Source of the DNA: a virus
Lineage: Duplodnaviria > Caudoviricetes
Reading direction: 5' to 3' (one strand)
IMG/VR virus record: IMGVR_UViG_3300020121_000067
Coordinates: 1-56,400 of that record
DNA length: 56,400 bases
The notes beneath the pieces were generated by a model. The model saw only the letters and a list, made by a program, of their open reading frames with translations. It ran no database searches and was not told the DNA's origin. Both the position numbers and the translations under genes were made by a program. Positions 1-56,400 of the stretch are shown piece after piece (positions within the stretch are counted from its first letter, which is position 1; every line of letters begins with the position of its first letter).

Positions 1-127
1 ATGGGAACTGCGCGGATATGTTGGTCTCCTGCGATACTCCATTCACCAGCGTGAACGCGGTCACCTTGATGTACGCAGTCCCAGTTCCAATGAACCAGCC
101 GGAGCCTATGTCAGCGACCAGCGTGGC
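1..127. repeat. Terminal direct repeat/circular assembly overlap, identical to 56274-56400
   Basis: Exact 127-nt identity (ATGGGAACTG...CCAGCGTGGC) at both ends; it lies inside a gene that reads in frame across the junction. Confidence 0.97.
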
Positions 128-1858
128 AGTCACCTCAGGAGCGGCAGCGAGCGCTACGGGAATCGCCAGCATGTACATCGGCGGGTCAGCGCACTGCGCT
201 CCCTTCGCGAAGTAGGCGAAGTTCCAATCCATCGGTTGAATATCCGGCAGTGTGGGATCGCCGAACAGCCACGGGCGAATGTCCTCGGAGATCAGGCGGT
301 CCCGCGTGCCATCGAAGATCGCCACGCCAAGGTGCGTCAGCCGTGCCACGCCGAATCCGGGAAGGAACTGCGTGCTCCGCGAGGCGATACATCCCATGTC
401 GGTCTGTGCGCGCTGGATGGAGAAGTTGCTACTACCGAAGACGCCGTTGATCTGGAACGTGCTGAAGTTCTTGAACGCGATTAGAGATCCGGTGGGTGGG
501 ATGCCTGCCTCGGCGATGGTGTAAGGCTGCAACCCCGTGCCGTAGTCGCTGTCATCGCGGTCGAGGAAGGCGGTATTCAGCGGGTTCCATGAGTTCTGGT
601 TGTTGATGTCGGACATCTTCAGGCAACTTGGCCCGTCGAGCTCATCGGCGGTCGTGGTGGGCTGCGTGTTCAGCAGCCAGAGGGAGCCGGCATAGACGCA
701 GCAGTGTGCTGCTCCCCGGGGAGCAATGTTGGCGTTGGTGATTCCAGTGTTCTGCCAGATGATGTTGTTGTCTCCCACGATCTGGTTCTTGGTCTGCGGC
801 CATGTGGGAGCAGCCCCGCCACTGACCCCGCCCTGCGTGGCTTTGAATACGAAGTTGCCCGCGTTGCCTACCGTAGGCAGGATCACGTCTCCGGCTTGGT
901 GAGTCGCCGCGGCTACGAAGTTCGGATAGGACGCAGTGAACGTGTTCGTGAGCGCGGTCATCGTGGGCGGAGCGCCGTCGGTGATCGCCTGCGGTGGGAA
1001 GGAGTTCCCCGGAGCGATGATGATCTTGTTGTTGAACTGCACCATCTGCGGGAGCGGGGATATGTTGCCGATCACGCCGCCGGATGCGTTCGGCGGGCCA
1101 CCGGAACCTGCTCCCGTGCCACCTGTGCCACCACCACCTCCACCGATGTCGCCGGGAGTGCCGTCCTGCGGGGCGATGGCATCCGCTGGGAGAATGGCGA
1201 TGACCTGCGCGACGCCGTAGATAGGAGCGGTGATCTGATACACCGGACACTGCTGCGTGTTGTTGGTCGTGGGTGGGGCCTGTGTTCCTAGGGCTAAGCC
1301 GTTGTCCTGAAAGGTAGTGGCCCCGGCAGCTGCGGTGCCGATCTTGAGGTATCCGGACACGGTGTTCACCGGAGCGCGGTAGATATTGAATCCCCCAGCG
1401 GCGTTGGTGACTCCCGGCCATGTGAGGTTGATCAGGTGATTGGCCACGATAGCAAGACTGTTGGAGGTGCGACCGGGAGTCTCGCCGCCCGCGCCGTCGA
1501 GCGCGGTGATTACATAGCTGTAGGTTCCAGCGCCGAGAGTACCACCCGCTCCGCCATCGGCCGCAGTCAGCGAGGCCGGCGCCACGATCTGGGTGCTGTA
1601 GTCTTTCTTCACTCCCACGTAGTAGCGGTTCGCGTTAGTTGGCTGGTAGAGAGCGATCTCCGTCCACGGCCCGGTGCCAGGCTGGAGGGCTGAGTTCAGC
1701 CGGGATATGATGAGCGACCCGTCGCAGGTGATGAGTGATCCCCGCTTGGAGTAGACGAGGTTGGAAATGCGGGCGACGGAGCCGGGGGGCTGGGACTGGT
1801 CTCCGGTAGTACCTACGAGGCCCTTCTTAAAATTTTTCTGTGAGATGGTTTTGCTCAC
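1..1858 (-). CDS. Tail nozzle/head-closure protein (P22 gp10 / tail tubular B-like), N-terminal part; continues across the origin to 55555 (~858 aa in total)
   Basis: GTG at 1858 overlaps the upstream TGA (MSKTISQKNFKKGLVG...). The frame was open wherever spot-checked, is absent from the ORF track because it runs off the end, and is in frame with 55555..56337. Beta-rich, GC..RS-type motif (DMGCIASRS), position after the adaptor gene. Confidence 0.75.
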   Translation of the reverse strand, partial: MSKTISQKNFKKGLVGTTGDQSQPPGSVARISNLVYSKRGSLITCDGSLIISRLNSALQPGTGPWTEIALYQPTNANRYYVGVKKDYSTQIVAPASLTAADGGAGGTLGAGTYSYVITALDGAGGETPGRTSNSLAIVANHLINLTWPGVTNAAGGFNIYRAPVNTVSGYLKIGTAAAGATTFQDNGLALGTQAPPTTNNTQQCPVYQITAPIYGVAQVIAILPADAIAPQDGTPGDIGGGGGGTGGTGAGSGGPPNASGGVIGNISPLPQMVQFNNKIIIAPGNSFPPQAITDGAPPTMTALTNTFTASYPNFVAAATHQAGDVILPTVGNAGNFVFKATQGGVSGGAAPTWPQTKNQIVGDNNIIWQNTGITNANIAPRGAAHCCVYAGSLWLLNTQPTTTADELDGPSCLKMSDINNQNSWNPLNTAFLDRDDSDYGTGLQPYTIAEAGIPPTGSLIAFKNFSTFQINGVFGSSNFSIQRAQTDMGCIASRSTQFLPGFGVARLTHLGVAIFDGTRDRLISEDIRPWLFGDPTLPDIQPMDWNFAYFAKGAQCADPPMYMLAIPVALAAAPEVTATLVADIGSGWFIGTGTAYIKVTAFTLVNGVSQETNISAQFP

Positions 1859-3123
1859 GGAACGATGACCCCACCGAAGAAGCTCCCGAGGCCGGGATAG
1901 GTCTCTACTCCGCGTGCACCGCCGATCTGAATCTGCCTCGGCCCTCCTATCGGCTTGTTCAGTGGCGATGACTGGATGATCGTCTCAAACAACTTATACT
2001 GCTCGGATGCTCCCTTGTAATCGCGCTCCACTGTCTTGAACCGGTGAAGTAGATAGTGATCCAGCGCAGACTTCCATCCCGGCGGGACGTTGAGAATCGC
2101 CGTGGACTGGCCGATCTTATATCGCGGCGGGATTCTAAGCCCGTGGAAGAAGATGTTCAATTCGGTCACGGGAGTAGCCGCCGCCCACGCGCGCGCAATG
2201 GTGCCACCCAAGCCGCGCACCACGAGGGTGATTGAGCTGCCTCCCGTCACGGAAGAATAATATGCGATTTCAATGTTGCCGAGCGAGTCCGGCCCCAGCA
2301 GTACGAGTCCCATCGGAAGCACAAAGGACGTGGCTCCGGCAGCACAGGCGATGGTTCCGGTCTGCGCGGCGGTGATGGCCGGGGTGAGAGTCATCACTCC
2401 GGACGTGCGAGACGGCTGCGGCCACGCTTCGATGATCACGCGCTCGGAGACGGAGGACACCACGAAGGACATCGCGTAGTTCCCCGTGACCTTGTTCTTG
2501 CGGAAGATGGTGTCCGTGCCGGAGATCGACATCGGATAGCCGTCGTACCACGCCTTGTCGGCCTTCCACCAGTTGCCAGTGAGGGTGTAGATGCCCTGCC
2601 CTGCGACGGACGCTACACCGGACACATCCGGCAATCCCCCGCCACACTTAGCCGCTCCATCTTCGAGGCCGTCATTGATCCAGCGGTACACGGCGAACGC
2701 GGAGATGGCCTTGCCGTCGGAATCTGGCATGAAGGCGTTGTTACGAACATTCGGGATGTCGGAGTAGCCAGCGTCTAGGCCTACGATATCGAGCGGTAGC
2801 GTGGTGGAGCTGAGGCAGAAGTTCTCCTGCCCAGAGACGATGCCAATGTAGGCGGCTATCTCGGTGACTCCGAGGGGAAGGGTTCCGGACACGCGAATGC
2901 CGTGCCCCGCGTCCACAGCGAACGGGCTGGTCTCGGAGCTGGGGAGTGTCTCGCCCCAAGCGGTGCGATAGGCCAGCTTGACGAAGTAATTTCCCGAGGG
3001 GAGGGTGTTGGCCGTGGCGATGAGAGCGACCGTGACTTCCGCGCCGGGCGGTGACAGGGCCCCGGTTGGAACATCAACAGCAGCTTCGCGCAAACCGAGA
3101 ATGAGATCGCCAACGGTCGGAAT
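1855..3123 (-). CDS. Head-tail adaptor (tail tubular A / P22 gp4-like) with inserted beta domains
   Basis: 412-aa ORF extendable to an ATT at 3123 behind GGAGG; C-terminal 'VPPGWKSALDHYLLHRFK' adaptor-like helices; position between capsid and nozzle genes. Confidence 0.6.
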   Translation of the reverse strand: MPTVGDLILGLREAAVDVPTGALSPPGAEVTVALIATANTLPSGNYFVKLAYRTAWGETLPSSETSPFAVDAGHGIRVSGTLPLGVTEIAAYIGIVSGQENFCLSSTTLPLDIVGLDAGYSDIPNVRNNAFMPDSDGKAISAFAVYRWINDGLEDGAAKCGGGLPDVSGVASVAGQGIYTLTGNWWKADKAWYDGYPMSISGTDTIFRKNKVTGNYAMSFVVSSVSERVIIEAWPQPSRTSGVMTLTPAITAAQTGTIACAAGATSFVLPMGLVLLGPDSLGNIEIAYYSSVTGGSSITLVVRGLGGTIARAWAAATPVTELNIFFHGLRIPPRYKIGQSTAILNVPPGWKSALDHYLLHRFKTVERDYKGASEQYKLFETIIQSSPLNKPIGGPRQIQIGGARGVETYPGLGSFFGGVIVP

Positions 3124-3135
3124 GGGACACCTCCC

Positions 3136-3393
3136 TTAAGTCTGAGAGTCTATCCCTACTACTGTAACAGCTGACTCGATGGCGGCTTGGTCAGCCGGGG
3201 CCACGGCGATATACATCGTGACAGTGGAGCCTACCTGCCAGCTCTGGAGGATCGAGGGAGAGAGCGTCATCAGCACGATAGGCCCAGCGAATCCTGATCC
3301 TGCCGGAGTGATGGTCACCTCGGTGTACGGGGACAGCTCCGGCCCGTTGGATATGCCGAGGAACTGTCCCGTGATCTTGGCTACGATGCTCAT
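3136..3393 (-). CDS. Small virion-associated hypothetical protein
   Basis: 85-aa ORF packed in the structural operon. Confidence 0.6.
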   Translation of the reverse strand: MSIVAKITGQFLGISNGPELSPYTEVTITPAGSGFAGPIVLMTLSPSILQSWQVGSTVTMYIAVAPADQAAIESAVTVVGIDSQT

Positions 3394-3413
3394 GGCGTCT
3401 CAATCACCCTGCC

Positions 3414-3839
3414 TTACACCATCGCAACTTCCATGTCCCAGGTGGAGGTGTTAACTCCGGTGGTGATGGTGGCGGTGACAGAGGTAATGCTGAGTTCCGT
3501 GTTGAACTCGTAAGTCAGATCCACAAGCGTGCCGGCGGGAGTGACCACTGCTGGGGTGGTGATGGCAACGACAGACACGCCATCCGTCACGGTGATGGTG
3601 ACCATGAGGATGGTAGTAGCCGCGTTAACCGACACCGTGCGCAGCCGCACGCGACCGCGCGACGGCGCAGGCCCACCGCTGGTGTTGAACGCGGTTCCGC
3701 CTGCGGGCGTGGTGGCACCGGTGGCGGGGATAATCATGGAGAAGGTTCCGGCAGCCTGCACGTTTCCTTCTACCTTGCCGTAGTTGGACGCGGAGCCGAA
3801 TCCGGGGAATGATTCTTTTATGCTACGAGTGAACGCCAT
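3414..3839 (-). CDS. Putative capsid decoration/cement protein
   Basis: 141 aa, T/V/G-rich beta composition, GGAGG RBS, directly after the capsid gene. Confidence 0.6.
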   Translation of the reverse strand: MAFTRSIKESFPGFGSASNYGKVEGNVQAAGTFSMIIPATGATTPAGGTAFNTSGGPAPSRGRVRLRTVSVNAATTILMVTITVTDGVSVVAITTPAVVTPAGTLVDLTYEFNTELSITSVTATITTGVNTSTWDMEVAMV

Positions 3840-3967
3840 ATGATGCCTCCATCAATCTTGTCTGCGGCGGTGCTGATACTATGCCGGGTGATGATGCAGT
3901 GGCACCACCCGGCTTTCCCTCCAGAGGTGTTGCCACCGCTGGCCCGGAATTAACAATCTAAAGCCAA

Positions 3968-4954
3968 TCAGGCTATGCCCGTCACTTTTATGCCCATCCG
4001 TGGCGAAATATTTGACAATTGCCAGGTAAGGTACAAAGTGGAGACCAAGACACGTTGGTTGGTTGGCTTCATAAATGGATCCACATTAAAGTAATCCGCT
4101 TCATGAAACACCGGGAACATGTACTTCGAGTTCAGCAGATACGCCACATTCGCCGGACAGAAGAAATCCGGGATCGTGATCGCGTTGTTGAACAGGAAGT
4201 GGTTGCGGAATCCCACCTGCAAGGCTTCATCATCCTGCATGCCCTGGCCAAAGCGGATCAGCCCGGTGAAGGCGTTCTTGAAGTTGGCATAGCGCGTGCG
4301 GTCCATCGGGAACATGTCCGGCTCGTCGTAGCCCCAGGTGACGGTCTGGTAGGCGACCTCGGCGATTGCCGCCTGAAGGTTGCCGCCGCCGTTGGCCTGG
4401 TTCGCCGGGGGCTGAAAGAAAGCGTTCGCCGCCTGCGAGCGGTCGATGCCTGCGATGGTGTTGGCGGTCTGCCCCACCCAGCTGTCGATGTCGTCGATGT
4501 CGTTGGTCGTGTTCTGCGGCGCGGTGTGCCAGAGCGCGCGGGAGAGTTTTTGCAGGAACGATGCCGAGGCGGTTTGATACTTCGCCCGGATGATGTCGAG
4601 GTTCCCGGCCCCGCCGCGGTTCAGGATGATGTCGGTGATCGGGATGACAATCGGCTGCCGGATCGGGCGCCACTGTTGATTGGCCGGCTGGATCGAGTCC
4701 ACCACGGAGGTATCGAGGAGCTGATCGCCGAAGTAGCTGCCGCCGGGGGTCTCTTCCTGGTTGATCTCCGGGAAGATCAGCTCGCCCGCTCCGAACTTCT
4801 TGCCCTCGCGGGTGAAGCCCCAGAACACGGGGGACGGACGGAACACGTTGTCACCGAGCACCGGGACGATGTACTTCTGCGAGATGGCGTTGACGGTGTT
4901 CGAGAGTTGGACTGGCGGGGATGCGAGTCCGAGTCCTACGACGCTGGGTGCCAT
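3968..4954 (-). CDS. Major capsid protein (HK97 fold)
   Basis: 328 aa, AAGGAG RBS, 'TIAGIDRS' and 'AYLLNSKYM' capsid-type motifs, follows a scaffold-like gene. Confidence 0.85.
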   Translation of the reverse strand: MAPSVVGLGLASPPVQLSNTVNAISQKYIVPVLGDNVFRPSPVFWGFTREGKKFGAGELIFPEINQEETPGGSYFGDQLLDTSVVDSIQPANQQWRPIRQPIVIPITDIILNRGGAGNLDIIRAKYQTASASFLQKLSRALWHTAPQNTTNDIDDIDSWVGQTANTIAGIDRSQAANAFFQPPANQANGGGNLQAAIAEVAYQTVTWGYDEPDMFPMDRTRYANFKNAFTGLIRFGQGMQDDEALQVGFRNHFLFNNAITIPDFFCPANVAYLLNSKYMFPVFHEADYFNVDPFMKPTNQRVLVSTLYLTWQLSNISPRMGIKVTGIA

Positions 4955-5022
4955 GTTGTTGCTCCTTCGGGTGGTGCTTAGATTTCTGTTTCAACTTCGG
5001 CTTGCTGATACTTGTGTTGCTA

Positions 5023-5892
5023 TTACGCGCTGCCTGCGGGAACTCCCGCGAGCATGTGCTGAATGTCTGTGTCGTTCAGAGCTTCGTGAAGCTGATGCTC
5101 GATGGTGTGCGTGCGGCCCTTGTCATCCACCGGAGGCTTCATGTGCGAATGTCCGGGAGCACCTGCTCCGGGGCGAACGCTGTCGGCCAGCTGCTGCTGC
5201 CGAGCGCGCTCAGCGCCACGGGCTTCGGCGGCTTCGATTTCCTTCTTGTGCCGGGCCTCGTAGGTCAGGTCGCTGACCGCCTTCTGGATGTTGTACCGCC
5301 CAGTCTTGTCGCGGAGGTTGTTATCGTCGGCGTACTTCAGCGCGGTCGGGAGGTCGAGCTTCACGCCTTCAGGGATGTCCTTGGAGAGGTCGCGGAAGGT
5401 GCGGTCGTAGTGATCGTCCATGTTGACCTTTAGCGCGATGCCGAGGGCCTTGCGCGTGTCGGCGAGGTCTTTCTCAATCTTGGTGATGGCGGCTGCGGAG
5501 GTGGCGGAGCCGAGTTTCTTCTCCAGCCGTTTTTCCAGCGCGGTGAGAATTCTGGGATCCACGTCAGCGAGTAGCTCAGCGTCGGGATCGTCATCGGCAT
5601 CGGGAGCCTTGCCCCTGCGCGGAGTGATGCTCTCCAGCCGTCCCTCGATCAGGTCGTCGATGGGGATGCCCATCTTCTCCGCCACGGTCTGTAGCGTAGT
5701 CGCCAGCGCAGACTGCGCACGCACGAGATTCGCCTCGCGGGCTTCGAGCTCAGCTGTAGAACCACCTTCCGATTCCGCGTCCATCGAGCGGAGTTCGCCC
5801 ACGGTGAAGGACTCATCTCCGACGGCGATAACCATGTCGTCCTTGAGGGATTTGTTTTCGATGATTTTCTGCAATTTTCCGGGCTTCTTCAT
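5023..5892 (-). CDS. Capsid scaffolding protein
   Basis: Acidic, helical/coiled-coil 289 aa directly upstream of the capsid gene. Confidence 0.7.
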   Translation of the reverse strand: MKKPGKLQKIIENKSLKDDMVIAVGDESFTVGELRSMDAESEGGSTAELEAREANLVRAQSALATTLQTVAEKMGIPIDDLIEGRLESITPRRGKAPDADDDPDAELLADVDPRILTALEKRLEKKLGSATSAAAITKIEKDLADTRKALGIALKVNMDDHYDRTFRDLSKDIPEGVKLDLPTALKYADDNNLRDKTGRYNIQKAVSDLTYEARHKKEIEAAEARGAERARQQQLADSVRPGAGAPGHSHMKPPVDDKGRTHTIEHQLHEALNDTDIQHMLAGVPAGSA

Positions 5893-5913
5893 TGTCGTCT
5901 CCTAGAACTTGTG

Positions 5914-6345
5914 TTACATTCCCCCGCCGCCGCCCACGTCATCCCCGCCACCACCACCCGCCTGTTGCATCATCCCCGGAGGGAGATTCGCCGAGTTGGC
6001 GATCTGCGGTCGCACCGCGTTGAGCGTGGCAGCCGCCTTCTGGATGGGTTCCTTGGCTTTGGAGATGGCTTTCTGAGCGTCAGCGATTTTCTGCGCCGCG
6101 TCCGGGACTTGGGTAATCATCTGGATGTAGAGGCCGGACAGTGCTTGGTTGATGCGGTCGAGCATCTTGATCGCGGCCTGCGGGTCGGCACCGGACAGCC
6201 CCTGGTACTGGGATTGGAGTTGGTCACCCGCCACGTCCGGAGATGCTACACCGGCGGCACCGCCACCCGGCTGCCCACGTTGCGCGAGCCGCTCCATGAT
6301 CTTCTGCGTCAGCAGAGCGGACATCGGACTGGTGCCAGCGGCCAC
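5914..6345 (-). CDS. Hypothetical protein (Q/G/A-rich, helical)
   Basis: 143-aa ORF in the head operon. Confidence 0.65.
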   Translation of the reverse strand: MAAGTSPMSALLTQKIMERLAQRGQPGGGAAGVASPDVAGDQLQSQYQGLSGADPQAAIKMLDRINQALSGLYIQMITQVPDAAQKIADAQKAISKAKEPIQKAAATLNAVRPQIANSANLPPGMMQQAGGGGGDDVGGGGGM

Positions 6346-6348
6346 GAG

Positions 6349-6468
6349 TTATCCCCTCTTGCCCTTGCGGAACCCGCCGCGCTTGGTGTTGTGGGACTTG
6401 TGGCGGATGGTGCCGCGCATGCCGTACTGACCCGAGCCCTTCAGTGATTTTCCACGGTTGTGAGACAT
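6349..6468 (-). CDS. Basic micropeptide, 39 aa (MSHNRGKSLKGSGQYGMRGTIRHKSHNTKRGGFRKGKRG)
   Basis: AGGAGG 6 nt before ATG; fills the gap; not in the ORF track. Confidence 0.75.
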   Translation of the reverse strand: MSHNRGKSLKGSGQYGMRGTIRHKSHNTKRGGFRKGKRG

Positions 6469-6478
6469 CGCGGACCTC

Positions 6479-6640
6479 CTATTTCTTTTTCTTTCCGGGG
6501 ATGAAGCCGAGCGGGTCGCCGGGCTTCAGGACGGGCGAGTTGTTGACATTTGGGCCCTTCTCACCGTGCGGAGCCCCCACCGTCAGTGGGGACTTTAAAA
6601 TTTCCTTATCGAATGTGTTGCCGAACTTTTCAGGTGCCAT
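6479..6640 (-). CDS. Small protein, 53 aa (MAPEKFGNTFDKEIL...GFIPGKKKK)
   Basis: GAGGAG RBS; its stop overlaps the next RBS. Confidence 0.75.
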   Translation of the reverse strand: MAPEKFGNTFDKEILKSPLTVGAPHGEKGPNVNNSPVLKPGDPLGFIPGKKKK

Positions 6641-6747
6641 CGCTGCATCTCCTCACGCAATCGGTTGATGAATCCCGCCCCGGCAGGTGCGTGGCCTGCC
6701 GGAACCGAGATAACTGTGTTTCCCCTTGCTACTTATCGCTTCCGGAA

Positions 6748-6801
6748 CTACTTCCGTCCGCGATGCTTACGATGACCGCCACGTTTGTGCTTTCTCGCCA
6801 T
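6748..6801 (-). CDS. Protamine-like micropeptide, 17 aa (MARKHKRGGHRKHRGRK)
   Basis: AAGGAGG RBS 9 nt upstream; after MA every residue is R, K, H or G. Confidence 0.7.
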   Translation of the reverse strand: MARKHKRGGHRKHRGRK

Positions 6802-6905
6802 GGTAGTGATCCTCCTTCGCTGGTATTAGCCTGCGTACTGTGCTTGCTGCATACCGCCCGAGGCGCGAAGGCCAGCGCTAACGGGAGGTTCCGGGGAACC
6901 GAATG

Positions 6906-7172
6906 TCATGTGCCAGCGGCCATCGCCATCTCCATCTCTGGAGTGACTGCATGCTGCGGGTGCCTGGCGTCACCGTAGAGGTCGATCATCGTCTGCGCGG
7001 AGCGAGTGAGGTAGGAGATGAAGTCTGCTTCCTCGCGGTACTGTTCGCGGCAGGAGGCGTGAACCTCCATGCTGGGAGAGAGTACCCCGTCGATGGCAAC
7101 CTGCACGTCGAAGTACTCGCCCTCTTTGCGGAGACGAATGATTTCAATCTTCGGTGATGTCGCTGTGGTCAC
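6906..7172 (-). CDS. Hypothetical protein
   Basis: ORF 6906..7190; likely GTG start at 7172, 6 nt after a TATGCT -10-like box. Confidence 0.6.
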   Translation of the reverse strand: MTTATSPKIEIIRLRKEGEYFDVQVAIDGVLSPSMEVHASCREQYREEADFISYLTRSAQTMIDLYGDARHPQHAVTPEMEMAMAAGT

Positions 7173-7241
7173 GGGGAGAGCATACAGCAAGGGCAGACGT
7201 ATGTAATAAGAGTTATGACAGTGATGCGGAACGCGGGAGAG

Positions 7242-7457
7242 TCAGATGATGTTCTGAATCCACAGCCTGCCGCGACGATCCCGCATGTGTGGAATGGAGA
7301 ACGCAGACAAGCGACCCGTGCGGTGCCACATGTAGACCGTGTTCAGCGGGCGGTGTACGGCGCGTGCGTACTCGGCGGGGGTCAGCCAGTGGTTGCGCCA
7401 CTCGAAGCGGAGGAGGGTGGAGCAGTCGGCGATGGCGGGGAGGATGGAGTCGCTCAT
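7242..7457 (-). CDS. Xis/MerR-like helix-turn-helix DNA-binding protein
   Basis: 'LTPAEYARAVHRPLNTVYMWHRTGRL' matches the excisionase-type HTH pattern; ATGA overlap with the portal gene. Confidence 0.65.
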   Translation of the reverse strand: MSDSILPAIADCSTLLRFEWRNHWLTPAEYARAVHRPLNTVYMWHRTGRLSAFSIPHMRDRRGRLWIQNII

Positions 7458-9199
7458 CGACGTGTACCTCGCGCGCGGGCCATTGCTTCGAGGGCAAGTT
7501 CCTGCTCGTGCTCCCGCGCTATTTCCTCCGCGTGTGGGAAGTTCAGCATGTTCAATCCACGGCGCACGGAGAGAATCTTGTTCTTCATCAGTTCCGGAGC
7601 CATCTTGCGCAGCACGGTCTGCGACAGCGGCTGGATGGATGCTTCATCCACTTCCACGTCGAAGATGTCCGGGCGACCTTGCATGAGATAGTCCAGCGGC
7701 TTCCATTCGACTGGCTTGCGGCCTTCGTCGGAAGGCACGAGGTTAGTGCGGTGGAGGTGGTAGAACCGGGCCATCGAGTAGAACCACAGTTCAGAGAAGA
7801 GTTGGAAGCTGACCGCTCCGAGGCGACCGCGCAGTTGAGTCAGCCCTTGCGCACGGAGCACGGACTCGTCATACAGCTCTGGACTGAGATTCCCCGCTCC
7901 GGGATTGCCACTGCGCGCCGGGGTGAATCCCTGCAACGCCTTCTGCCGGTCGAGCAGTGACGCCGGTATCTGCGTGAAATGCGCCGGCATCTGCGACGGG
8001 AACACGCACTGCGGAACCTGCGATTGCGGATTGATGACGCACACCTCTCCGGGGATACCGCCAAACGCCTCCACGTCGATGCCGGTGTTCGAGTGGATGA
8101 ACCAGATGCCGTTGTTCAGGCGCACGGCGTTCTCAAAGACGCCGGTCATCAGGCGCTCGGCCACGTTCTGGAGGGTGACGCTATAGCGAATCGCGGGAAC
8201 TCCCCAGATGCCGAACAGCGGTGGCATGGACCAGAACGGCACCGTGGGGAACATACCCAGCGGCCAGGGGTTATCGCCGTCGCTCAATATCCTGCCTTCA
8301 CACTCGATAATCAGGCGACCATTAGGATATTTCCATTCCAAGTCTGGACTGGTGCCATTGCCACGATTCTTGTCCGGGTCGGTAATCTCCCCACCGGGGA
8401 GTTGTTTCTTCTCCACGCGAGCAGCGATGCGAGTGTAGTCCTGGCAGTAGGCGTAGCGCACGCGGAGACGGGTGTCGAATGGAGCTGCCTTGTTCGAGGG
8501 CAGGCCACCGACGGATGCCATCGGGCCGTCGGGCATCGTGAGTCCGGTTCCAGCCGGGCCGAGGAGGGAGTGTCGTGGCGTCGTCGTGGGACGTGATTTC
8601 AATCCGACCGAGGTCAGTGGCCATCGACGGCGGATTTCATCGACGTGTATGTAGTCTTCGAGGATCTCAAACGAGCGGTCGAGATCGTAATCGGTCACCG
8701 GATCAGGATAGTAGCTGGCTGGGTTCCTCGCCTTGGCCCAGAGCATGCCCTTGCCACCACGGGCCTCGGGATTCAGGCCAATTTGCAACACCCCGAGTCC
8801 GCCGAACAGTGACCACAGCATCGCAAACATCGCGTGGTAATTCACCCTCGCCTTGCGCCACTCCGCTTGGAAAGTCTTCTCGCGGTCTTCCTCCTGCGCT
8901 CCGCTCTGTTGATTAGTTATATAAACACGCGGAGATGATTCGCTGAGATCGTTAGCCTCGTAGAGCATCAGGGTTTGTAGCTCTGGGATTTTAATTGACG
9001 GGCGGAAAGTAGGCACAGGCGAACCACTCGCGCCGGAGTCTGAGAGAGTATAGAATTCCTGAATATCTTGGAGATAATTCTGACCAAGTACCTTGTCGCG
9101 TTGCTCAGCGGAGAGGCGCATCCACTCATCCAGGTTGCGAGCCAAGGGTGATATATCAGCGGCCTCGCTGGACTTCTTCGTGGTGAAGACGGTAGCCAT
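7454..9199 (-). CDS. Portal protein (P22-like)
   Basis: 581 aa between terminase and scaffold/capsid; 'ILSDGDNPWPLGMFPTVPF...WGVPAI' portal-type segment. Confidence 0.85.
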   Translation of the reverse strand: MATVFTTKKSSEAADISPLARNLDEWMRLSAEQRDKVLGQNYLQDIQEFYTLSDSGASGSPVPTFRPSIKIPELQTLMLYEANDLSESSPRVYITNQQSGAQEEDREKTFQAEWRKARVNYHAMFAMLWSLFGGLGVLQIGLNPEARGGKGMLWAKARNPASYYPDPVTDYDLDRSFEILEDYIHVDEIRRRWPLTSVGLKSRPTTTPRHSLLGPAGTGLTMPDGPMASVGGLPSNKAAPFDTRLRVRYAYCQDYTRIAARVEKKQLPGGEITDPDKNRGNGTSPDLEWKYPNGRLIIECEGRILSDGDNPWPLGMFPTVPFWSMPPLFGIWGVPAIRYSVTLQNVAERLMTGVFENAVRLNNGIWFIHSNTGIDVEAFGGIPGEVCVINPQSQVPQCVFPSQMPAHFTQIPASLLDRQKALQGFTPARSGNPGAGNLSPELYDESVLRAQGLTQLRGRLGAVSFQLFSELWFYSMARFYHLHRTNLVPSDEGRKPVEWKPLDYLMQGRPDIFDVEVDEASIQPLSQTVLRKMAPELMKNKILSVRRGLNMLNFPHAEEIAREHEQELALEAMARARGTRR

Positions 9200-9513
9200 C
9201 AGGCTTTTATCACCTTGGCATTTTTAAATTTAGCATCATCGTCGGGCGTGTATTCCGTCAGTTCGGACATGGATTTTATATCATCATAATCAACCACGTG
9301 CCCATTCGTGTCCATCACCGCCGATAGATAATCCCATTCGTCACAATCATTGAAAACTACGAATATCCAGCCATCATCGGCCACAAACGTAACATTCCCG
9401 GCATACACATGTGCCCATGAATTCCCAGCAACAGATACGCCCAACTCGCCACGCTCAATTTGTTTCAATCGAGTGAGAGCCTCTTTCTCGAATCCAAATG
9501 GAAGAGTACGCAT
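9199..9513 (-). CDS. Hypothetical protein (AT-richer insert)
   Basis: 104-aa ORF coupled by TAGATG/TGATG junctions. Confidence 0.7.
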   Translation of the reverse strand: MRTLPFGFEKEALTRLKQIERGELGVSVAGNSWAHVYAGNVTFVADDGWIFVVFNDCDEWDYLSAVMDTNGHVVDYDDIKSMSELTEYTPDDDAKFKNAKVIKA

Positions 9514-9651
9514 CTATTTCCGCTTCCCCGGTCTCGGTGGCGTCATGCGGTTCGGTGATTTGGTGCCATGACGTAGGCGCGGCCCACGCTGGGCTTCCTC
9601 GTTCGTGCCACCGTAGGCGTTGTCCGCGATGACAATCGGCCCCTTGGCCAT
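9514..9651 (-). CDS. Small basic protein, 45 aa (MAKGPIVIADNAYGG...PGKRK)
   Basis: Fills the gap exactly; GAGGTG RBS. Confidence 0.7.
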   Translation of the reverse strand: MAKGPIVIADNAYGGTNEEAQRGPRLRHGTKSPNRMTPPRPGKRK

Positions 9652-9653
9652 GA

Positions 9654-10286
9654 CTACTTCACCTCTGCGGGGATAGTATCACGCCTCTCCGATTCAGCAA
9701 CATCGAATTCGTGGGTCGCCTCTTCCTCACCGCGCAGCCACGCTCCCACCAGCGCCGCTGCGTCCTTGCCGGAATCCTCATCCCCGGACGATCCCATGTA
9801 CTCCTCCAGCTTCTGCATCGTGTCGATCATCTGCGGCAGGGTGATCTGGCCGGACATGATCAGGACTTCGGCGTTCGTGGAGAGATCGCGCTGGAGCTGG
9901 CGCCACGCGGCTCCCTTTTTCTCATCGCGCGCCGTGGAGAAGGCTTCAAATATTTTTGACAGTACGCTGCGCGCCTTGGCTACTGCGGCTTGCGAATCTC
10001 CCACGGGTACTCGCGGTTCCGGTTGCGCAGCTCCTTGGCCTGGGACTCGGCTGCCGCGGTTCGCTTCGTCGCGTGGCTTTGCTCCAGGAGGTATAGGTCT
10101 AGTTCCGACTTCACCGCCGGGACGTGGCGAGCGGTTGCTTCGGTTACCTCGTCCACGGGGGCGCGGTTGTTGAGCGAGTTCACCGCCTGAAGTTCCGACT
10201 CTACGCTCCGTGCCAGTGGTGAGGGCTTCGTGGATGTCGCTGGCCCAGCGGGTGTCGGGGATGTTTGGATCGGGGTCGATGGCCAT
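9654..10286 (-). CDS. Hypothetical protein with helical C-terminal domain (possible small terminase-like); N-terminal half overlaps 9980..10486
   Basis: GAGGAGG RBS before ATG 10286; alternative GTG start near 10004. Confidence 0.6.
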   Translation of the reverse strand: MAIDPDPNIPDTRWASDIHEALTTGTERRVGTSGGELAQQPRPRGRGNRSNRSPRPGGEVGTRPIPPGAKPRDEANRGSRVPGQGAAQPEPRVPVGDSQAAVAKARSVLSKIFEAFSTARDEKKGAAWRQLQRDLSTNAEVLIMSGQITLPQMIDTMQKLEEYMGSSGDEDSGKDAAALVGAWLRGEEEATHEFDVAESERRDTIPAEVK

Positions 10287-10486
10287 TCGGGGGCCTCCTC
10301 TGTCTTTGCGGGGACGTAATAGATTCTAGCTCCGAGGCGCAGGGTGAGCGTCGCGGCGTTGTCGGAGCTGATGTTCTGGAGCGAGAGTTCGAGACAGAGC
10401 TGCTGGAGTTCGGAGAGAGGACAGGTGAAGGTGCCGCCGTGCTGCGCGAGTAGTTGGATCAGGGATTTCAGGAACTCTGGTGACAT
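9980..10486 (-). CDS. Hypothetical protein
   Basis: 168-aa ORF, protein-like at both termini. Confidence 0.65.
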   Translation of the reverse strand: MSPEFLKSLIQLLAQHGGTFTCPLSELQQLCLELSLQNISSDNAATLTLRLGARIYYVPAKTEEAPEWPSTPIQTSPTPAGPATSTKPSPLARSVESELQAVNSLNNRAPVDEVTEATARHVPAVKSELDLYLLEQSHATKRTAAAESQAKELRNRNREYPWEIRKPQ

Positions 10487-10839
10487 ATATTATTCATTTC
10501 CTGAACATGACTAGTAACCGGAGCCGAGCCAAATTTCCACTCTGAGTCTCCTACCCTTAACCAGCAATTCATTCTGTGATCCTCAACATAATGCACATTG
10601 ACAAATTGAACTACGTCTTCAGGCAAATCCTTGGCCAGCGTCAAAACGGCGTTGTTGAACATGTGGCGTTGTATTCCCAACCGCTTACGCCATTCGTTAT
10701 ATCTAGGCGTAGCCTCAAGCATAGATATTATTTTGTTCAGTGTATCCTGCGTACCCCGCAGATGCGTTGGCTCATCGTAGCCAAAGGTAACAGACTGATA
10801 CCCATACTCCAGCAAAGATAGTGATAATTCAGCGTTCAC
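10468..10839 (-). CDS. Hypothetical protein (AT-richer insert)
   Basis: GGAGG RBS, 123 aa. Confidence 0.7.
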   Translation of the reverse strand: MNAELSLSLLEYGYQSVTFGYDEPTHLRGTQDTLNKIISMLEATPRYNEWRKRLGIQRHMFNNAVLTLAKDLPEDVVQFVNVHYVEDHRMNCWLRVGDSEWKFGSAPVTSHVQEMNNICHQSS

Positions 10840-10852
10840 ACGCCCTCCAAGT

Positions 10853-11101
10853 TCATGCCGGTATCATTACAACTTGTTCCGGCTGCTTACCTTCCGCCGG
10901 AGATGATACAAACAAAGCATTAAACACTCTTGTTCCCTCTTTGGTATATGCATAACCAAGATCGGCAGGCCACCCCATCAAACGATGAAAGCTCTTGTTG
11001 TCGAATGGCCCAATAGATACGGCTACCCTTGCGTTTTGCGGCATGGACTTCAACATCTCTATTAGTTCAGCCACTGTATAGCCTTTTAAGTTTTCATTCA
11101 C
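10853..11101 (-). CDS. Hypothetical protein (TVAELIE.LK..P family-like)
   Basis: GTGA overlap with the terminase stop; 82 aa. Confidence 0.7.
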   Translation of the reverse strand: MNENLKGYTVAELIEMLKSMPQNARVAVSIGPFDNKSFHRLMGWPADLGYAYTKEGTRVFNALFVSSPAEGKQPEQVVMIPA

Positions 11102-13941
11102 ACTCCCTCCAAATTCGCGCCAGCGGTTTTCTTCTTCCCCTTGTTGATCGCTTCCAGCGCCTTCAGATGCCGGTTCCCATGATCAAGTAGCATTCCCATG
11201 TCGGTGGTGAACGGATCGAGCGCCCAGCTCACTCCGGGGATCTGGTTTCCATCACCGGATGGCTTGTCCAAGGTCTCAGCGCGGCCCTTGCCGATGCGGG
11301 TGGTGTGATATTGCTTGACCGCGATCCACCCGAGGAGTCCCGCCATGAAGATGTCATCGTGTCCCTTGATGACCTGCCAGTTCCACGCCATCTCCATCTG
11401 CGCACGGGACATCTGTGCGAGGAATTGCTGGTCGGTGACGTGGGCTTCTCCCCGGCGGAGTGCAAGGCGGAAGCGGTCGAACAGCATGCGCCGTGAGCGT
11501 TGCGTGGTTTCCCAGCCGAGGGCGGTGGACGCTTTCGCGTGAACTTTATCATCGCGTGAGCCACGCCAGAGATATTGCTGTGGATAGTAGTAACGGTCGC
11601 GTAGCTCCTGTGCGGCGGTGGCCCCCCAGCCGCCGGTGAACTCGATGTTGATCATCGCATTGTTATAAAAACGCCCGAGACCGTTGAGAAAGTAAGCAAG
11701 AGTCTCAGGAGGAATTCGTTCGGCGAAACGAAAAGCCATCCGTCCAGTATCTCCGTTCCAGCCCACGATGGCAGCAAAATCGCCAGTTCCAACGCCTTTA
11801 GCAGCGTCAGCTCCGATGTAATATTGTCCTTTTTCTGTTGGCAGTTCCCAGACACGTATTTCACCCTCTGGCCTTTCTTCAAAGATTGGAATTCCTCCAT
11901 CTGTAGTGATGATCGTTCCGCGCAGGATCGGCTTCTGATTGTCGCGCTTGGCCGCACTCAACTCAATGCTGTCGAACGCCGGCCTGCCGGAGGAGATGAA
12001 TCCTTCCTCCGGCGTGTTGTGTGTGAGTATTCCCTCGGCAGAGAACGCAGCCTCTCCCTCGATAGTGAAGTCATAGGTTTCCTCTATGCCATCAGGAACC
12101 ACGCACACGACTTCATCGCGCAGGATGTTAAGTTTTCCCTGACACACTTTGCGCTGGCACTTGCCTCCGCGTTTGCGTGCACTGCGGAATTTGATATCGC
12201 GGATGAATATTTCCGATCCGTATCGCGTACAGAGGAGTTTCCATCCAGTGTATTGCTTGCCCGTGCCACCGATTTTGTTCTCCGCCATGATGGAGGAATC
12301 TATGCCGAATCCCAGCAACAGGAGTTGCACTGAGCGAACGAACTCATAATCCTTGGCATACATGCTAACAAGGCCCAATCGCGGTGAATAATGGCCATCC
12401 GCCTCGAACAGGCCAGAGAGGAACTTGGCCACCACGTTGCGCGGAGATTTCCAGATACATTCTGGCACTACGATGTTGCGCTTGTGGTATCCATCCTGTG
12501 CGGGCTTTATAGCTCCTAGGTGGAGCATGATGTATTTGGCTGCGGAGCGTCCATCGTCGTCCTTACCACGGGCGGATATGTAATCGCATCCCTTGCGTCC
12601 TTGGATGGGAGATATGTTTTTCGTGGTGGTTCTGCCGATTAACTTCTCCGTCAACGCACGGACTTCTGTCACCACGTCCTGATCCTTGGCATCGCAGGCC
12701 ACGCTGAACTCGGTTTTGTACCAGCAACCATCGCCCATGAAATATCCGAGCAGTAGACCCCAATCCTCAGATATTTCCACGGAGGTGGTGGCTCCGGGGA
12801 TGGAATGCCAATGCGCAGTGTATGGACGTTCGGAGAATCGTGGAGATCGTAGAGTGAGCACATCTCCCGGCATGAGCGCAGCGAGTAATTTCCATCCCTC
12901 AGCGGTCATCACCGGATGATCGTGTGTTCCGCGCAGGATGCGGCCTTGGCGCGTGGTCAGTTTGTAAATTGGTGAGGCTGGCTGAACGTGCCAGCGAATA
13001 ATCTTGCCACTCTCGGTCAATTTGGCCTTGGAGGCTTCGCCCACGGGAATGATTCCCAGTTCCGTGCTCACGCGAGCCTCGGCGGTTAGACAGGATGGGT
13101 AATCCTGCTTCATCAGATCGTGGTTCCCCGCGCAGGCCTTGGCCATCGTCCAGCGATACCACGCGATCTGGTTCTTGGTGCAGGAGAACTCACGCGCCAG
13201 CCATTTCTCATACTCACCCTTCGGAGCGTCATTGGCGAGAATGCGCGTCTCCTCATCCGAGAGCGAGAACCCCGGATCCTCGTGCCACGGCATGAATATC
13301 GGGATGAAGCCGTTGGCCCCGTCCACTGCGTCATGCCAGTAGTTGTAGAACGCCTGGCCCGGGCCTTCGATGCCGTTCGGCGTGGTCTCGATGATGATGA
13401 TGTTGTCCGGGTCTTTGGAGACGGTGTTCACCATCGAGACGAAGGATTCCTCTCCCGGATAATACGACGCTTCCGACAAAAGAACCGCGCTAGCGGTGAG
13501 CCCGCGGCCACCGATCACAGTCTTGGCGGTCGCACGAGTGAGCTTGGAATAGTGTCCGCCCTGAAAATTGTAGGTGATCTGCGTCTTGTCGGATTTTATG
13601 TCCACTCCGCGTCGCTGCATCGCCTCCGCGAACGGCTGCGCACGCTCCTCGTAGAGTTCCTTGGCGGTTTTATCCAGCTGCGCCACGATGACGGACTTAC
13701 CTCCGCGCTTGGCCATGTTGTGCGCGGTCAGGAGCGCGACGGCCCAGGTGGAGCCTCCCGTGCGGCGGGACTTGTAGAGGATGACTTGCAGAGGCATGTT
13801 CGGGCGGTAGTGTTCGCGAATCTCCCGCATGATGCGTTGCTGCGATGGAGCGAAGATGAATGGCACCGTGCGTCCGGTGTCGCGGTCGCGGATCGGGAGG
13901 CGCGAGCAGAAGGACTCGAAGCGGGCGAGGTCTAGCGGCAA
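11098..13941 (-). CDS. terL: Terminase large subunit with intein
   Basis: Walker A variant 'KSRRTGGST', Walker B 'VLLSEA', coupling motif 'ETTPNG', RNase H-like nuclease 'IGADAAKG..GD' and 'HDD'. Confidence 0.93.
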   Translation of the reverse strand: MPLDLARFESFCSRLPIRDRDTGRTVPFIFAPSQQRIMREIREHYRPNMPLQVILYKSRRTGGSTWAVALLTAHNMAKRGGKSVIVAQLDKTAKELYEERAQPFAEAMQRRGVDIKSDKTQITYNFQGGHYSKLTRATAKTVIGGRGLTASAVLLSEASYYPGEESFVSMVNTVSKDPDNIIIIETTPNGIEGPGQAFYNYWHDAVDGANGFIPIFMPWHEDPGFSLSDEETRILANDAPKGEYEKWLAREFSCTKNQIAWYRWTMAKACAGNHDLMKQDYPSCLTAEARVSTELGIIPVGEASKAKLTESGKIIRWHVQPASPIYKLTTRQGRILRGTHDHPVMTAEGWKLLAALMPGDVLTLRSPRFSERPYTAHWHSIPGATTSVEISEDWGLLLGYFMGDGCWYKTEFSVACDAKDQDVVTEVRALTEKLIGRTTTKNISPIQGRKGCDYISARGKDDDGRSAAKYIMLHLGAIKPAQDGYHKRNIVVPECIWKSPRNVVAKFLSGLFEADGHYSPRLGLVSMYAKDYEFVRSVQLLLLGFGIDSSIMAENKIGGTGKQYTGWKLLCTRYGSEIFIRDIKFRSARKRGGKCQRKVCQGKLNILRDEVVCVVPDGIEETYDFTIEGEAAFSAEGILTHNTPEEGFISSGRPAFDSIELSAAKRDNQKPILRGTIITTDGGIPIFEERPEGEIRVWELPTEKGQYYIGADAAKGVGTGDFAAIVGWNGDTGRMAFRFAERIPPETLAYFLNGLGRFYNNAMINIEFTGGWGATAAQELRDRYYYPQQYLWRGSRDDKVHAKASTALGWETTQRSRRMLFDRFRLALRRGEAHVTDQQFLAQMSRAQMEMAWNWQVIKGHDDIFMAGLLGWIAVKQYHTTRIGKGRAETLDKPSGDGNQIPGVSWALDPFTTDMGMLLDHGNRHLKALEAINKGKKKTAGANLEGV
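12016..13092 (-). mobile_element. Intein (359 aa) with LAGLIDADG homing endonuclease
   Basis: N-terminal C-LTAEARV, block B 'GTHDHPV', LAGLIDADG-like 'LLGYFMGDG' and 'FLSGLFEADG', C-terminal 'GILTHN' followed by Thr. Confidence 0.95.
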
Positions 13942-13944
13942 GGG

Positions 13945-14034
13945 TTACTTCCCCCTACATATACAGCATTTACGCAGGTGCTTACGTTTGCGCACCATGC
14001 GAACGCCACATCCGGGGCATGGGACTGAGGCCAT
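13945..14034 (-). CDS. Cys-rich basic micropeptide, 29 aa (MASVPCPGCGVRMVRKRKHLRKCCICRGK)
   Basis: TGATG coupling; fills the gap to the terminase; CxxC...CCxC. Confidence 0.55.
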   Translation of the reverse strand: MASVPCPGCGVRMVRKRKHLRKCCICRGK

Positions 14035-14660
14035 CACTTACCCTTCTGCTTACCGCCAGTCGAGGCAGCGAACTCCGCATCCCGCTTCACATTCTCCTGA
14101 TAAATCTGCTGCTTCGACTTCTGCGTCGCAGGCGCATCTCCCGGCAGCATCCCCCGGTCAGTCATCGCTGCGATGCCGTGCTTCCTGCGGTTCTCCTCCA
14201 CGATGCAGGCGTCGGAGCAGAAGTACTCGGTGATGAACGCTCCGGTGGCGGAGTCTTTGCGCGGACGGACCATCCGCCAGTTGCGGTTGCCCAGCTGGCG
14301 TTTGGTGGTGTGGCACATGAGGCATGCGGTGTCGAGGGTCTCCTGCGTCCGGCGGATTTCAATCGTGCGAGCCGCGAGTTCGCAGCGCGCCCGCATCTTG
14401 GCCAGCAGGACGAAGCCCTCCTCGATGTCGATGGTCGAGAAAAACTCGCGGACTTCGGTGTCGTACTCGGCTTCCGTGGCCCAGCGCGCGTAGGCGAGAA
14501 TGGACGCGGCAGCCGAGGCCTTGGCCTTGTCGCCGGAGTGGGATGCGTGGTTCAGTTCGGTCGCAGCCTCGGAGGGCGTGAGATCAAGGTCGTTGCCGAT
14601 GAGATCACCGGGAGGGAGGACAGGTTCCGGGACTGCGGGGACTGCATTGTGTTTGGCCAT
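14034..14660 (-). CDS. Hypothetical protein with treble-clef/TRASH-like Zn motif
   Basis: CLMC...YFCSDAC. Confidence 0.7.
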   Translation of the reverse strand: MAKHNAVPAVPEPVLPPGDLIGNDLDLTPSEAATELNHASHSGDKAKASAAASILAYARWATEAEYDTEVREFFSTIDIEEGFVLLAKMRARCELAARTIEIRRTQETLDTACLMCHTTKRQLGNRNWRMVRPRKDSATGAFITEYFCSDACIVEENRRKHGIAAMTDRGMLPGDAPATQKSKQQIYQENVKRDAEFAASTGGKQKGK

Positions 14661-14881
14661 TATCGTGTTCCTTCTTTCTCGCGATTGCTCTCCTCCGCGT
14701 TCAACTCTTCAATCTTCCGCTGGAGTTCCCACGCCACGTCGATGGACATGCCTTGATTCTCTCTGCGTAGTCCCAGAGCAGCGGCGAACACGTCAATCAC
14801 CGCCAGTTGCGCGGACATAATTTCGTTGCGACGGCGGAGTTGAATGATCTCCTGATGAGCGGACTGCAATAGATTCTTCAT
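14660..14881 (-). CDS. Hypothetical coiled-coil protein
   Basis: 73-aa ORF, TAATG coupling. Confidence 0.7.
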   Translation of the reverse strand: MKNLLQSAHQEIIQLRRRNEIMSAQLAVIDVFAAALGLRRENQGMSIDVAWELQRKIEELNAEESNREKEGTR

Positions 14882-14893
14882 AGTTGCCTTTCA

Positions 14894-15172
14894 TTAACGA
14901 AAATATTTAATCCTGCCGAGCCGATCCTTCTCCACCGACCGCGCGCGCTTGTACTGTTGCATCGTCGGATGCTCGGCCACGAACCGCTTGAACTCCGGCG
15001 CGGTGCGCACCTGCACGGAGATGATCTTGCGGATGTCGCGGCAAGCGGTGCAGCCGAAGCAATAATGAGTCACGTATCCATGCTCGCGGTGCTCCTCCAC
15101 GAGGATCATGGAGTCACGCGGGGCCTCGGGTGGATGATCGGGACTCTTACAAAGTGGTGGCTTCTGCGGCAT
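14894..15172 (-). CDS. Hypothetical Zn-binding protein (MPQKPPLC...CFGCTAC)
   Basis: ATG at 15172 overlaps the upstream TGA. Confidence 0.65.
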   Translation of the reverse strand: MPQKPPLCKSPDHPPEAPRDSMILVEEHREHGYVTHYCFGCTACRDIRKIISVQVRTAPEFKRFVAEHPTMQQYKRARSVEKDRLGRIKYFR

Positions 15173-15924
15173 CAGTGCCTCACTCCGAACCTGCGAATCT
15201 TTCCACTCCCACGACACACTGGACATGCGGCCTGCGAAGCTCCGCCATCGGGCAGCGCGACCTGCATGGTTCCACTGCCGCCACACCTGCCGCAGGGATC
15301 GCTCGCCGGGGATTCCTCCAGCCTGCGACGTTCGTTCATCGCCTTGCGTCTCGCTGCGGGAGTTTCAGCGAGGTTTATATCGGCCTCGGCGGTTTCGAGT
15401 CCCGCTGCTACCGCGTCGCGGTCTCCTTCCGCTGCTTCTCGGATGGCTTCGGCTTGAGGGTCTTCAGCATAATCTGTGTCGTCCTGCGTATGGCCATCAG
15501 GTTGTTCAGTTGCTTCCGACACGCTTCTATATTCTTGTCTATTTGTCGAAGGCACTTTTCTAGCGTCATGTGATCCTCCAGCGGCGGCGTTAACCGCAAA
15601 CATCTTCGTGTCCGTTGGCGTCACCAGCATCAGCGATTCCACGTCGGCGGGGAGTGACTGCACCACGGCGCTGACCACCGAGCTGAACGCGAGGTCGTGG
15701 ATGCGCAGCACGGCGATGGCTCCATGACGGAAGAGAGATAACACCGGTGGAGTAGAGTCGAGGGAGCGCGGGCCAGTGGTTATGGGCTTAGCGGCGGATG
15801 CCACTGGCTGAGAGGTTGCGCTCCTGCTACGCGGGATGAAGTGTCCCCGCGAGTCACGTTGTCGTGGGGGGATCTGGCTCGGCGGTGCTGAGTTTGTCTG
15901 CATGGTTTTCTTCCGGGTTGGCAT
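15172..15924 (-). CDS. Hypothetical protein with C-terminal DnaJ-type Zn finger
   Basis: CGRCGGSG...CPVCRGSG. Confidence 0.7.
   Translation of the reverse strand: MPTRKKTMQTNSAPPSQIPPRQRDSRGHFIPRSRSATSQPVASAAKPITTGPRSLDSTPPVLSLFRHGAIAVLRIHDLAFSSVVSAVVQSLPADVESLMLVTPTDTKMFAVNAAAGGSHDARKVPSTNRQEYRSVSEATEQPDGHTQDDTDYAEDPQAEAIREAAEGDRDAVAAGLETAEADINLAETPAARRKAMNERRRLEESPASDPCGRCGGSGTMQVALPDGGASQAACPVCRGSGKIRRFGVRH
15408..15569 (-). CDS. Nested out-of-frame 53-aa coiled-coil ORF (MTLEKCLRQIDKNIEACRKQLNNL...)
   Basis: GGAGG 5 nt before ATG; heptad-like pattern; entirely inside 15172..15924. Confidence 0.4.
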   Translation of the reverse strand: MTLEKCLRQIDKNIEACRKQLNNLMAIRRTTQIMLKTLKPKPSEKQRKETATR

Positions 15925-16291
15925 TGGGATACTTTACTCCTTCGTGGAGGGAGACGGCCTTAACATCACGTTCCAGATCGCGTAGCTCGCGGTCGAGGCC
16001 CGCGCCTTCAACGATTTTGAATTCCTCCGTGAACTCTGGCACCACATTCCCCGCTGTCATGAAATCCTTCACCGTCCGCCAGTCCTGCCCCGCTGGAGCG
16101 TCGGTCATCAGGCCAGTCTCTATGCGACCAGCTACGGTGCCGTCCTTGTGGTAGCGCACGATAGAATCCTTGCGCAGTGTACGCTGAATGCGCTGGCGAT
16201 TGGCCTCACGGAACTCCTCGCGTAGCTCCTCGAAGCTGCGCTGTCCATCCGCAGGGAGGACAATACTATCGCGCTGGATGGAGTCGCTCAT
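15854..16291 (-). CDS. Hypothetical protein
   Basis: ATGA-coupled start at 16291. Confidence 0.65.
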   Translation of the reverse strand: MSDSIQRDSIVLPADGQRSFEELREEFREANRQRIQRTLRKDSIVRYHKDGTVAGRIETGLMTDAPAGQDWRTVKDFMTAGNVVPEFTEEFKIVEGAGLDRELRDLERDVKAVSLHEGVKYPNANPEENHADKLSTAEPDPPTTT

Positions 16292-16404
16292 TTCCACGCC
16301 AACACTCTAACTACTACTGATAAAGCGCCACCATCAGCGTCATATCCAGCCACTACGCGCAGGACAGTTTGGCCGTCCAGTCTTTCCAGTTTGAATAATC
16401 TCAC
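16288..16404 (-). CDS. Small hypothetical protein, 38 aa (MRLFKLERLDGQ...)
   Basis: GTGA and ATGA overlaps on both sides. Confidence 0.6.
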   Translation of the reverse strand: MRLFKLERLDGQTVLRVVAGYDADGGALSVVVRVLAWK

Positions 16405-16751
16405 ACGGACACCTCTTCAGTAGCATTATGATCGGACATCTCGGGGATAGCGGCTCCCGCGTCAGTGGCGACTGGTTCCACCACCGCAGGCTCATCCACC
16501 TGCGCCGTCACCACCGGAGCAATCGTGACCGTGATCTCATCACCGATCTCCAAGGTTCCGCGCTGGAGTGATTCCATGCCCACAACGAAGATCGACGCTG
16601 GCGCTCCCGTTGGGTATATCGTCACCGCCAGCTTCACGTCCACGTCTTCGTCGTGGTCTACCGGATTGCCCAGAACGTCCACCGGGCCGTTGCGGTGAGA
16701 GCGCCCGGTGATCCAGCCGCGCATGGTGATCGAGCCGTCGGGGTTCAACAT
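16401..16751 (-). CDS. Hypothetical protein
   Basis: 116-aa ORF with GGAGG RBS. Confidence 0.7.
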   Translation of the reverse strand: MLNPDGSITMRGWITGRSHRNGPVDVLGNPVDHDEDVDVKLAVTIYPTGAPASIFVVGMESLQRGTLEIGDEITVTIAPVVTAQVDEPAVVEPVATDAGAAIPEMSDHNATEEVSV

Positions 16752-16752
16752 C

Positions 16753-17310
16753 TCAGTAGCCTCCGAAGATCATGATTGAGCTGCCGGCGAGGAAACTGTT
16801 GGCCCCGAGGATCAGCGCGGTCACCGAGGTGATCTGCGCGGTGGTGTTGACCCACTCGCCCGCTTGCTGGATGACGATGCCAGGGGTCGCTACCGCGCCT
16901 GAGCCGATTACGACACGACCGCTGACGACCTTGCCCTGTCCGAGGAAGTTGATGATGTTCAGCGAGGCCACGATCTGCTTTGTGGTGGCAATGCCAAGGC
17001 GGATCTGCGCAGTCGTGGCGGTCTCGGCGTTGGTGTTGAGCGTGGCCCCCTGCGCGATGGATACGTTGCGGTCCCAGTAGTTGTTGCCGCCGTCGCCGTT
17101 GAACCTGAGGGTGGGAATGTCGCTGCCGCTGAGGCCGGGGCAGTTGAGACGGATTTCCAGCGTGGGATAGGCCGGTATCGGAAGCACGGGAAAGGATGCA
17201 GCGTTGGCAGTGAGCGTGGCGCCGGTGATGTAGAACGGAGGTACTACGCTGTCGAAGCCATAGGACTGGCCGAGGGCTGCGGTGAATTGGCCGGGGTTGA
17301 TTGTCGCCAT
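16753..17310 (-). CDS. Virion-like beta-sandwich protein (tail-fibre C-terminal domain-like)
   Basis: 'LRFNGDGGNNY...WVNTTAQITSVT...FLAGSSIMIFG' resembles phage tail-fibre terminal domains. Confidence 0.55.
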   Translation of the reverse strand: MATINPGQFTAALGQSYGFDSVVPPFYITGATLTANAASFPVLPIPAYPTLEIRLNCPGLSGSDIPTLRFNGDGGNNYWDRNVSIAQGATLNTNAETATTAQIRLGIATTKQIVASLNIINFLGQGKVVSGRVVIGSGAVATPGIVIQQAGEWVNTTAQITSVTALILGANSFLAGSSIMIFGGY

Positions 17311-17328
17311 GACGGAGGCTCCTCTGGG

Positions 17329-18009
17329 TTACTTCGTGGATTGCTGCATCGCGATGAGCGTACTACTGTTCTCGCCAGAGTGCAACAAATATTGCTCGGC
17401 TATGTAGCGGGAGTAGGCGGGAGGGATTGCCTCCCGCGTCTCATGTCGTGTCATCCACGTCAGCCCCATCTCCCTGCCCCATAGCTTCTCTGGGTCTTGC
17501 CTGCCAAACTCCGCGTAGATGCGCTGACGACTTTCCTCCCGATGAGGATTCAACACTGGCTTATCCACTTTACAACGCGGGCGCGACGCGGGCAGGAATG
17601 GAGACTCGAACAGCCTATGCCGATGTACTCGCATCCCGAACATGGTTCCACACAATACCAAGGGATTACGCAGTGGCGCGCCCACTACATTCTCAATGAC
17701 CCACGGAACTCCCAGCTTTAACAATAGCTCCCGAAGAGGTTCTATCAACATCGGTTGCGGGGCGGCTAAATGCCGCATAGCAGCCGAATACGACTGGCAT
17801 GGCGGACTGGCCCATATGAAATCGAACTTCCTTCCTATACGCCTCGCTACGGCAATCGCATCGCCCTGAATAAAATCATGTCCACAGTAGTTCTTCTGCC
17901 ACTTGATATCCACTCCCGTAACGTGAGCCTCAGGCCACGCCTGAATCATTCCCATCGTGGCCCCGCCCGCGCAACAATACAAATCCAGCACCCGCCGTGG
18001 AGGATTCAT
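17329..18009 (-). CDS. Short C5-cytosine DNA methyltransferase
   Basis: Motif I 'LDLYCCAGG', IV 'ASPPCQ', VI 'IENV', VIII 'RHRLFE'. Confidence 0.88.
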   Translation of the reverse strand: MNPPRRVLDLYCCAGGATMGMIQAWPEAHVTGVDIKWQKNYCGHDFIQGDAIAVARRIGRKFDFIWASPPCQSYSAAMRHLAAPQPMLIEPLRELLLKLGVPWVIENVVGAPLRNPLVLCGTMFGMRVHRHRLFESPFLPASRPRCKVDKPVLNPHREESRQRIYAEFGRQDPEKLWGREMGLTWMTRHETREAIPPAYSRYIAEQYLLHSGENSSTLIAMQQSTK

Positions 18010-18236
18010 GCCGCTTCCCCACCGTTCCCGACCATCACCTTCGGCTCTGTGTGATCCCTATGTTTGTTCTTGTCTCCGTCGGTGGGAGAGCTTCCGATCC
18101 TGGTGACCCGCACGACGAACACGCCTCCACACTCGCCACAGTGGAAGCGTCTCGTCCACGCGGCGGTGCCTTCTCCAGTCCACGCGGGGTCGGTGGGTCG
18201 CATCCAGATGGAGTTGCAGGCGGGGCAGCAGGTCAT
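18006..18236 (-). CDS. Zn-ribbon protein
   Basis: CPAC...CGECG; ATGA couplings. Confidence 0.7.
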   Translation of the reverse strand: MTCCPACNSIWMRPTDPAWTGEGTAAWTRRFHCGECGGVFVVRVTRIGSSPTDGDKNKHRDHTEPKVMVGNGGEAA

Positions 18237-18499
18237 CGCTGGTTCACCATCTTGTTGGGATGTGCTACCGGAGGTTCCACCATTCTCACTCCCTCAATCC
18301 TCAGTCCCAGCCACTCCCACAGCCTGCCGAACGTCTCGATGTCCGGCTCCTTCTTCGCGGCGGTGATGCGCGACATGGTGCTCGGGGAGATGCCCGCGCG
18401 CTGCGACGCCACACGAAGGGACTGGCAGGTGGAGACCTTGGACTCCACGAGGTCGTGGAAGGAGACCCATGAGTTGTTGAGCTTGACTTCTACGGCCAT
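18233..18499 (-). CDS. XRE-family HTH transcriptional regulator
   Basis: 'SLRVASQRAGISPSTMSRITAAKKEPDIETFGRLWEWLG'; GAGGA RBS before ATG 18499. Confidence 0.82.
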   Translation of the reverse strand: MAVEVKLNNSWVSFHDLVESKVSTCQSLRVASQRAGISPSTMSRITAAKKEPDIETFGRLWEWLGLRIEGVRMVEPPVAHPNKMVNQR

Positions 18500-18516
18500 C
18501 GTGGAGTCCTCTGGTA

Positions 18517-18669
18517 TCAATCCTGTTTTAGTGCTGCTCTCAACGCACACATCGCATTGGCCGCGTTGCATGCGGCTTGGGAGAAGTGCAAAGCATCTCC
18601 GGAATTGGTCGCTTTCGCGGCCTTGGTTATCAAGGACTCTACATCTAACTCTTGCTGTGAAGTGTTCAT
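18517..18669 (-). CDS. Small helical protein, 50 aa (MNTSQQELDVESLITKAAKA...FSQAACNAANA...)
   Basis: GGAGGT RBS; first gene after the leftward promoter. Confidence 0.7.
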   Translation of the reverse strand: MNTSQQELDVESLITKAAKATNSGDALHFSQAACNAANAMCALRAALKQD

Positions 18670-18683
18670 TGGGTTCTACCTCC

Positions 18684-18699
18684 AACGATATTTATCGTT
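18684..18699. promoter_or_regulatory. Perfect inverted repeat AACGATA-TT-TATCGTT, putative operator
   Basis: Lies just downstream of the leftward -10 box, upstream of the XRE gene. Confidence 0.55.
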
Positions 18700-18706
18700 A
18701 TGGTGC

Positions 18707-18735
18707 AGGGTAGCACAGTAATATTATAAATGCAA
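18707..18735 (-). promoter_or_regulatory. Sigma70-type leftward promoter
   Basis: TTGCAT-17 nt-TACCCT with TG extension in an AT-rich tract. Confidence 0.6.
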
Positions 18736-19007
18736 CACTAAAAATTGTGTTTGATATTTGGATGACCTTGCGCCCTCCGCGCACCCCGTAGCCCTCGTGT
18801 GCGACCCCCGGGCTCGATGTTCCGGGCAAGGGTGGTCATCGCACGCTGCTGCTTCGGCTTACGACCGTGGCCATCACCATGCTTGCGGGGATCATAGTTA
18901 ATAACTATGACTGTGGTCGTGGTTATAGGCGTGAGCGTGGTCGTGGAAGGATGTGTGAGCAAGCACACGAGTAAGTAACCTGAGTCGCGGTCGCTCAGGT
19001 CTGATGA

Positions 19008-19274
19008 CTACTCCGTCGGCAATGTGCGTGGCGGTATCACTGGTCCTGTCCCGTCCCTGGCCTGTCGCTCAGCTCGTGTGAGCGGTCGTGGTGGCGGGGG
19101 TACTCGTCCCTTGCGTATACGCGCAGCCCGTGCCTTGCGCGCGAGCATCCATCGACCCCAAGCGCGAGAGCGACGATCAGCCGGCATATCCGATATAACC
19201 CATCCCATCGTTAGAAAAGATACCACGGGCCAAGGATCACACTTGTGCTGATTCATAAGAAAATTATTATCCAT
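19008..19274 (-). CDS. Arg-rich hypothetical protein (possible start ATG 19187)
   Basis: ORF present but weak RBS. Confidence 0.35.
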   Translation of the reverse strand: MDNNFLMNQHKCDPWPVVSFLTMGWVISDMPADRRSRAWGRWMLARKARAARIRKGRVPPPPRPLTRAERQARDGTGPVIPPRTLPTE

Positions 19275-19291
19275 CTAAGGTGATTTTGCTA

Positions 19292-19320
19292 TTGACATGG
19301 GATACTCCCAGAAGCATAAT
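19292..19320 (+). promoter_or_regulatory. Strong sigma70-type rightward promoter with palindromic operator in the spacer
   Basis: TTGACA-17 nt-CATAAT; spacer contains TGGGA-TAC-TCCCA. Confidence 0.8.
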
Positions 19321-19342
19321 AGCGCTTGTGAGTGAGGATTCT

Positions 19343-19657
19343 ATGACCATCGCAGAGACTAAGGCGCAAGCGGAACAGTGGCGGGATACAGCCACGGATT
19401 CACTGTATTGCAAGGCTAGAGTGTTTGCCACTCGTGACTACCGTACACACCAGATCACGGTGCAAGGTCACATGGGCATTGCACCAGATTCGAATACGAT
19501 CATTCTGTATCCAATATCCATTTATCGCTTCGGGTACTGGAACAAGGCGAACATTCGTAAGCAGATGGCAGAGGTCAAGCGGGAGCTGAAAGCCGCGATC
19601 GCGCAAGACGGATACAGACTCACGGAACCATTGGAAGTGCAGGAAATACGATTCTAA
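19343..19657 (+). CDS. Early hypothetical protein
   Basis: GAGGA RBS, ATG 19343. Confidence 0.7.
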   Translation: MTIAETKAQAEQWRDTATDSLYCKARVFATRDYRTHQITVQGHMGIAPDSNTIILYPISIYRFGYWNKANIRKQMAEVKRELKAAIAQDGYRLTEPLEVQEIRF

Positions 19658-19697
19658 GGAACCAGTCGGACAGACTTTAAACGGAGGATTTTTCACC

Positions 19698-19919
19698 ATG
19701 CCACGTATGCACAAAACAGCCCAGATAGAGCAGCAGTTGCCGATATTACTGGAATACGTCCGTATCATGCCACAGCGGGATCGCGATTATATCCCGCAAC
19801 TGATTGCCAGCGCTGAGACCATCTTGTATGCCATTCAAGAGGGTATGATTTCGCGGGACGGTGACACGTTTGAATTGACGGAGGAAGGTCTGAAGGTGTG
19901 GGGCGAGGTGACAGCATGA
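19698..19919 (+). CDS. Small protein with winged-helix-like C-terminus
   Basis: GGAGG RBS; 'EGMISRDGDTFELTEEGLK'. Confidence 0.7.
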   Translation: MPRMHKTAQIEQQLPILLEYVRIMPQRDRDYIPQLIASAETILYAIQEGMISRDGDTFELTEEGLKVWGEVTA

Positions 19920-20521
19920 GAGTGCTTGTTGCCTGTGAGTTCTCAGGCATTGTGCGCCGTGCATTCCGCGACCGTGGTCATGATGCCATAAGCTGCGATC
20001 TCCTTCCGGCTGAAGACGGATCACAGTATCACTTTCAGAAGGATATTTTGGAGGTGTTAAGGGAATCAGATTCCGAAGCATGGGATCTGATGATCGCGCA
20101 TCCTCCCTGCACTTATCTGGCGAATAGCGGAGTACGCTGGCTTTATACAAATGGCGTGGGTAGCAGACGCAATGAAGAGAGATGGACGCTTATGCGGGAA
20201 GCCGCACAGTTCTTTCTCGCCCTGTGGAACAGCGGAATACCTAGGATAGCCATTGAAAATCCCGTCATGCATGGACATGCCCGCCAGATCATAAAAAGGG
20301 CAGCGGACCAGAGAATCCATCCCTATCAATTCGGGCATGGAGAAACCAAGGAAACTCTTCTATGGTTGAGAAATTTACCTGTATTGAAATATACGAATGT
20401 GGTCAGCGGCAGAGTTCCCAGAGTCCATCATGAGCCGCCATCGGCTGACAGGTGGAAGAACCGCAGTCGTACCTATCAGGGAATCGCGGATGCAATGGCG
20501 GATCAGTGGGGAAAGGCTTAG
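19916..20521 (+). CDS. C5-cytosine methyltransferase-like protein (MRVLVACEFSG type)
   Basis: 'VLVACEFSG', 'IAHPPCTYL', 'IENPV', 'RSRTYQGIADAMADQWG'. Confidence 0.82.
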   Translation: MRVLVACEFSGIVRRAFRDRGHDAISCDLLPAEDGSQYHFQKDILEVLRESDSEAWDLMIAHPPCTYLANSGVRWLYTNGVGSRRNEERWTLMREAAQFFLALWNSGIPRIAIENPVMHGHARQIIKRAADQRIHPYQFGHGETKETLLWLRNLPVLKYTNVVSGRVPRVHHEPPSADRWKNRSRTYQGIADAMADQWGKA

Positions 20522-20582
20522 CCATCGCTAGGGCGCAGCTGGCCAGCGCGGGGGCTGCGTCTTGTGGGAGGACTGATCCATC

Positions 20583-20744
20583 ATGCAGCACATTGATTTA
20601 TCGCACATCTACCACAGACCCGGAGAGCTGTTCTGGAAAGAGAACGATCCGTTCCAGGGTGCGGTACCGTGCTTTCAGCCGAATCCATTCGGATTCAATA
20701 GGCCCGTGGCGCGGCCGATGATCTGGCGCGACTCGGAAGATTAG
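20583..20744 (+). CDS. Small hypothetical protein, 53 aa
   Basis: GGGAGG RBS; fills the gap. Confidence 0.45.
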   Translation: MQHIDLSHIYHRPGELFWKENDPFQGAVPCFQPNPFGFNRPVARPMIWRDSED

Positions 20745-20806
20745 AACGGCGCAATTTCGCGCAACATGACCGGGGGACACCCATTTAAAACGGAGGATTT
20801 GACGAT

Positions 20807-21307
20807 ATGAACACAATCGATTACAGCAAACAAGCTCAGGACATTCTCACCAAACACAATATAACCTTCAGCGCGGTACTTGTGGGCGATGACTGCCCCG
20901 CGTTCTGTGAAGACGCGGAAGCCGGACGCGATATGGACAAGGTGAATGTGTTTCCCAGGCGGACGCATATCCACGGGAAGCATTACCGCTGCACATTCAC
21001 GGCGAAGGATCGTGCGCCGTTGTACATGGATTTCTGGAACAGCTACGCAGATGAGGCACACAACGCCAAGGATATATTCGCGCGGCCAAAGAATGACCGT
21101 AAAAAGCGAGTGCCAACGCCTTACGACGTGCTCGCCTGTATCACAAAGAGCGATCCCGGCAGCTTTGAGAATTTCTGCGGTGACTTCGGCTATGACTCGG
21201 ATTCACGCAAGGCAGAGAGTGTATATCGCGCAGTGGTGGCAGAGTGGCAGAGAGTGGCCAAGTTCTTCACAGCGGAAGAACTCGCGGAATTGCAGGAGGT
21301 GGCATGA
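20807..21307 (+). CDS. Early hypothetical phage protein
   Basis: GGAGG RBS; 'PTPYDVLACITKSDPGSFENFCGDFGYDSDSRKA'. Confidence 0.8.
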   Translation: MNTIDYSKQAQDILTKHNITFSAVLVGDDCPAFCEDAEAGRDMDKVNVFPRRTHIHGKHYRCTFTAKDRAPLYMDFWNSYADEAHNAKDIFARPKNDRKKRVPTPYDVLACITKSDPGSFENFCGDFGYDSDSRKAESVYRAVVAEWQRVAKFFTAEELAELQEVA

Positions 21308-21696
21308 TGGCGACCACTAAAGACAAGCTCATCTTCACTCATGCCATGGCCAGGCACACATCCGCGACCGTGCGGCAGTGCGAGGCGTTGATGCGGTTTG
21401 CGCACACATTCAAGCAGGTTACCGAGTGGGCCGCGATTGAACCAGCGAAAGGCGCCGCGTATGACCGCAAGCGGTTGCGGATTGCCAACAAGATTGGACG
21501 GGTATGCGAGGAGATTACGGGATTCACAGGCAAGTCAGGGGACACATGCTCTTGTGGATTGCCTGTGAAGGCGCATGCCAGGGCGAATCACTCGCCATGG
21601 CCGATTGCGGCAATGGGGGCATGTGTTCCCATATTCGCTGATGCGACAGTAACCGTCCGCGTTCCCGGCGGCGAGGGAATCGTGGTGCCGGCATGA
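21304..21696 (+). CDS. Hypothetical protein
   Basis: ATGA coupling, GGAGG RBS. Confidence 0.7.
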   Translation: MMATTKDKLIFTHAMARHTSATVRQCEALMRFAHTFKQVTEWAAIEPAKGAAYDRKRLRIANKIGRVCEEITGFTGKSGDTCSCGLPVKAHARANHSPWPIAAMGACVPIFADATVTVRVPGGEGIVVPA

Positions 21697-22751
21697 CCAA
21701 CACACAGACTATTCCCAGCATTCCGGTGATTCCCATGAATCCAGAGATTGATCTAATCGCGAGAGTGGAAGCGGCGAGGAGAGCCAAGGGCACTAGTCCG
21801 TTCGTGGGGATTGCCACTCCCAAGGGTACGCTCATGCTCCGGCGGGACGTGCTCAAAAAGTCATTGCAGGGCTTGCGCGTGATTGATGCCGAATTAATAG
21901 AAGCAAAGGAGGGCATGATCACCGGAACCTTGGACTTCTATGCAGGCCGAACTTCGTACCGTTCGCATCTCGCCTTGCGGGTCCACGCAGTAGGTGAGAG
22001 GGCTAAGGCAGTGCGTCTGTACATTCACCAGCCTTGGAAGATCGGCGCAGGAGTGTTTCATAAGGACTTGGAATCCTGGCAACGCGCAAACATGCGGAAG
22101 TGGGGAGTTTGTGATTGTTATGACTTTGCACGACATAAGACATGCTCACATATCGAAACCGCCACACGCCCAAAGCTGAATAAGTATGAGAAGGCCATCG
22201 CCAAACTTGAGAAAGAGATGCCAAGGGAACGGAGGCCGCAGAATCCCGCTGTGAGTGAGTATCAGCCGCAGCTCGCAAGCGCCGATGAGCGCCGGAGCTG
22301 GCACACGTGGAAGCTACAGAAGGGCACGCGGCGGGCAGTCATGGCCATAGCAAGGCGCGGAGCGAGGGATCTTAGTTCCACGCAGATATATGCGGAAGTG
22401 GCGAAGCTCACAGCGCCATACTTCGGGATGGTAAATCATCATGAGGTATTCAACGGCAGCAGTCCAAGGCCGGAGCCAGTGTATCAGCTGGAAACGCATT
22501 CCATCACTGTAAGGAAATGGGGAGAGATTACAGCAAGGCAGCGCGAGCACGCGGGATTGCAGAACCTATTCTATTACATGAATAAGCTCTGGGAATTCTG
22601 CGGACTGGAGGAAAAGCCTCGGGGAAAGAAATATTACGAGCATGCCCCGACCTGGGGAGCGGATCACTATAAATCTTGGCTCCATGACCTGCACACTCGG
22701 AAGCAGCTGGAATCACAGATAGCGGCGATACGCGCGGAGGCTCAGCCATGA
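21693..22751 (+). CDS. Hypothetical protein with SWIM-like Zn finger
   Basis: 'CDCYDFARHKTCSHI' (CxC-x8-CxH). Confidence 0.72.
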   Translation: MTNTQTIPSIPVIPMNPEIDLIARVEAARRAKGTSPFVGIATPKGTLMLRRDVLKKSLQGLRVIDAELIEAKEGMITGTLDFYAGRTSYRSHLALRVHAVGERAKAVRLYIHQPWKIGAGVFHKDLESWQRANMRKWGVCDCYDFARHKTCSHIETATRPKLNKYEKAIAKLEKEMPRERRPQNPAVSEYQPQLASADERRSWHTWKLQKGTRRAVMAIARRGARDLSSTQIYAEVAKLTAPYFGMVNHHEVFNGSSPRPEPVYQLETHSITVRKWGEITARQREHAGLQNLFYYMNKLWEFCGLEEKPRGKKYYEHAPTWGADHYKSWLHDLHTRKQLESQIAAIRAEAQP

Positions 22752-22918
22752 GCAATCCCGCATTCGACCGCTGGTGGGAGGAGTGGCAGGCGCGCAATGA
22801 GGCACTGTACATCGAGGCAGGGCGCGAGCGCTGGGCGCAGGCGCATCTGGATTTTCACTTTAGCAGTACCAATATTCCAACTACGAAGGAGAATGACAAT
22901 GAACAGGATCACGATTGA
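22748..22918 (+). CDS. Small hypothetical protein, 56 aa (MSNPAFDRWWEEW...)
   Basis: GGAGG RBS, ATGA coupling. Confidence 0.6.
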   Translation: MSNPAFDRWWEEWQARNEALYIEAGRERWAQAHLDFHFSSTNIPTTKENDNEQDHD

Positions 22919-23078
22919 CTTTGTAATGCTGGTGTCGCTGCTGTTGTCGCTGCATCAGCGGGAGCGGTTGCATCTGCGTCCGCCGAATCCAGAGCCGCCG
23001 CCGCCGGTCTGTTGTCAGCATTTTGGCCATGCGGATTTCCCGAGTCATCGGCATCGCATGCGGAAGTTGTTTGGATAG
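22899..23078 (+). CDS. Small hypothetical protein
   Basis: AAGGAG RBS. Confidence 0.5.
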   Translation: MNRITIDFVMLVSLLLSLHQRERLHLRPPNPEPPPPVCCQHFGHADFPSHRHRMRKLFG

Positions 23079-23085
23079 GTGATCG

Positions 23086-23271
23086 ATGGCCAGGCGCGCA
23101 ACCAATCCCGAGATCATCGCGGCAATTAACGTCATGTGTGATCGCACGCCGGAGGTCACAGCGGGGGAGCTGCTGAGGATCACGCGGGAATGTGCGCGGG
23201 CGCGGCGGGATGATTATACGGAGTTTGACTGGAGGGAGGAGCGGAATTATGACATCTCAACTACTGGATAA
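23086..23271 (+). CDS. Small hypothetical protein
   Basis: AGGTG RBS; 61 aa. Confidence 0.55.
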   Translation: MARRATNPEIIAAINVMCDRTPEVTAGELLRITRECARARRDDYTEFDWREERNYDISTTG

Positions 23272-23455
23272 ATTGATGGACTACGGCCCATATCTACCTC
23301 TTACCATCACAGAGCACAGTCACAACCGAGTTATAAGAATAGCAGGACTGATTGGGTTCTGTATCTGGTGGCTGCCCGTAATGGCCATTTTAATAGTCCC
23401 AGCTTTAATACTTATGTGGGTGGAAATATTTGAAGGCGTATGGAGGGGCAAATGA
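23249..23455 (+). CDS. Small membrane protein
   Basis: Long hydrophobic stretch; GGAGGAG RBS. Confidence 0.6.
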   Translation: MTSQLLDKLMDYGPYLPLTITEHSHNRVIRIAGLIGFCIWWLPVMAILIVPALILMWVEIFEGVWRGK

Positions 23456-25110
23456 ACTGGTCACACTTTCAAACTGAAATCTACGAGGCATTCGAGCACG
23501 GCGGGGAATCGCTGCTCATAGAAGCGGTGGCCGGCTCGGGAAAAACCCGGACGCTGGAGGAGCTGGCGCGCATCATGGGAGAGAAGATGCCGGGGTTGCG
23601 CGGGGTGATGGTTGCTTTCAATAAGTCAATCGCGCAGGAGCTACAGGCGAGGATTGACAAATATGGCTTCAGGAACGTCCAGGCGATGACTCTGCACTCG
23701 GCGGGATGGTCCGCGTGGCGGAGGGCTGGGGGATTGGACTGGACTCCCGGGCCACCGGACAACCTCAAGACAGTGAAGATCATGCGGGAAGTCTTGAGCT
23801 ATGAGGAGAATAAACAGTTCGGCGAGACCACGCGGAAGCTGGTGGGGTATGCGAAGGGGATTGGGATCGTGCCTCATGATGATGGCGAGCAGTCAGTAAT
23901 GCTCGGCACTAATGGGGAGTTACATGATCACGTGCATTTTGAACGCAGCTCTTGCGGTTCTGACGTTCCCTGTATGCAGGTTCGTGGGCTGGTTCCTGAT
24001 ACTGAAGCAACATGGGAAGGTCTCATGGATCATTACTCGCTCGACGCGGAGGACTGCAACATCGACTGCGTGAGGCGGGTGCTGGCGAGGGGGATTGAGC
24101 TGGCGAGGGAGACCTGTGACTTTCCCGACATGATCTATATGCCCCTTATTGCTGGTGTTCCATTCGATAAGTATGACGTTGTATTCGTAGATGAGGCTCA
24201 GGACTTGAGTGCCGTGGATCACGAAATCGTGGGAAGGATGAGCAGGGATAGAGTTGTAGCCTGTGGTGACAGAGGACAGGCAATTTATGCATTCAAAGGC
24301 GCAATGTCGAACAGTATGGATGCCATGAAAGAGAGGTTCCAGATGACCGAGTTACCGCTGTCGGTGAGCTATCGCTGTCCGCAGGATGTTGTGAGCTGGG
24401 CTCAGCAGTGGGTTCCACAGATTGAGTGGGCGGACACGGCGGACTTTGGCTTCGTGGGGAAGGAAGGCACGGACTGGAAGGGACAGGCTGAGATCGCGCT
24501 GGAGGGGATTAGCAAATGGAAAGGAATCGCCGACTTCCAGCCGGGGGATGCGATCCTCTGCCGGCTCACGCGTCCGCTGGTTGCCGCGGCGTTCACGCTG
24601 ATCCGGGGGAGGGTCGCCTGTCGCGTTCTGGGCAGGGCCATAGGTAAGGGACTGGTTGACCTGATACGCAAGGCTAAATCGCCACAGGATGCTCACCTGC
24701 GAGAGTTTGAGGCTTGGTTGGACGATTATGAGTCCAAACAGGTAGAACGCCTCAGGAGCAAGGGAAAGCACGCGCAGGCGGGGCTGCTGGTGGATAAGAC
24801 AGATACCATTCGCGTGTTCATGGAGGATCTGGGTCCGGACGCCTGGGTTGAGGAACTCATAGTGGATATTGAAAAGCTGTTCGTGGACAACGGCGGATCG
24901 GCTGGGATGGTCACGCTGGCCACGGTTCATAAGAGCAAGGGTTTGCAATGGTCCCGTGTGTTTATTCTTGATGCTGGCGATCTGATGCCCTGCCCTTGGG
25001 CGAGGGGCAACGGCTGGGAGATGCAACAAGAGAAAAACCTGCAATATGTAGCGGCCACTAGGACGATGAAAGAATTGCGTTATATCACCACGTCTGACTT
25101 GAAAGGATAA
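23452..25110 (+). CDS. UvrD/Rep-like SF1A helicase
   Basis: 'AVAGSGKT', 'AFNK', 'TLHS', 'VDEAQD', 'GDRGQAIYAFKGA', 'SYRCP', 'TVHKSKGLQW', 'YVAATR'. Confidence 0.93.
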   Translation: MNWSHFQTEIYEAFEHGGESLLIEAVAGSGKTRTLEELARIMGEKMPGLRGVMVAFNKSIAQELQARIDKYGFRNVQAMTLHSAGWSAWRRAGGLDWTPGPPDNLKTVKIMREVLSYEENKQFGETTRKLVGYAKGIGIVPHDDGEQSVMLGTNGELHDHVHFERSSCGSDVPCMQVRGLVPDTEATWEGLMDHYSLDAEDCNIDCVRRVLARGIELARETCDFPDMIYMPLIAGVPFDKYDVVFVDEAQDLSAVDHEIVGRMSRDRVVACGDRGQAIYAFKGAMSNSMDAMKERFQMTELPLSVSYRCPQDVVSWAQQWVPQIEWADTADFGFVGKEGTDWKGQAEIALEGISKWKGIADFQPGDAILCRLTRPLVAAAFTLIRGRVACRVLGRAIGKGLVDLIRKAKSPQDAHLREFEAWLDDYESKQVERLRSKGKHAQAGLLVDKTDTIRVFMEDLGPDAWVEELIVDIEKLFVDNGGSAGMVTLATVHKSKGLQWSRVFILDAGDLMPCPWARGNGWEMQQEKNLQYVAATRTMKELRYITTSDLKG

Positions 25111-25115
25111 TCACA

Positions 25116-25364
25116 ATGGCAGGAACCAGCAGGATCACCGATGTGTATTTCTTCCCCAATGGGAACACGGCGGTTATGAACTCCGAGGGTCAGCAGGTAG
25201 GAGAGTTGCAGCAGCCGTGGTTGTTGCTGTTCGCCAAGTTCATAGAAGCCAACGCCACGGAAGCATTGAAGGGGGATTTAGAGAAAATCCAGTGGCATCT
25301 ACCATCGGGGCAGATAGCGGAGTTGTTCAAAGTGGAAGACGACTACAACTGGCGGGTGAAGTGA
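25116..25364 (+). CDS. Hypothetical protein
   Basis: 82 aa, AAGGA RBS. Confidence 0.7.
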   Translation: MAGTSRITDVYFFPNGNTAVMNSEGQQVGELQQPWLLLFAKFIEANATEALKGDLEKIQWHLPSGQIAELFKVEDDYNWRVK

Positions 25365-25440
25365 GCGGCCACCTCCACATCCGTCCCGCATGGCTGCTCC
25401 TAGGCGCAGCTCTCCTGTGGGTGATCCTGAGAGGTTGTTG

Positions 25441-25629
25441 ATGGCCAAGGAACGAAAGTGCATCGATTGCGGAGCGTCGTTCGTCTGGGAGCGCAAACCG
25501 GGGATGAGTCCTAGGCGATGTGCTGAGTGTCATGCGATGCGGAAGCAGACTCGCAGCGGAACTGGGAACATGACACACCGCCCGATGGGACATAGGACGC
25601 GGCAGCAACACAAGCGAGTGCCGTATTGA
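25441..25629 (+). CDS. Small Zn-finger protein
   Basis: CIDCG...RCAEC; TGATG coupling. Confidence 0.65.
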   Translation: MAKERKCIDCGASFVWERKPGMSPRRCAECHAMRKQTRSGTGNMTHRPMGHRTRQQHKRVPY

Positions 25630-25690
25630 GCAAGGCTCTCCTGTGGGTGCTGCTTCGAGGGTGCTAGATGTGGGCGGGAGGGGTGAATAT

Positions 25691-26749
25691 TCACTCAGGT
25701 GGAGGAGCATTATTCATGATTGTCCACTTCAACTGCTTCAATTCGGCCGCGGGAGCATACCGGCTGATCCAGTCGGACACCTCACTGAGTGCGTTTCCAC
25801 ACTTTTTGCAACATTTGTGGGGGGCTACTGGCTTGAGCTGGTCGTTAGTTGCAGTATCACACTCCTCTGCAACTAACGCCTCTGCATCCGCTGGCAGTTC
25901 CAGCGTGTCCTCATCGAGGAGTAGATCCTTCTTGAGCATCTGGCCGTGGGAGCGTATCAGCCGCAGTCCCTGGGTCACGAGTTCAATCTGGGCGCATACC
26001 TCATGGGATCGGGGAGGATGGATGGTTAACAGTTCCCTTATGGCCTTACTAAGATCGGCAGCGGGAGCCACGGAATGCTGTAAGCAGCCAATGGCATAGT
26101 CATGGAGGTCGCGGTCGGATATGTCCCCCCACCAGAAGATAGTAGCTCCGAGGCGGAAGCGGAAGTGGCTCAGGGGAGCATCGGATGCGTCAACTCCCAA
26201 GGCCTCGATTGCTACATTGGAGACGGCGCCAGTGCCTGGGCGTGGGTCTCCTAGGTGCTTTATAAACTTGGACACGCGGGTGTTGTATTCCTGTATTTGC
26301 TCCCGGCTGGGCATTGTGTCTTGTATTGGTTCGTGGATAGCGATCCAGTGGAAATGCTTGAGGCTGCGCATGTACGGCTGGTTTTCCCAGAACCGTGCGA
26401 TGCGCTCCTCAGCGAGGCGAGATGCACATTCCAGACAGGTCTTCAGCCGGCAGGTGCGATGCTGCTCCTCGAACTGGTCGTGGTGGTCAGGGCAGCGGTG
26501 GATGCGCTTGGAGCCGCAGTCCTCGGATCGCCAAGATTTGGAATCCAGTCCCACGGCGGCGAGGGCCTTGGCGCGTGGGGAGCGGAGCTGGCGGACGCAT
26601 TGTGTCTCCGATTCCAGCGCGGCCATGATCTCCTCGTGCGAGGGCTCCGGCGCGCGGCAGGATTGCAAGGCGTCGAGGGAGGGGTCGTTGATTGAGGGGA
26701 GAGTGGGTAGGAATGACGTGCGAGGGGTGTTGCATGCGGCAGCTTGCAT
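25691..26749 (-). CDS. HUH rolling-circle Rep-like protein with degenerate catalytic motifs
   Basis: N-terminal 'DCGS...C...TCRLKTCLEC' Zn domain as in Rep_1/IS91 proteins; C-terminal 'GLRLIRSHGQM' and CxxC; the HUH and YxxK positions are not conserved. Confidence 0.6.
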   Translation of the reverse strand: MQAAACNTPRTSFLPTLPSINDPSLDALQSCRAPEPSHEEIMAALESETQCVRQLRSPRAKALAAVGLDSKSWRSEDCGSKRIHRCPDHHDQFEEQHRTCRLKTCLECASRLAEERIARFWENQPYMRSLKHFHWIAIHEPIQDTMPSREQIQEYNTRVSKFIKHLGDPRPGTGAVSNVAIEALGVDASDAPLSHFRFRLGATIFWWGDISDRDLHDYAIGCLQHSVAPAADLSKAIRELLTIHPPRSHEVCAQIELVTQGLRLIRSHGQMLKKDLLLDEDTLELPADAEALVAEECDTATNDQLKPVAPHKCCKKCGNALSEVSDWISRYAPAAELKQLKWTIMNNAPPPE

Positions 26750-26750
26750 A

Positions 26751-26858
26751 CAGAGTGGTGCTCCTATGTTCGGCGTTTAGCTCAGCAGAGGCCAGAAACG
26801 CCGGGGGGACGACAGCACGGGCCATCGTCCCACCTAATAGGAATTTCGACCACTCCTG
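26751..26858 (-). promoter_or_regulatory. Multi-stem structured 5' leader (or ssDNA origin) covering the RBS of the Rep-like gene
   Basis: Nested pairings GAGTGGT/ACCACTC, TCCTAT/ATAGGA, GGGACGATGGC/GCTGTCGTCCC, GGCGTTT/AAACGCC. Confidence 0.6.
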
Positions 26859-26867
26859 TGCGATTAG

Positions 26868-26896
26868 ACGGTAATCATATTAGAAATGGTTGTCAA
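26868..26896 (-). promoter_or_regulatory. Sigma70-type promoter for the Rep-like gene
   Basis: TTGACA-17 nt-TACCGT. Confidence 0.65.
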
Positions 26897-26963
26897 TATA
26901 TAAATTTTACCTAGGTGTATTTTCTTGTTGCGGGGAGTATCCCTGGTGTGATAGGGTGGTGGC

Positions 26964-27869
26964 ATGCCGAAGATCAAATATCAGGATATAAACTTCAAAC
27001 CTGCATCCTTGGCCCTCATCGAGAAGGCCAACGAGATCATAGCAAGTTATCAGAGTCAGGGATATGACCTGACGCTTCGGCAGTTGTACTACCAGTTCGT
27101 CTCCCGCGACATCATTCCCAATACACAAGCTAGCTATAAGAACCTAGGCAGCGTGGTCAATGACGCAAGGCTGGCCGGGATGATCGACTGGAACGCGATT
27201 GTGGATCGCACCAGGGAACTGCGTGGACTGCCACACTGGAGTGATCCTAGCGATATCGTGGATAGTTGCTCAAGGCAGTTCAACATTGACAAGTGGAAGG
27301 ATCAGAAGTATCGACCAGAAGTGTGGATCGAGAAGGACGCACTGGCGGGAGTATTCGAGCGCGTGTGTAATGAATTAGATGTTCCCCTGTTCTCCTGTCG
27401 TGGATACACAAGCCAGAGCGAGATGTGGGTCGGCGCCCAGAGAATGCTTCGTTATCGCAAGCAGAAGCAGACTCCGATGATCCTCCACTTCGGAGATCAC
27501 GATCCCAGCGGAAAGGACATGTCGCGAGATATTCAGGATAGGCTGTGTCTATTCACTGGCCGGGAGATTGAATTTGAGCGGCTAGCGCTGAATATGGATC
27601 AGGTGAGGGAATATGATCCCCCACCGAATCCAGCGAAGGTTACGGACTCCCGAGCTAAGGGATACATCGCCGAGTTCGGGGACGAAAGCTGGGAGCTGGA
27701 TGCGCTGGAACCAAGCGTATTAGAGGAGTTGGTACGCGGGGCCATTGTCAAGGTAGTGGATGAGGAGAAGATGGAGGCCGCTGATAAGGAGCAGGAACGC
27801 CATCGTGAGACCTTGCAGCTTATATCTGAGAGGTTCGAGGAGTGTGAGGAGTTGGTGAGGAATGAATAA
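26964..27869 (+). CDS. Spo11/topoisomerase VI subunit A-like (JetD-related) Toprim protein
   Basis: Winged-helix 'LTLRQLYY', Toprim 'VWIEKDAL', 'RGY', 'GDHDPSG', C-terminal 'WELDAL'. Confidence 0.85.
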   Translation: MPKIKYQDINFKPASLALIEKANEIIASYQSQGYDLTLRQLYYQFVSRDIIPNTQASYKNLGSVVNDARLAGMIDWNAIVDRTRELRGLPHWSDPSDIVDSCSRQFNIDKWKDQKYRPEVWIEKDALAGVFERVCNELDVPLFSCRGYTSQSEMWVGAQRMLRYRKQKQTPMILHFGDHDPSGKDMSRDIQDRLCLFTGREIEFERLALNMDQVREYDPPPNPAKVTDSRAKGYIAEFGDESWELDALEPSVLEELVRGAIVKVVDEEKMEAADKEQERHRETLQLISERFEECEELVRNE

Positions 27870-28317
27870 GCCTAGGCAGAAGAAAATCCTTCCCCCGCCG
27901 GAACTCCAGGCGCGAGAGGTTCCGCTCTCCGATGAGCAAGTTGCGATAGAGGATTCACGCAGGGGGGATATCCACGCGACGACGATCCGCTGGCGGGATC
28001 TCGTGCTGGCGACCTGGCAGCTCGGGGATGATAAGAAGTATCGCGGGAGGCTGCCGGAGGGGCTCAGTTCCCAGCAGTTCTGGGCGAAGGTCACACGTGC
28101 GGCGGGCAGGCTGGCCGCGATGCGTCATGTTCATACCAAGGCTTGCTATAGCCGCGTTCCTGAAACTGAGGGTAAGGGAATGTATCTCAGTTGTGGTAAG
28201 ACGCTGGAATCGCCGGGGGAGTATGCAGGCATGAAGGTGGGAGTGGCGGTGCGAGGGAGGGAGTGGTGGGTGTGGTCGGTGCGGAAGCCGGGGGCTAAGG
28301 ATTTGGAAACTGAGTGA
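27862..28317 (+). CDS. Hypothetical protein
   Basis: 151-aa ORF coupled to the Toprim gene. Confidence 0.65.
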   Translation: MNKPRQKKILPPPELQAREVPLSDEQVAIEDSRRGDIHATTIRWRDLVLATWQLGDDKKYRGRLPEGLSSQQFWAKVTRAAGRLAAMRHVHTKACYSRVPETEGKGMYLSCGKTLESPGEYAGMKVGVAVRGREWWVWSVRKPGAKDLETE

Positions 28318-28356
28318 CCGGGGGCTCGTTCCCCAGAACAGAAGAGGAAGGAATTT

Positions 28357-29055
28357 ATGATTACACTTGATAGTTTTGCAGGAATGCATATTTCATCCGC
28401 CTGTAAAGAAGCGGTTGACCGCGCCAACTTGAACAAAGACGCTGTACGCTTTGAGTTCAATGGCACTGAAGTTATAGCTCACCCCGGCGATGATCCGGCT
28501 AAGTTAGAAGCGAAGTGGTCAGCCGATTTTGAAGTCGCTGCAAAGGCTTACCGCGAATCGCCCGAATATGCCGAACGCCAACGCCAGATTGCCGAAGAAG
28601 ATCACCGCAAGCGCACCGCATCGCTGAAAAATAAAGCCAAGACAGAAGCCGAGATGCGCGAGGCTGAAAATCCTTGGCCCTACACAAAAGAGCAACTTGT
28701 CGAATATATCACTTCATTGCTTGACCGTCCGCACAATTACGGAACGTGTGTGTATGCCATGAGCCTTGCCGCTACCGCAGCTTTCAACTACATGGCCCAT
28801 GAAATCGGCAGCACAGGATTTCAGGCATCATGCGCCGATCTGGATTTCATTCGCCGCTCTCGCGGCATAAAAGGCCCGTTCATGATCCTTAAAGCAGAGG
28901 ACGCGCTTTATCCGCAATATAACCTGCCTGAGAAATTGGCCGAAGCAATGGAAGAGTGGAAGCCGTGGCTTAAGGAACAGGCCGCAAAGAATCTGACAGA
29001 CAAAGACGGCGCACATCCGAACGTGATAGCGCACTGGAAAAAACTGGCTGAATAA
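28357..29055 (+). CDS. Hypothetical protein (cassette 1)
   Basis: 232 aa, own purine-rich RBS, AT-richer. Confidence 0.8.
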   Translation: MITLDSFAGMHISSACKEAVDRANLNKDAVRFEFNGTEVIAHPGDDPAKLEAKWSADFEVAAKAYRESPEYAERQRQIAEEDHRKRTASLKNKAKTEAEMREAENPWPYTKEQLVEYITSLLDRPHNYGTCVYAMSLAATAAFNYMAHEIGSTGFQASCADLDFIRRSRGIKGPFMILKAEDALYPQYNLPEKLAEAMEEWKPWLKEQAAKNLTDKDGAHPNVIAHWKKLAE

Positions 29056-29099
29056 CCTTTGCGGGGCTCGTGCCCCCAGATAAGAGAGAAGAACAAACA

Positions 29100-29717
29100 A
29101 TGAAGAATAAACACAATATCACTCCTGCGGCGGTTTCGGCTGCTGCGCGCGGCGACATGGACAACTTTATGGTCGCTATCACACCGGGCGGAATTGAAGC
29201 TCAGGAAGCAATGGGGCAAGCCGCTCTTGTTGGCACTCTTGGCATCCTGCCGAAAGAATGCCCTCGCCAGCAGCTTGAAAAATTGGGGTTCAAGTTTGGC
29301 GCGGATTCGGATGATCTGTTTGTTAACGTGACGTTCCCCGCTGGCTGGAGCAAGAAAGCAACCGACCATTCCATGTGGTCTGATTTGCTGGACGACAAGG
29401 GGCGCAAGCGTGGCGGCATCTTCTACAAGGCGGCTTTCTACGACCGTTCGGCGCACATGAGTCTCAATCGTCGCTATGTGGTCACATCCGAATACCTGAA
29501 TGCTGCCGGGGAAAAACACGACTGGAAAAGCAACGCAGAGCCAGCAAAAAGGCGCATCGTGGTCGAGGATCGCGGAGAAAACAAAACGCTCTGGCAGTCT
29601 GAATCATATAGCCGCACGGATTACAAAACAGATGAAGCAGCCCAGAAAGTTGCGCGTGAATGGCTGGCAGAAAAGTTCCCGCAGCACGAAGATGAGACTG
29701 CTTACTGGGGCGCGTGA
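29100..29717 (+). CDS. Hypothetical protein (cassette 2)
   Basis: 'PGGIEAQEAMGQ...PAGWSKKATDHSMWSDLLDDKGRKRGGIFYKAAFYDRSA'. Confidence 0.8.
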   Translation: MKNKHNITPAAVSAAARGDMDNFMVAITPGGIEAQEAMGQAALVGTLGILPKECPRQQLEKLGFKFGADSDDLFVNVTFPAGWSKKATDHSMWSDLLDDKGRKRGGIFYKAAFYDRSAHMSLNRRYVVTSEYLNAAGEKHDWKSNAEPAKRRIVVEDRGENKTLWQSESYSRTDYKTDEAAQKVAREWLAEKFPQHEDETAYWGA

Positions 29718-29767
29718 TGTGGCTGGGGTTCCATGGTGGGGCCAGTGTTCAAGGGAGGATTTAAATT

Positions 29768-29824
29768 ATGACAACACGTATCTACATCGACCGCAGCCGG
29801 ATCATAACCCGTGAGCGTGAGTAA
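29768..29824 (+). pseudogene. Orphaned 5' end of the exonuclease gene (MTTRIYIDRSRIITRERE*)
   Basis: Strong GGGAGG RBS; peptide matches the N-terminus of 30185 (MKREFTDRSRIQTRERC). Confidence 0.75.
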
Positions 29825-29826
29825 CT

Positions 29827-30261
29827 ATGTCTAAGCCACGCACAGAAGCGGAGCGGGAAGCCCACAAACTTTACATGAAGCAGTATCATGCAAAGCGTCG
29901 TGCTGCTGATCCCGAATACAATCGCGTCTTTCTTGAGAGACTGGCCAAGGTAGAGTCCATGAGCGCTCAAGATATACAGATGCGTAGGCGAGCCTCTATG
30001 AATTGGGGACATAAGAATCCAGATAAACGTCGCGCTCACTATCTAGCCAAATTGAAGAACCCCATCGAACAGCCTTGTGCCGTATCTGGATGCGGCAACA
30101 AGGCCGAGCGCCATCATCCAGACTATTCCAAGCCGGAAGAAATTGTGTGGCTGTGTCGAAAACATCACAAAGAGGAGCACTTAAATGAAAAGAGAATTCA
30201 CGGATCGCTCAAGGATTCAAACTCGGGAGAGATGCCCCAGACGTTTTTGGCTGGAATATAA
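29827..30261 (+). CDS. HNH-type homing endonuclease-like protein
   Basis: 'PCAVSGC...ERHHPDYSKPEEIVWLCRKHHKEEH'. Confidence 0.75.
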   Translation: MSKPRTEAEREAHKLYMKQYHAKRRAADPEYNRVFLERLAKVESMSAQDIQMRRRASMNWGHKNPDKRRAHYLAKLKNPIEQPCAVSGCGNKAERHHPDYSKPEEIVWLCRKHHKEEHLNEKRIHGSLKDSNSGEMPQTFLAGI

Positions 30262-31867
30262 AGAAGCGGGCACCGGCATCGTGCCGAAGCGGACGCCGCT
30301 GGCCTTGGGCGTTGGTGGAGCTATCCATGAAGGCCTAGCTGCATTACTACAGCGTGGGCAGAAGCTCATAGATGATCCTCAGCCGGGGCTTGCATCTTGG
30401 CATATGGCATGGGGCGTGATTGAGGATGTAGCTGTCAGTGCTGCGCTGGCCGATTTCTCCGCGCACGCCTCCGGGCTGGAGCTGGATGCGAACGAGTCCG
30501 CCGCGCTGGGCGTGGTGCAGGCGGACGCGAAGCAGCTGGCCGAGCAGATGGTCGCGCAAGCGAGGGAGCTGGGCATGTCTGAGCAGGACATCGCAGGGAT
30601 CACGCAGGGGGTGGATCCAGCGGTCGCGAGGAGTGAATTCGAGCGGTATCTCTTTGCTGAGCAGTCGGCGCTGGTCGAGGCGCTGGTCCGGGCCTACGCG
30701 AGGCGGAGGCTGCGTCCGCTGCTGGAGGAGTTCGAGGTGCTGGAGGTGGAGCGGGAAGGGAGCTGGAAGCTCAGCGAATGGGACGCTGGTATAGAGACAA
30801 GCGATGGTGGCCCGCGACCCTATCAGCCTGTTTACTACGAACTCTGGTTCATGTCCCGTCCCGACGCGCTGCTCAGGCATCGCCAGTCGAATGAACTCTA
30901 TCTTCTGAGTTATAAGACCACCGGCGGCTGGGACGTGCGGAAGGCGAGGGACATTGAGCATGACATGCAGGGACTGAGTGAAGGGGTGGAGGTTGAGCGG
31001 CGGCTGGGGGAGTGGTGGGAGCATTTGACTTCAGCTCATCGTAACCTCTTGGATGTGGAGATCAGGGCAGTAGCTGATAAGTTCAAAACTACTCCAGCTA
31101 TGATTCAATATCTGGAGGCATTGTCATCTGCGCCGCGCATCCATGCCATCCGCTACGAATTCCTGCTGAAGGGGGAGCGGTGGAAGGACAAGGAACTATC
31201 AGCGAGGCTGGGGATCGAGGCGCGGAGCCAGCAGAGTCATTTGATCCGGCAGTATGTGGCGACATCCACGCCCAAGAAGGGGGATGGTGGATACAGCGTA
31301 GGAGACGTGGCGTGGAGCTGGGATTTTTACAGAATTGAAGATAATAAAGACAGCAAACTCAGCTGGCAAAATTGGCACTCGCGTCCGGTGGAGGATGTGA
31401 AAGCGTGGATCGACAAGCTCGACTCCAGTGACCTCCTGATGTCCGGCGAGGACTCCACCGTAGGGCTAGCGCCGCGGCAGCTGGGATGGAAGTCCCAGGC
31501 GCAGGCGATGGGCGTCACGAAGGAGCATCCCTTGGAGAAGGTGTTCGTGCCGGCGGTGACGATATTCAGGAATGACGATCAGCTGCGCGACTGGGTAGAG
31601 CAGGTGGAACATGCGGAGCGGGAAGTGGCGATTCACGTCGCTGAGGTGAATGCCGCGAGCGATCCTGGCGAGAAGCGGTCGCTGTTGAATCGCTATTTTC
31701 CACAGGTGAGGCAATCCTGTGAATATCCTGGGACTTGTCCGTATGCGAGGGATCGAGTCTCCGTGTGCTGGGGCAGCGCGGAGATGCAGGTTGATCCCTT
31801 GGGGGTGGGCGGCGGGGAATACGTGCGGCGAGTGGCGAACCATCCGCAGGAGGTGTCGCATGACTGA
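30185..31867 (+). CDS. PD-(D/E)XK (Cas4/RecB-like) exonuclease
   Basis: 'CPRRFWLEY', 'GGAIHEGL', 'RPDAL...SYKT', C-terminal Cys cluster 'CEYPGTCPY...C'. Confidence 0.82.
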   Translation: MKREFTDRSRIQTRERCPRRFWLEYKEAGTGIVPKRTPLALGVGGAIHEGLAALLQRGQKLIDDPQPGLASWHMAWGVIEDVAVSAALADFSAHASGLELDANESAALGVVQADAKQLAEQMVAQARELGMSEQDIAGITQGVDPAVARSEFERYLFAEQSALVEALVRAYARRRLRPLLEEFEVLEVEREGSWKLSEWDAGIETSDGGPRPYQPVYYELWFMSRPDALLRHRQSNELYLLSYKTTGGWDVRKARDIEHDMQGLSEGVEVERRLGEWWEHLTSAHRNLLDVEIRAVADKFKTTPAMIQYLEALSSAPRIHAIRYEFLLKGERWKDKELSARLGIEARSQQSHLIRQYVATSTPKKGDGGYSVGDVAWSWDFYRIEDNKDSKLSWQNWHSRPVEDVKAWIDKLDSSDLLMSGEDSTVGLAPRQLGWKSQAQAMGVTKEHPLEKVFVPAVTIFRNDDQLRDWVEQVEHAEREVAIHVAEVNAASDPGEKRSLLNRYFPQVRQSCEYPGTCPYARDRVSVCWGSAEMQVDPLGVGGGEYVRRVANHPQEVSHD

Positions 31868-32063
31868 AGTATATGTGCTCAAGGAAACCGACTACTACGA
31901 CAACACTGGAATATCCGGAGTAACAACCCGCAAGGACGTGGCGGACTATTGGGAAACCCTTTCTGGCTGCTGGGTGGAGACCGCCACGCTTGATGATTTG
32001 TCGGATTACCGACTGGAAAGATTCAGGCCGAAGGAAGCGCAACCTGTAGACATAAAAAAGTAA
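31860..32063 (+). CDS. Hypothetical protein
   Basis: AGGAGG RBS, ATG 31860. Confidence 0.65.
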   Translation: MTEVYVLKETDYYDNTGISGVTTRKDVADYWETLSGCWVETATLDDLSDYRLERFRPKEAQPVDIKK

Positions 32064-32083
32064 CCTTCCCCCACATTATGTAG

Positions 32084-32113
32084 TTGACAATGATTGTGGA
32101 TAGGAGCTAGTAT
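32084..32113 (+). promoter_or_regulatory. Sigma70-type promoter
   Basis: TTGACA-18 nt-TAGTAT in an intergenic gap. Confidence 0.6.
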
Positions 32114-32144
32114 CGCATCCTCGAAGTAAACGGATTACACACTC

Positions 32145-32315
32145 ATGCAGCAGTCAAAACATAAGTCTCATTGCCAGTGCGGATGCGGGAAGCAGTTTCG
32201 GCCCAAGGTGCGGTGGCAGAAGTACGCCACGATCAGGTGCAAGAACCGTGCGGCGGCTGCGAGGCTCCGCGAACGAGCGAGAATGAATGGGCATCAGGCG
32301 GTGAGTCGTGGCTAA
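32145..32315 (+). CDS. CGNR-like Zn-finger protein, 56 aa
   Basis: 'CQCGCGKQF...QKYATIRCKNRAAAARLR'. Confidence 0.65.
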   Translation: MQQSKHKSHCQCGCGKQFRPKVRWQKYATIRCKNRAAAARLRERARMNGHQAVSRG

Positions 32316-32496
32316 GATTCTAATCAATAACTCTCATTATGTGGTTTCAACGCAGTACTGTACTAATGCAGTTGGTGGCAGCAATCCCGATGGAAAAACA
32401 GTCTTTATAAGACAAAAGAGAACCAACAAGGAGATACAAATTCCCATGAATATTTGGGAGAAGATAGTCATGGCCGTGGAGGAAAGAAATGGCTAA
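32308..32496 (+). CDS. Hypothetical protein (AT-richer insert)
   Basis: 62-aa ORF overlapping both neighbours by 8 nt. Confidence 0.6.
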   Translation: MAKILINNSHYVVSTQYCTNAVGGSNPDGKTVFIRQKRTNKEIQIPMNIWEKIVMAVEERNG

Positions 32497-33538
32497 ATCC
32501 ATCTGCCTCTACGCCGCGACCGGCTGCTGGAAGTCCACGCAGATCAAGTTCTTCGCCCGCCGTATAGCCGAGGTCACCGGCAAGGCGACTCTTCTCCTGT
32601 CCACCGACGGCGGCGGCTGGGCCCCGTGCGAGCCGGAGATCATCGCTGGGATGATTATCCCGTGGAGGATGGAGACCGCCTACACGCCGCTGTCACTATT
32701 ACGGAAGGTATCGCAGGGCTACTGGCCTAAGAACGTGGATCAGATCAACGAGGCCATTGCCAGCGGATTCGCCACTGGGCAGCTCGACCTTGAGAATTCC
32801 AGCATGGTTCCTATCGACTGGACGAAGATCGGAGGCATGGCCGTAGAAGGTCTTACCTCCCTGTCCGAGATGATGATGCGGTTCTTGCCGGACAAGGGAC
32901 TCGCCGTGGGAGGCCAGTCTCGCAATGGTAACAACATGAGCTTCCAGCAAGGCGTAGTGGTGAATGGCGAGGCCACGCTGGAGACCTTCTCCAGCAATAC
33001 GCAGGGCGACTATGGCTGGGTGCCCAATCAGATTTATGGGATTGTCAACAACCTGAACTCCCTACCATGTCACTCGATCATGTACACCGCCTTGGAGGCC
33101 AAGGGCAAGGACGATGATGGCAGCACGGTCTATGGCCCGGATCTCCCAGGGAAGAAGGCCACGGCCAAGTGTGGCCCGTGGTTCGGTGATCTTATTCATG
33201 GTCAGGATTATCCCGTGCCGAGAACAGTGAAGGTTCCCGATCCGGCGGATTCATCGAAGCAGATGGATCAGGTGGTAGTGGACGTGGCAGTGAGGATGTT
33301 CTATCGGAAGCATCCCGATCCGAGCACTGGGATACTATTCCCGGCCAAGCCGCGCTGTGCGCCGGAGAAGATAGCAGAGCTGGAAGCGGAGTTCCCCGGG
33401 GGATTTTTCACACCCACTACGGAATATGGGCTGGATCGCTACATGAGCGCAGTGGACAGGCTAGCGGCGGACGCCAGTCGCGGGGAATCGCTGCTGAACT
33501 GGAGAGATCGCGCGGACAAGCTCCTTGGGAGGAAATAG
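32489..33538 (+). CDS. Sak4/AAA_24-like P-loop ATPase (recombination)
   Basis: Walker A variant 'AATGCWKST', Walker B variant 'AVEGLT', 'YGPDLPGKKA'; sits between exonuclease and SSB-like gene. Confidence 0.75.
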   Translation: MAKSICLYAATGCWKSTQIKFFARRIAEVTGKATLLLSTDGGGWAPCEPEIIAGMIIPWRMETAYTPLSLLRKVSQGYWPKNVDQINEAIASGFATGQLDLENSSMVPIDWTKIGGMAVEGLTSLSEMMMRFLPDKGLAVGGQSRNGNNMSFQQGVVVNGEATLETFSSNTQGDYGWVPNQIYGIVNNLNSLPCHSIMYTALEAKGKDDDGSTVYGPDLPGKKATAKCGPWFGDLIHGQDYPVPRTVKVPDPADSSKQMDQVVVDVAVRMFYRKHPDPSTGILFPAKPRCAPEKIAELEAEFPGGFFTPTTEYGLDRYMSAVDRLAADASRGESLLNWRDRADKLLGRK

Positions 33539-33540
33539 TT

Positions 33541-33675
33541 ATGTTCTTATGCACAGAATGCCATGCCAAAACTGACTGCAAAAACAAGCAGCTAGAGGAA
33601 ATTCCTTTTGGCATGAGCTATGGAAAATGTGAGAGCTGTGGCCAGACCAAGCCCTGCGCTGACTGCCACGGATAA
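33541..33675 (+). CDS. Cys-rich 44-aa protein (CTECH...CESCG...CADCH)
   Basis: GGGAGG RBS; seven Cys. Confidence 0.65.
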   Translation: MFLCTECHAKTDCKNKQLEEIPFGMSYGKCESCGQTKPCADCHG

Positions 33676-33748
33676 CCAAGTTCGCAACACAAGCCCGCCC
33701 CTGCGCGGGGGAGTCACACGCAGCGGAATCTTAAATTGAGGAGACATC

Positions 33749-34618
33749 ATGGCAAGCAATCCATTCGCAACGGGCGGTGCGCAACCGGGAACGGCCGCGT
33801 CCCCCTTCGGAAACACCACCAACCAGCCAGCGACAGCGCCGAATGGCGTAACCGCTGCTCCACAGCCTGACAACCAGACCCAGCACGTCCCGGAGCCGCT
33901 GCCCTCGCTTGACGATCCGGGGCTCACCTCGGAATCGCTCACCGCGAAGGAAGGCGACGCCTTCGCAGCGCCACCGCCGGCGCCGGACGGAATCTACCGC
34001 GTTAAGTTGAAACTCCGGGGAGTGAAGGCCGAGGACGTGGGAGGCGCTGACATCTCGCAGTACACCAACGGCGCGGAGGTCGCACCGTGGGTTACGGGAG
34101 TGGCCAAGGACCGCCAGGGGAACGTCACCGGCACCTTCGCCAAGACGATCATGGACGTGCAGATCATCGATCCTAAGTTCCCGGAACTCGCTGATACCTA
34201 TCTCCAGGTGCCGTTCAAATGGATGGACACGCGCAGTAGCCAGAAGGGACTGTCGAAGATCATGACGATCCTGACGCTGGCCGGGAAGCGTCCGGACGGG
34301 CAGCCCTGGGTGGTCGTGGGGCAGAATTACAGCCACCGTACGCTGATGGAGACGTTTGTGAAGTTCCTCGCCGGGGAGCCAGAGCTACTGGCCAGGTCGG
34401 AGTGGTCGGCGAGCTGCGATGTCTGCGGGCAGGCGGCGAAGGCGAGTGGCACGGCGTATCCCAAGTCCACCGACGGCATGAATCGCTTCCCGCCGCTGCC
34501 GGGTAAACCGGGGCAGTACTCACCGGACCTGCCGTGCCTGGTGAACCGCGCGCACGGCACGACCAAGGCGCGGGCGATGGTGGTGCAGTATTACTCGCTG
34601 GATTACAAGGCGAAGTAG
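33749..34618 (+). CDS. Putative ssDNA-binding protein (DUF669-like)
   Basis: 'PPPAPDGIYRVKL' motif; position after the Sak4-like ATPase; GAGGAG RBS. Confidence 0.55.
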   Translation: MASNPFATGGAQPGTAASPFGNTTNQPATAPNGVTAAPQPDNQTQHVPEPLPSLDDPGLTSESLTAKEGDAFAAPPPAPDGIYRVKLKLRGVKAEDVGGADISQYTNGAEVAPWVTGVAKDRQGNVTGTFAKTIMDVQIIDPKFPELADTYLQVPFKWMDTRSSQKGLSKIMTILTLAGKRPDGQPWVVVGQNYSHRTLMETFVKFLAGEPELLARSEWSASCDVCGQAAKASGTAYPKSTDGMNRFPPLPGKPGQYSPDLPCLVNRAHGTTKARAMVVQYYSLDYKAK

Positions 34619-34623
34619 CAAGA

Positions 34624-34774
34624 TTAGGGATGCTCGGAACGGCAACGTCCGGGGGCGTGGGCAGTAACACGACGTAACCATCCCTGATGATTCCGCCATC
34701 AGTGCTCATTCTCTTTGGGTTGCGCTGATGGCGGGATTGATATAGCGCTCTCTAATCAGAGGGTTATATCAATC
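34624..34774 (+). ncRNA. Candidate structured RNA: three-way junction plus two long hairpins
   Basis: AGGGATG/CATCCCT; 15-bp TTCCGCCATCAGTGC/GCGCTGATGGCGGGA; 12-bp GATTGATATAGC/GTTATATCAATC; G-U pairs favour the + strand. Confidence 0.55.
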
Positions 34775-34804
34775 TAAGTAATACATAACAAAAGGAGAAT
34801 ACTC

Positions 34805-35191
34805 ATGGACATCGCATTGTTGCTGGAGTCCCACCGCACCAACCTGCTCAAAGACCTGAATGGAAGACTGGAAGGCCATCATAATCTAACGCCGTATCAG
34901 ATAGTGGAGATTTGCTACGACCGCGCCACAATCAAGACGCTGCTGGACAATATCAGTAATGGACAGCAGCCAGCCGGTCACGCAGTCACCGGAACGAACA
35001 CGACCACCATCACCACCCGCAGGGTGAAAGCCGGGAGCAAGAAGGCCCGGGATCGCGCGCTCAAGGCGGGGGAGACTCGGCGCAGGAACCTAGCGGCGAA
35101 GGCGGGTCAGGGGAACCTTGCTCCGGCGGGCGGGGCAACCAACTCCAACGAGTCGGAGGCCACATTCCGCAGTGAAGGCGGTGGCCAGTGA
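34805..35191 (+). CDS. Hypothetical protein with basic C-terminus
   Basis: AAAGGAG RBS. Confidence 0.7.
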   Translation: MDIALLLESHRTNLLKDLNGRLEGHHNLTPYQIVEICYDRATIKTLLDNISNGQQPAGHAVTGTNTTTITTRRVKAGSKKARDRALKAGETRRRNLAAKAGQGNLAPAGGATNSNESEATFRSEGGGQ

Positions 35192-35502
35192 GCACAGTCA
35201 ATGAACTGAAGCGACAGGCCCTAGATGCCGTAGAGGGCCTGTACTCTGCCTGTGAGCGAGATGTGGAGAAGTTGGAAGCTAAGGTGCTGGAACTGGAAGA
35301 GGAGTTGGAAGAGATTGATGAAGGTGAAAAGATTGATCCTGATCCTGAGTGGGGAAACTGCCGTCGTGGATGTCCTCCAGCATTTATCAACAGCCGTGGG
35401 TTCTGCTCCCCCGCCTGCGCGATGGGAGCGCCGAGGGGAGAGTTCGTCACGCTCAACGCCAGCACGGTTGTCAGCGCGGCTGGTGGATTGTTCGGCAGCT
35501 AG
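35188..35502 (+). CDS. Coiled-coil plus Cys-motif hypothetical protein
   Basis: GTGA coupling; CRRGC...FCSPAC. Confidence 0.65.
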   Translation: MSTVNELKRQALDAVEGLYSACERDVEKLEAKVLELEEELEEIDEGEKIDPDPEWGNCRRGCPPAFINSRGFCSPACAMGAPRGEFVTLNASTVVSAAGGLFGS

Positions 35503-35700
35503 ATGCCGCCGCGATCAGACCTCCATCCCCGAGGCAGCGGTTACCACTCCGCCAAGGAGCTGGAGAGCATCCGCCTCGTGGCGAGGCGGGATCAGGACTC
35601 GCGGATTACGGTCTGCGCGGACTGCGGGCGGGAGCGAACCAACATAAAGCGTCACCGGGGGAGTAAACAATGCAAGAAGCCAAGAGCGATTACGACCTGA
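35503..35700 (+). CDS. Small Zn-finger protein
   Basis: CADCG...HRGSKQC. Confidence 0.55.
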   Translation: MPPRSDLHPRGSGYHSAKELESIRLVARRDQDSRITVCADCGRERTNIKRHRGSKQCKKPRAITT

Positions 35701-37037
35701 TGGATGAGGGACTGGCGGAGGAACAGGTCGCGAGAGCCGAGACTCCACCGCCGTGCAAGTTCACCACCGGTTGCGCCGGGACGGGAAAGACCTACAACGC
35801 GGTGAAGGCCGTGCAGGCCGATCCCAGCAGCGGCATCTTGAGTTCCACCACCGGAATCTCCGCCGTGAACCTCGGCGCAATCACGATCAATAGCCTTCTT
35901 AAATATAGTGATGTGAAGGTGATGCGCGATCACTTCCTCACCGGGGCACTCTCCCGCGTGCTCCATCCACTCGCGAAGGCCCATCGCTGGCTGGTCATAG
36001 ATGAAATCTCCATGTACGGCGGCGACGCGCTGGACATTCTCTATCGCGCGGTAGAGGAGGCGAATCGCTACGTGGATGTACCGGAGCCGATGGGGATACA
36101 CATCATCGGGGATCTAGCGCAGCTACCGCCGGTGAGGGCGCCGTGGGTGTTCACCGCCGCGTGCTGGGAGCGGTTCCGGGAGAACACGGAGACATTGACC
36201 AAGGTGTGGAGGCAGGGCGACACGCGGTTCCTCTCGGCGCTGAATCTAGTTCGCTGTGGTGAAGGAGCTGCTGCTGCCGAAGCCCTGACCTCCCTCGGAG
36301 CAGTGTTCCACTCTGCGCTGGACACTGAGTTCGACGGGACCACGATCCTGCCGCGGAACGATCAGGTCTAGCGCTACAACGCGCTGGCGCTGGATCGAGT
36401 GCCGGGGAAGAAGTTCAAGGTGACCTCCCGCCGCTGGGGCCAGCAACGCAGCGAGTGGGGCCAGAACATCCGTACGAAGGAGTGGGGGATCCCACCGGAG
36501 GTGGAGCTGAAGGTCGGGGCGTATGTGATGCTGCTGGCCAATCACTCAGAATTTGAATGGGTAAACGGAGATTGTGGCTGGATAGTTGCCTATGGAATTG
36601 ATGGCCCGGATACATGGATTGAAATCAGGCTGGTAAGAACTAACAATGTAATTAGGCTTATGCCGCTGGTGCGCGGCGTAGAGTCCTCCGACCGTCCCGC
36701 CAGCTGGAGCTCCACCGCGCAGAAGGTCCCGGCATCGCAGGATGACGGTGGCTGGCTCCCACGACCGCACTACCGCAGCCGGGTGAAGCGGTATGTGAGT
36801 GGGCAGATCAGTTACTTTCCATTGCGGTTGGCTTATGCTACGTCGGTTCATAAGAGCCAGAGCCTCACCTTGGACAGAGTACAAGTGGACTTCCGGAACA
36901 ACTTCTTTAGTCAGCCAGCCATGCTCTATGTTTCTTTGAGCCGCTGTCGCTCACTCCAGGGACTGCGGCTCGTGGGGCAACCTGAGGTGTTCGCCAAGCA
37001 CTGCAACTTCGATGAAAGGATTCGTGAATGGTTATAG
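35670..37037 (+). CDS. Pif1-like SF1B helicase interrupted by one in-frame TAG (36369-36371)
   Basis: 'TGCAGTGKT', 'IDEISM', 'GDLAQLPPV', 'WRQ.D' before the TAG; 'LKVGAYVMLLAN..VNG..G', 'PLRLAYATSVHKSQSLTL', 'YVSLSR' after it in the same frame. Confidence 0.88.
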
Positions 37038-37065
37038 ATTAACGGACGCTGGGGGAATGGGGGTA

Positions 37066-38010
37066 ATGGAAAAGAAGATGACGGAACTTACAAACGAAGA
37101 ATTAGCGCGGTCTATCAGAATGGCGCACCGGAGCCACAATCTTACCTGCCGCGCAGATGAGTATAACGCGATGTGGGCAGAGTTATTGAGCCGCATTCCA
37201 AAGGGGGCCGCAGTCTCAGCCTCTCCGCAGCCTCCGAAGTTGATGATAAGCCGTGGCGGAGAAATCCATGAATGGTGTCCTGATTGTCGCGGCGATTGTT
37301 GCTCACCCTATAAGCCTAAGCCCATCTCAGGCGGAGCATCCACAGGGGAGCAGCCGCCTACGTCAGAAATGGCAGAAACTTTATCGCGGATAGCCGCACA
37401 ACCATCTACGGAATGCCATTTTGGGGCTTCGCATCCCTCTGGGCCATCCGCGAAGCTCTGTGATTTTCCTTTCACTGAAAAATGCTCTCAATTTGAGGCT
37501 TGCGTTCGAGCGAACAGATGCTTAAAGAACCTGCCTGAGCCATCCGCGCCCAAGGTTGAGCCGCTGATTTCCGATTACGGCCCACAAGATGAAGCAACGG
37601 AGACGGCCTCCGCGCCCACACTCACAGAAGCAGTTCATAAGGCTTACCAAGATGTTCTGGGCGACAAAATCCCCTACATCAAAGGGCAGATGGATCACAG
37701 CGTAAACAAGGCTGCTTACGAACTGTGGTGCGTGATTGCAGAGCTTGAAAGAATCGCCGCCGCGACCTCCGTGGCAGGAACGCAGCCCACTCCACTTTGC
37801 CCGCATTGCGACCCCGAAGATACCGAATACCAAAAACAAGCGTGCAGATGCGCGGCCCAAGGTACGCCACAGGTGGAAGCACTGGCAGAAGATATTGTGT
37901 TTCACTTTGGCGTTCAAGGCAACCCGCTAAACCTAGAAGCTATGCGTGAATTTCTGAAGTCGCACTTACCCGGCGCACCCGCTCAGCCGGGGCCGGAGGA
38001 GAAGAGATGA
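37066..38010 (+). CDS. Mosaic hypothetical protein with A/P/Q-rich linkers
   Basis: Long ORF, start uncertain (37057/37066/37078). Confidence 0.65.
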   Translation: MEKKMTELTNEELARSIRMAHRSHNLTCRADEYNAMWAELLSRIPKGAAVSASPQPPKLMISRGGEIHEWCPDCRGDCCSPYKPKPISGGASTGEQPPTSEMAETLSRIAAQPSTECHFGASHPSGPSAKLCDFPFTEKCSQFEACVRANRCLKNLPEPSAPKVEPLISDYGPQDEATETASAPTLTEAVHKAYQDVLGDKIPYIKGQMDHSVNKAAYELWCVIAELERIAAATSVAGTQPTPLCPHCDPEDTEYQKQACRCAAQGTPQVEALAEDIVFHFGVQGNPLNLEAMREFLKSHLPGAPAQPGPEEKR

Positions 38011-38564
38011 TTGACGATCTCGGAAAGCTATCGAAGCATTTGGACGAAGTAGCAAGGAAATGCGATTCAGAGGCGGGAGAAGAAATCATGAGTGACGTTA
38101 CAAGAAGAAAGCCACGGGAAGCGCAAGGAACGCCGGAGCCGCCGACGCGCAACCTAAACGAAGTACGTGAGGATATTGGCGATGCCATTCAAGCACTACG
38201 ATCAGGTTGGCCAGCGAATGATGTGATTTCAATACTGCAAGAGTGCAACGATTCGCTGGCGCTGGCCGGGCCGCAGAACGGGCAATGGTGGGTAAGGGTG
38301 GAAGATCGGTTGCCAGAAGATGATTCTGATGTTTTTGCGGCAATATGGTGGCGCAATGGCGACAATCCCGCATATAGCCACTACGTCATCCACGATTGCT
38401 CCTATTACGAAGGCGGCACCGGATCAGGGCAGAAGATATTCACGGATTGCGAAGGTGAAGAGTTCGAGCACACCGACGTGTCGTACTGGATTTACAAGAA
38501 AGATTTAGCCGCTGCGCTCCCCGCTCCACCTACCGGGGACGCGCCAACGGAGAAGAAACTGTGA
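38007..38564 (+). CDS. DUF551/Eaa-like domain protein
   Basis: 'WVRVEDRLPE...VSYW....P' pattern. Confidence 0.65.
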   Translation: MIDDLGKLSKHLDEVARKCDSEAGEEIMSDVTRRKPREAQGTPEPPTRNLNEVREDIGDAIQALRSGWPANDVISILQECNDSLALAGPQNGQWWVRVEDRLPEDDSDVFAAIWWRNGDNPAYSHYVIHDCSYYEGGTGSGQKIFTDCEGEEFEHTDVSYWIYKKDLAAALPAPPTGDAPTEKKL

Positions 38565-41500
38565 GCCATCGCCACAAGCCGCAGTCGTGTGTTGGCTGTC
38601 CGTGTCATGACCATGGGAACGATTTCTCCGCCGTGGAAGGCACAGGCTCAAGCGGAGTTATGTTCGTTGGCGAGGGCAGCGGAGAACATGAGCAGCTGGA
38701 TCAGCTTCCATTTCGACCCTATGCTCCCAGTGGAGCTGTGCTAGAACGCTGCCTGCGGAGAATGGGACTGGACAGGAAGCAGTTCTCCATCACCAACTGC
38801 ATTCGCTGCCGGCCGCGGAAGAACTGGTTAGAGTCGGCGCCGTGGGAATACTCCGCGCTCCGCCAGTGCAGGCCGAACCTCGACTCTGCGATTGCGCAGT
38901 ACCGTCCGAGGTGCATTGTCGCTCTCGGAGGAGTGGCGCTGCGGGAGCTGACCGGGGAGGCTGGCGAGGCGAGGGGGGTAACGCATCTTGCGGGCTACAT
39001 CATGCCATTAGCATCACAGACATCAGAACACTCAGTAACCTCGCCAGATGATGCGCCTTGGGCCACTAAGCGAATTCCAAACGTAGGAGCCATTCCAACT
39101 ATCGCTAATTTCCATCCAAGCTACCTCCGCCGGGGCAAGGCCTCGCACCAGGGAGTGTTCTCGCGGATCATCCAGCGGGGGCTGGTGGTCGCATCAGGCA
39201 GGGATAGGAATTACATGTGGGGGGTCGATCCTGATGACTCGGCGACATGGCAGCAGCCGGACGGATCACGCTTGCAATACTGGACTCACCCCACGATGGA
39301 CCAGGCGCGGTCAGTGTTGCGCTACCTCGAAGACAATCCCAATCTCCCGGTGGCCAAGGACATCGAAACCAGTGAATCATCATCGCTGGATGAGGACGCT
39401 CGGGAGGGATTCAGCGACACCGAGGTGCGACTGTTCCAGCTTAGCTACCAGCCCGGGACCGGGATAGCGATTCCCTACACGGGAGAGTTCAAAGACATCG
39501 TGAGACGAATGCTGCATCTCAGGAACCCGTTCTATGGTCACAACTGGGACAACTTCGATCATAAGGTGTTGCGCGCAGCCGCGGCACGTGAGGGATGGAC
39601 GTATGCGCCAACACAACGATGCTTCGACACGCTTGATATGTATCATCATTGGCAGCCTGACCTACCTGCTCATCTCCAGTTTTGCTCTAGCTTTATCAAT
39701 TTTCCTTTCCCTTGGAAGCATCTGGCCGCTACTAATATTGAGTTCTATGGTATTTGTGACGTGGATGCTGATTTACAACTTGGACAATTTCTTGAACGGA
39801 CGTTGAAAAAGGACAATTTATGGGGATCAGGCAATGAATATTCCCTGACCACGGGCTACACCGGACAGGAGCGCGAAGTCCGGCCAGTGCTGGCTGCGAT
39901 GGAGGATCGCGGGGTGCCGATTGATGACGCGGCGAGGATCAGGCTGGGAGCGGAGTTCGAGGCCGCACAGCGGGAACTTGGCGCTGCATTGCTACCGAGG
40001 TTCCCGGAGTCGGCGAAAAAACTGGATCCCTACAAGACATTCCCGCCGGAGTTGAAAAAGCTGCCCGAGGCTGAATGGTCGAAGCTGTTCCGGGAGCCTG
40101 ACAAGTGGAAATGCAAATGTGGTCGTGAGAACAAGATGGATGCTCTTGCCTGTGGGAAGTGCGCACGGTCGCAGGACGATGGAAAGATAAAAGCTGGGAA
40201 GTGGTATCGCTACGGCCAGCGTGAGGTGGATGAGGCAGGGCTGGACGCTGGAGGGGAACCCACGCTGGTGAAGGCACTCCGCTGGTGCTACATCCCGGAG
40301 TTCAATCCTAACTCCGGCAAGATGCTCATCGAATATATGAAGGCGATGGGGCATAAGGTTCCTAAGTCCAAGATCGAGGACGATGAAGGCAACCAGAAAG
40401 ACACCACCGCGGCGAAGGAACTCCAGCGCCTGGCAGTGAAGACCAATGATGACTTTTACCTGAAGGTGATCGAGTACCGCGGGCTGACGAAGCTGCGCGG
40501 AACCTATGTCGATGGCTTTCGTCCGGGGAGCGATGGCCGGGTGCATACGACGTTCACGTTTCAAACGGCGATTGCGCAACTCTCGGCCAGGAATCCGAAC
40601 ACAACTAACATTCCTAAGCTCAAGCCCACTCCCGCGCTGGCCAAGGCCATCCGGGGCATGGTACGTGCGGACGATGGCTGTGTGTTGGCTGAGGTGGATT
40701 TCAAGTCCTGCCACGTGATCACGCTGGGGCTGCTGGCCAATGATCCAATTTACACGCGTCTTGGCAGGTTGGACATTCATAGCGCTGTGGCTGGCCATTT
40801 CCTTGGACACTGGAACCTGAAGGAGATTATCAATGAAACGGATGAACAACTCCTTGCTAGATTTAAATGGCTTAAGAGCGACCCGGAACGCAAGCGTGTC
40901 CGCGATGACCAGGCCAAGCATGCAATCCTCGGAATCGGAAATGGACTCCGCGCGAAGGGACTATTTGAACGATATATGGAGTCGTTTCCGCCGCGAACGT
41001 GTCCATCCTGTGGAGGAACCACTAGAGTCGCTGGCGTCCGAGGACTTAAGAGATGTCCTATGTGCGGAGGAACTGGACGGCAGTCTGGATTAGGCATCGC
41101 GGATTCAATTTTGTCAATGTGCGAGGAAGACCTGTTCGGTGCGGTGTTTATATATCAGGAGGAGCAGCGCAAGGAAGCACATGAGACACAACGCCTGCGT
41201 ACCCCCTTCGGTCATCAGCGGAGGTTCTACGAGGTCTATCGCTGGGATGGTCGCAAGGGGATCTGGTCGCACGGTGATCAGGCAGAGGAGGCAGTCGCTT
41301 ATCGCCTTGCCAACACGGCTCATGCTCATATGCGAGAGGTTATGAAGGAGCTGGCGCAGCAGGGGCTGGATGAGAAGTATGGCCTGTTCAACATGGTACA
41401 CGACTCGCTGATGTTCCACTTCCCGGAAGCGTTACTGGAGTCATTCCCCCGGGAGGTGTTCCCGGTGATGACCGCCGAGTCCAAGGTCATGCTGGGACTG

Positions 41501-41620
41501 TGGCTGGGAGTGGAAGGTAGCTGGGGTAAACGATGGTCAGAGATGAAAGACTTGGAGACTCCCACGGTGAATCCTGCTACACTGCCCGCAATGGAGGCCA
41601 CCACTGCATGTGTTGTGTAG
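38561..41620 (+). CDS. polA: Family A DNA polymerase with N-terminal family-4 uracil-DNA glycosylase and 3'-5' exonuclease domains
   Basis: UDG 'VGEGSGEHE', 'TNCIRCRP', 'FHPSYL'; Exo 'DIET', 'GHNWDNFD', 'YGICD'; Pol 'LSARNPN', 'DFKSCH', 'AKHAILG', 'VHDS'. Confidence 0.93.
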   Translation: MSHRHKPQSCVGCPCHDHGNDFSAVEGTGSSGVMFVGEGSGEHEQLDQLPFRPYAPSGAVLERCLRRMGLDRKQFSITNCIRCRPRKNWLESAPWEYSALRQCRPNLDSAIAQYRPRCIVALGGVALRELTGEAGEARGVTHLAGYIMPLASQTSEHSVTSPDDAPWATKRIPNVGAIPTIANFHPSYLRRGKASHQGVFSRIIQRGLVVASGRDRNYMWGVDPDDSATWQQPDGSRLQYWTHPTMDQARSVLRYLEDNPNLPVAKDIETSESSSLDEDAREGFSDTEVRLFQLSYQPGTGIAIPYTGEFKDIVRRMLHLRNPFYGHNWDNFDHKVLRAAAAREGWTYAPTQRCFDTLDMYHHWQPDLPAHLQFCSSFINFPFPWKHLAATNIEFYGICDVDADLQLGQFLERTLKKDNLWGSGNEYSLTTGYTGQEREVRPVLAAMEDRGVPIDDAARIRLGAEFEAAQRELGAALLPRFPESAKKLDPYKTFPPELKKLPEAEWSKLFREPDKWKCKCGRENKMDALACGKCARSQDDGKIKAGKWYRYGQREVDEAGLDAGGEPTLVKALRWCYIPEFNPNSGKMLIEYMKAMGHKVPKSKIEDDEGNQKDTTAAKELQRLAVKTNDDFYLKVIEYRGLTKLRGTYVDGFRPGSDGRVHTTFTFQTAIAQLSARNPNTTNIPKLKPTPALAKAIRGMVRADDGCVLAEVDFKSCHVITLGLLANDPIYTRLGRLDIHSAVAGHFLGHWNLKEIINETDEQLLARFKWLKSDPERKRVRDDQAKHAILGIGNGLRAKGLFERYMESFPPRTCPSCGGTTRVAGVRGLKRCPMCGGTGRQSGLGIADSILSMCEEDLFGAVFIYQEEQRKEAHETQRLRTPFGHQRRFYEVYRWDGRKGIWSHGDQAEEAVAYRLANTAHAHMREVMKELAQQGLDEKYGLFNMVHDSLMFHFPEALLESFPREVFPVMTAESKVMLGLWLGVEGSWGKRWSEMKDLETPTVNPATLPAMEATTACVV

Positions 41621-41808
41621 GAGTTCATTGCATACGCTGTCATTCACCGCTGGCGCCGGTGCTCTACGACGATGACGGAACCATGCTGGTGTGGATATGC
41701 GGATGTCTGGCTTTGGGGTCATTTAATGATCGTCCTCGCGTAACCGCGAGATATTGGGACAAGAACGGCCCCGCTCCGGCGTGGCTGTTAGAGGAGGCAT
41801 CAATATGA
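41608..41808 (+). CDS. Small Cys-rich protein
   Basis: GGAGG RBS; CIRC...CGC. Confidence 0.5.
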   Translation: MCCVGVHCIRCHSPLAPVLYDDDGTMLVWICGCLALGSFNDRPRVTARYWDKNGPAPAWLLEEASI

Positions 41809-42260
41809 TAGACACCAAGGGATTTCTAGCTAAGTGTAAACAGGCCGCGATGAACCTGGGCCTGAGCTGGCCGGGGTACGTGGCTGCTGAGGCTGCGCTG
41901 GAATCGCGCTATGGAACGTCGCAGCTGGCCGTTCAAGCCATGAACCTCTTCGGCATGAAAATGCACAAAGGTACTCCAATCGAGGACACGCTGGCCCTCC
42001 CCACGAAGGAGTTTATCAATGGCCAGTGGATATCCACCGTGGCTCATTGGATGAAATACCCTGACTGGGAGGCGTGCCTACGCGACCGCCAAGCCACGCT
42101 CCTGCGACTGGCTCCTACGTATCCCAGCTATCAGGCCGCGTTAGATGCGAGTGATGGAGAGACCTTCGTGCGGGAAGTGTCATCCACGTGGAGCACCGAT
42201 CCCCATCGCGCGGACAAGGTTCTGGAGATTTACAACGAGAACCAGGATGTGCTGGCCTAA
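41805..42260 (+). CDS. Endolysin, GH73 (FlgJ-like) glucosaminidase
   Basis: 'AEAALESRYG...NLFGMK...TKEF...WSTDP'. Confidence 0.88.
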   Translation: MIDTKGFLAKCKQAAMNLGLSWPGYVAAEAALESRYGTSQLAVQAMNLFGMKMHKGTPIEDTLALPTKEFINGQWISTVAHWMKYPDWEACLRDRQATLLRLAPTYPSYQAALDASDGETFVREVSSTWSTDPHRADKVLEIYNENQDVLA

Positions 42261-42263
42261 TTT

Positions 42264-42710
42264 ATGTACACAAAAACAGTTAGTTTAGAAGATCGCTTCT
42301 TGAGTAAGGTGTCGCCAGAGCCAAACACCGGATGCTGGCTATGGATGGCCAATGTTACTCCTAGCGGGTATGGGATGTTTCAAATTGGCAGCTATAAAAA
42401 TGGAAAAATGGTTCCGGCTCACAGGGTAAGCCATGAATTATTTAAGGGCCCGATACCTGAAGGTCTAGAGATAGATCATCTGTGTCGAACTCCAGCCTGC
42501 GTTAACCCAGATCACATCGAAGCCGTTACTCGACAGGTGAACATATTGAGAGGAACAAACACCTGTGCCATAAACGCAAGAAAAACGCATTGTACTAAAG
42601 GGCATGCTCTAATTGGAGATAATGTTCGTATCTGGAAGGGGTGGAGAATATGCATAAAGTGTAACTCCATGAGGGGTAGGAAATTCCGGGAGAGGATGAG
42701 AAATGAATAA
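42264..42710 (+). CDS. HNH homing endonuclease
   Basis: 'GCWLW...GYG...AHRVS...IDHLCRTPACVNPDH...N' plus 'THCTKGH...CIKC'. Confidence 0.9.
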   Translation: MYTKTVSLEDRFLSKVSPEPNTGCWLWMANVTPSGYGMFQIGSYKNGKMVPAHRVSHELFKGPIPEGLEIDHLCRTPACVNPDHIEAVTRQVNILRGTNTCAINARKTHCTKGHALIGDNVRIWKGWRICIKCNSMRGRKFRERMRNE

Positions 42711-43071
42711 TTTTGTCGATCAACAACTGCCCATCGGACTGGTACTCGTGTTTGTGCAGAACTGGCTCAAGCAGCAGTCTTGGTTCCCTTGGCTGAACTA
42801 CCAATCCACCAAGGCCAATCACGCGTTCGCGATCATCACCACTGGCCTCGCCACGTTCGGCGTTCACATCTCTCACACCGGGACATTCGTCTCGGGAGGC
42901 TCCGTCCTGCTGACCTTCCCCGCCGGAACGGTGATGCTGGCAGGGCTGTGGCACTGGATACAGCAGTATGCCGTGACCAAGGGAGTGTACACGGGACTGC
43001 AATCGCAGTTGAATCCGCCAGCCGCGCAACAGCCAGCAGCGGTGGTTGAGACTAAGGATTTGAAGAAATGA
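42703..43071 (+). CDS. Putative holin/membrane protein
   Basis: Two to three hydrophobic segments, next to the endolysin. Confidence 0.6.
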   Translation: MNNFVDQQLPIGLVLVFVQNWLKQQSWFPWLNYQSTKANHAFAIITTGLATFGVHISHTGTFVSGGSVLLTFPAGTVMLAGLWHWIQQYAVTKGVYTGLQSQLNPPAAQQPAAVVETKDLKK

Positions 43072-43514
43072 GCGGAGCCGCATACAACACGGGCAACTCT
43101 AAACAGGATTACGAGACTCCACTTGATTTCATCGCAGCAGCAGAGAAGCGATTCGGCAAGCTGGACTTGGATCTGGCGGCTAGGGATGACAACAAAAAAG
43201 CTCCTGCTTATTTATCAGACTCACTCAACACAGACTGGCCTACAGATAAATTGTGTTGGCTCAATCCACCATTTGCACGAGTCGAACCGTGGGCGAGGAA
43301 GTGCCATGAGTCGGGCTCCAAAGTGTTGTTCCTCGTCCCTGCTAGCACCGGATCAAAGTGGTTCATCGACTACGTATTCATGAAATCGCTGGTGCTGTTT
43401 CTGTACCCGCGCATTCCATTCGATAAGACTCGGCCCAAATGGGGATTTCCTAAGGACTGCATACTGGCAGTCTACGGAGGCACCCCCGGATTTGAAACTT
43501 GGAAATGGAAATAA
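43068..43514 (+). CDS. Phage N6-adenine DNA methyltransferase (Dam-like)
   Basis: 'DYETP...LDLAA...WLNPPF...LVPASTGSKWF'. Confidence 0.85.
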   Translation: MSGAAYNTGNSKQDYETPLDFIAAAEKRFGKLDLDLAARDDNKKAPAYLSDSLNTDWPTDKLCWLNPPFARVEPWARKCHESGSKVLFLVPASTGSKWFIDYVFMKSLVLFLYPRIPFDKTRPKWGFPKDCILAVYGGTPGFETWKWK

Positions 43515-43527
43515 AGGAGATGAAAGC

Positions 43528-43905
43528 ATGATCCAACGCAAGCACTTACTCACTGTGATGCTGCCATTACTGGTTTTTTTAATGGCCATAACGGAAGCTA
43601 GCTGTCGTCACAACATCCACCCCGGAGCAATATCCAACGTGGATTCCAATGCCTACGACTCGCTGCTGGTGGCGCAGGCCGCGCTCGACGAGGGCAGGAA
43701 GATCATCGCCGAGAAGCCGGAGCAGTCTTACAAAGACGCCTTCAACAAGGCTGTGGCGGTCTACAACCAGGCCGAGGCTGACTGGCAGCTCTATCATTCA
43801 ACCAAGGATCCAGCCCTCGCCACGAAGCTGTCCGGCGAGATCGCCGATGTTATTAAATCCGTGGCTGACATGCGCACGGCATTCGGAAAGAAGGTGGGAC
43901 AATGA
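43528..43905 (+). CDS. Putative lipoprotein (possible spanin-like component)
   Basis: Basic N-terminus, hydrophobic core, A-S-C26; helical mature part. Confidence 0.6.
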   Translation: MIQRKHLLTVMLPLLVFLMAITEASCRHNIHPGAISNVDSNAYDSLLVAQAALDEGRKIIAEKPEQSYKDAFNKAVAVYNQAEADWQLYHSTKDPALATKLSGEIADVIKSVADMRTAFGKKVGQ

Positions 43906-44108
43906 ACCCAGCACTGACTAACTTGCTCAATATCCTGTCCATCGCGGCCGGTGCGGTAGCTGACACCGCCAGTGGGAAAGTCTCCGATGTCGGCGAGATC
44001 GCGGAGTACATCCTACGAATCGCCAACGCCAGCATCATGGCGTATGAGGCGCAAACCGGGAAGCCGATTGATCCGGCGCTGTTGAAGCCGGAAGCTCCGA
44101 TCACGTAG
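43902..44108 (+). CDS. Small helical hypothetical protein
   Basis: ATGA coupling. Confidence 0.7.
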   Translation: MNPALTNLLNILSIAAGAVADTASGKVSDVGEIAEYILRIANASIMAYEAQTGKPIDPALLKPEAPIT

Positions 44109-44139
44109 TCGCGGGGGAGTTGTAATGGGAAATTAAATC

Positions 44140-44163
44140 AGGGGCCAGTGGATGGCCCCTTTT
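44140..44163 (+). terminator. Intrinsic terminator at the convergence of the two transcription units
   Basis: AGGGGCCA-GTGGA-TGGCCCCT followed by T run. Confidence 0.8.
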
Positions 44164-44164
44164 A

Positions 44165-44287
44165 CTATGCAGCAGGTTTGGGCGGTGGAGGTGGCGGGTT
44201 CTTGGGCGGTTGTGGTTTTGACTCTTGCCAATTCGGCGGTTTTGGGGGTTGTGGGCCACCTTGATCATCTAATCTGTGCTGAAGCAT
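44165..44287 (-). CDS. Pro-rich 40-aa peptide (MLQHRLDDQGGPQPPKPPNW...PPPPPPKPAA)
   Basis: AAAGGAG RBS; ends TAG-TAA at the terminator. Confidence 0.55.
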   Translation of the reverse strand: MLQHRLDDQGGPQPPKPPNWQESKPQPPKNPPPPPPKPAA

Positions 44288-44786
44288 TTAATTCTCCTTT
44301 TCTGGGTCGATGGTAAGATATCACTCGCTTACATCCGTTCTTTTGCTCAAACAGCAGGTCAGCCAAGGTCTCTCCATATTTCCAGTCCACTGTCGAGTAG
44401 CATATCTTCGATGGAATGGGCTGCATGCGCGCAGGCTGAATGTCGAAGTCGGTGTTCGGTTGAGAGGGCGCCAGTATTAAAACATCTGAGTAGGGCACGA
44501 TGTTGCTGGCTAGCTGATGATCACGAATCCCGTACCCGGCCACGATTCCTGCGGCGAGTATCACTGGCATCCCGATCCACACCGTTACTTTCCCCCTGGG
44601 GCGCATCGCCGGTATCGAGGTCACAGGCTCGCTTGAGCCGGGAGATGTCGTGATTGACGGACTCCTGCCAATCGGTGAAGGTCTTTCTCTGAAGGTCGTG
44701 AGCAGCCATAAAGCGTTGATAGTGATACTTGAAAACCCAAACGCATACGCCACCCATTCCCACCAGTATAGAGTTAAAAATGTCAT
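44265..44786 (-). CDS. Membrane protein (start uncertain: 44786 or internal GTG near 44582)
   Basis: Two hydrophobic segments; overlaps 44521..44793. Confidence 0.55.
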   Translation of the reverse strand: MTFLTLYWWEWVAYAFGFSSITINALWLLTTFRERPSPIGRSPSITTSPGSSEPVTSIPAMRPRGKVTVWIGMPVILAAGIVAGYGIRDHQLASNIVPYSDVLILAPSQPNTDFDIQPARMQPIPSKICYSTVDWKYGETLADLLFEQKNGCKRVISYHRPRKGELNASAQIR

Positions 44787-44793
44787 GCCACAT
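44521..44793 (-). CDS. Membrane-anchored coiled-coil protein
   Basis: N-terminal TM then helix; GGAAGG RBS. Confidence 0.55.
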   Translation of the reverse strand: MWHDIFNSILVGMGGVCVWVFKYHYQRFMAAHDLQRKTFTDWQESVNHDISRLKRACDLDTGDAPQGESNGVDRDASDTRRRNRGRVRDS

Positions 44794-44859
44794 CGCCTTT
44801 CCTTCCCGCTACCTGAGTTACTTCTCCTTAGTTACCCACTGCGCGGGTACACTTGCTTC

Positions 44860-45252
44860 CTACTTATGAATCGCTGCATAGATGCCTATTAACACTAAAA
44901 CCAGTCCTGCTGCCGCCACCAGGAACCCCCAGCCCTGTTTGAGTCCCTGCCCGGTTCCTTCACCCTTTGTGACTCTATTTTCCAGCATTCCGATCCGGTC
45001 GATCAATGCCTGATGTGCTGATGTATATTCGGTACGCGGCAGGAATTTGACCTCCCGGTCATCCATCGCCTGCCGCCACTCATTTGCACTATCCCTCCAC
45101 TTCTCGGAGTTATATTCCGCCTTGTTGACCGCTGTCTCAGCCGATGTCAACGCTGTGGATACTGCCTCCTTCTGACCGTTTAGCAGGGCAGTGAAATGAA
45201 TGTACAGCGTCTCCAGAGTCCAACCGCTGGCACTCTTTGGCTCCGGCGTCAT
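44860..45252 (-). CDS. Coiled-coil protein with C-terminal TM helix
   Basis: 130 aa, ATGA coupling. Confidence 0.75.
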   Translation of the reverse strand: MTPEPKSASGWTLETLYIHFTALLNGQKEAVSTALTSAETAVNKAEYNSEKWRDSANEWRQAMDDREVKFLPRTEYTSAHQALIDRIGMLENRVTKGEGTGQGLKQGWGFLVAAAGLVLVLIGIYAAIHK

Positions 45253-45398
45253 TCGTTCTTATTGGCAAAGTATATTCGATACTTCAACCGCGCCTTGCCA
45301 TCTCCATTTCTTTCCCATTCCACGCGGAACTTCAACCCATGAATGATACCCAATAGGAGGGATATGATGGTAACGTGTCCCACTTCCATCATGCTCAT
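45249..45398 (-). CDS. Small hypothetical protein, 49 aa
   Basis: TGATG and ATGA overlaps on both sides. Confidence 0.55.
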   Translation of the reverse strand: MSMMEVGHVTIISLLLGIIHGLKFRVEWERNGDGKARLKYRIYFANKNE

Positions 45399-46279
45399 CA
45401 TGCGAAGGTCACAGTCAGGTTGTTGATCATTGCCTTGTACGGCTTCGCATCTCCAGTCGCGTCGAGCTGATACGCCGCGTTGCAGTACGGCTGGTTCGTC
45501 GTGCTCTGGCTCACGGGATGGCTGAAGGTCACAGGAGTCGCCACTCCGTCCACGATCACCTGCGTGAACTGCACCGTCTTGTCGTCGCAGGTTGCGTCCA
45601 GCTGGAGATGTGTAGGCTTCCCAGCGGTAACTGTCGCTTTCACTCCCAGCGGGATCCAGACTTTCTTCACGTAGTCGAATCCCCGGATGACCCAGCCTCC
45701 AGTGATCGGCAGGAGCTGCGGCCCAATGTTGATGACCACGCCATTGGATTTACGAATCTGGTAATCCAACTCCCCGGCCTGCACGTTCGCGAGAGGGTCG
45801 AATATGTAGTCACAGGAGATGGAGAAGTTCTTGGCTGTCTCCATGAGGGATTTCTGGTCTGAGGTCAGGGTGGAATACAGCCGGCGCAGGCAGTACACGT
45901 TGTCGGATTCACCACCTACCAGCTTTGTTGGCTTGAAGTCGGCGGTCGCGGGTGATCCCGGCACAATGGCCACGGTGCCGTGTGGTCCGGTCTTCGGCGA
46001 TCCAGGTGAACGCGCTTCGTACCACAGCGTCTCCGGCATCACGGACTGGATGTTCGAGATCGTAACCACCTTCGGAGCTGTAAGCTCTGCGATCTGCTGT
46101 TTCAGCGCGGCGATCTGCTGATCCTGCGCGTCGGCCAGCGCTGCCGCTGCCGTGGCGTCGTCAATGATCTTCTGAAATTCCGGTTTCACAAATTCCTTCT
46201 TCCTGCGCCCGTAGGGTATCTCTCCGTGACCGTTGCACCTCGGACACTTCCGCATCTTTTGTACGTTGACCCTGAGCAT
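45398..46279 (-). CDS. Coiled-coil plus lectin/ConA-like beta-sandwich protein (alternative GTG start 46189)
   Basis: Heptad segment followed by a beta-rich domain; N-terminal CPRCNGHG. Confidence 0.65.
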   Translation of the reverse strand: MLRVNVQKMRKCPRCNGHGEIPYGRRKKEFVKPEFQKIIDDATAAAALADAQDQQIAALKQQIAELTAPKVVTISNIQSVMPETLWYEARSPGSPKTGPHGTVAIVPGSPATADFKPTKLVGGESDNVYCLRRLYSTLTSDQKSLMETAKNFSISCDYIFDPLANVQAGELDYQIRKSNGVVINIGPQLLPITGGWVIRGFDYVKKVWIPLGVKATVTAGKPTHLQLDATCDDKTVQFTQVIVDGVATPVTFSHPVSQSTTNQPYCNAAYQLDATGDAKPYKAMINNLTVTFA

Positions 46280-46310
46280 GAGTATGTGAGCTGCTGCATT
46301 ATCTCACCCT

Positions 46311-46481
46311 TCACCCTTTGATGACGAACCCAAAGACGTGCCAGCCGAGGAGGAATATCAGGATTCCCAGCAACAGATGCCCACCGAACGGACGCCAGTT
46401 GCCGGGAGCGGGCTGGTACATCCAGCCTCCGAATAGAACCCACACGATGAACAGAAACCAGAACAACATGCTTATTGGCAT
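46311..46481 (-). CDS. Small two-TM membrane protein, 56 aa
   Basis: AAGGAGG RBS; MPISMLFWFLFIVWVLFGGW...LLLGILIFLLGWHVFGFVIKG. Confidence 0.75.
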   Translation of the reverse strand: MPISMLFWFLFIVWVLFGGWMYQPAPGNWRPFGGHLLLGILIFLLGWHVFGFVIKG

Positions 46482-46496
46482 AGATGCCTCCTTTTA

Positions 46497-49130
46497 CTAT
46501 CTCGCAAAACATCTCAAATATAAGATGTCGCTGGCCACCCACGCGGCAGCGACGAACGTGGAGTTGAAATTTCCGATTGTAGCGGTCGTGGTGGAGTCCG
46601 CTGTCTGTCGGCAGTAGTTCACCGTTGCCGAGAACGTGGTCTTGTCCTGGCAGGTGCAGTTCCATCCGTTCGTGGCCGTGGGTAGGCCTATGACTCCACT
46701 GGTGGCCGTGCCTCCCGTGCCTACGTTGATCTCGAATGCAGCTGTGCCGTTCGGCTGCACGATGGATGGTGTGGTGCCGAAGCCGGAGGAGATAGTGGGA
46801 GCCGCGTTAGACAGTAGAAGATTAGTTTCTGTGATGGTCGTTGCTTTAATACTATTAGGCGTAGTCGTCCCGATAGGCGGAGGACTGAGTAAATCCAAGT
46901 TTCGCACTACTGGAGAAAACGCTCCGTTGTTATAGGAACACTCCAACGCATGCGCCGTGGAATCTCCGTAGCATACATCTGTTGTTGCTCCCGCCGCTGG
47001 AGCCGTGGTCTCACCGAATACATGAAGCGATTCTTTTATGCCGCCAGCAAAACTACCCTGTGCTCCTGTGCCTACACCAAACAGTCCCGCCGATATGCGA
47101 GACAGGTTTGTATCTAACCCCGCAGCGCCGGGACTGACGTTTGAGGAGAATCCAAAGGAGTGTCCCGATCCCAGGCGAAAGTCGCTGGCGGTCAGGAATC
47201 CTTTAGTGGCATTGCCTACTGACCAAAGAATTCCACTGCCCGCCGCGAAGAACATTCCGGTTGTCGGATCGGATGCTTCACCATAACTTGTTGCGGATGT
47301 GCCTCCGTCCCCAGCCACGAATGATATAGACTTGCAAGGCAGTCCCGCGCTACAGATAAGCTGATTGGTTCCGGTTCCGCCATTAAGCACTGCCGCTCCA
47401 ACGGAGTTGGCATAGCTATTTCCGGTGACGGTGTAGTTGTTGGCCGTTCCTGCCGTAATCTCCACATTGGCCTTGGGCAGGTTGGCGGGTGCTCCATTTG
47501 ATATAGCGAATGTACTATTAAGAATAGAGAAGTTTCCGATATTGGCAGCGGCGAAGAAATCGCTGAATGTGTTGTTTGCAGCCTGACTATTATTGCCGAA
47601 ACGTGCACCGTTGATCGTAAGATGTCCGTTAGTGCTCAGGCCTGTCAGCCGCACTCCCTCATCCTGGTTCAGGTAAAACAGTCCTCCAGTCCAGGTAATG
47701 CGGGTGCCCGCGTTTACCAGCATTCCTATAAGCCCGGACTGTGCCGTGGCGTTGGAGAAGTCCACGCCCTGCACGGAGTCGATTACGATTGGGGTCTTGG
47801 TTACGCCGCCTTCGAAGGTTGAACTGTTGATCTTGATGTTTGATGGCGGGTTACCGGCGGCCACCTGCTCGAAATGTAGTTGTACTGAATCTGATCCTCC
47901 CCATGCGGCTTCTATATTGTCTAAGTGAATTGAATCGCTCCCGTCCTTCATACAGAAGAAAGCGTCACTGTAAGCGGGGCCGTTAGAGATGGATAGGATA
48001 TTAGTGAAACTATTTGACGCTACAGTCCCAGTTGGTACTCCGCCATTCGATATTCCGCAGTGAAAGGCCGCTCCCGAACCACCGCCCTGAAATATCATCT
48101 TGTCGAATAGGTTATCGCCTCCGGTAGAGATGGTGTCTAGATTGATACCGTCCCAGACCGGTTCGACCCAGATTTTCTCGAAAGTGTTATTGCCGCCCTG
48201 AACGTGAAGTCCTACTCCAGCACTGCGCACCACAGAAGATGTAACCTTGAACTGGCTGAAGTGATTAGCCGCTCCGGCAGCGGTTACTTTAATAATGTCG
48301 GCGGTTCCTGAGTTTGTACTGAAGATTGTGTCGTTCCAGCTCGCGCCTTCGATGGTGGAGCCATTGGCAGACCAATTCACGCAAGGGTTCTGAGTACATC
48401 CGACTGTGACATCACCGAGTAAATGGCGAACCTGATTAGTGCCTTCTGTCCACGTACCAGCACAAGCCTGTGCTCCAGTCAAGGCCAGAGCATTACAAAC
48501 TCCGCCTCCCGATGCCAGCAATGCGGTATCGCAAGCGGTCATCTTCGCGCAGAAATCCGCCCCGGCAATCTGATCGACAAATAAATATGAGGCCGTGTTC
48601 AATGTCGTGAGCGTGGTCAGGCCCGGAACTGAGAGCGTTGCTGGTACTAGATTAGGCGCGAAATCGTTAATGGTTAGCAGCGTCGTGTTAACGCTTGCAT
48701 TGCGGGAAAAGAACTTGCAGTTAAACCCTGTTCCGTCACCACAATAAAAAGCTAAGGCGGTAGGGAATGGGCCTTGCACTAGCCATCCGGGGGAACCCGC
48801 ACTGGCCGGCAATCCCGTGGTTCCTGTCGGGTTCAAGCTGGAGGTCACCGGATTGGGAATGTTAGAGTTCGGCAACACTCCCGTCACATCCGCAGCTAAA
48901 TTTACAGTGTTGCATGTCGGTGGCAGTCCATTGTTCAGCACGCGCACGAACTGGTTCACGCAGGTTCCAGTGCCAGAGATGGTGGCGGGGATGTTGGAAC
49001 CGGTGACTGTGCCGTTGGCGTTGATGTTCCCGTCCGCTTGAAGATTGTTGACGTGCGTGGTCTGCGCGGACGCTGTAGCCATCAGCACCAGCGCGAGGAT
49101 AATTCCAATAAGTCTGTTCATTCGTCTCAC
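46497..49130 (-). CDS. Tailspike/depolymerase-like parallel beta-helix protein with N-terminal signal peptide
   Basis: G/N/T-rich beta-helix repeats; 'MRRMNR-LIGIILALVLM-ATASA|Q'. Confidence 0.75.
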   Translation of the reverse strand: MRRMNRLIGIILALVLMATASAQTTHVNNLQADGNINANGTVTGSNIPATISGTGTCVNQFVRVLNNGLPPTCNTVNLAADVTGVLPNSNIPNPVTSSLNPTGTTGLPASAGSPGWLVQGPFPTALAFYCGDGTGFNCKFFSRNASVNTTLLTINDFAPNLVPATLSVPGLTTLTTLNTASYLFVDQIAGADFCAKMTACDTALLASGGGVCNALALTGAQACAGTWTEGTNQVRHLLGDVTVGCTQNPCVNWSANGSTIEGASWNDTIFSTNSGTADIIKVTAAGAANHFSQFKVTSSVVRSAGVGLHVQGGNNTFEKIWVEPVWDGINLDTISTGGDNLFDKMIFQGGGSGAAFHCGISNGGVPTGTVASNSFTNILSISNGPAYSDAFFCMKDGSDSIHLDNIEAAWGGSDSVQLHFEQVAAGNPPSNIKINSSTFEGGVTKTPIVIDSVQGVDFSNATAQSGLIGMLVNAGTRITWTGGLFYLNQDEGVRLTGLSTNGHLTINGARFGNNSQAANNTFSDFFAAANIGNFSILNSTFAISNGAPANLPKANVEITAGTANNYTVTGNSYANSVGAAVLNGGTGTNQLICSAGLPCKSISFVAGDGGTSATSYGEASDPTTGMFFAAGSGILWSVGNATKGFLTASDFRLGSGHSFGFSSNVSPGAAGLDTNLSRISAGLFGVGTGAQGSFAGGIKESLHVFGETTAPAAGATTDVCYGDSTAHALECSYNNGAFSPVVRNLDLLSPPPIGTTTPNSIKATTITETNLLLSNAAPTISSGFGTTPSIVQPNGTAAFEINVGTGGTATSGVIGLPTATNGWNCTCQDKTTFSATVNYCRQTADSTTTATIGNFNSTFVAAAWVASDILYLRCFAR

Positions 49131-49807
49131 AATGCCTGCTGCGGCCCGGTGGCGATGAGGTTAGTCCCATCGAACACCCCGGCCTGCGTGTTGATCGTGT
49201 TGGCGGTTGTAATCAGGGGGGTGAATCCCTTGATGTTGGCGGGGTAGGCGAACGTGCGGCCTCCCACGGCGTCTTCGATCAGTTTCAGTATCACGGTCGC
49301 ACCTATTGGAATGCCGCTCAACACCGGAGCGGTCACGTTCCCCGTGAGTGTCATTTGAAAGGTGATGACCGGGACTTTGCTGTTCACTCCCGGCCCTGCA
49401 AGGGCGGGGGTAGCTGAGAAAGGGACGATGGTGAACACCGGCCCACCGCCGGAGGTGACGAGCGACGCCGCCGCCGCTTGCAGGGCCGCGCTAATATCCT
49501 GGTTGTTCCCGGTGATGGTGATGAGCGTGTTGAATGACACTGGCGGGATCGTGCTGCTGACTACATTGAAGCGCCATTGTGACGGCGTGGGGGTGATGGT
49601 GTCGTTCCCTGCGAGTGGCATCGACATCGCGCCGAAGGAATCCGTGAACCCTGGGACTACGATCTCAAACTGTCCTTGGGGGACGCCACCGCTGGTGTAC
49701 GGCCCCGCACCAGGAACAGCGTTCTGTCCCACGAACGAGGCTATGATCTGCGAGTTCACGTAAGGATTACCCGCTGGATCTCGAACTGTGGCCGTCACCA
49801 GAGTCAT
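49127..49807 (-). CDS. Tail protein/tail-fibre adaptor
   Basis: ATG at 49807 (TGATG); 'VTATVRDPAGNPY' head-binding-like N-terminus. Confidence 0.65.
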   Translation of the reverse strand: MTLVTATVRDPAGNPYVNSQIIASFVGQNAVPGAGPYTSGGVPQGQFEIVVPGFTDSFGAMSMPLAGNDTITPTPSQWRFNVVSSTIPPVSFNTLITITGNNQDISAALQAAAASLVTSGGGPVFTIVPFSATPALAGPGVNSKVPVITFQMTLTGNVTAPVLSGIPIGATVILKLIEDAVGGRTFAYPANIKGFTPLITTANTINTQAGVFDGTNLIATGPQQAL

Positions 49808-50112
49808 CAGTAAACGCTCGCAGTGTAGGCCCCGCCCCCGGCGGCTGCCTGCTGGAATATGCCGTTCGACGCCGGCATGTCGAAGGTGATGACGGTGTTC
49901 ACCGCCGTGTTGGCGGGGATGATGCCGATGATCGTGCCGCTGGCTGCGGAGGCGTTGTCGAAGAACACGATGGCGTTGGCTCCGATTAGCGTGGTGACCA
50001 GCACCTTGCACAGCCGCGATTGCTGAGAGCGGAGGGCTATCCCTGCGACGGCCTGCGTGTTGGTGACCGCCACGGTGAGGTCTCCGCCTCCGGAATATTG
50101 ATGGACTGGCAT
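49807..50112 (-). CDS. Small virion protein
   Basis: 101 aa, beta-rich, 'FDNASAASGT'. Confidence 0.65.
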   Translation of the reverse strand: MPVHQYSGGGDLTVAVTNTQAVAGIALRSQQSRLCKVLVTTLIGANAIVFFDNASAASGTIIGIIPANTAVNTVITFDMPASNGIFQQAAAGGGAYTASVY

Positions 50113-50117
50113 GGGAT

Positions 50118-52262
50118 CTATTGCCCGCCTTTCTTAAGAGATTCAGTAATAGCTTCTAACTCGCTTGCCGATGAGTGTAGCGGTCGTCCTCTGGCATCAT
50201 TCACAACATAGTATGGGCGATTGAACCGGCGAATATCATGCACTATCCAGTTGCGTGGTAGTCGTGCCCGTGCGTCCTTAAGTGCTACTGGATCATCTGG
50301 TGGAGGTACTGAACGCTTAGTCTTGGCCAATGGCCCCGCTGTAGGCTTAGATTCTATAGCTGCGGCAGGTTTCTTCCCCGCACCGAATTTCAATTCCAGT
50401 GATTTCTGTATCGCACGAGACTGCTCGGCGGGAGTCAGTTCGTTGAACTTCCTCCCGGGGAATAGTTCCTCGGTTGCACGGGCGAGGTGGCTGGTGTCAG
50501 CCTTCGGCTTAGCTAGTTCTTTCAGCCTCGCAGCCTCGGGATCACCACCGGACTTCGCCGCAGCGTCCGCCTTCGCCTCGGCAGCGCGGATTCGTTCTGC
50601 CCACTCGGGGTGCTTCTTCCCCGCGACTGCGGCCTGGCGCCGGAGGGATTCCGTGCGCGCCTTGGCTTCGGCTACGCGATCCTTCACTCGGGCTGCGGTG
50701 TTGACATCACGCTCGGGAGTGGTGGCTGGAGGCTCACCGGATGCTCCACGGCGCAGGGACTCAATATCAGGTTCCACCTCAGGAGCACGTTTCGCCTTGG
50801 CCAGCAGGCCAAGTTGCCTGCGTGGGATTCGATGCCCGATGTCTTCCTTGAACGCCTTGCCCACCGCACGATTGGCCTGAGTCTCCGGGCCACGGCGCAG
50901 CACCTTCGGCAGCTTGAGGTAACCACGGATTCCGTGCTGCGACGCGACGCCGTGGATGTCCTCCCCGCCGGGACCGCCTTTGAACTTGGCCTGCGCGGCC
51001 TCTAGCTTCTCAGCGTGGCCCTTCTCCACCTTGCCAGTCGAGCGGTTGTACTCTCCTAGCGTGTCGCGGAGGTTAAGTATCTGCTCCTGACGCATGCGCA
51101 TGTCGCGGAGCCCTGATCCCGGATGCTTGGACTCAAGGTAATCCATGTACGTGTCGCGGAGCGACTTGCGCAGGATGTCATTGATGGCCACGCTCGCACG
51201 GGTCTTGGCCGTGGACAGCTCCAGAGATGTCTTCCCGCCGTGCGATCCCCAGAGTTTGTTCTGCTGCCGCATCTCCTTGCCAATGTCACGCAGGCTCCAC
51301 GGCTTGCGGTAGTTCGTGGCCTCAGCGCGCATCTCAGCAGCCTCGGCAGCGGCGGAGGGGGGCAGCTCCTTCGCAGCGGCTTTGAGTGCGTCGGCGGCTT
51401 TCGAGGGGACGATCTTATCCCCTGCGAATGGTTGCTCAGCCAGTGCGGTCTGCGTGTTGAACCGCTCGTTCGTGGCCTCGACCGCCTTCGCGAGGTCGCT
51501 AACCGTTTTCAGTGGCATCTTGCGCGCGCTGACCGTTTCCATGATGTCCGGGATGGTCATGCGGAAGGCGTTCGGCGTTCCGGGAGTGGAGCCGCTGGCA
51601 TAGGTGGCCTTGGCGATGCGGGATTCCATCTCCGATTTGGCGGAGCGCAGGCGACCGGACTTGCCGAGGGCGACGGAGCCAGCCACACCGGATAGGGAGG
51701 ATAGAATACGCTCCAGCCTGTCAGCGTCGCTCTCCCCCGGCTGTGGGGTGAACAATTCCTTCCCTGATTTCACCGCCCCGTAGGCCCCGATGATAGGTCT
51801 CGCCTGCGGGATCAGCGACGCTGCTCCGAGCGCGGCGGACTTACCTCCGAGGGCTCCACGGGTGTACTTCGCCACGTCGGCCATCACCAGCGGAGCATAT
51901 TGCCGCGTCGTGCGGAAGAACGGCGACCGAGATGGATTGTTCTCGTCCTCGCGCTGGCGGGTCGCGGCGGTATTTCGCATGGAGCGTTCGAGGTCTTCGA
52001 GCAGCGTGGTCTTGTTCTGATACTGCGGCCCACGACCGAGGATGAAGTTGCCCACCTTGGAGATTCCCTCGAAGCGTGTGCCTCGGGTGGGATCAGGCGG
52101 GGTAGCTACTGGCTTGGTTTGCGCAGATGGAGCGGTGATCCCCAGCCGCTCGCGCACTTGGCGCTGCAACTCCGCCGGCGCGGACTGGAACTCCGGCGAG
52201 GCGAGGATCTTCACTATGTCCTGGTTGCCGTACTGCGAGGATTCCTGACCCTGCGGAGGCAT
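50118..52262 (-). CDS. Putative DNA ejection/internal virion protein
   Basis: 714 aa, A/R/K-rich helical; podoviral gene position. Confidence 0.6.
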   Translation of the reverse strand: MPPQGQESSQYGNQDIVKILASPEFQSAPAELQRQVRERLGITAPSAQTKPVATPPDPTRGTRFEGISKVGNFILGRGPQYQNKTTLLEDLERSMRNTAATRQREDENNPSRSPFFRTTRQYAPLVMADVAKYTRGALGGKSAALGAASLIPQARPIIGAYGAVKSGKELFTPQPGESDADRLERILSSLSGVAGSVALGKSGRLRSAKSEMESRIAKATYASGSTPGTPNAFRMTIPDIMETVSARKMPLKTVSDLAKAVEATNERFNTQTALAEQPFAGDKIVPSKAADALKAAAKELPPSAAAEAAEMRAEATNYRKPWSLRDIGKEMRQQNKLWGSHGGKTSLELSTAKTRASVAINDILRKSLRDTYMDYLESKHPGSGLRDMRMRQEQILNLRDTLGEYNRSTGKVEKGHAEKLEAAQAKFKGGPGGEDIHGVASQHGIRGYLKLPKVLRRGPETQANRAVGKAFKEDIGHRIPRRQLGLLAKAKRAPEVEPDIESLRRGASGEPPATTPERDVNTAARVKDRVAEAKARTESLRRQAAVAGKKHPEWAERIRAAEAKADAAAKSGGDPEAARLKELAKPKADTSHLARATEELFPGRKFNELTPAEQSRAIQKSLELKFGAGKKPAAAIESKPTAGPLAKTKRSVPPPDDPVALKDARARLPRNWIVHDIRRFNRPYYVVNDARGRPLHSSASELEAITESLKKGGQ

Positions 52263-53584
52263 TACTTGCCTCCCTTGAGGATTCGGTCGATGAGCGATTG
52301 TGCGGGATCGGCCGTGTTCCCCGAATCGGTGAACGTCCCCTTCTGCATGGCGACGTTGATCTCATCCATCAGGCGTTGCAACCGCTCGCGAGCGTCCTTG
52401 GAATCTCGCGTGTTCGTGGGATTCGGCAGCTCGGCCTTCAGGCGTTCAATCGTGGCCTCGGTGGCACGACCCGAGCGCACCAACTGCGCCATGCCGGAGA
52501 TGGTCCCCACCAGCTGGTTATACGTCTGGAGGAACTTCTTCTGTGAGTCGGTCATGCCGGACGCGGCGCCGAGGGTGAACAGCCTGCCGATGAAGCCTTC
52601 CTTGTCGGGACTCTGAGCGATCTGCTGGAGGCGGAGGCGCGACATCCCCCCCTCGTCTAGTGCCTTCATGGAATCGTCATTCATCGCCCGCTGGATGAAG
52701 GTTGAGGTCTCACGCAACATGACCTGCTCCCGCGGAGTGAACTTCCCCTGCTCCCAGCCGTAGCGGCGGGCGAGCTGCGACGCTACGGGGATAAGCTTGG
52801 AGTACTTCACCTTGTCCATGTCTTTGCCGTCGAGGAGTTCGTTGGCGGTTTCGCGGACGTAGGGATTCACGGAGGCTGAGGGTGGAATGTGGCCGTCTGC
52901 ATCGAGGGGCAACGTCCCAGCTGTCTTGGATGTATCTGACTTCTTTGCCAATGGCCCAGCCCCGCGACGCTTTCCCGCCAGTTGAGGGCGTGCGGCGGCT
53001 CCTGAGGGTGCGGCGGTAAGAGTTGCCAGAGGGCCTGCTGGGGAGGCTGTAGCGACTGAAGACGTGGCTGCTGGCTTGGCCTTGCTGCCGCCCCCGCCCG
53101 GAGGCCCGATAATCGGCTTCCGACGGGTCACCGTGGTCAATCCTGTCAGCGGGTCGGTGGTGTCGGTCTCGCTCTCGATCAGCCCCCGCTGCGGTGGCGC
53201 ATCCAGCTGCCGTGAATATTCATTACCCGATAGCGGATCGTAGCTGACGTAGCTCCACCCGGTCTTGGAGTTCTTGTCCTGCTCCAGCTTGGTGACTACC
53301 TTCCCGGCGATTTCCTTGGGTGCGACGCTGAAGTACCGCTGCTTCTCCACGTCGGTGAGCTTGCGTCCAATGGCCGCTTCCACATCCGCGATCTGCTTGG
53401 CCTGTGGGTTCCCCTCGGCCAGTCGCATGATCTGGCGGAGGTGATCACGCTGGAGTGCTGCGGACTCAAGCTGGGAATACACCTGTTTCTTCTTGAGGTC
53501 TTCCTCCGCCCGTTCCTGCTTGGCCTTGGCGAAGGACTGCCCCACGTCCCCGAGCGTCTGGAGCAGGGATGCGAGGGTGGCCAT
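52262..53584 (-). CDS. Putative DNA ejection/internal virion protein
   Basis: 440 aa helical; position. Confidence 0.6.
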   Translation of the reverse strand: MATLASLLQTLGDVGQSFAKAKQERAEEDLKKKQVYSQLESAALQRDHLRQIMRLAEGNPQAKQIADVEAAIGRKLTDVEKQRYFSVAPKEIAGKVVTKLEQDKNSKTGWSYVSYDPLSGNEYSRQLDAPPQRGLIESETDTTDPLTGLTTVTRRKPIIGPPGGGGSKAKPAATSSVATASPAGPLATLTAAPSGAAARPQLAGKRRGAGPLAKKSDTSKTAGTLPLDADGHIPPSASVNPYVRETANELLDGKDMDKVKYSKLIPVASQLARRYGWEQGKFTPREQVMLRETSTFIQRAMNDDSMKALDEGGMSRLRLQQIAQSPDKEGFIGRLFTLGAASGMTDSQKKFLQTYNQLVGTISGMAQLVRSGRATEATIERLKAELPNPTNTRDSKDARERLQRLMDEINVAMQKGTFTDSGNTADPAQSLIDRILKGGK

Positions 53585-53587
53585 GGG

Positions 53588-54190
53588 CTAGGCCCCCGCG
53601 AACATGGAGAGTAGTGAGCCGATGTCCATACCGGAGTCACCGCCGGGGACTTCGAGCGGTGGTACGGAAGCGTCCGTGCCTGCGGTGATTCCAGAGGTGT
53701 CGATCTGCGATGCGCCTTGGCCGATCATCACAGGATCCGGAGAGCTCTTGCCTCCTAGGAGGTTCTTGATAATTGCAGAGATGTCCAGCGGCTGCGGAGC
53801 GGTGCCACCGAAGTCAGGGGTGCCAGATGGAATCCCCAGCGACGCCATGGCTTCGTTGATCGCCATCTGCTGCTGGTTCTGTTGCAACGGCCCGAGAGCC
53901 TGCGCCTCGATCTCCGCCATGATCTGTGGTGAGGTCGATAGTCCGCGCTCCGCGCCGAACGCCTGTACCTGGTTGTTCACTCCAGACACCAGTCCTTGGT
54001 CGAGAGGTTTCTGGAATCCAGATACGTACTGCGACATCTTCGCGGGGTTCGTAGACAGCGAGCGCAGGAATTTCTGATAGTTGATCTGATCGGTGAGGTA
54101 TTTATTCTTCTGCCGGTTGCCGAGGAAGCTGGAGATCGCGGAACCCGCTCCGCCGACCAGGCCGCCGATCTTAGAGAACACCTGAGACAT
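53588..54190 (-). CDS. Putative ejection protein
   Basis: G/A/S-rich N-terminus 'IGGLVGGAGSAISSFLG', Q-rich core. Confidence 0.6.
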   Translation of the reverse strand: MSQVFSKIGGLVGGAGSAISSFLGNRQKNKYLTDQINYQKFLRSLSTNPAKMSQYVSGFQKPLDQGLVSGVNNQVQAFGAERGLSTSPQIMAEIEAQALGPLQQNQQQMAINEAMASLGIPSGTPDFGGTAPQPLDISAIIKNLLGGKSSPDPVMIGQGASQIDTSGITAGTDASVPPLEVPGGDSGMDIGSLLSMFAGA

Positions 54191-54543
54191 CAGCTGCCTC
54201 CTGACATGGCTAGTCCCGGCTGCTGCTGGTCTCCGAATCCGAGTGCACGCATGGCCTCTTGAATGTTCCCCGGCTCCCCAGCGATGGATTGTGTCAGGGA
54301 TGCAAACGGCATGTCGGTCAGTGATCCGCCGGTCTGGGCCTGTGCGTCTGGAGCTGCGCGCCGGAGGGCTGCGGTCTTGGTCGCCGCGTCGAGCTTGGCC
54401 TGCTTATCAGCGTCAGCCTTGGCCTGCTGCTGCGCGGCAGCATTAGGATCAGTAGAGGAACCTCCTCCGCTGCCTCCGCCAAATAAATGCGGCCCAACGG
54501 TAGACAATAGAGTACCGACTATAAGTGGAATAGCTACTGGCAT
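54190..54543 (-). CDS. Putative small ejection protein (P22 gp7/T7 gp14-like)
   Basis: Hydrophobic N-terminus, Gly linker, A/Q helix. Confidence 0.6.
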   Translation of the reverse strand: MPVAIPLIVGTLLSTVGPHLFGGGSGGGSSTDPNAAAQQQAKADADKQAKLDAATKTAALRRAAPDAQAQTGGSLTDMPFASLTQSIAGEPGNIQEAMRALGFGDQQQPGLAMSGGS

Positions 54544-54546
54544 TAT

Positions 54547-54939
54547 TTAGAACTTTCCAAATTCCCACGCCCCGGACACTGGCAGGAGGTCGCCCCGGCT
54601 GCGCTGCACGATCCTCATGAGCTTGGTCTCAGCAGCGGCTGAGTCCGAGAGGAAGGTAAGGTAGCCCAAGAGACCGCGACGCCTCGCGTCCGAGAAGGCA
54701 CGGCGCAAGAGTAGCATGGAGGTCAGGGGCGGGGCGCTGGGAACGACAGAGATGCGGATCAGCAGCAGCATGGATTGCAGCTCCCCGGCGATGAGCACGC
54801 CGATGATCTGGGCGTCGCGGATGGCTACCCACGTGTGCGATGGATCGAGAGGGAGTTGTTCCGGCCAGAAGGAAGATTCGCCGTCGCGGAGGGAGTCGTA
54901 GGGGATTACATCCGTGTCGCGGAGGAGACGTACCTGCAT
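54547..54939 (-). CDS. GNAT-fold/T7 gp13-like protein
   Basis: 'WVAIRDAQIIGVL...LLRRAFSDARRRG'; typical position before ejection genes. Confidence 0.55.
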   Translation of the reverse strand: MQVRLLRDTDVIPYDSLRDGESSFWPEQLPLDPSHTWVAIRDAQIIGVLIAGELQSMLLLIRISVVPSAPPLTSMLLLRRAFSDARRRGLLGYLTFLSDSAAAETKLMRIVQRSRGDLLPVSGAWEFGKF

Positions 54940-55008
54940 GAGTGGCAGCATAGCACGCGGGGGAGGTTTCCCTCCCCTATTATCTGCTCAACAGGCCAGC
55001 ACCGTGTC

Positions 55009-55551
55009 CTAGCTAATCGACGTGCTCGGATTCGCAGCCGTCACCGTCGTGGTGGCTCCCACCACCGGTGCGGTGATTGAGCAGGCCAGCACCACGTCGG
55101 GGATGGTGTCCCCGCCGGAGTCTCGCGTGCTGATGGTCAGGTTCGCGGTGCCAAGGGAATACGTCACCGAGGATGAACTGCCAGAGGTGGAACCCACAGC
55201 CACTGCCGGCCCGTCGGAGGCCACGGTGTAGGTGCAGCGGGAAGTGATGTCCACCGGCGGGGTGGAGCTGTCAAACGTCTGGAACGTCAGCGTATCGGTT
55301 CCAGGGATGGATTTCAGGGAAGTTTGCGGCATATTGATTGCTCCTGTGTCGGAAAAGATTATGGTGCTGGCCCGGCCACGCGGATGCGATGTCAGGATGC
55401 GGAATATCTGCTCCACACGACAGGCCAGCCTGCGCAGCTCGTGCCGGATTTCTTCAATCTCGGATGGTTTGTGATTTCTGTGTCTTGTCACGAAGGGATT
55501 GTACGACAGGATACGTTGGAATAGATGTCTTATTTTGGACATGATGCTCAT
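55009..55551 (-). CDS. Ig-like virion protein with basic N-terminal extension; second in-frame start at 55332
   Basis: T/S/V-rich C-terminal domain; internal AGGAG RBS before ATG 55332. Confidence 0.6.
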   Translation of the reverse strand: MSIMSKIRHLFQRILSYNPFVTRHRNHKPSEIEEIRHELRRLACRVEQIFRILTSHPRGRASTIIFSDTGAINMPQTSLKSIPGTDTLTFQTFDSSTPPVDITSRCTYTVASDGPAVAVGSTSGSSSSVTYSLGTANLTISTRDSGGDTIPDVVLACSITAPVVGATTTVTAANPSTSIS

Positions 55552-55554
55552 ACA

Positions 55555-56400
55555 TCAGGCGAACTGCGGAGGCACCGACTCCGGTAGTGGCTCCGTCTCC
55601 CAGTCCAGCGCATCAATGTCCACTTGGCCTGTGCCTGCGATGGTAGCATGAGCTGTCAGCGCCGTGGTCAGCAGATCCGCCCACGCGAGGAATCGCGACT
55701 GGCCGAAGGAGTAGGTCACCGGAACCTGTGCGATGTCGTCCACATAGTCATAGCTCGGAGTGACAGTCACGGTAGCGAGATTCGCAGGCGTGGCGATTCC
55801 CTTAACGGCCACGCGCTCGTAGAACACGCGGGAAGTTCCTCCGCCCGCAAGGAGTTCCGCTGGGCGCACGCTCCAAGTGATGGGAGTACCATCCCAGGTC
55901 AGGTCTCCCGCTTGCAGCCTCCGCGTCGATCCGTCGTTGAAGCTCCCGGCTACAGTGATGGGCTGCGTACCCGGAGCGCGGACTTGCCGCAGCACTGAGA
56001 TCGAGAACGGGAGGTCGATGACCGTCCAGCACTTTTGCACGAGGTCGTAACAGAGGATGCGGGTGAGACCTCCGACTCCGGCGTTCAGCGTTCCGGCGGT
56101 AACGAAGCCAGACGGGCTATGGAAGATTACGCCTGCGAGGAACTGCGCGGGAGTGATATCGGTGTACGCGGAATAGGCCAACGATGAGAAGCCAAAGTAC
56201 ACGCGGTACTTCGTGGCGAGGGGATTTGGCGTTCCCTGCACCTGCACGGACGTAGACAGGAATTGCGGTTGCAATGGGAACTGCGCGGATATGTTGGTCT
56301 CCTGCGATACTCCATTCACCAGCGTGAACGCGGTCACCTTGATGTACGCAGTCCCAGTTCCAATGAACCAGCCGGAGCCTATGTCAGCGACCAGCGTGGC
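55555..56400 (-). CDS. C-terminal part of the origin-spanning tail nozzle/head-closure gene
   Basis: In frame with 1..1858 through the 127-nt overlap; 'ILCYDLVQKCWT'. Confidence 0.75.
   Translation of the reverse strand, partial: ATLVADIGSGWFIGTGTAYIKVTAFTLVNGVSQETNISAQFPLQPQFLSTSVQVQGTPNPLATKYRVYFGFSSLAYSAYTDITPAQFLAGVIFHSPSGFVTAGTLNAGVGGLTRILCYDLVQKCWTVIDLPFSISVLRQVRAPGTQPITVAGSFNDGSTRRLQAGDLTWDGTPITWSVRPAELLAGGGTSRVFYERVAVKGIATPANLATVTVTPSYDYVDDIAQVPVTYSFGQSRFLAWADLLTTALTAHATIAGTGQVDIDALDWETEPLPESVPPQFA
56274..56400. repeat. Copy of bases 1-127
   Basis: Exact identity. Confidence 0.97.

Follow-up and report, generated by a model that had tools for sequence, protein, structure and literature searches.

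The 56.4 kb phage record analysed here (the window, 56,400 nucleotides), which is bounded by terminal repeats and derives from an uncultured, "soil-type" phage, encodes a UDG-exonuclease-PolA fusion, P0001, with a rebuilt nucleotide pocket. In canonical PolAs, R668, E710 (the steric gate) and Y766 line the pocket for the sugar and the nascent base pair (Klenow numbering). We favour the reading that P0001 is the replicative DNA polymerase of this phage of about 56 kb, that it falls within a large clade of such fusions not described before, and that it is a working enzyme whose R668-E710-Y766 network has been rebuilt as Gln-His-(Asn/Phe/Leu) and which is probably still dNTP-selective. Going by the alignments, the clade keeps none of the R668, E710 and Y766 type residues as a set, yet it is under strict selection.

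Domain organisation and active-site residues

P0001 is an open reading frame of 1019 aa on the plus strand (38561..41620). In Pfam it matched PF03167 (E=4e-19) and the family A DNA polymerase profile PF00476, the latter with 91.8 bits (cut-off 34.3) and again above cut-off in the genome-wide profile search, and it matched the PHROG DNA polymerase family phrog_17 (E=2.7e-51). The AlphaFold model (mean pLDDT 86.8, pTM 0.82) has a Klenow-type fold with a 3'-5' exonuclease domain; its best Foldseek matches were Klenow and the Bst large fragment (TM by target 0.70-0.78). The match to 1kfs had E=4.6e-21, and for the large fragments of Bst and Taq the TM by target reached 0.78. The exonuclease domain (39338..39820, + strand) keeps all five residues of the Klenow site, D355/E357/D424/Y497/D501 corresponding to D267/E269/D333/Y396/D400 by hhalign, and these are conserved in 219-233 aligned homologue rows. 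No second DNA polymerase was found in the window by family and profile scans of its ORFs.

The family-4 UDG domain (38579..39205, + strand) retains the GE-x-SG (E38) and FHPS (H185) motifs and four cysteines (C10, C13, C83 and C103). A phmmer search matched TM0511 and Thermus and archaeal family-4 UDG chains, and inspection of the alignments placed GEGSG E38 and FHPS H185 opposite the same motifs of TM0511. TIGR00758 is matched as well, and the family-4 identity is supported by it, by PF03167 and by the PDB chains. Conservation among non-gap homologue rows is high for E38 (193/199), H185 (215/225), C83 (201/215) and C103 (213/217). By sequence, the catalytic Glu and His motifs typical of active UDG-PolAs are both present, and the likely role of the domain, by analogy with SP15-like UDG-PolAs, is removal of template uracil ahead of synthesis.

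Two putative zinc-binding inserts were recognised. The Cys4 zinc-ribbon-like insert in the thumb (40112..40162, + strand; C518, C520, C531 and C534, read from the translation) falls in a region that has no E. coli PolA partner in the hhalign alignment and is variable in the family consensus. The other, a predicted DnaJ-type double CxxCxGxG zinc finger (41000..41077, + strand; C814 to G839), follows the O/O1 helices in the fingers and has no counterpart in Klenow (hhalign). At least four cysteines occur in the fingers insert of 109 of the 133 homologues with Asn at the Y766 position, compared with only 3 of 78 with Phe; as judged from this distribution, the putative zinc finger was gained by the Asn794 subclade to which the window belongs.

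Active-site residues were mapped by hhalign of a 58-sequence family profile against E. coli PolA (overall probability 98.3%; polA of NC_000913.3, residue numbers checked), and a MAFFT alignment of P0001 with Klenow, N4 gp39, the SP-10 polymerase and nine family members agreed with this mapping. Motif A, D713-F-K-S-C-H718 (40697..40714, + strand; Klenow D705...E710), combines the catalytic Asp with a His at the steric gate. DFKSCH fell opposite DYSQIE in phmmer alignments to Taq chains, the family profile gave the same result, and hhalign paired D705 with D713, I709 with C717 and E710 with H718. The four methods (phmmer, family profile, hhalign and MAFFT) thus concur on His718 at E710, with the ungapped D+5 spacing of Klenow, and the AlphaFold model has a strand at 707-714 and a helix at 717-725 around the motif. 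The Glu gate of family A is replaced by His718, and Gln673 (40577..40579, + strand; hhalign and MAFFT) stands in for the TGR-motif Arg, R668 in Klenow. The latter substitution had been missed by the first-pass annotation and is new in this analysis.

Motif B, on the O-helix, reads R781...K786...L790...N794-G795 (40901..40945, + strand), with K758, F762, G763, Y766 and G767 corresponding by hhalign to K786, L790, G791, N794 and G795. Support for the equivalence comes from hhalign and MAFFT, from a spacing that is exactly K-x4-G-x3-G and from a model helix (775-793) ending at N794; HMMER gave no alignment of this motif, from P0001 or the family profile, to PDB chains. By hhalign there is one additional residue between R781 and K786, and the equivalent of R754 is ambiguous. 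Asn794 stands in place of the C-terminal O-helix Tyr of family A, and Leu790 where a Phe or Tyr presses the sugar onto the gate in canonical PolAs. Within the motif 6 region, E909...Y914...N918 (41285..41314, + strand), Klenow R841/N845/Q849 are not kept as such; the hhalign and MAFFT alignments are gapped here and the equivalences uncertain, and E909, the aromatic residue at 914 and N918 are conserved across homologues. Motif C, V-H947-D948-S949 (41396..41407, + strand), corresponds to Klenow V-H881-D882-E883 by family profile, hhalign and MAFFT. The catalytic set of D713, H947-D948 and K786 is complete.

These results bear out much of what the first-pass annotation had read from the sequence: its coordinates for motifs A and C are exact, its motif A, B and C assignments are right, the catalytic Asp residues and Exo motifs are retained, E710H and Y766N are real, and Leu762 is, as it said, known elsewhere (Czernecki 2023, PMC10201439, main text). 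Its treatment of VHDS as a departure did not hold, as this ending is ordinary for UDG-PolAs, SP-10 having VHDS and N4 gp39 IHDA; the polymerase of Thermus phage Tt72 is described as active with D615-S616 (PMC9324360).

Conservation within the clade and comparison with known polymerases

The clade is large, with 605 representatives at 50% identity matching at E<1e-30. His718 is present in 251 of the 255 aligned homologue rows with a residue at this column and in every one of 120 close homologues; of the 50%-identity representatives, 140 have a residue there, and 136 of these have His. Its invariance in close homologues implies that the substitution is neither chance nor error. Gln occupies the R668 position in 247 of 265 rows. 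The joint state Q673+H718 was found in 242 rows against two with R+E, and the two nearest outgroup sequences (P0259 and P0265) have R+E and also Tyr at 766. On this alignment evidence, Gln673 and His718 are fixed together clade-wide, Gln673 being the tight partner of His718. D713, K786 and H947-D948 are retained in essentially all rows with a residue, and the changed residues are strictly conserved in homologues down to about 32% identity. The last residue of motif C is more variable (S 160, A 51 and E 10 among 237 rows with a residue).

Position 766 behaves differently from the gate. Among 150 50%-identity representatives, 76 have Phe, 22 Leu, 20 Asn and 5 Tyr; basal members have Phe or Leu, with a few Tyr, and Asn is confined to the derived subclade of the window. 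A FastTree phylogeny of 235 polymerase domains needs one change at the gate and 31 at position 766, with Asn forming one large derived block. The suggestion that E710H and Y766N co-vary was therefore not borne out, since His is clade-wide and Asn belongs to one subclade. Some homologues are interrupted by inteins, which lie inside the motif standing in for TGR. Inteins typically occupy essential sites of working enzymes. Together with the strong conservation of the active-site motifs, they agree with the earlier remark that the enzyme does not look dead.

No described member of the clade was encountered, and none of the GenBank phages in the searched collection falls within it. A tblastn search of 50,697 GenBank phage records with P0001 and the basal P0243 gave no match covering at least 80% of the query, a 20-kb piece of the window matched no GenBank phage by megablast, and a literature search for a His gate or a described clade member, with thin coverage of subscription journals, figures and supplements, returned nothing.

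The domain order UDG/3'-5' exonuclease/PolA is shared with the SPO1-like UDG-PolAs (SPO1 and SP-10; Czernecki 2023, Missoury 2026), and the UDG catalytic motifs are retained in both. The SP-10 polymerase differs, however, in keeping the TGR Arg, DYSQLE with its Glu, and K...F...Y. A scan of 53 ORFs of the window, most of which match no family, turned up no gene for thymidine modification. P0001 had no tblastn match in SPO1-like phages at E<=1e-5; neither it nor P0243 matched SPO1/SP-10 or YerA41/phiLo at this threshold with useful coverage, and by this measure the clade does not group with them. Only the outgroup P0259 reached SP-10: its best GenBank phage matches were the polymerases of SP-10 and of Bacillus phage Nachito (22% identity, 88-96% of its length).

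UDG is also fused to a replicative PolA in the SP15-like enzymes (YerA41 and phiLo), in which, according to the text of the cryo-EM study, an active UDG removes dU from the template in advance of the fork (PMC13697223). As described there, they are larger (1306 aa in YerA41) and carry a C-terminal domain besides Insert 1 and Insert 2, compared with the two small zinc-binding-type motifs of P0001; unlike P0001, they keep the O-helix Phe, which is discussed with a Glu gate. Sequence searches of the PDB chains covered retrieved none of these enzymes. The N4-like UDG-PolAs (cluster 17, Czernecki 2023) share the UDG-exonuclease-PolA architecture, their polymerases rank with the top BFVD fold matches of P0001, and a Sak4-like gene lies near the polymerase in both N4 and the window. 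On the other hand, N4 gp39 keeps the TGR Arg, the DFASLE Glu gate, Phe762 and Tyr766, and its UDG domain is described as lacking the catalytic residues (PMC10201439) that the window's UDG keeps; N4 also encodes a primase, and none was detected in the window. P0001 thus lacks the combination of dead UDG and canonical Glu/Phe/Tyr that marks cluster 17.

With canonical Pol I (Klenow, Bst and KlenTaq), P0001 has in common the fold, both catalytic Asp, the Lys of the O-helix, His881 and the exonuclease site; it differs by R668Q, E710H, F762L, Y766N, E883S and the changed motif 6, as well as by the UDG and the zinc-finger inserts. Leu at B3 is shared with the Leu762-type PolAs (SPO2-like, phiJL001-like, APEX, CHEAP and phiVC8 DpoZ), which, per the text of Czernecki 2023, keep the gate and have Tyr at B4 except in the DpoZ clusters (Phe).

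Genome context

A conserved replication module lies upstream of the polymerase (30185..37037, + strand; PHROGs and Pfam). Its plus-strand genes are those for a PD-(D/E)XK nuclease-like protein of 560 aa (30185-31867), a Sak4-like protein (32489-33538) and a 289-aa protein of unknown type (33749-34618), followed by a helicase of the Dda/PIF1-like kind (35670-37037) that is interrupted by an in-frame TAG. Its gene families were found upstream of the polymerase in 17-25 of the 33 records compared. Stop-codon recoding was rejected for the helicase, as the genome has no tRNA genes and 19 of its 69 called ORFs end in TAG. The genome also carries a UvrD-like gene and at least three ordinary DNA methyltransferases.

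The primase had been described as missing, and indeed none was detected by Pfam, PHROGs or NCBIfam, with relaxed thresholds, in up to 53 ORFs and extra plus-strand ORFs, nor in the conserved neighbours of 32 related loci; tblastn with the N4 primase, SSB and exonuclease gave no match in the window. This absence is weak evidence because most ORFs match no family. For the 560-aa nuclease-like protein, phmmer against the PDB gave nothing credible, and an Atlas search with its C-terminal half gave only PD-(D/E)XK-type leads. A 301-aa protein (26964-27869) had a Spo11/TopoVI-A Toprim lead (Atlas score 0.89), no PDB match with its profile, and, for a model of pLDDT 75, weak Foldseek rows (best E 8e-3) that included Topo VI-A and OLD nucleases, which is too little to identify it as a primase or as any other protein.

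Scanning of the 53 ORFs also gave no thymidylate-synthase-like, dCTP deaminase, dUTPase, hmU kinase, PurZ or 7-deazaguanine gene, although with about 60% of ORFs lacking a family this carries little weight. A Z-genome (2-aminoadenine) was rejected on the lack of a PurZ-like (adenylosuccinate synthetase family) match.

Interpretation of the altered pocket

In the favoured explanation, the change from Arg+Glu to Gln+His would be a charge-neutral swap of an interacting pair, with the imidazole of His718 taking over the blocking of the 2'-OH. Aromatic gate residues perform this blocking in other polymerase families. With the 2'-OH blocked by His718, the enzyme would remain primer-dependent and dNTP-selective. 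Loss of the Glu would also leave the Tyr hydroxyl without its hydrogen-bonding partner, so that position 766, once freed, may have drifted to Phe or Leu, and to Asn in the subclade of the window, while the UDG would clear template uracil ahead of the polymerase. Such a network is consistent with the Bst residues Q797, R615, E658 and D830 (Klenow Q849, R668, E710 and D882), which are reported to lie close and interact electrostatically (PMC10520511, as described in its text), and with the hydrogen-bonded pair of E710 and Y766 in Klenow, where Y766F resembles wild type and E710A, E710Q and Y766A are mutators (PMC3715850, text). E710Q and E710A badly weaken correct-dNTP binding and fingers closing in Klenow (PMC3715850, Table 1), so a normally working His gate would depend on compensation. 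On the supporting side, the text of a T7 study makes the case that PolAs with a native Leu762 require compensatory changes for sugar positioning (bioRxiv 10.64898/2026.05.20.726624). It was also observed that R668, E710, F762 and Y766 all differ at once, with motif 6 as well, which speaks against a simple swap and would fit a changed specificity. P0001 may differ in its handling of sugar, base or abasic sites.

The pocket could instead have been remodelled for a non-standard substrate or template, either modified-base DNA or, through tuning of 766, bypass of the abasic sites made by the UDG; we regard this as rather unlikely. The residues that read the minor groove, R668 and those of motif 6, are all changed (hhalign, MAFFT), and PolAs with an active-looking UDG come from modified-thymidine phages in the accounts of PMC10201439 and PMC13697223. 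Against this, it is the minor groove and the sugar that the changed residues read, and the known thymidine modifications occupy the major groove; the genome carries ordinary methyltransferases in place of the base-modification genes that the scan, itself weak, did not find. Tuning for abasic sites would suit the variability of 766 within the clade; the SP15-like enzymes are described as bypassing such sites by dA insertion (PMC13697223), and the KlenTaq Tyr equivalent to Y766 as filling the gap of the missing base and guiding purine insertion (PMC11273360). It is less likely still that sugar discrimination was relaxed by loss of the Glu gate, allowing rNTP use or extension, or self-started chains that would explain the absent primase. 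Both the Glu and the helper Phe/Tyr762 are gone (hhalign), no primase family was detected in the record, which is bounded by terminal repeats, or in conserved neighbours in the 32 related loci, and E710A lowers rNTP discrimination in Klenow (PMC3715850, citing Astatke 1998). Yet His is at least as bulky as Glu and does not open the gate as Ala or Gly would, and the fold, proofreading domain and Lys/Asp set are those of primer-dependent PolAs. To our knowledge, no PolA starts chains de novo. Many primase-less phages use a host primase, transcripts or recombination. The Sak4-like, PD-(D/E)XK, UvrD-like and Dda-like genes fit recombination-dependent replication, and the record, with most ORFs unannotated, is estimated by CheckV to be 66% complete.

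A conventional pocket misread through alignment, with another acidic or aromatic residue filling the gate or the 766 site in three dimensions, is very improbable. HMMER left motif B unaligned to solved chains, the residue equivalences rest on alignments, and an invariant Y/F914 and a nearly invariant E711 are close in sequence; against this, four methods agree on the ungapped spacing of motif A, and motif B fits K-x4-G-x3-G exactly within the predicted O-helix. E711 and the aromatic 914 do not act as replacements, because the outgroup P0259 has both in addition to Glu and Tyr. That the site has degenerated, leaving a UDG/exonuclease or scaffold protein, can hardly be credited: three residues called universally conserved are missing (hhalign; PMC3715850, text), but the changed residues, the catalytic Asp, the Lys and His947 are strictly conserved to about 32% identity, and the family and profile scans found no other DNA polymerase in the window. 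The rebuilt, working polymerase is retained as the favoured explanation. The altered sugar or base selectivity and the self-priming proposed in the first-pass annotation were pure inference, and its interpretation overall is partly supported.

E710 and Y766 have been described as universally conserved in A-family polymerases, with an invariant hydrogen bond between them (PMC3715850, text), and the TGR motif as conserved even in single-subunit RNA polymerases (PMC10201439, text). It is unlikely that a natural, widespread PolA lineage lacking both the carboxylate gate and the Arg minor-groove sensor handles sugar or metal unlike every characterised PolA; if it did, it might for example usefully incorporate or extend ribo- or 2'-modified nucleotides, or have a Mn-favouring site with His718 near a pocket of only two carboxylates, and these phages might replicate from transcripts or nicks without a primase of their own. 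What this study adds is the R668Q equivalent, Gln673, together with the His gate, clade-wide in hundreds of metagenomic relatives. The clade is a natural experiment in which sugar selection, minor-groove checking and fingers closing appear to be built differently, and it may be of interest in polymerase engineering, where mutations are used to open the same gate for modified nucleotides.

Architecture and active site of the polymerase

The polymerase ORF (38561-41620, plus strand) encodes P0001, a UDG-exonuclease-PolA fusion of 1019 aa. Residues 30-194 form a uracil-DNA glycosylase (UDG) superfamily domain (Pfam, E=4e-19), DNA_pol_A is matched with 91.8 bits against a cut-off of 34.3, and PHROGs places the protein in phrog_17, DNA polymerase (E=2.7e-51). 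Among solved structures, its AlphaFold model (58 family members; mean pLDDT 86.8, pTM 0.82) is closest in fold to Klenow and to the large fragments of Bst and Taq (E about 1e-20, TM by target 0.70-0.78). The best BFVD fold matches are at most 18% identical. The UDG domain carries GE-x-SG (E38), FHPS (H185) and four cysteines, all conserved among homologues and aligned with the family-4 UDGs of Thermotoga and Thermus. E38 and H185 are counterparts of the Glu and His reported as catalytic in SP15-like UDG-PolAs, whose UDG domain removes template dU ahead of synthesis, the abasic site being bypassed mostly with dA (PMC13697223).

Residues were numbered by E. coli polA from NC_000913.3, in which 668/705/710/754/758/762/766/882/883 were confirmed as R/D/E/R/K/F/Y/D/E, and the family alignment was mapped to it with hhalign (probability 98.3%). 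In motif A, Klenow D705, I709 and E710 correspond to D713, C717 and H718 of P0001; in motif B, K758, F762, G763, Y766 and G767 to K786, L790, G791, N794 and G795; in motif C, H881/D882/E883 to H947/D948/S949; and in the exonuclease, D355/E357/D424/Y497/D501 to D267/E269/D333/Y396/D400. The DFKSCH of the query pairs with Taq DYSQIE (phmmer and the family profile) and its VHDS with Taq VHDE (family profile), and the span first assigned to motifs A to C was exact, 40697 starting the D713 codon and 41407 ending that of S949. HMMER alone gave no alignment of motif B of P0001 to any solved chain; the Klenow equivalences come from sequence alignments and helix positions in the model, where strand 707-714 ends at D713, H718 opens helix 717-725, and K786, L790 and N794 lie on helix 775-793 and its end. 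This placement is that of Klenow. The same mapping was obtained by MAFFT with Klenow, N4 gp39, the SP-10 polymerase and nine family members, and an alignment artefact is very unlikely.

The E710H and Y766N substitutions recognized in the first-pass annotation are thus real, and the change is broader than reported there, since the TGR Arg, R668, is also replaced, by the previously overlooked Gln673 (hhalign, MAFFT). Motif 6 is altered as well: Klenow R841, N845 and Q849 have no like-for-like equivalents, and what is conserved in their place is E909, an aromatic at 914 and N918, whose relation to Klenow is ambiguous owing to gaps in the alignment. The R754 counterpart is ambiguous owing to one additional residue between R781 and K786 (hhalign). 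P0001 has the PolA fold, and its two-Asp centre, O-helix Lys and proofreading site are intact; these catalytic residues, like the substituted ones, are under strict selection, and a dead polymerase is hardly credible.

Distribution of the substitutions

With residues 560-1019 as query, a word-indexed search scored 8000 candidates, of which 246 proteins reached E<=0.001; the best 120 of these are 52-100% identical, and most of them measure about 950-1060 aa and contain both Pfam domains. When 1.84 billion representatives clustered at 50% identity were searched exhaustively with HMMER, 11,239 matched at E<=0.001, including 605 with E<=1e-30, and the best 150 of the 11,239 were taken as the representatives set. 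Across 265 sequences aligned to the family HMM, the gate is His in 251, gapped in 10, Glu in 2, and Trp and Val in one each, the last two being disrupted or truncated sequences. All 120 close homologues (the best 120 of 246) have the gate His, as do 136 of the best 150 representatives (gap 10, Glu 2, others 2). Position 766 is far more variable: Asn 118 and Phe 2 in the close set, and Phe 76, Leu 22, Asn 20, Tyr 5, Asp 2, Arg 1, Ser 1 and gap 23 among the representatives.

A FastTree phylogeny of 235 polymerase domains (437 match columns; 30 sequences with <80% coverage dropped) needs one change at the gate and 31 at position 766, with Asn766-type rows falling into a single large derived block, apart from a few that are scattered. 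The gate His is therefore old and fixed and Asn766 young and local, and the co-variation of E710H with Y766N proposed earlier does not hold, the His being clade-wide. The strict partner of His718 is instead Gln673 (Q+H in 242 rows versus R+E in 2); other combinations are mostly polymerases with disrupted alignment at the TGR-equivalent motif. The two R+E sequences, the nearest outgroups P0259 and P0265, have a canonical D-W-x-G-I-E motif A and Tyr at 766, and among GenBank phages P0259 best matches the polymerases of SP-10 and Nachito, with 22% identity. Two other features were gained by the Asn subclade: Cys717, beside the gate (C+N 110 rows, F+F 58, F+N 22), and, within the fingers, a zinc-finger insert of the DnaJ-type double CxxCxGxG kind, seen in 109 of the 133 rows with Asn and in 3 of the 78 with Phe.

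DnaJ-type CxxCxGxG zinc-finger motifs were found twice in the window genome, in the polymerase fingers (41000-41077, plus strand) and at the C-terminus of a 250-aa protein (15172-15924, minus strand; PF00684, E=2.4e-4, below cut-off). Several homologous polymerases of 1200-1400 aa contain inteins (P0006 and P0029 with Hint/intein Pfam matches), which in P0127, P0185 and P0197 lie inside the TGR-replacing motif, with an intein-like '...SHN|S' junction.

Genomic setting

The window spans an entire IMG/VR virus record (56,400 bases), which has direct terminal repeats and is rated 66% complete by CheckV. Pfam and PHROGs recognized a major head protein, a portal and a large terminase (947 aa, 11098-13941, minus strand) with an intein bearing a LAGLIDADG homing endonuclease domain (PF14528, PF14890). 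Also encoded are UvrD-like and Dda/PIF1-like helicases, a Sak4-like protein and a PD-(D/E)XK nuclease-like protein. IMG/VR holds 32 related loci, on contigs mostly of 54-66 kb. Clustering of ORFs from these and the window (33 records) showed an upstream module of PD-(D/E)XK-like (about 548 aa), Sak4-like (about 347 aa), unknown (about 252 aa) and Dda/PIF1-like helicase (about 456 aa) proteins, followed by UDG-PolA, its families being present in 17-25 of the 33 records; no primase family was found by Pfam among 22 neighbour-cluster representatives. Directly downstream of the polymerase, before a Dam-like methyltransferase, lie a glucosaminidase-type endolysin and an HNH endonuclease (41754-42710, plus strand).

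The helicase (35670-37037, plus strand) is split into two same-frame ORFs by a TAG at 36369-36371. In 12 related loci it is unbroken (about 456 aa), a codon for Asp, Ser or Arg standing in place of the stop. TAG recoding is disfavoured, as TAG is a normal stop ending 19 of the 69 window ORFs and no tRNA genes were found in the window, so a nonsense mutation or assembly error is more likely. A 301-aa protein (26964-27869, plus strand) has no Pfam family and matches phrog_6247, DNA topoisomerase. It is very widespread (at least 8000 matches at E<=0.001, all of the scored candidates) and far more conserved than the polymerase, the best 120 of those matches being 68-100% identical; Atlas gave a Spo11/TopoVI-A Toprim lead (score 0.89), and Foldseek no decisive fold match for its model. 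A 352-aa minus-strand ORF (25691-26749) in a plus-strand gene block is probably not a gene, as no family matches it and two plus-strand ORFs, 25668-26099 and 26121-26780, overlap it.

Relatives occur in seven metagenome-assembled genome fragments binned as Terracidiphilus, Terriglobia, Acidobacteriota, Solirubrobacterales, Salinisphaerales and a Halobacteriales archaeon; soil Acidobacteriota as hosts are a weak lead. A bacterial contig of 2.5 Mb from an Acidobacteriota metagenome-assembled genome (L042) carries at 3001-3510 a fragment 49% identical to polymerase residues 218-391 only, which may be a prophage remnant and host lead.

Function and novelty of the altered pocket

P0001 most probably serves ordinary replication of phage DNA, coupled to the removal of uracil, and we consider it fairly probable that the enzyme is an ordinary replicase that depends on a primer and selects dNTPs, but whose pocket is built differently. 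In Bst polymerase the R668, E710, Q849 and D882 equivalents cluster and interact electrostatically (PMC10520511), and in the closed complex E710 hydrogen-bonds Y766 (PMC3715850). Replacing Arg plus Glu by Gln plus His would preserve net charge and hydrogen-bonding capacity, and would place an aromatic ring, that of His718, beneath C2' of the incoming sugar, where the aliphatic portion of Glu otherwise lies; these considerations favour the dNTP-selective replicase. Loss of Glu would leave the Tyr766 hydroxyl without a partner, which fits a drift to Phe or Leu, as Klenow Y766F behaves nearly like wild type (PMC3715850), and also the later change to Asn. In a T7 study, sugar positioning by native Leu762 enzymes was argued to depend on compensating changes (bioRxiv 10.64898/2026.05.20.726624), and His718 may be such a change. 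Counting against this replicase, at least four pocket residues differ at once, and E710Q and E710A are described as severe in Klenow (PMC3715850).

It is unlikely that the pocket is an adaptation to modified DNA, or to the bypass of abasic sites in concert with the UDG of the same enzyme. The KlenTaq equivalent of the Tyr is reported to guide purine insertion opposite abasic sites (PMC11273360), but Pfam and PHROGs scans of the window ORFs found no modification genes. Three DNA methyltransferase genes (17329-18009, minus strand; 19898-20521 and 43068-43514, plus strand; one C5-cytosine-like, one phrog_757, one Dam-like) suggest protection by ordinary methylation, not base replacement. Relaxed sugar selection or self-priming, as first proposed, is more doubtful still, since the side chain of His is not small and the lack of a primase carries little weight as evidence.

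Of the other residues singled out initially, Leu762 is indeed carried by several PolA clusters (PMC10201439). HDS in motif C is not unusual: SP-10 also has VHDS, N4 gp39 has IHDA, and D615-S616 is found in the active polymerase of Thermus phage Tt72 (PMC9324360). Both N4 gp39 (cluster 17) and SP-10 (SPO1-like) keep Arg/Glu/Phe/Tyr where P0001 has Gln/His/Leu/Asn. Hohlbein et al. describe E710 and Y766 as 'universally conserved within A-family polymerases' and their hydrogen bond as 'invariant' (PMC3715850). Czernecki et al. count the gate (A2) and position B4 among those highly conserved across 19 clusters, regard B4 Phe of the DpoZ clusters as a unique substitution, and state that even single-subunit RNA polymerases conserve the TGR motif (PMC10201439). 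No description of a His-gate PolA, or of this clade, was found in the literature searched, which covered few subscription journals, and neither P0001 nor the basal clade member P0243 had a match over at least 80% of its length among 50,697 GenBank phage records. The clade is a large PolA variant that is apparently undescribed, and its departure from three 'universal' residues makes it a worthwhile and cheaply testable target.
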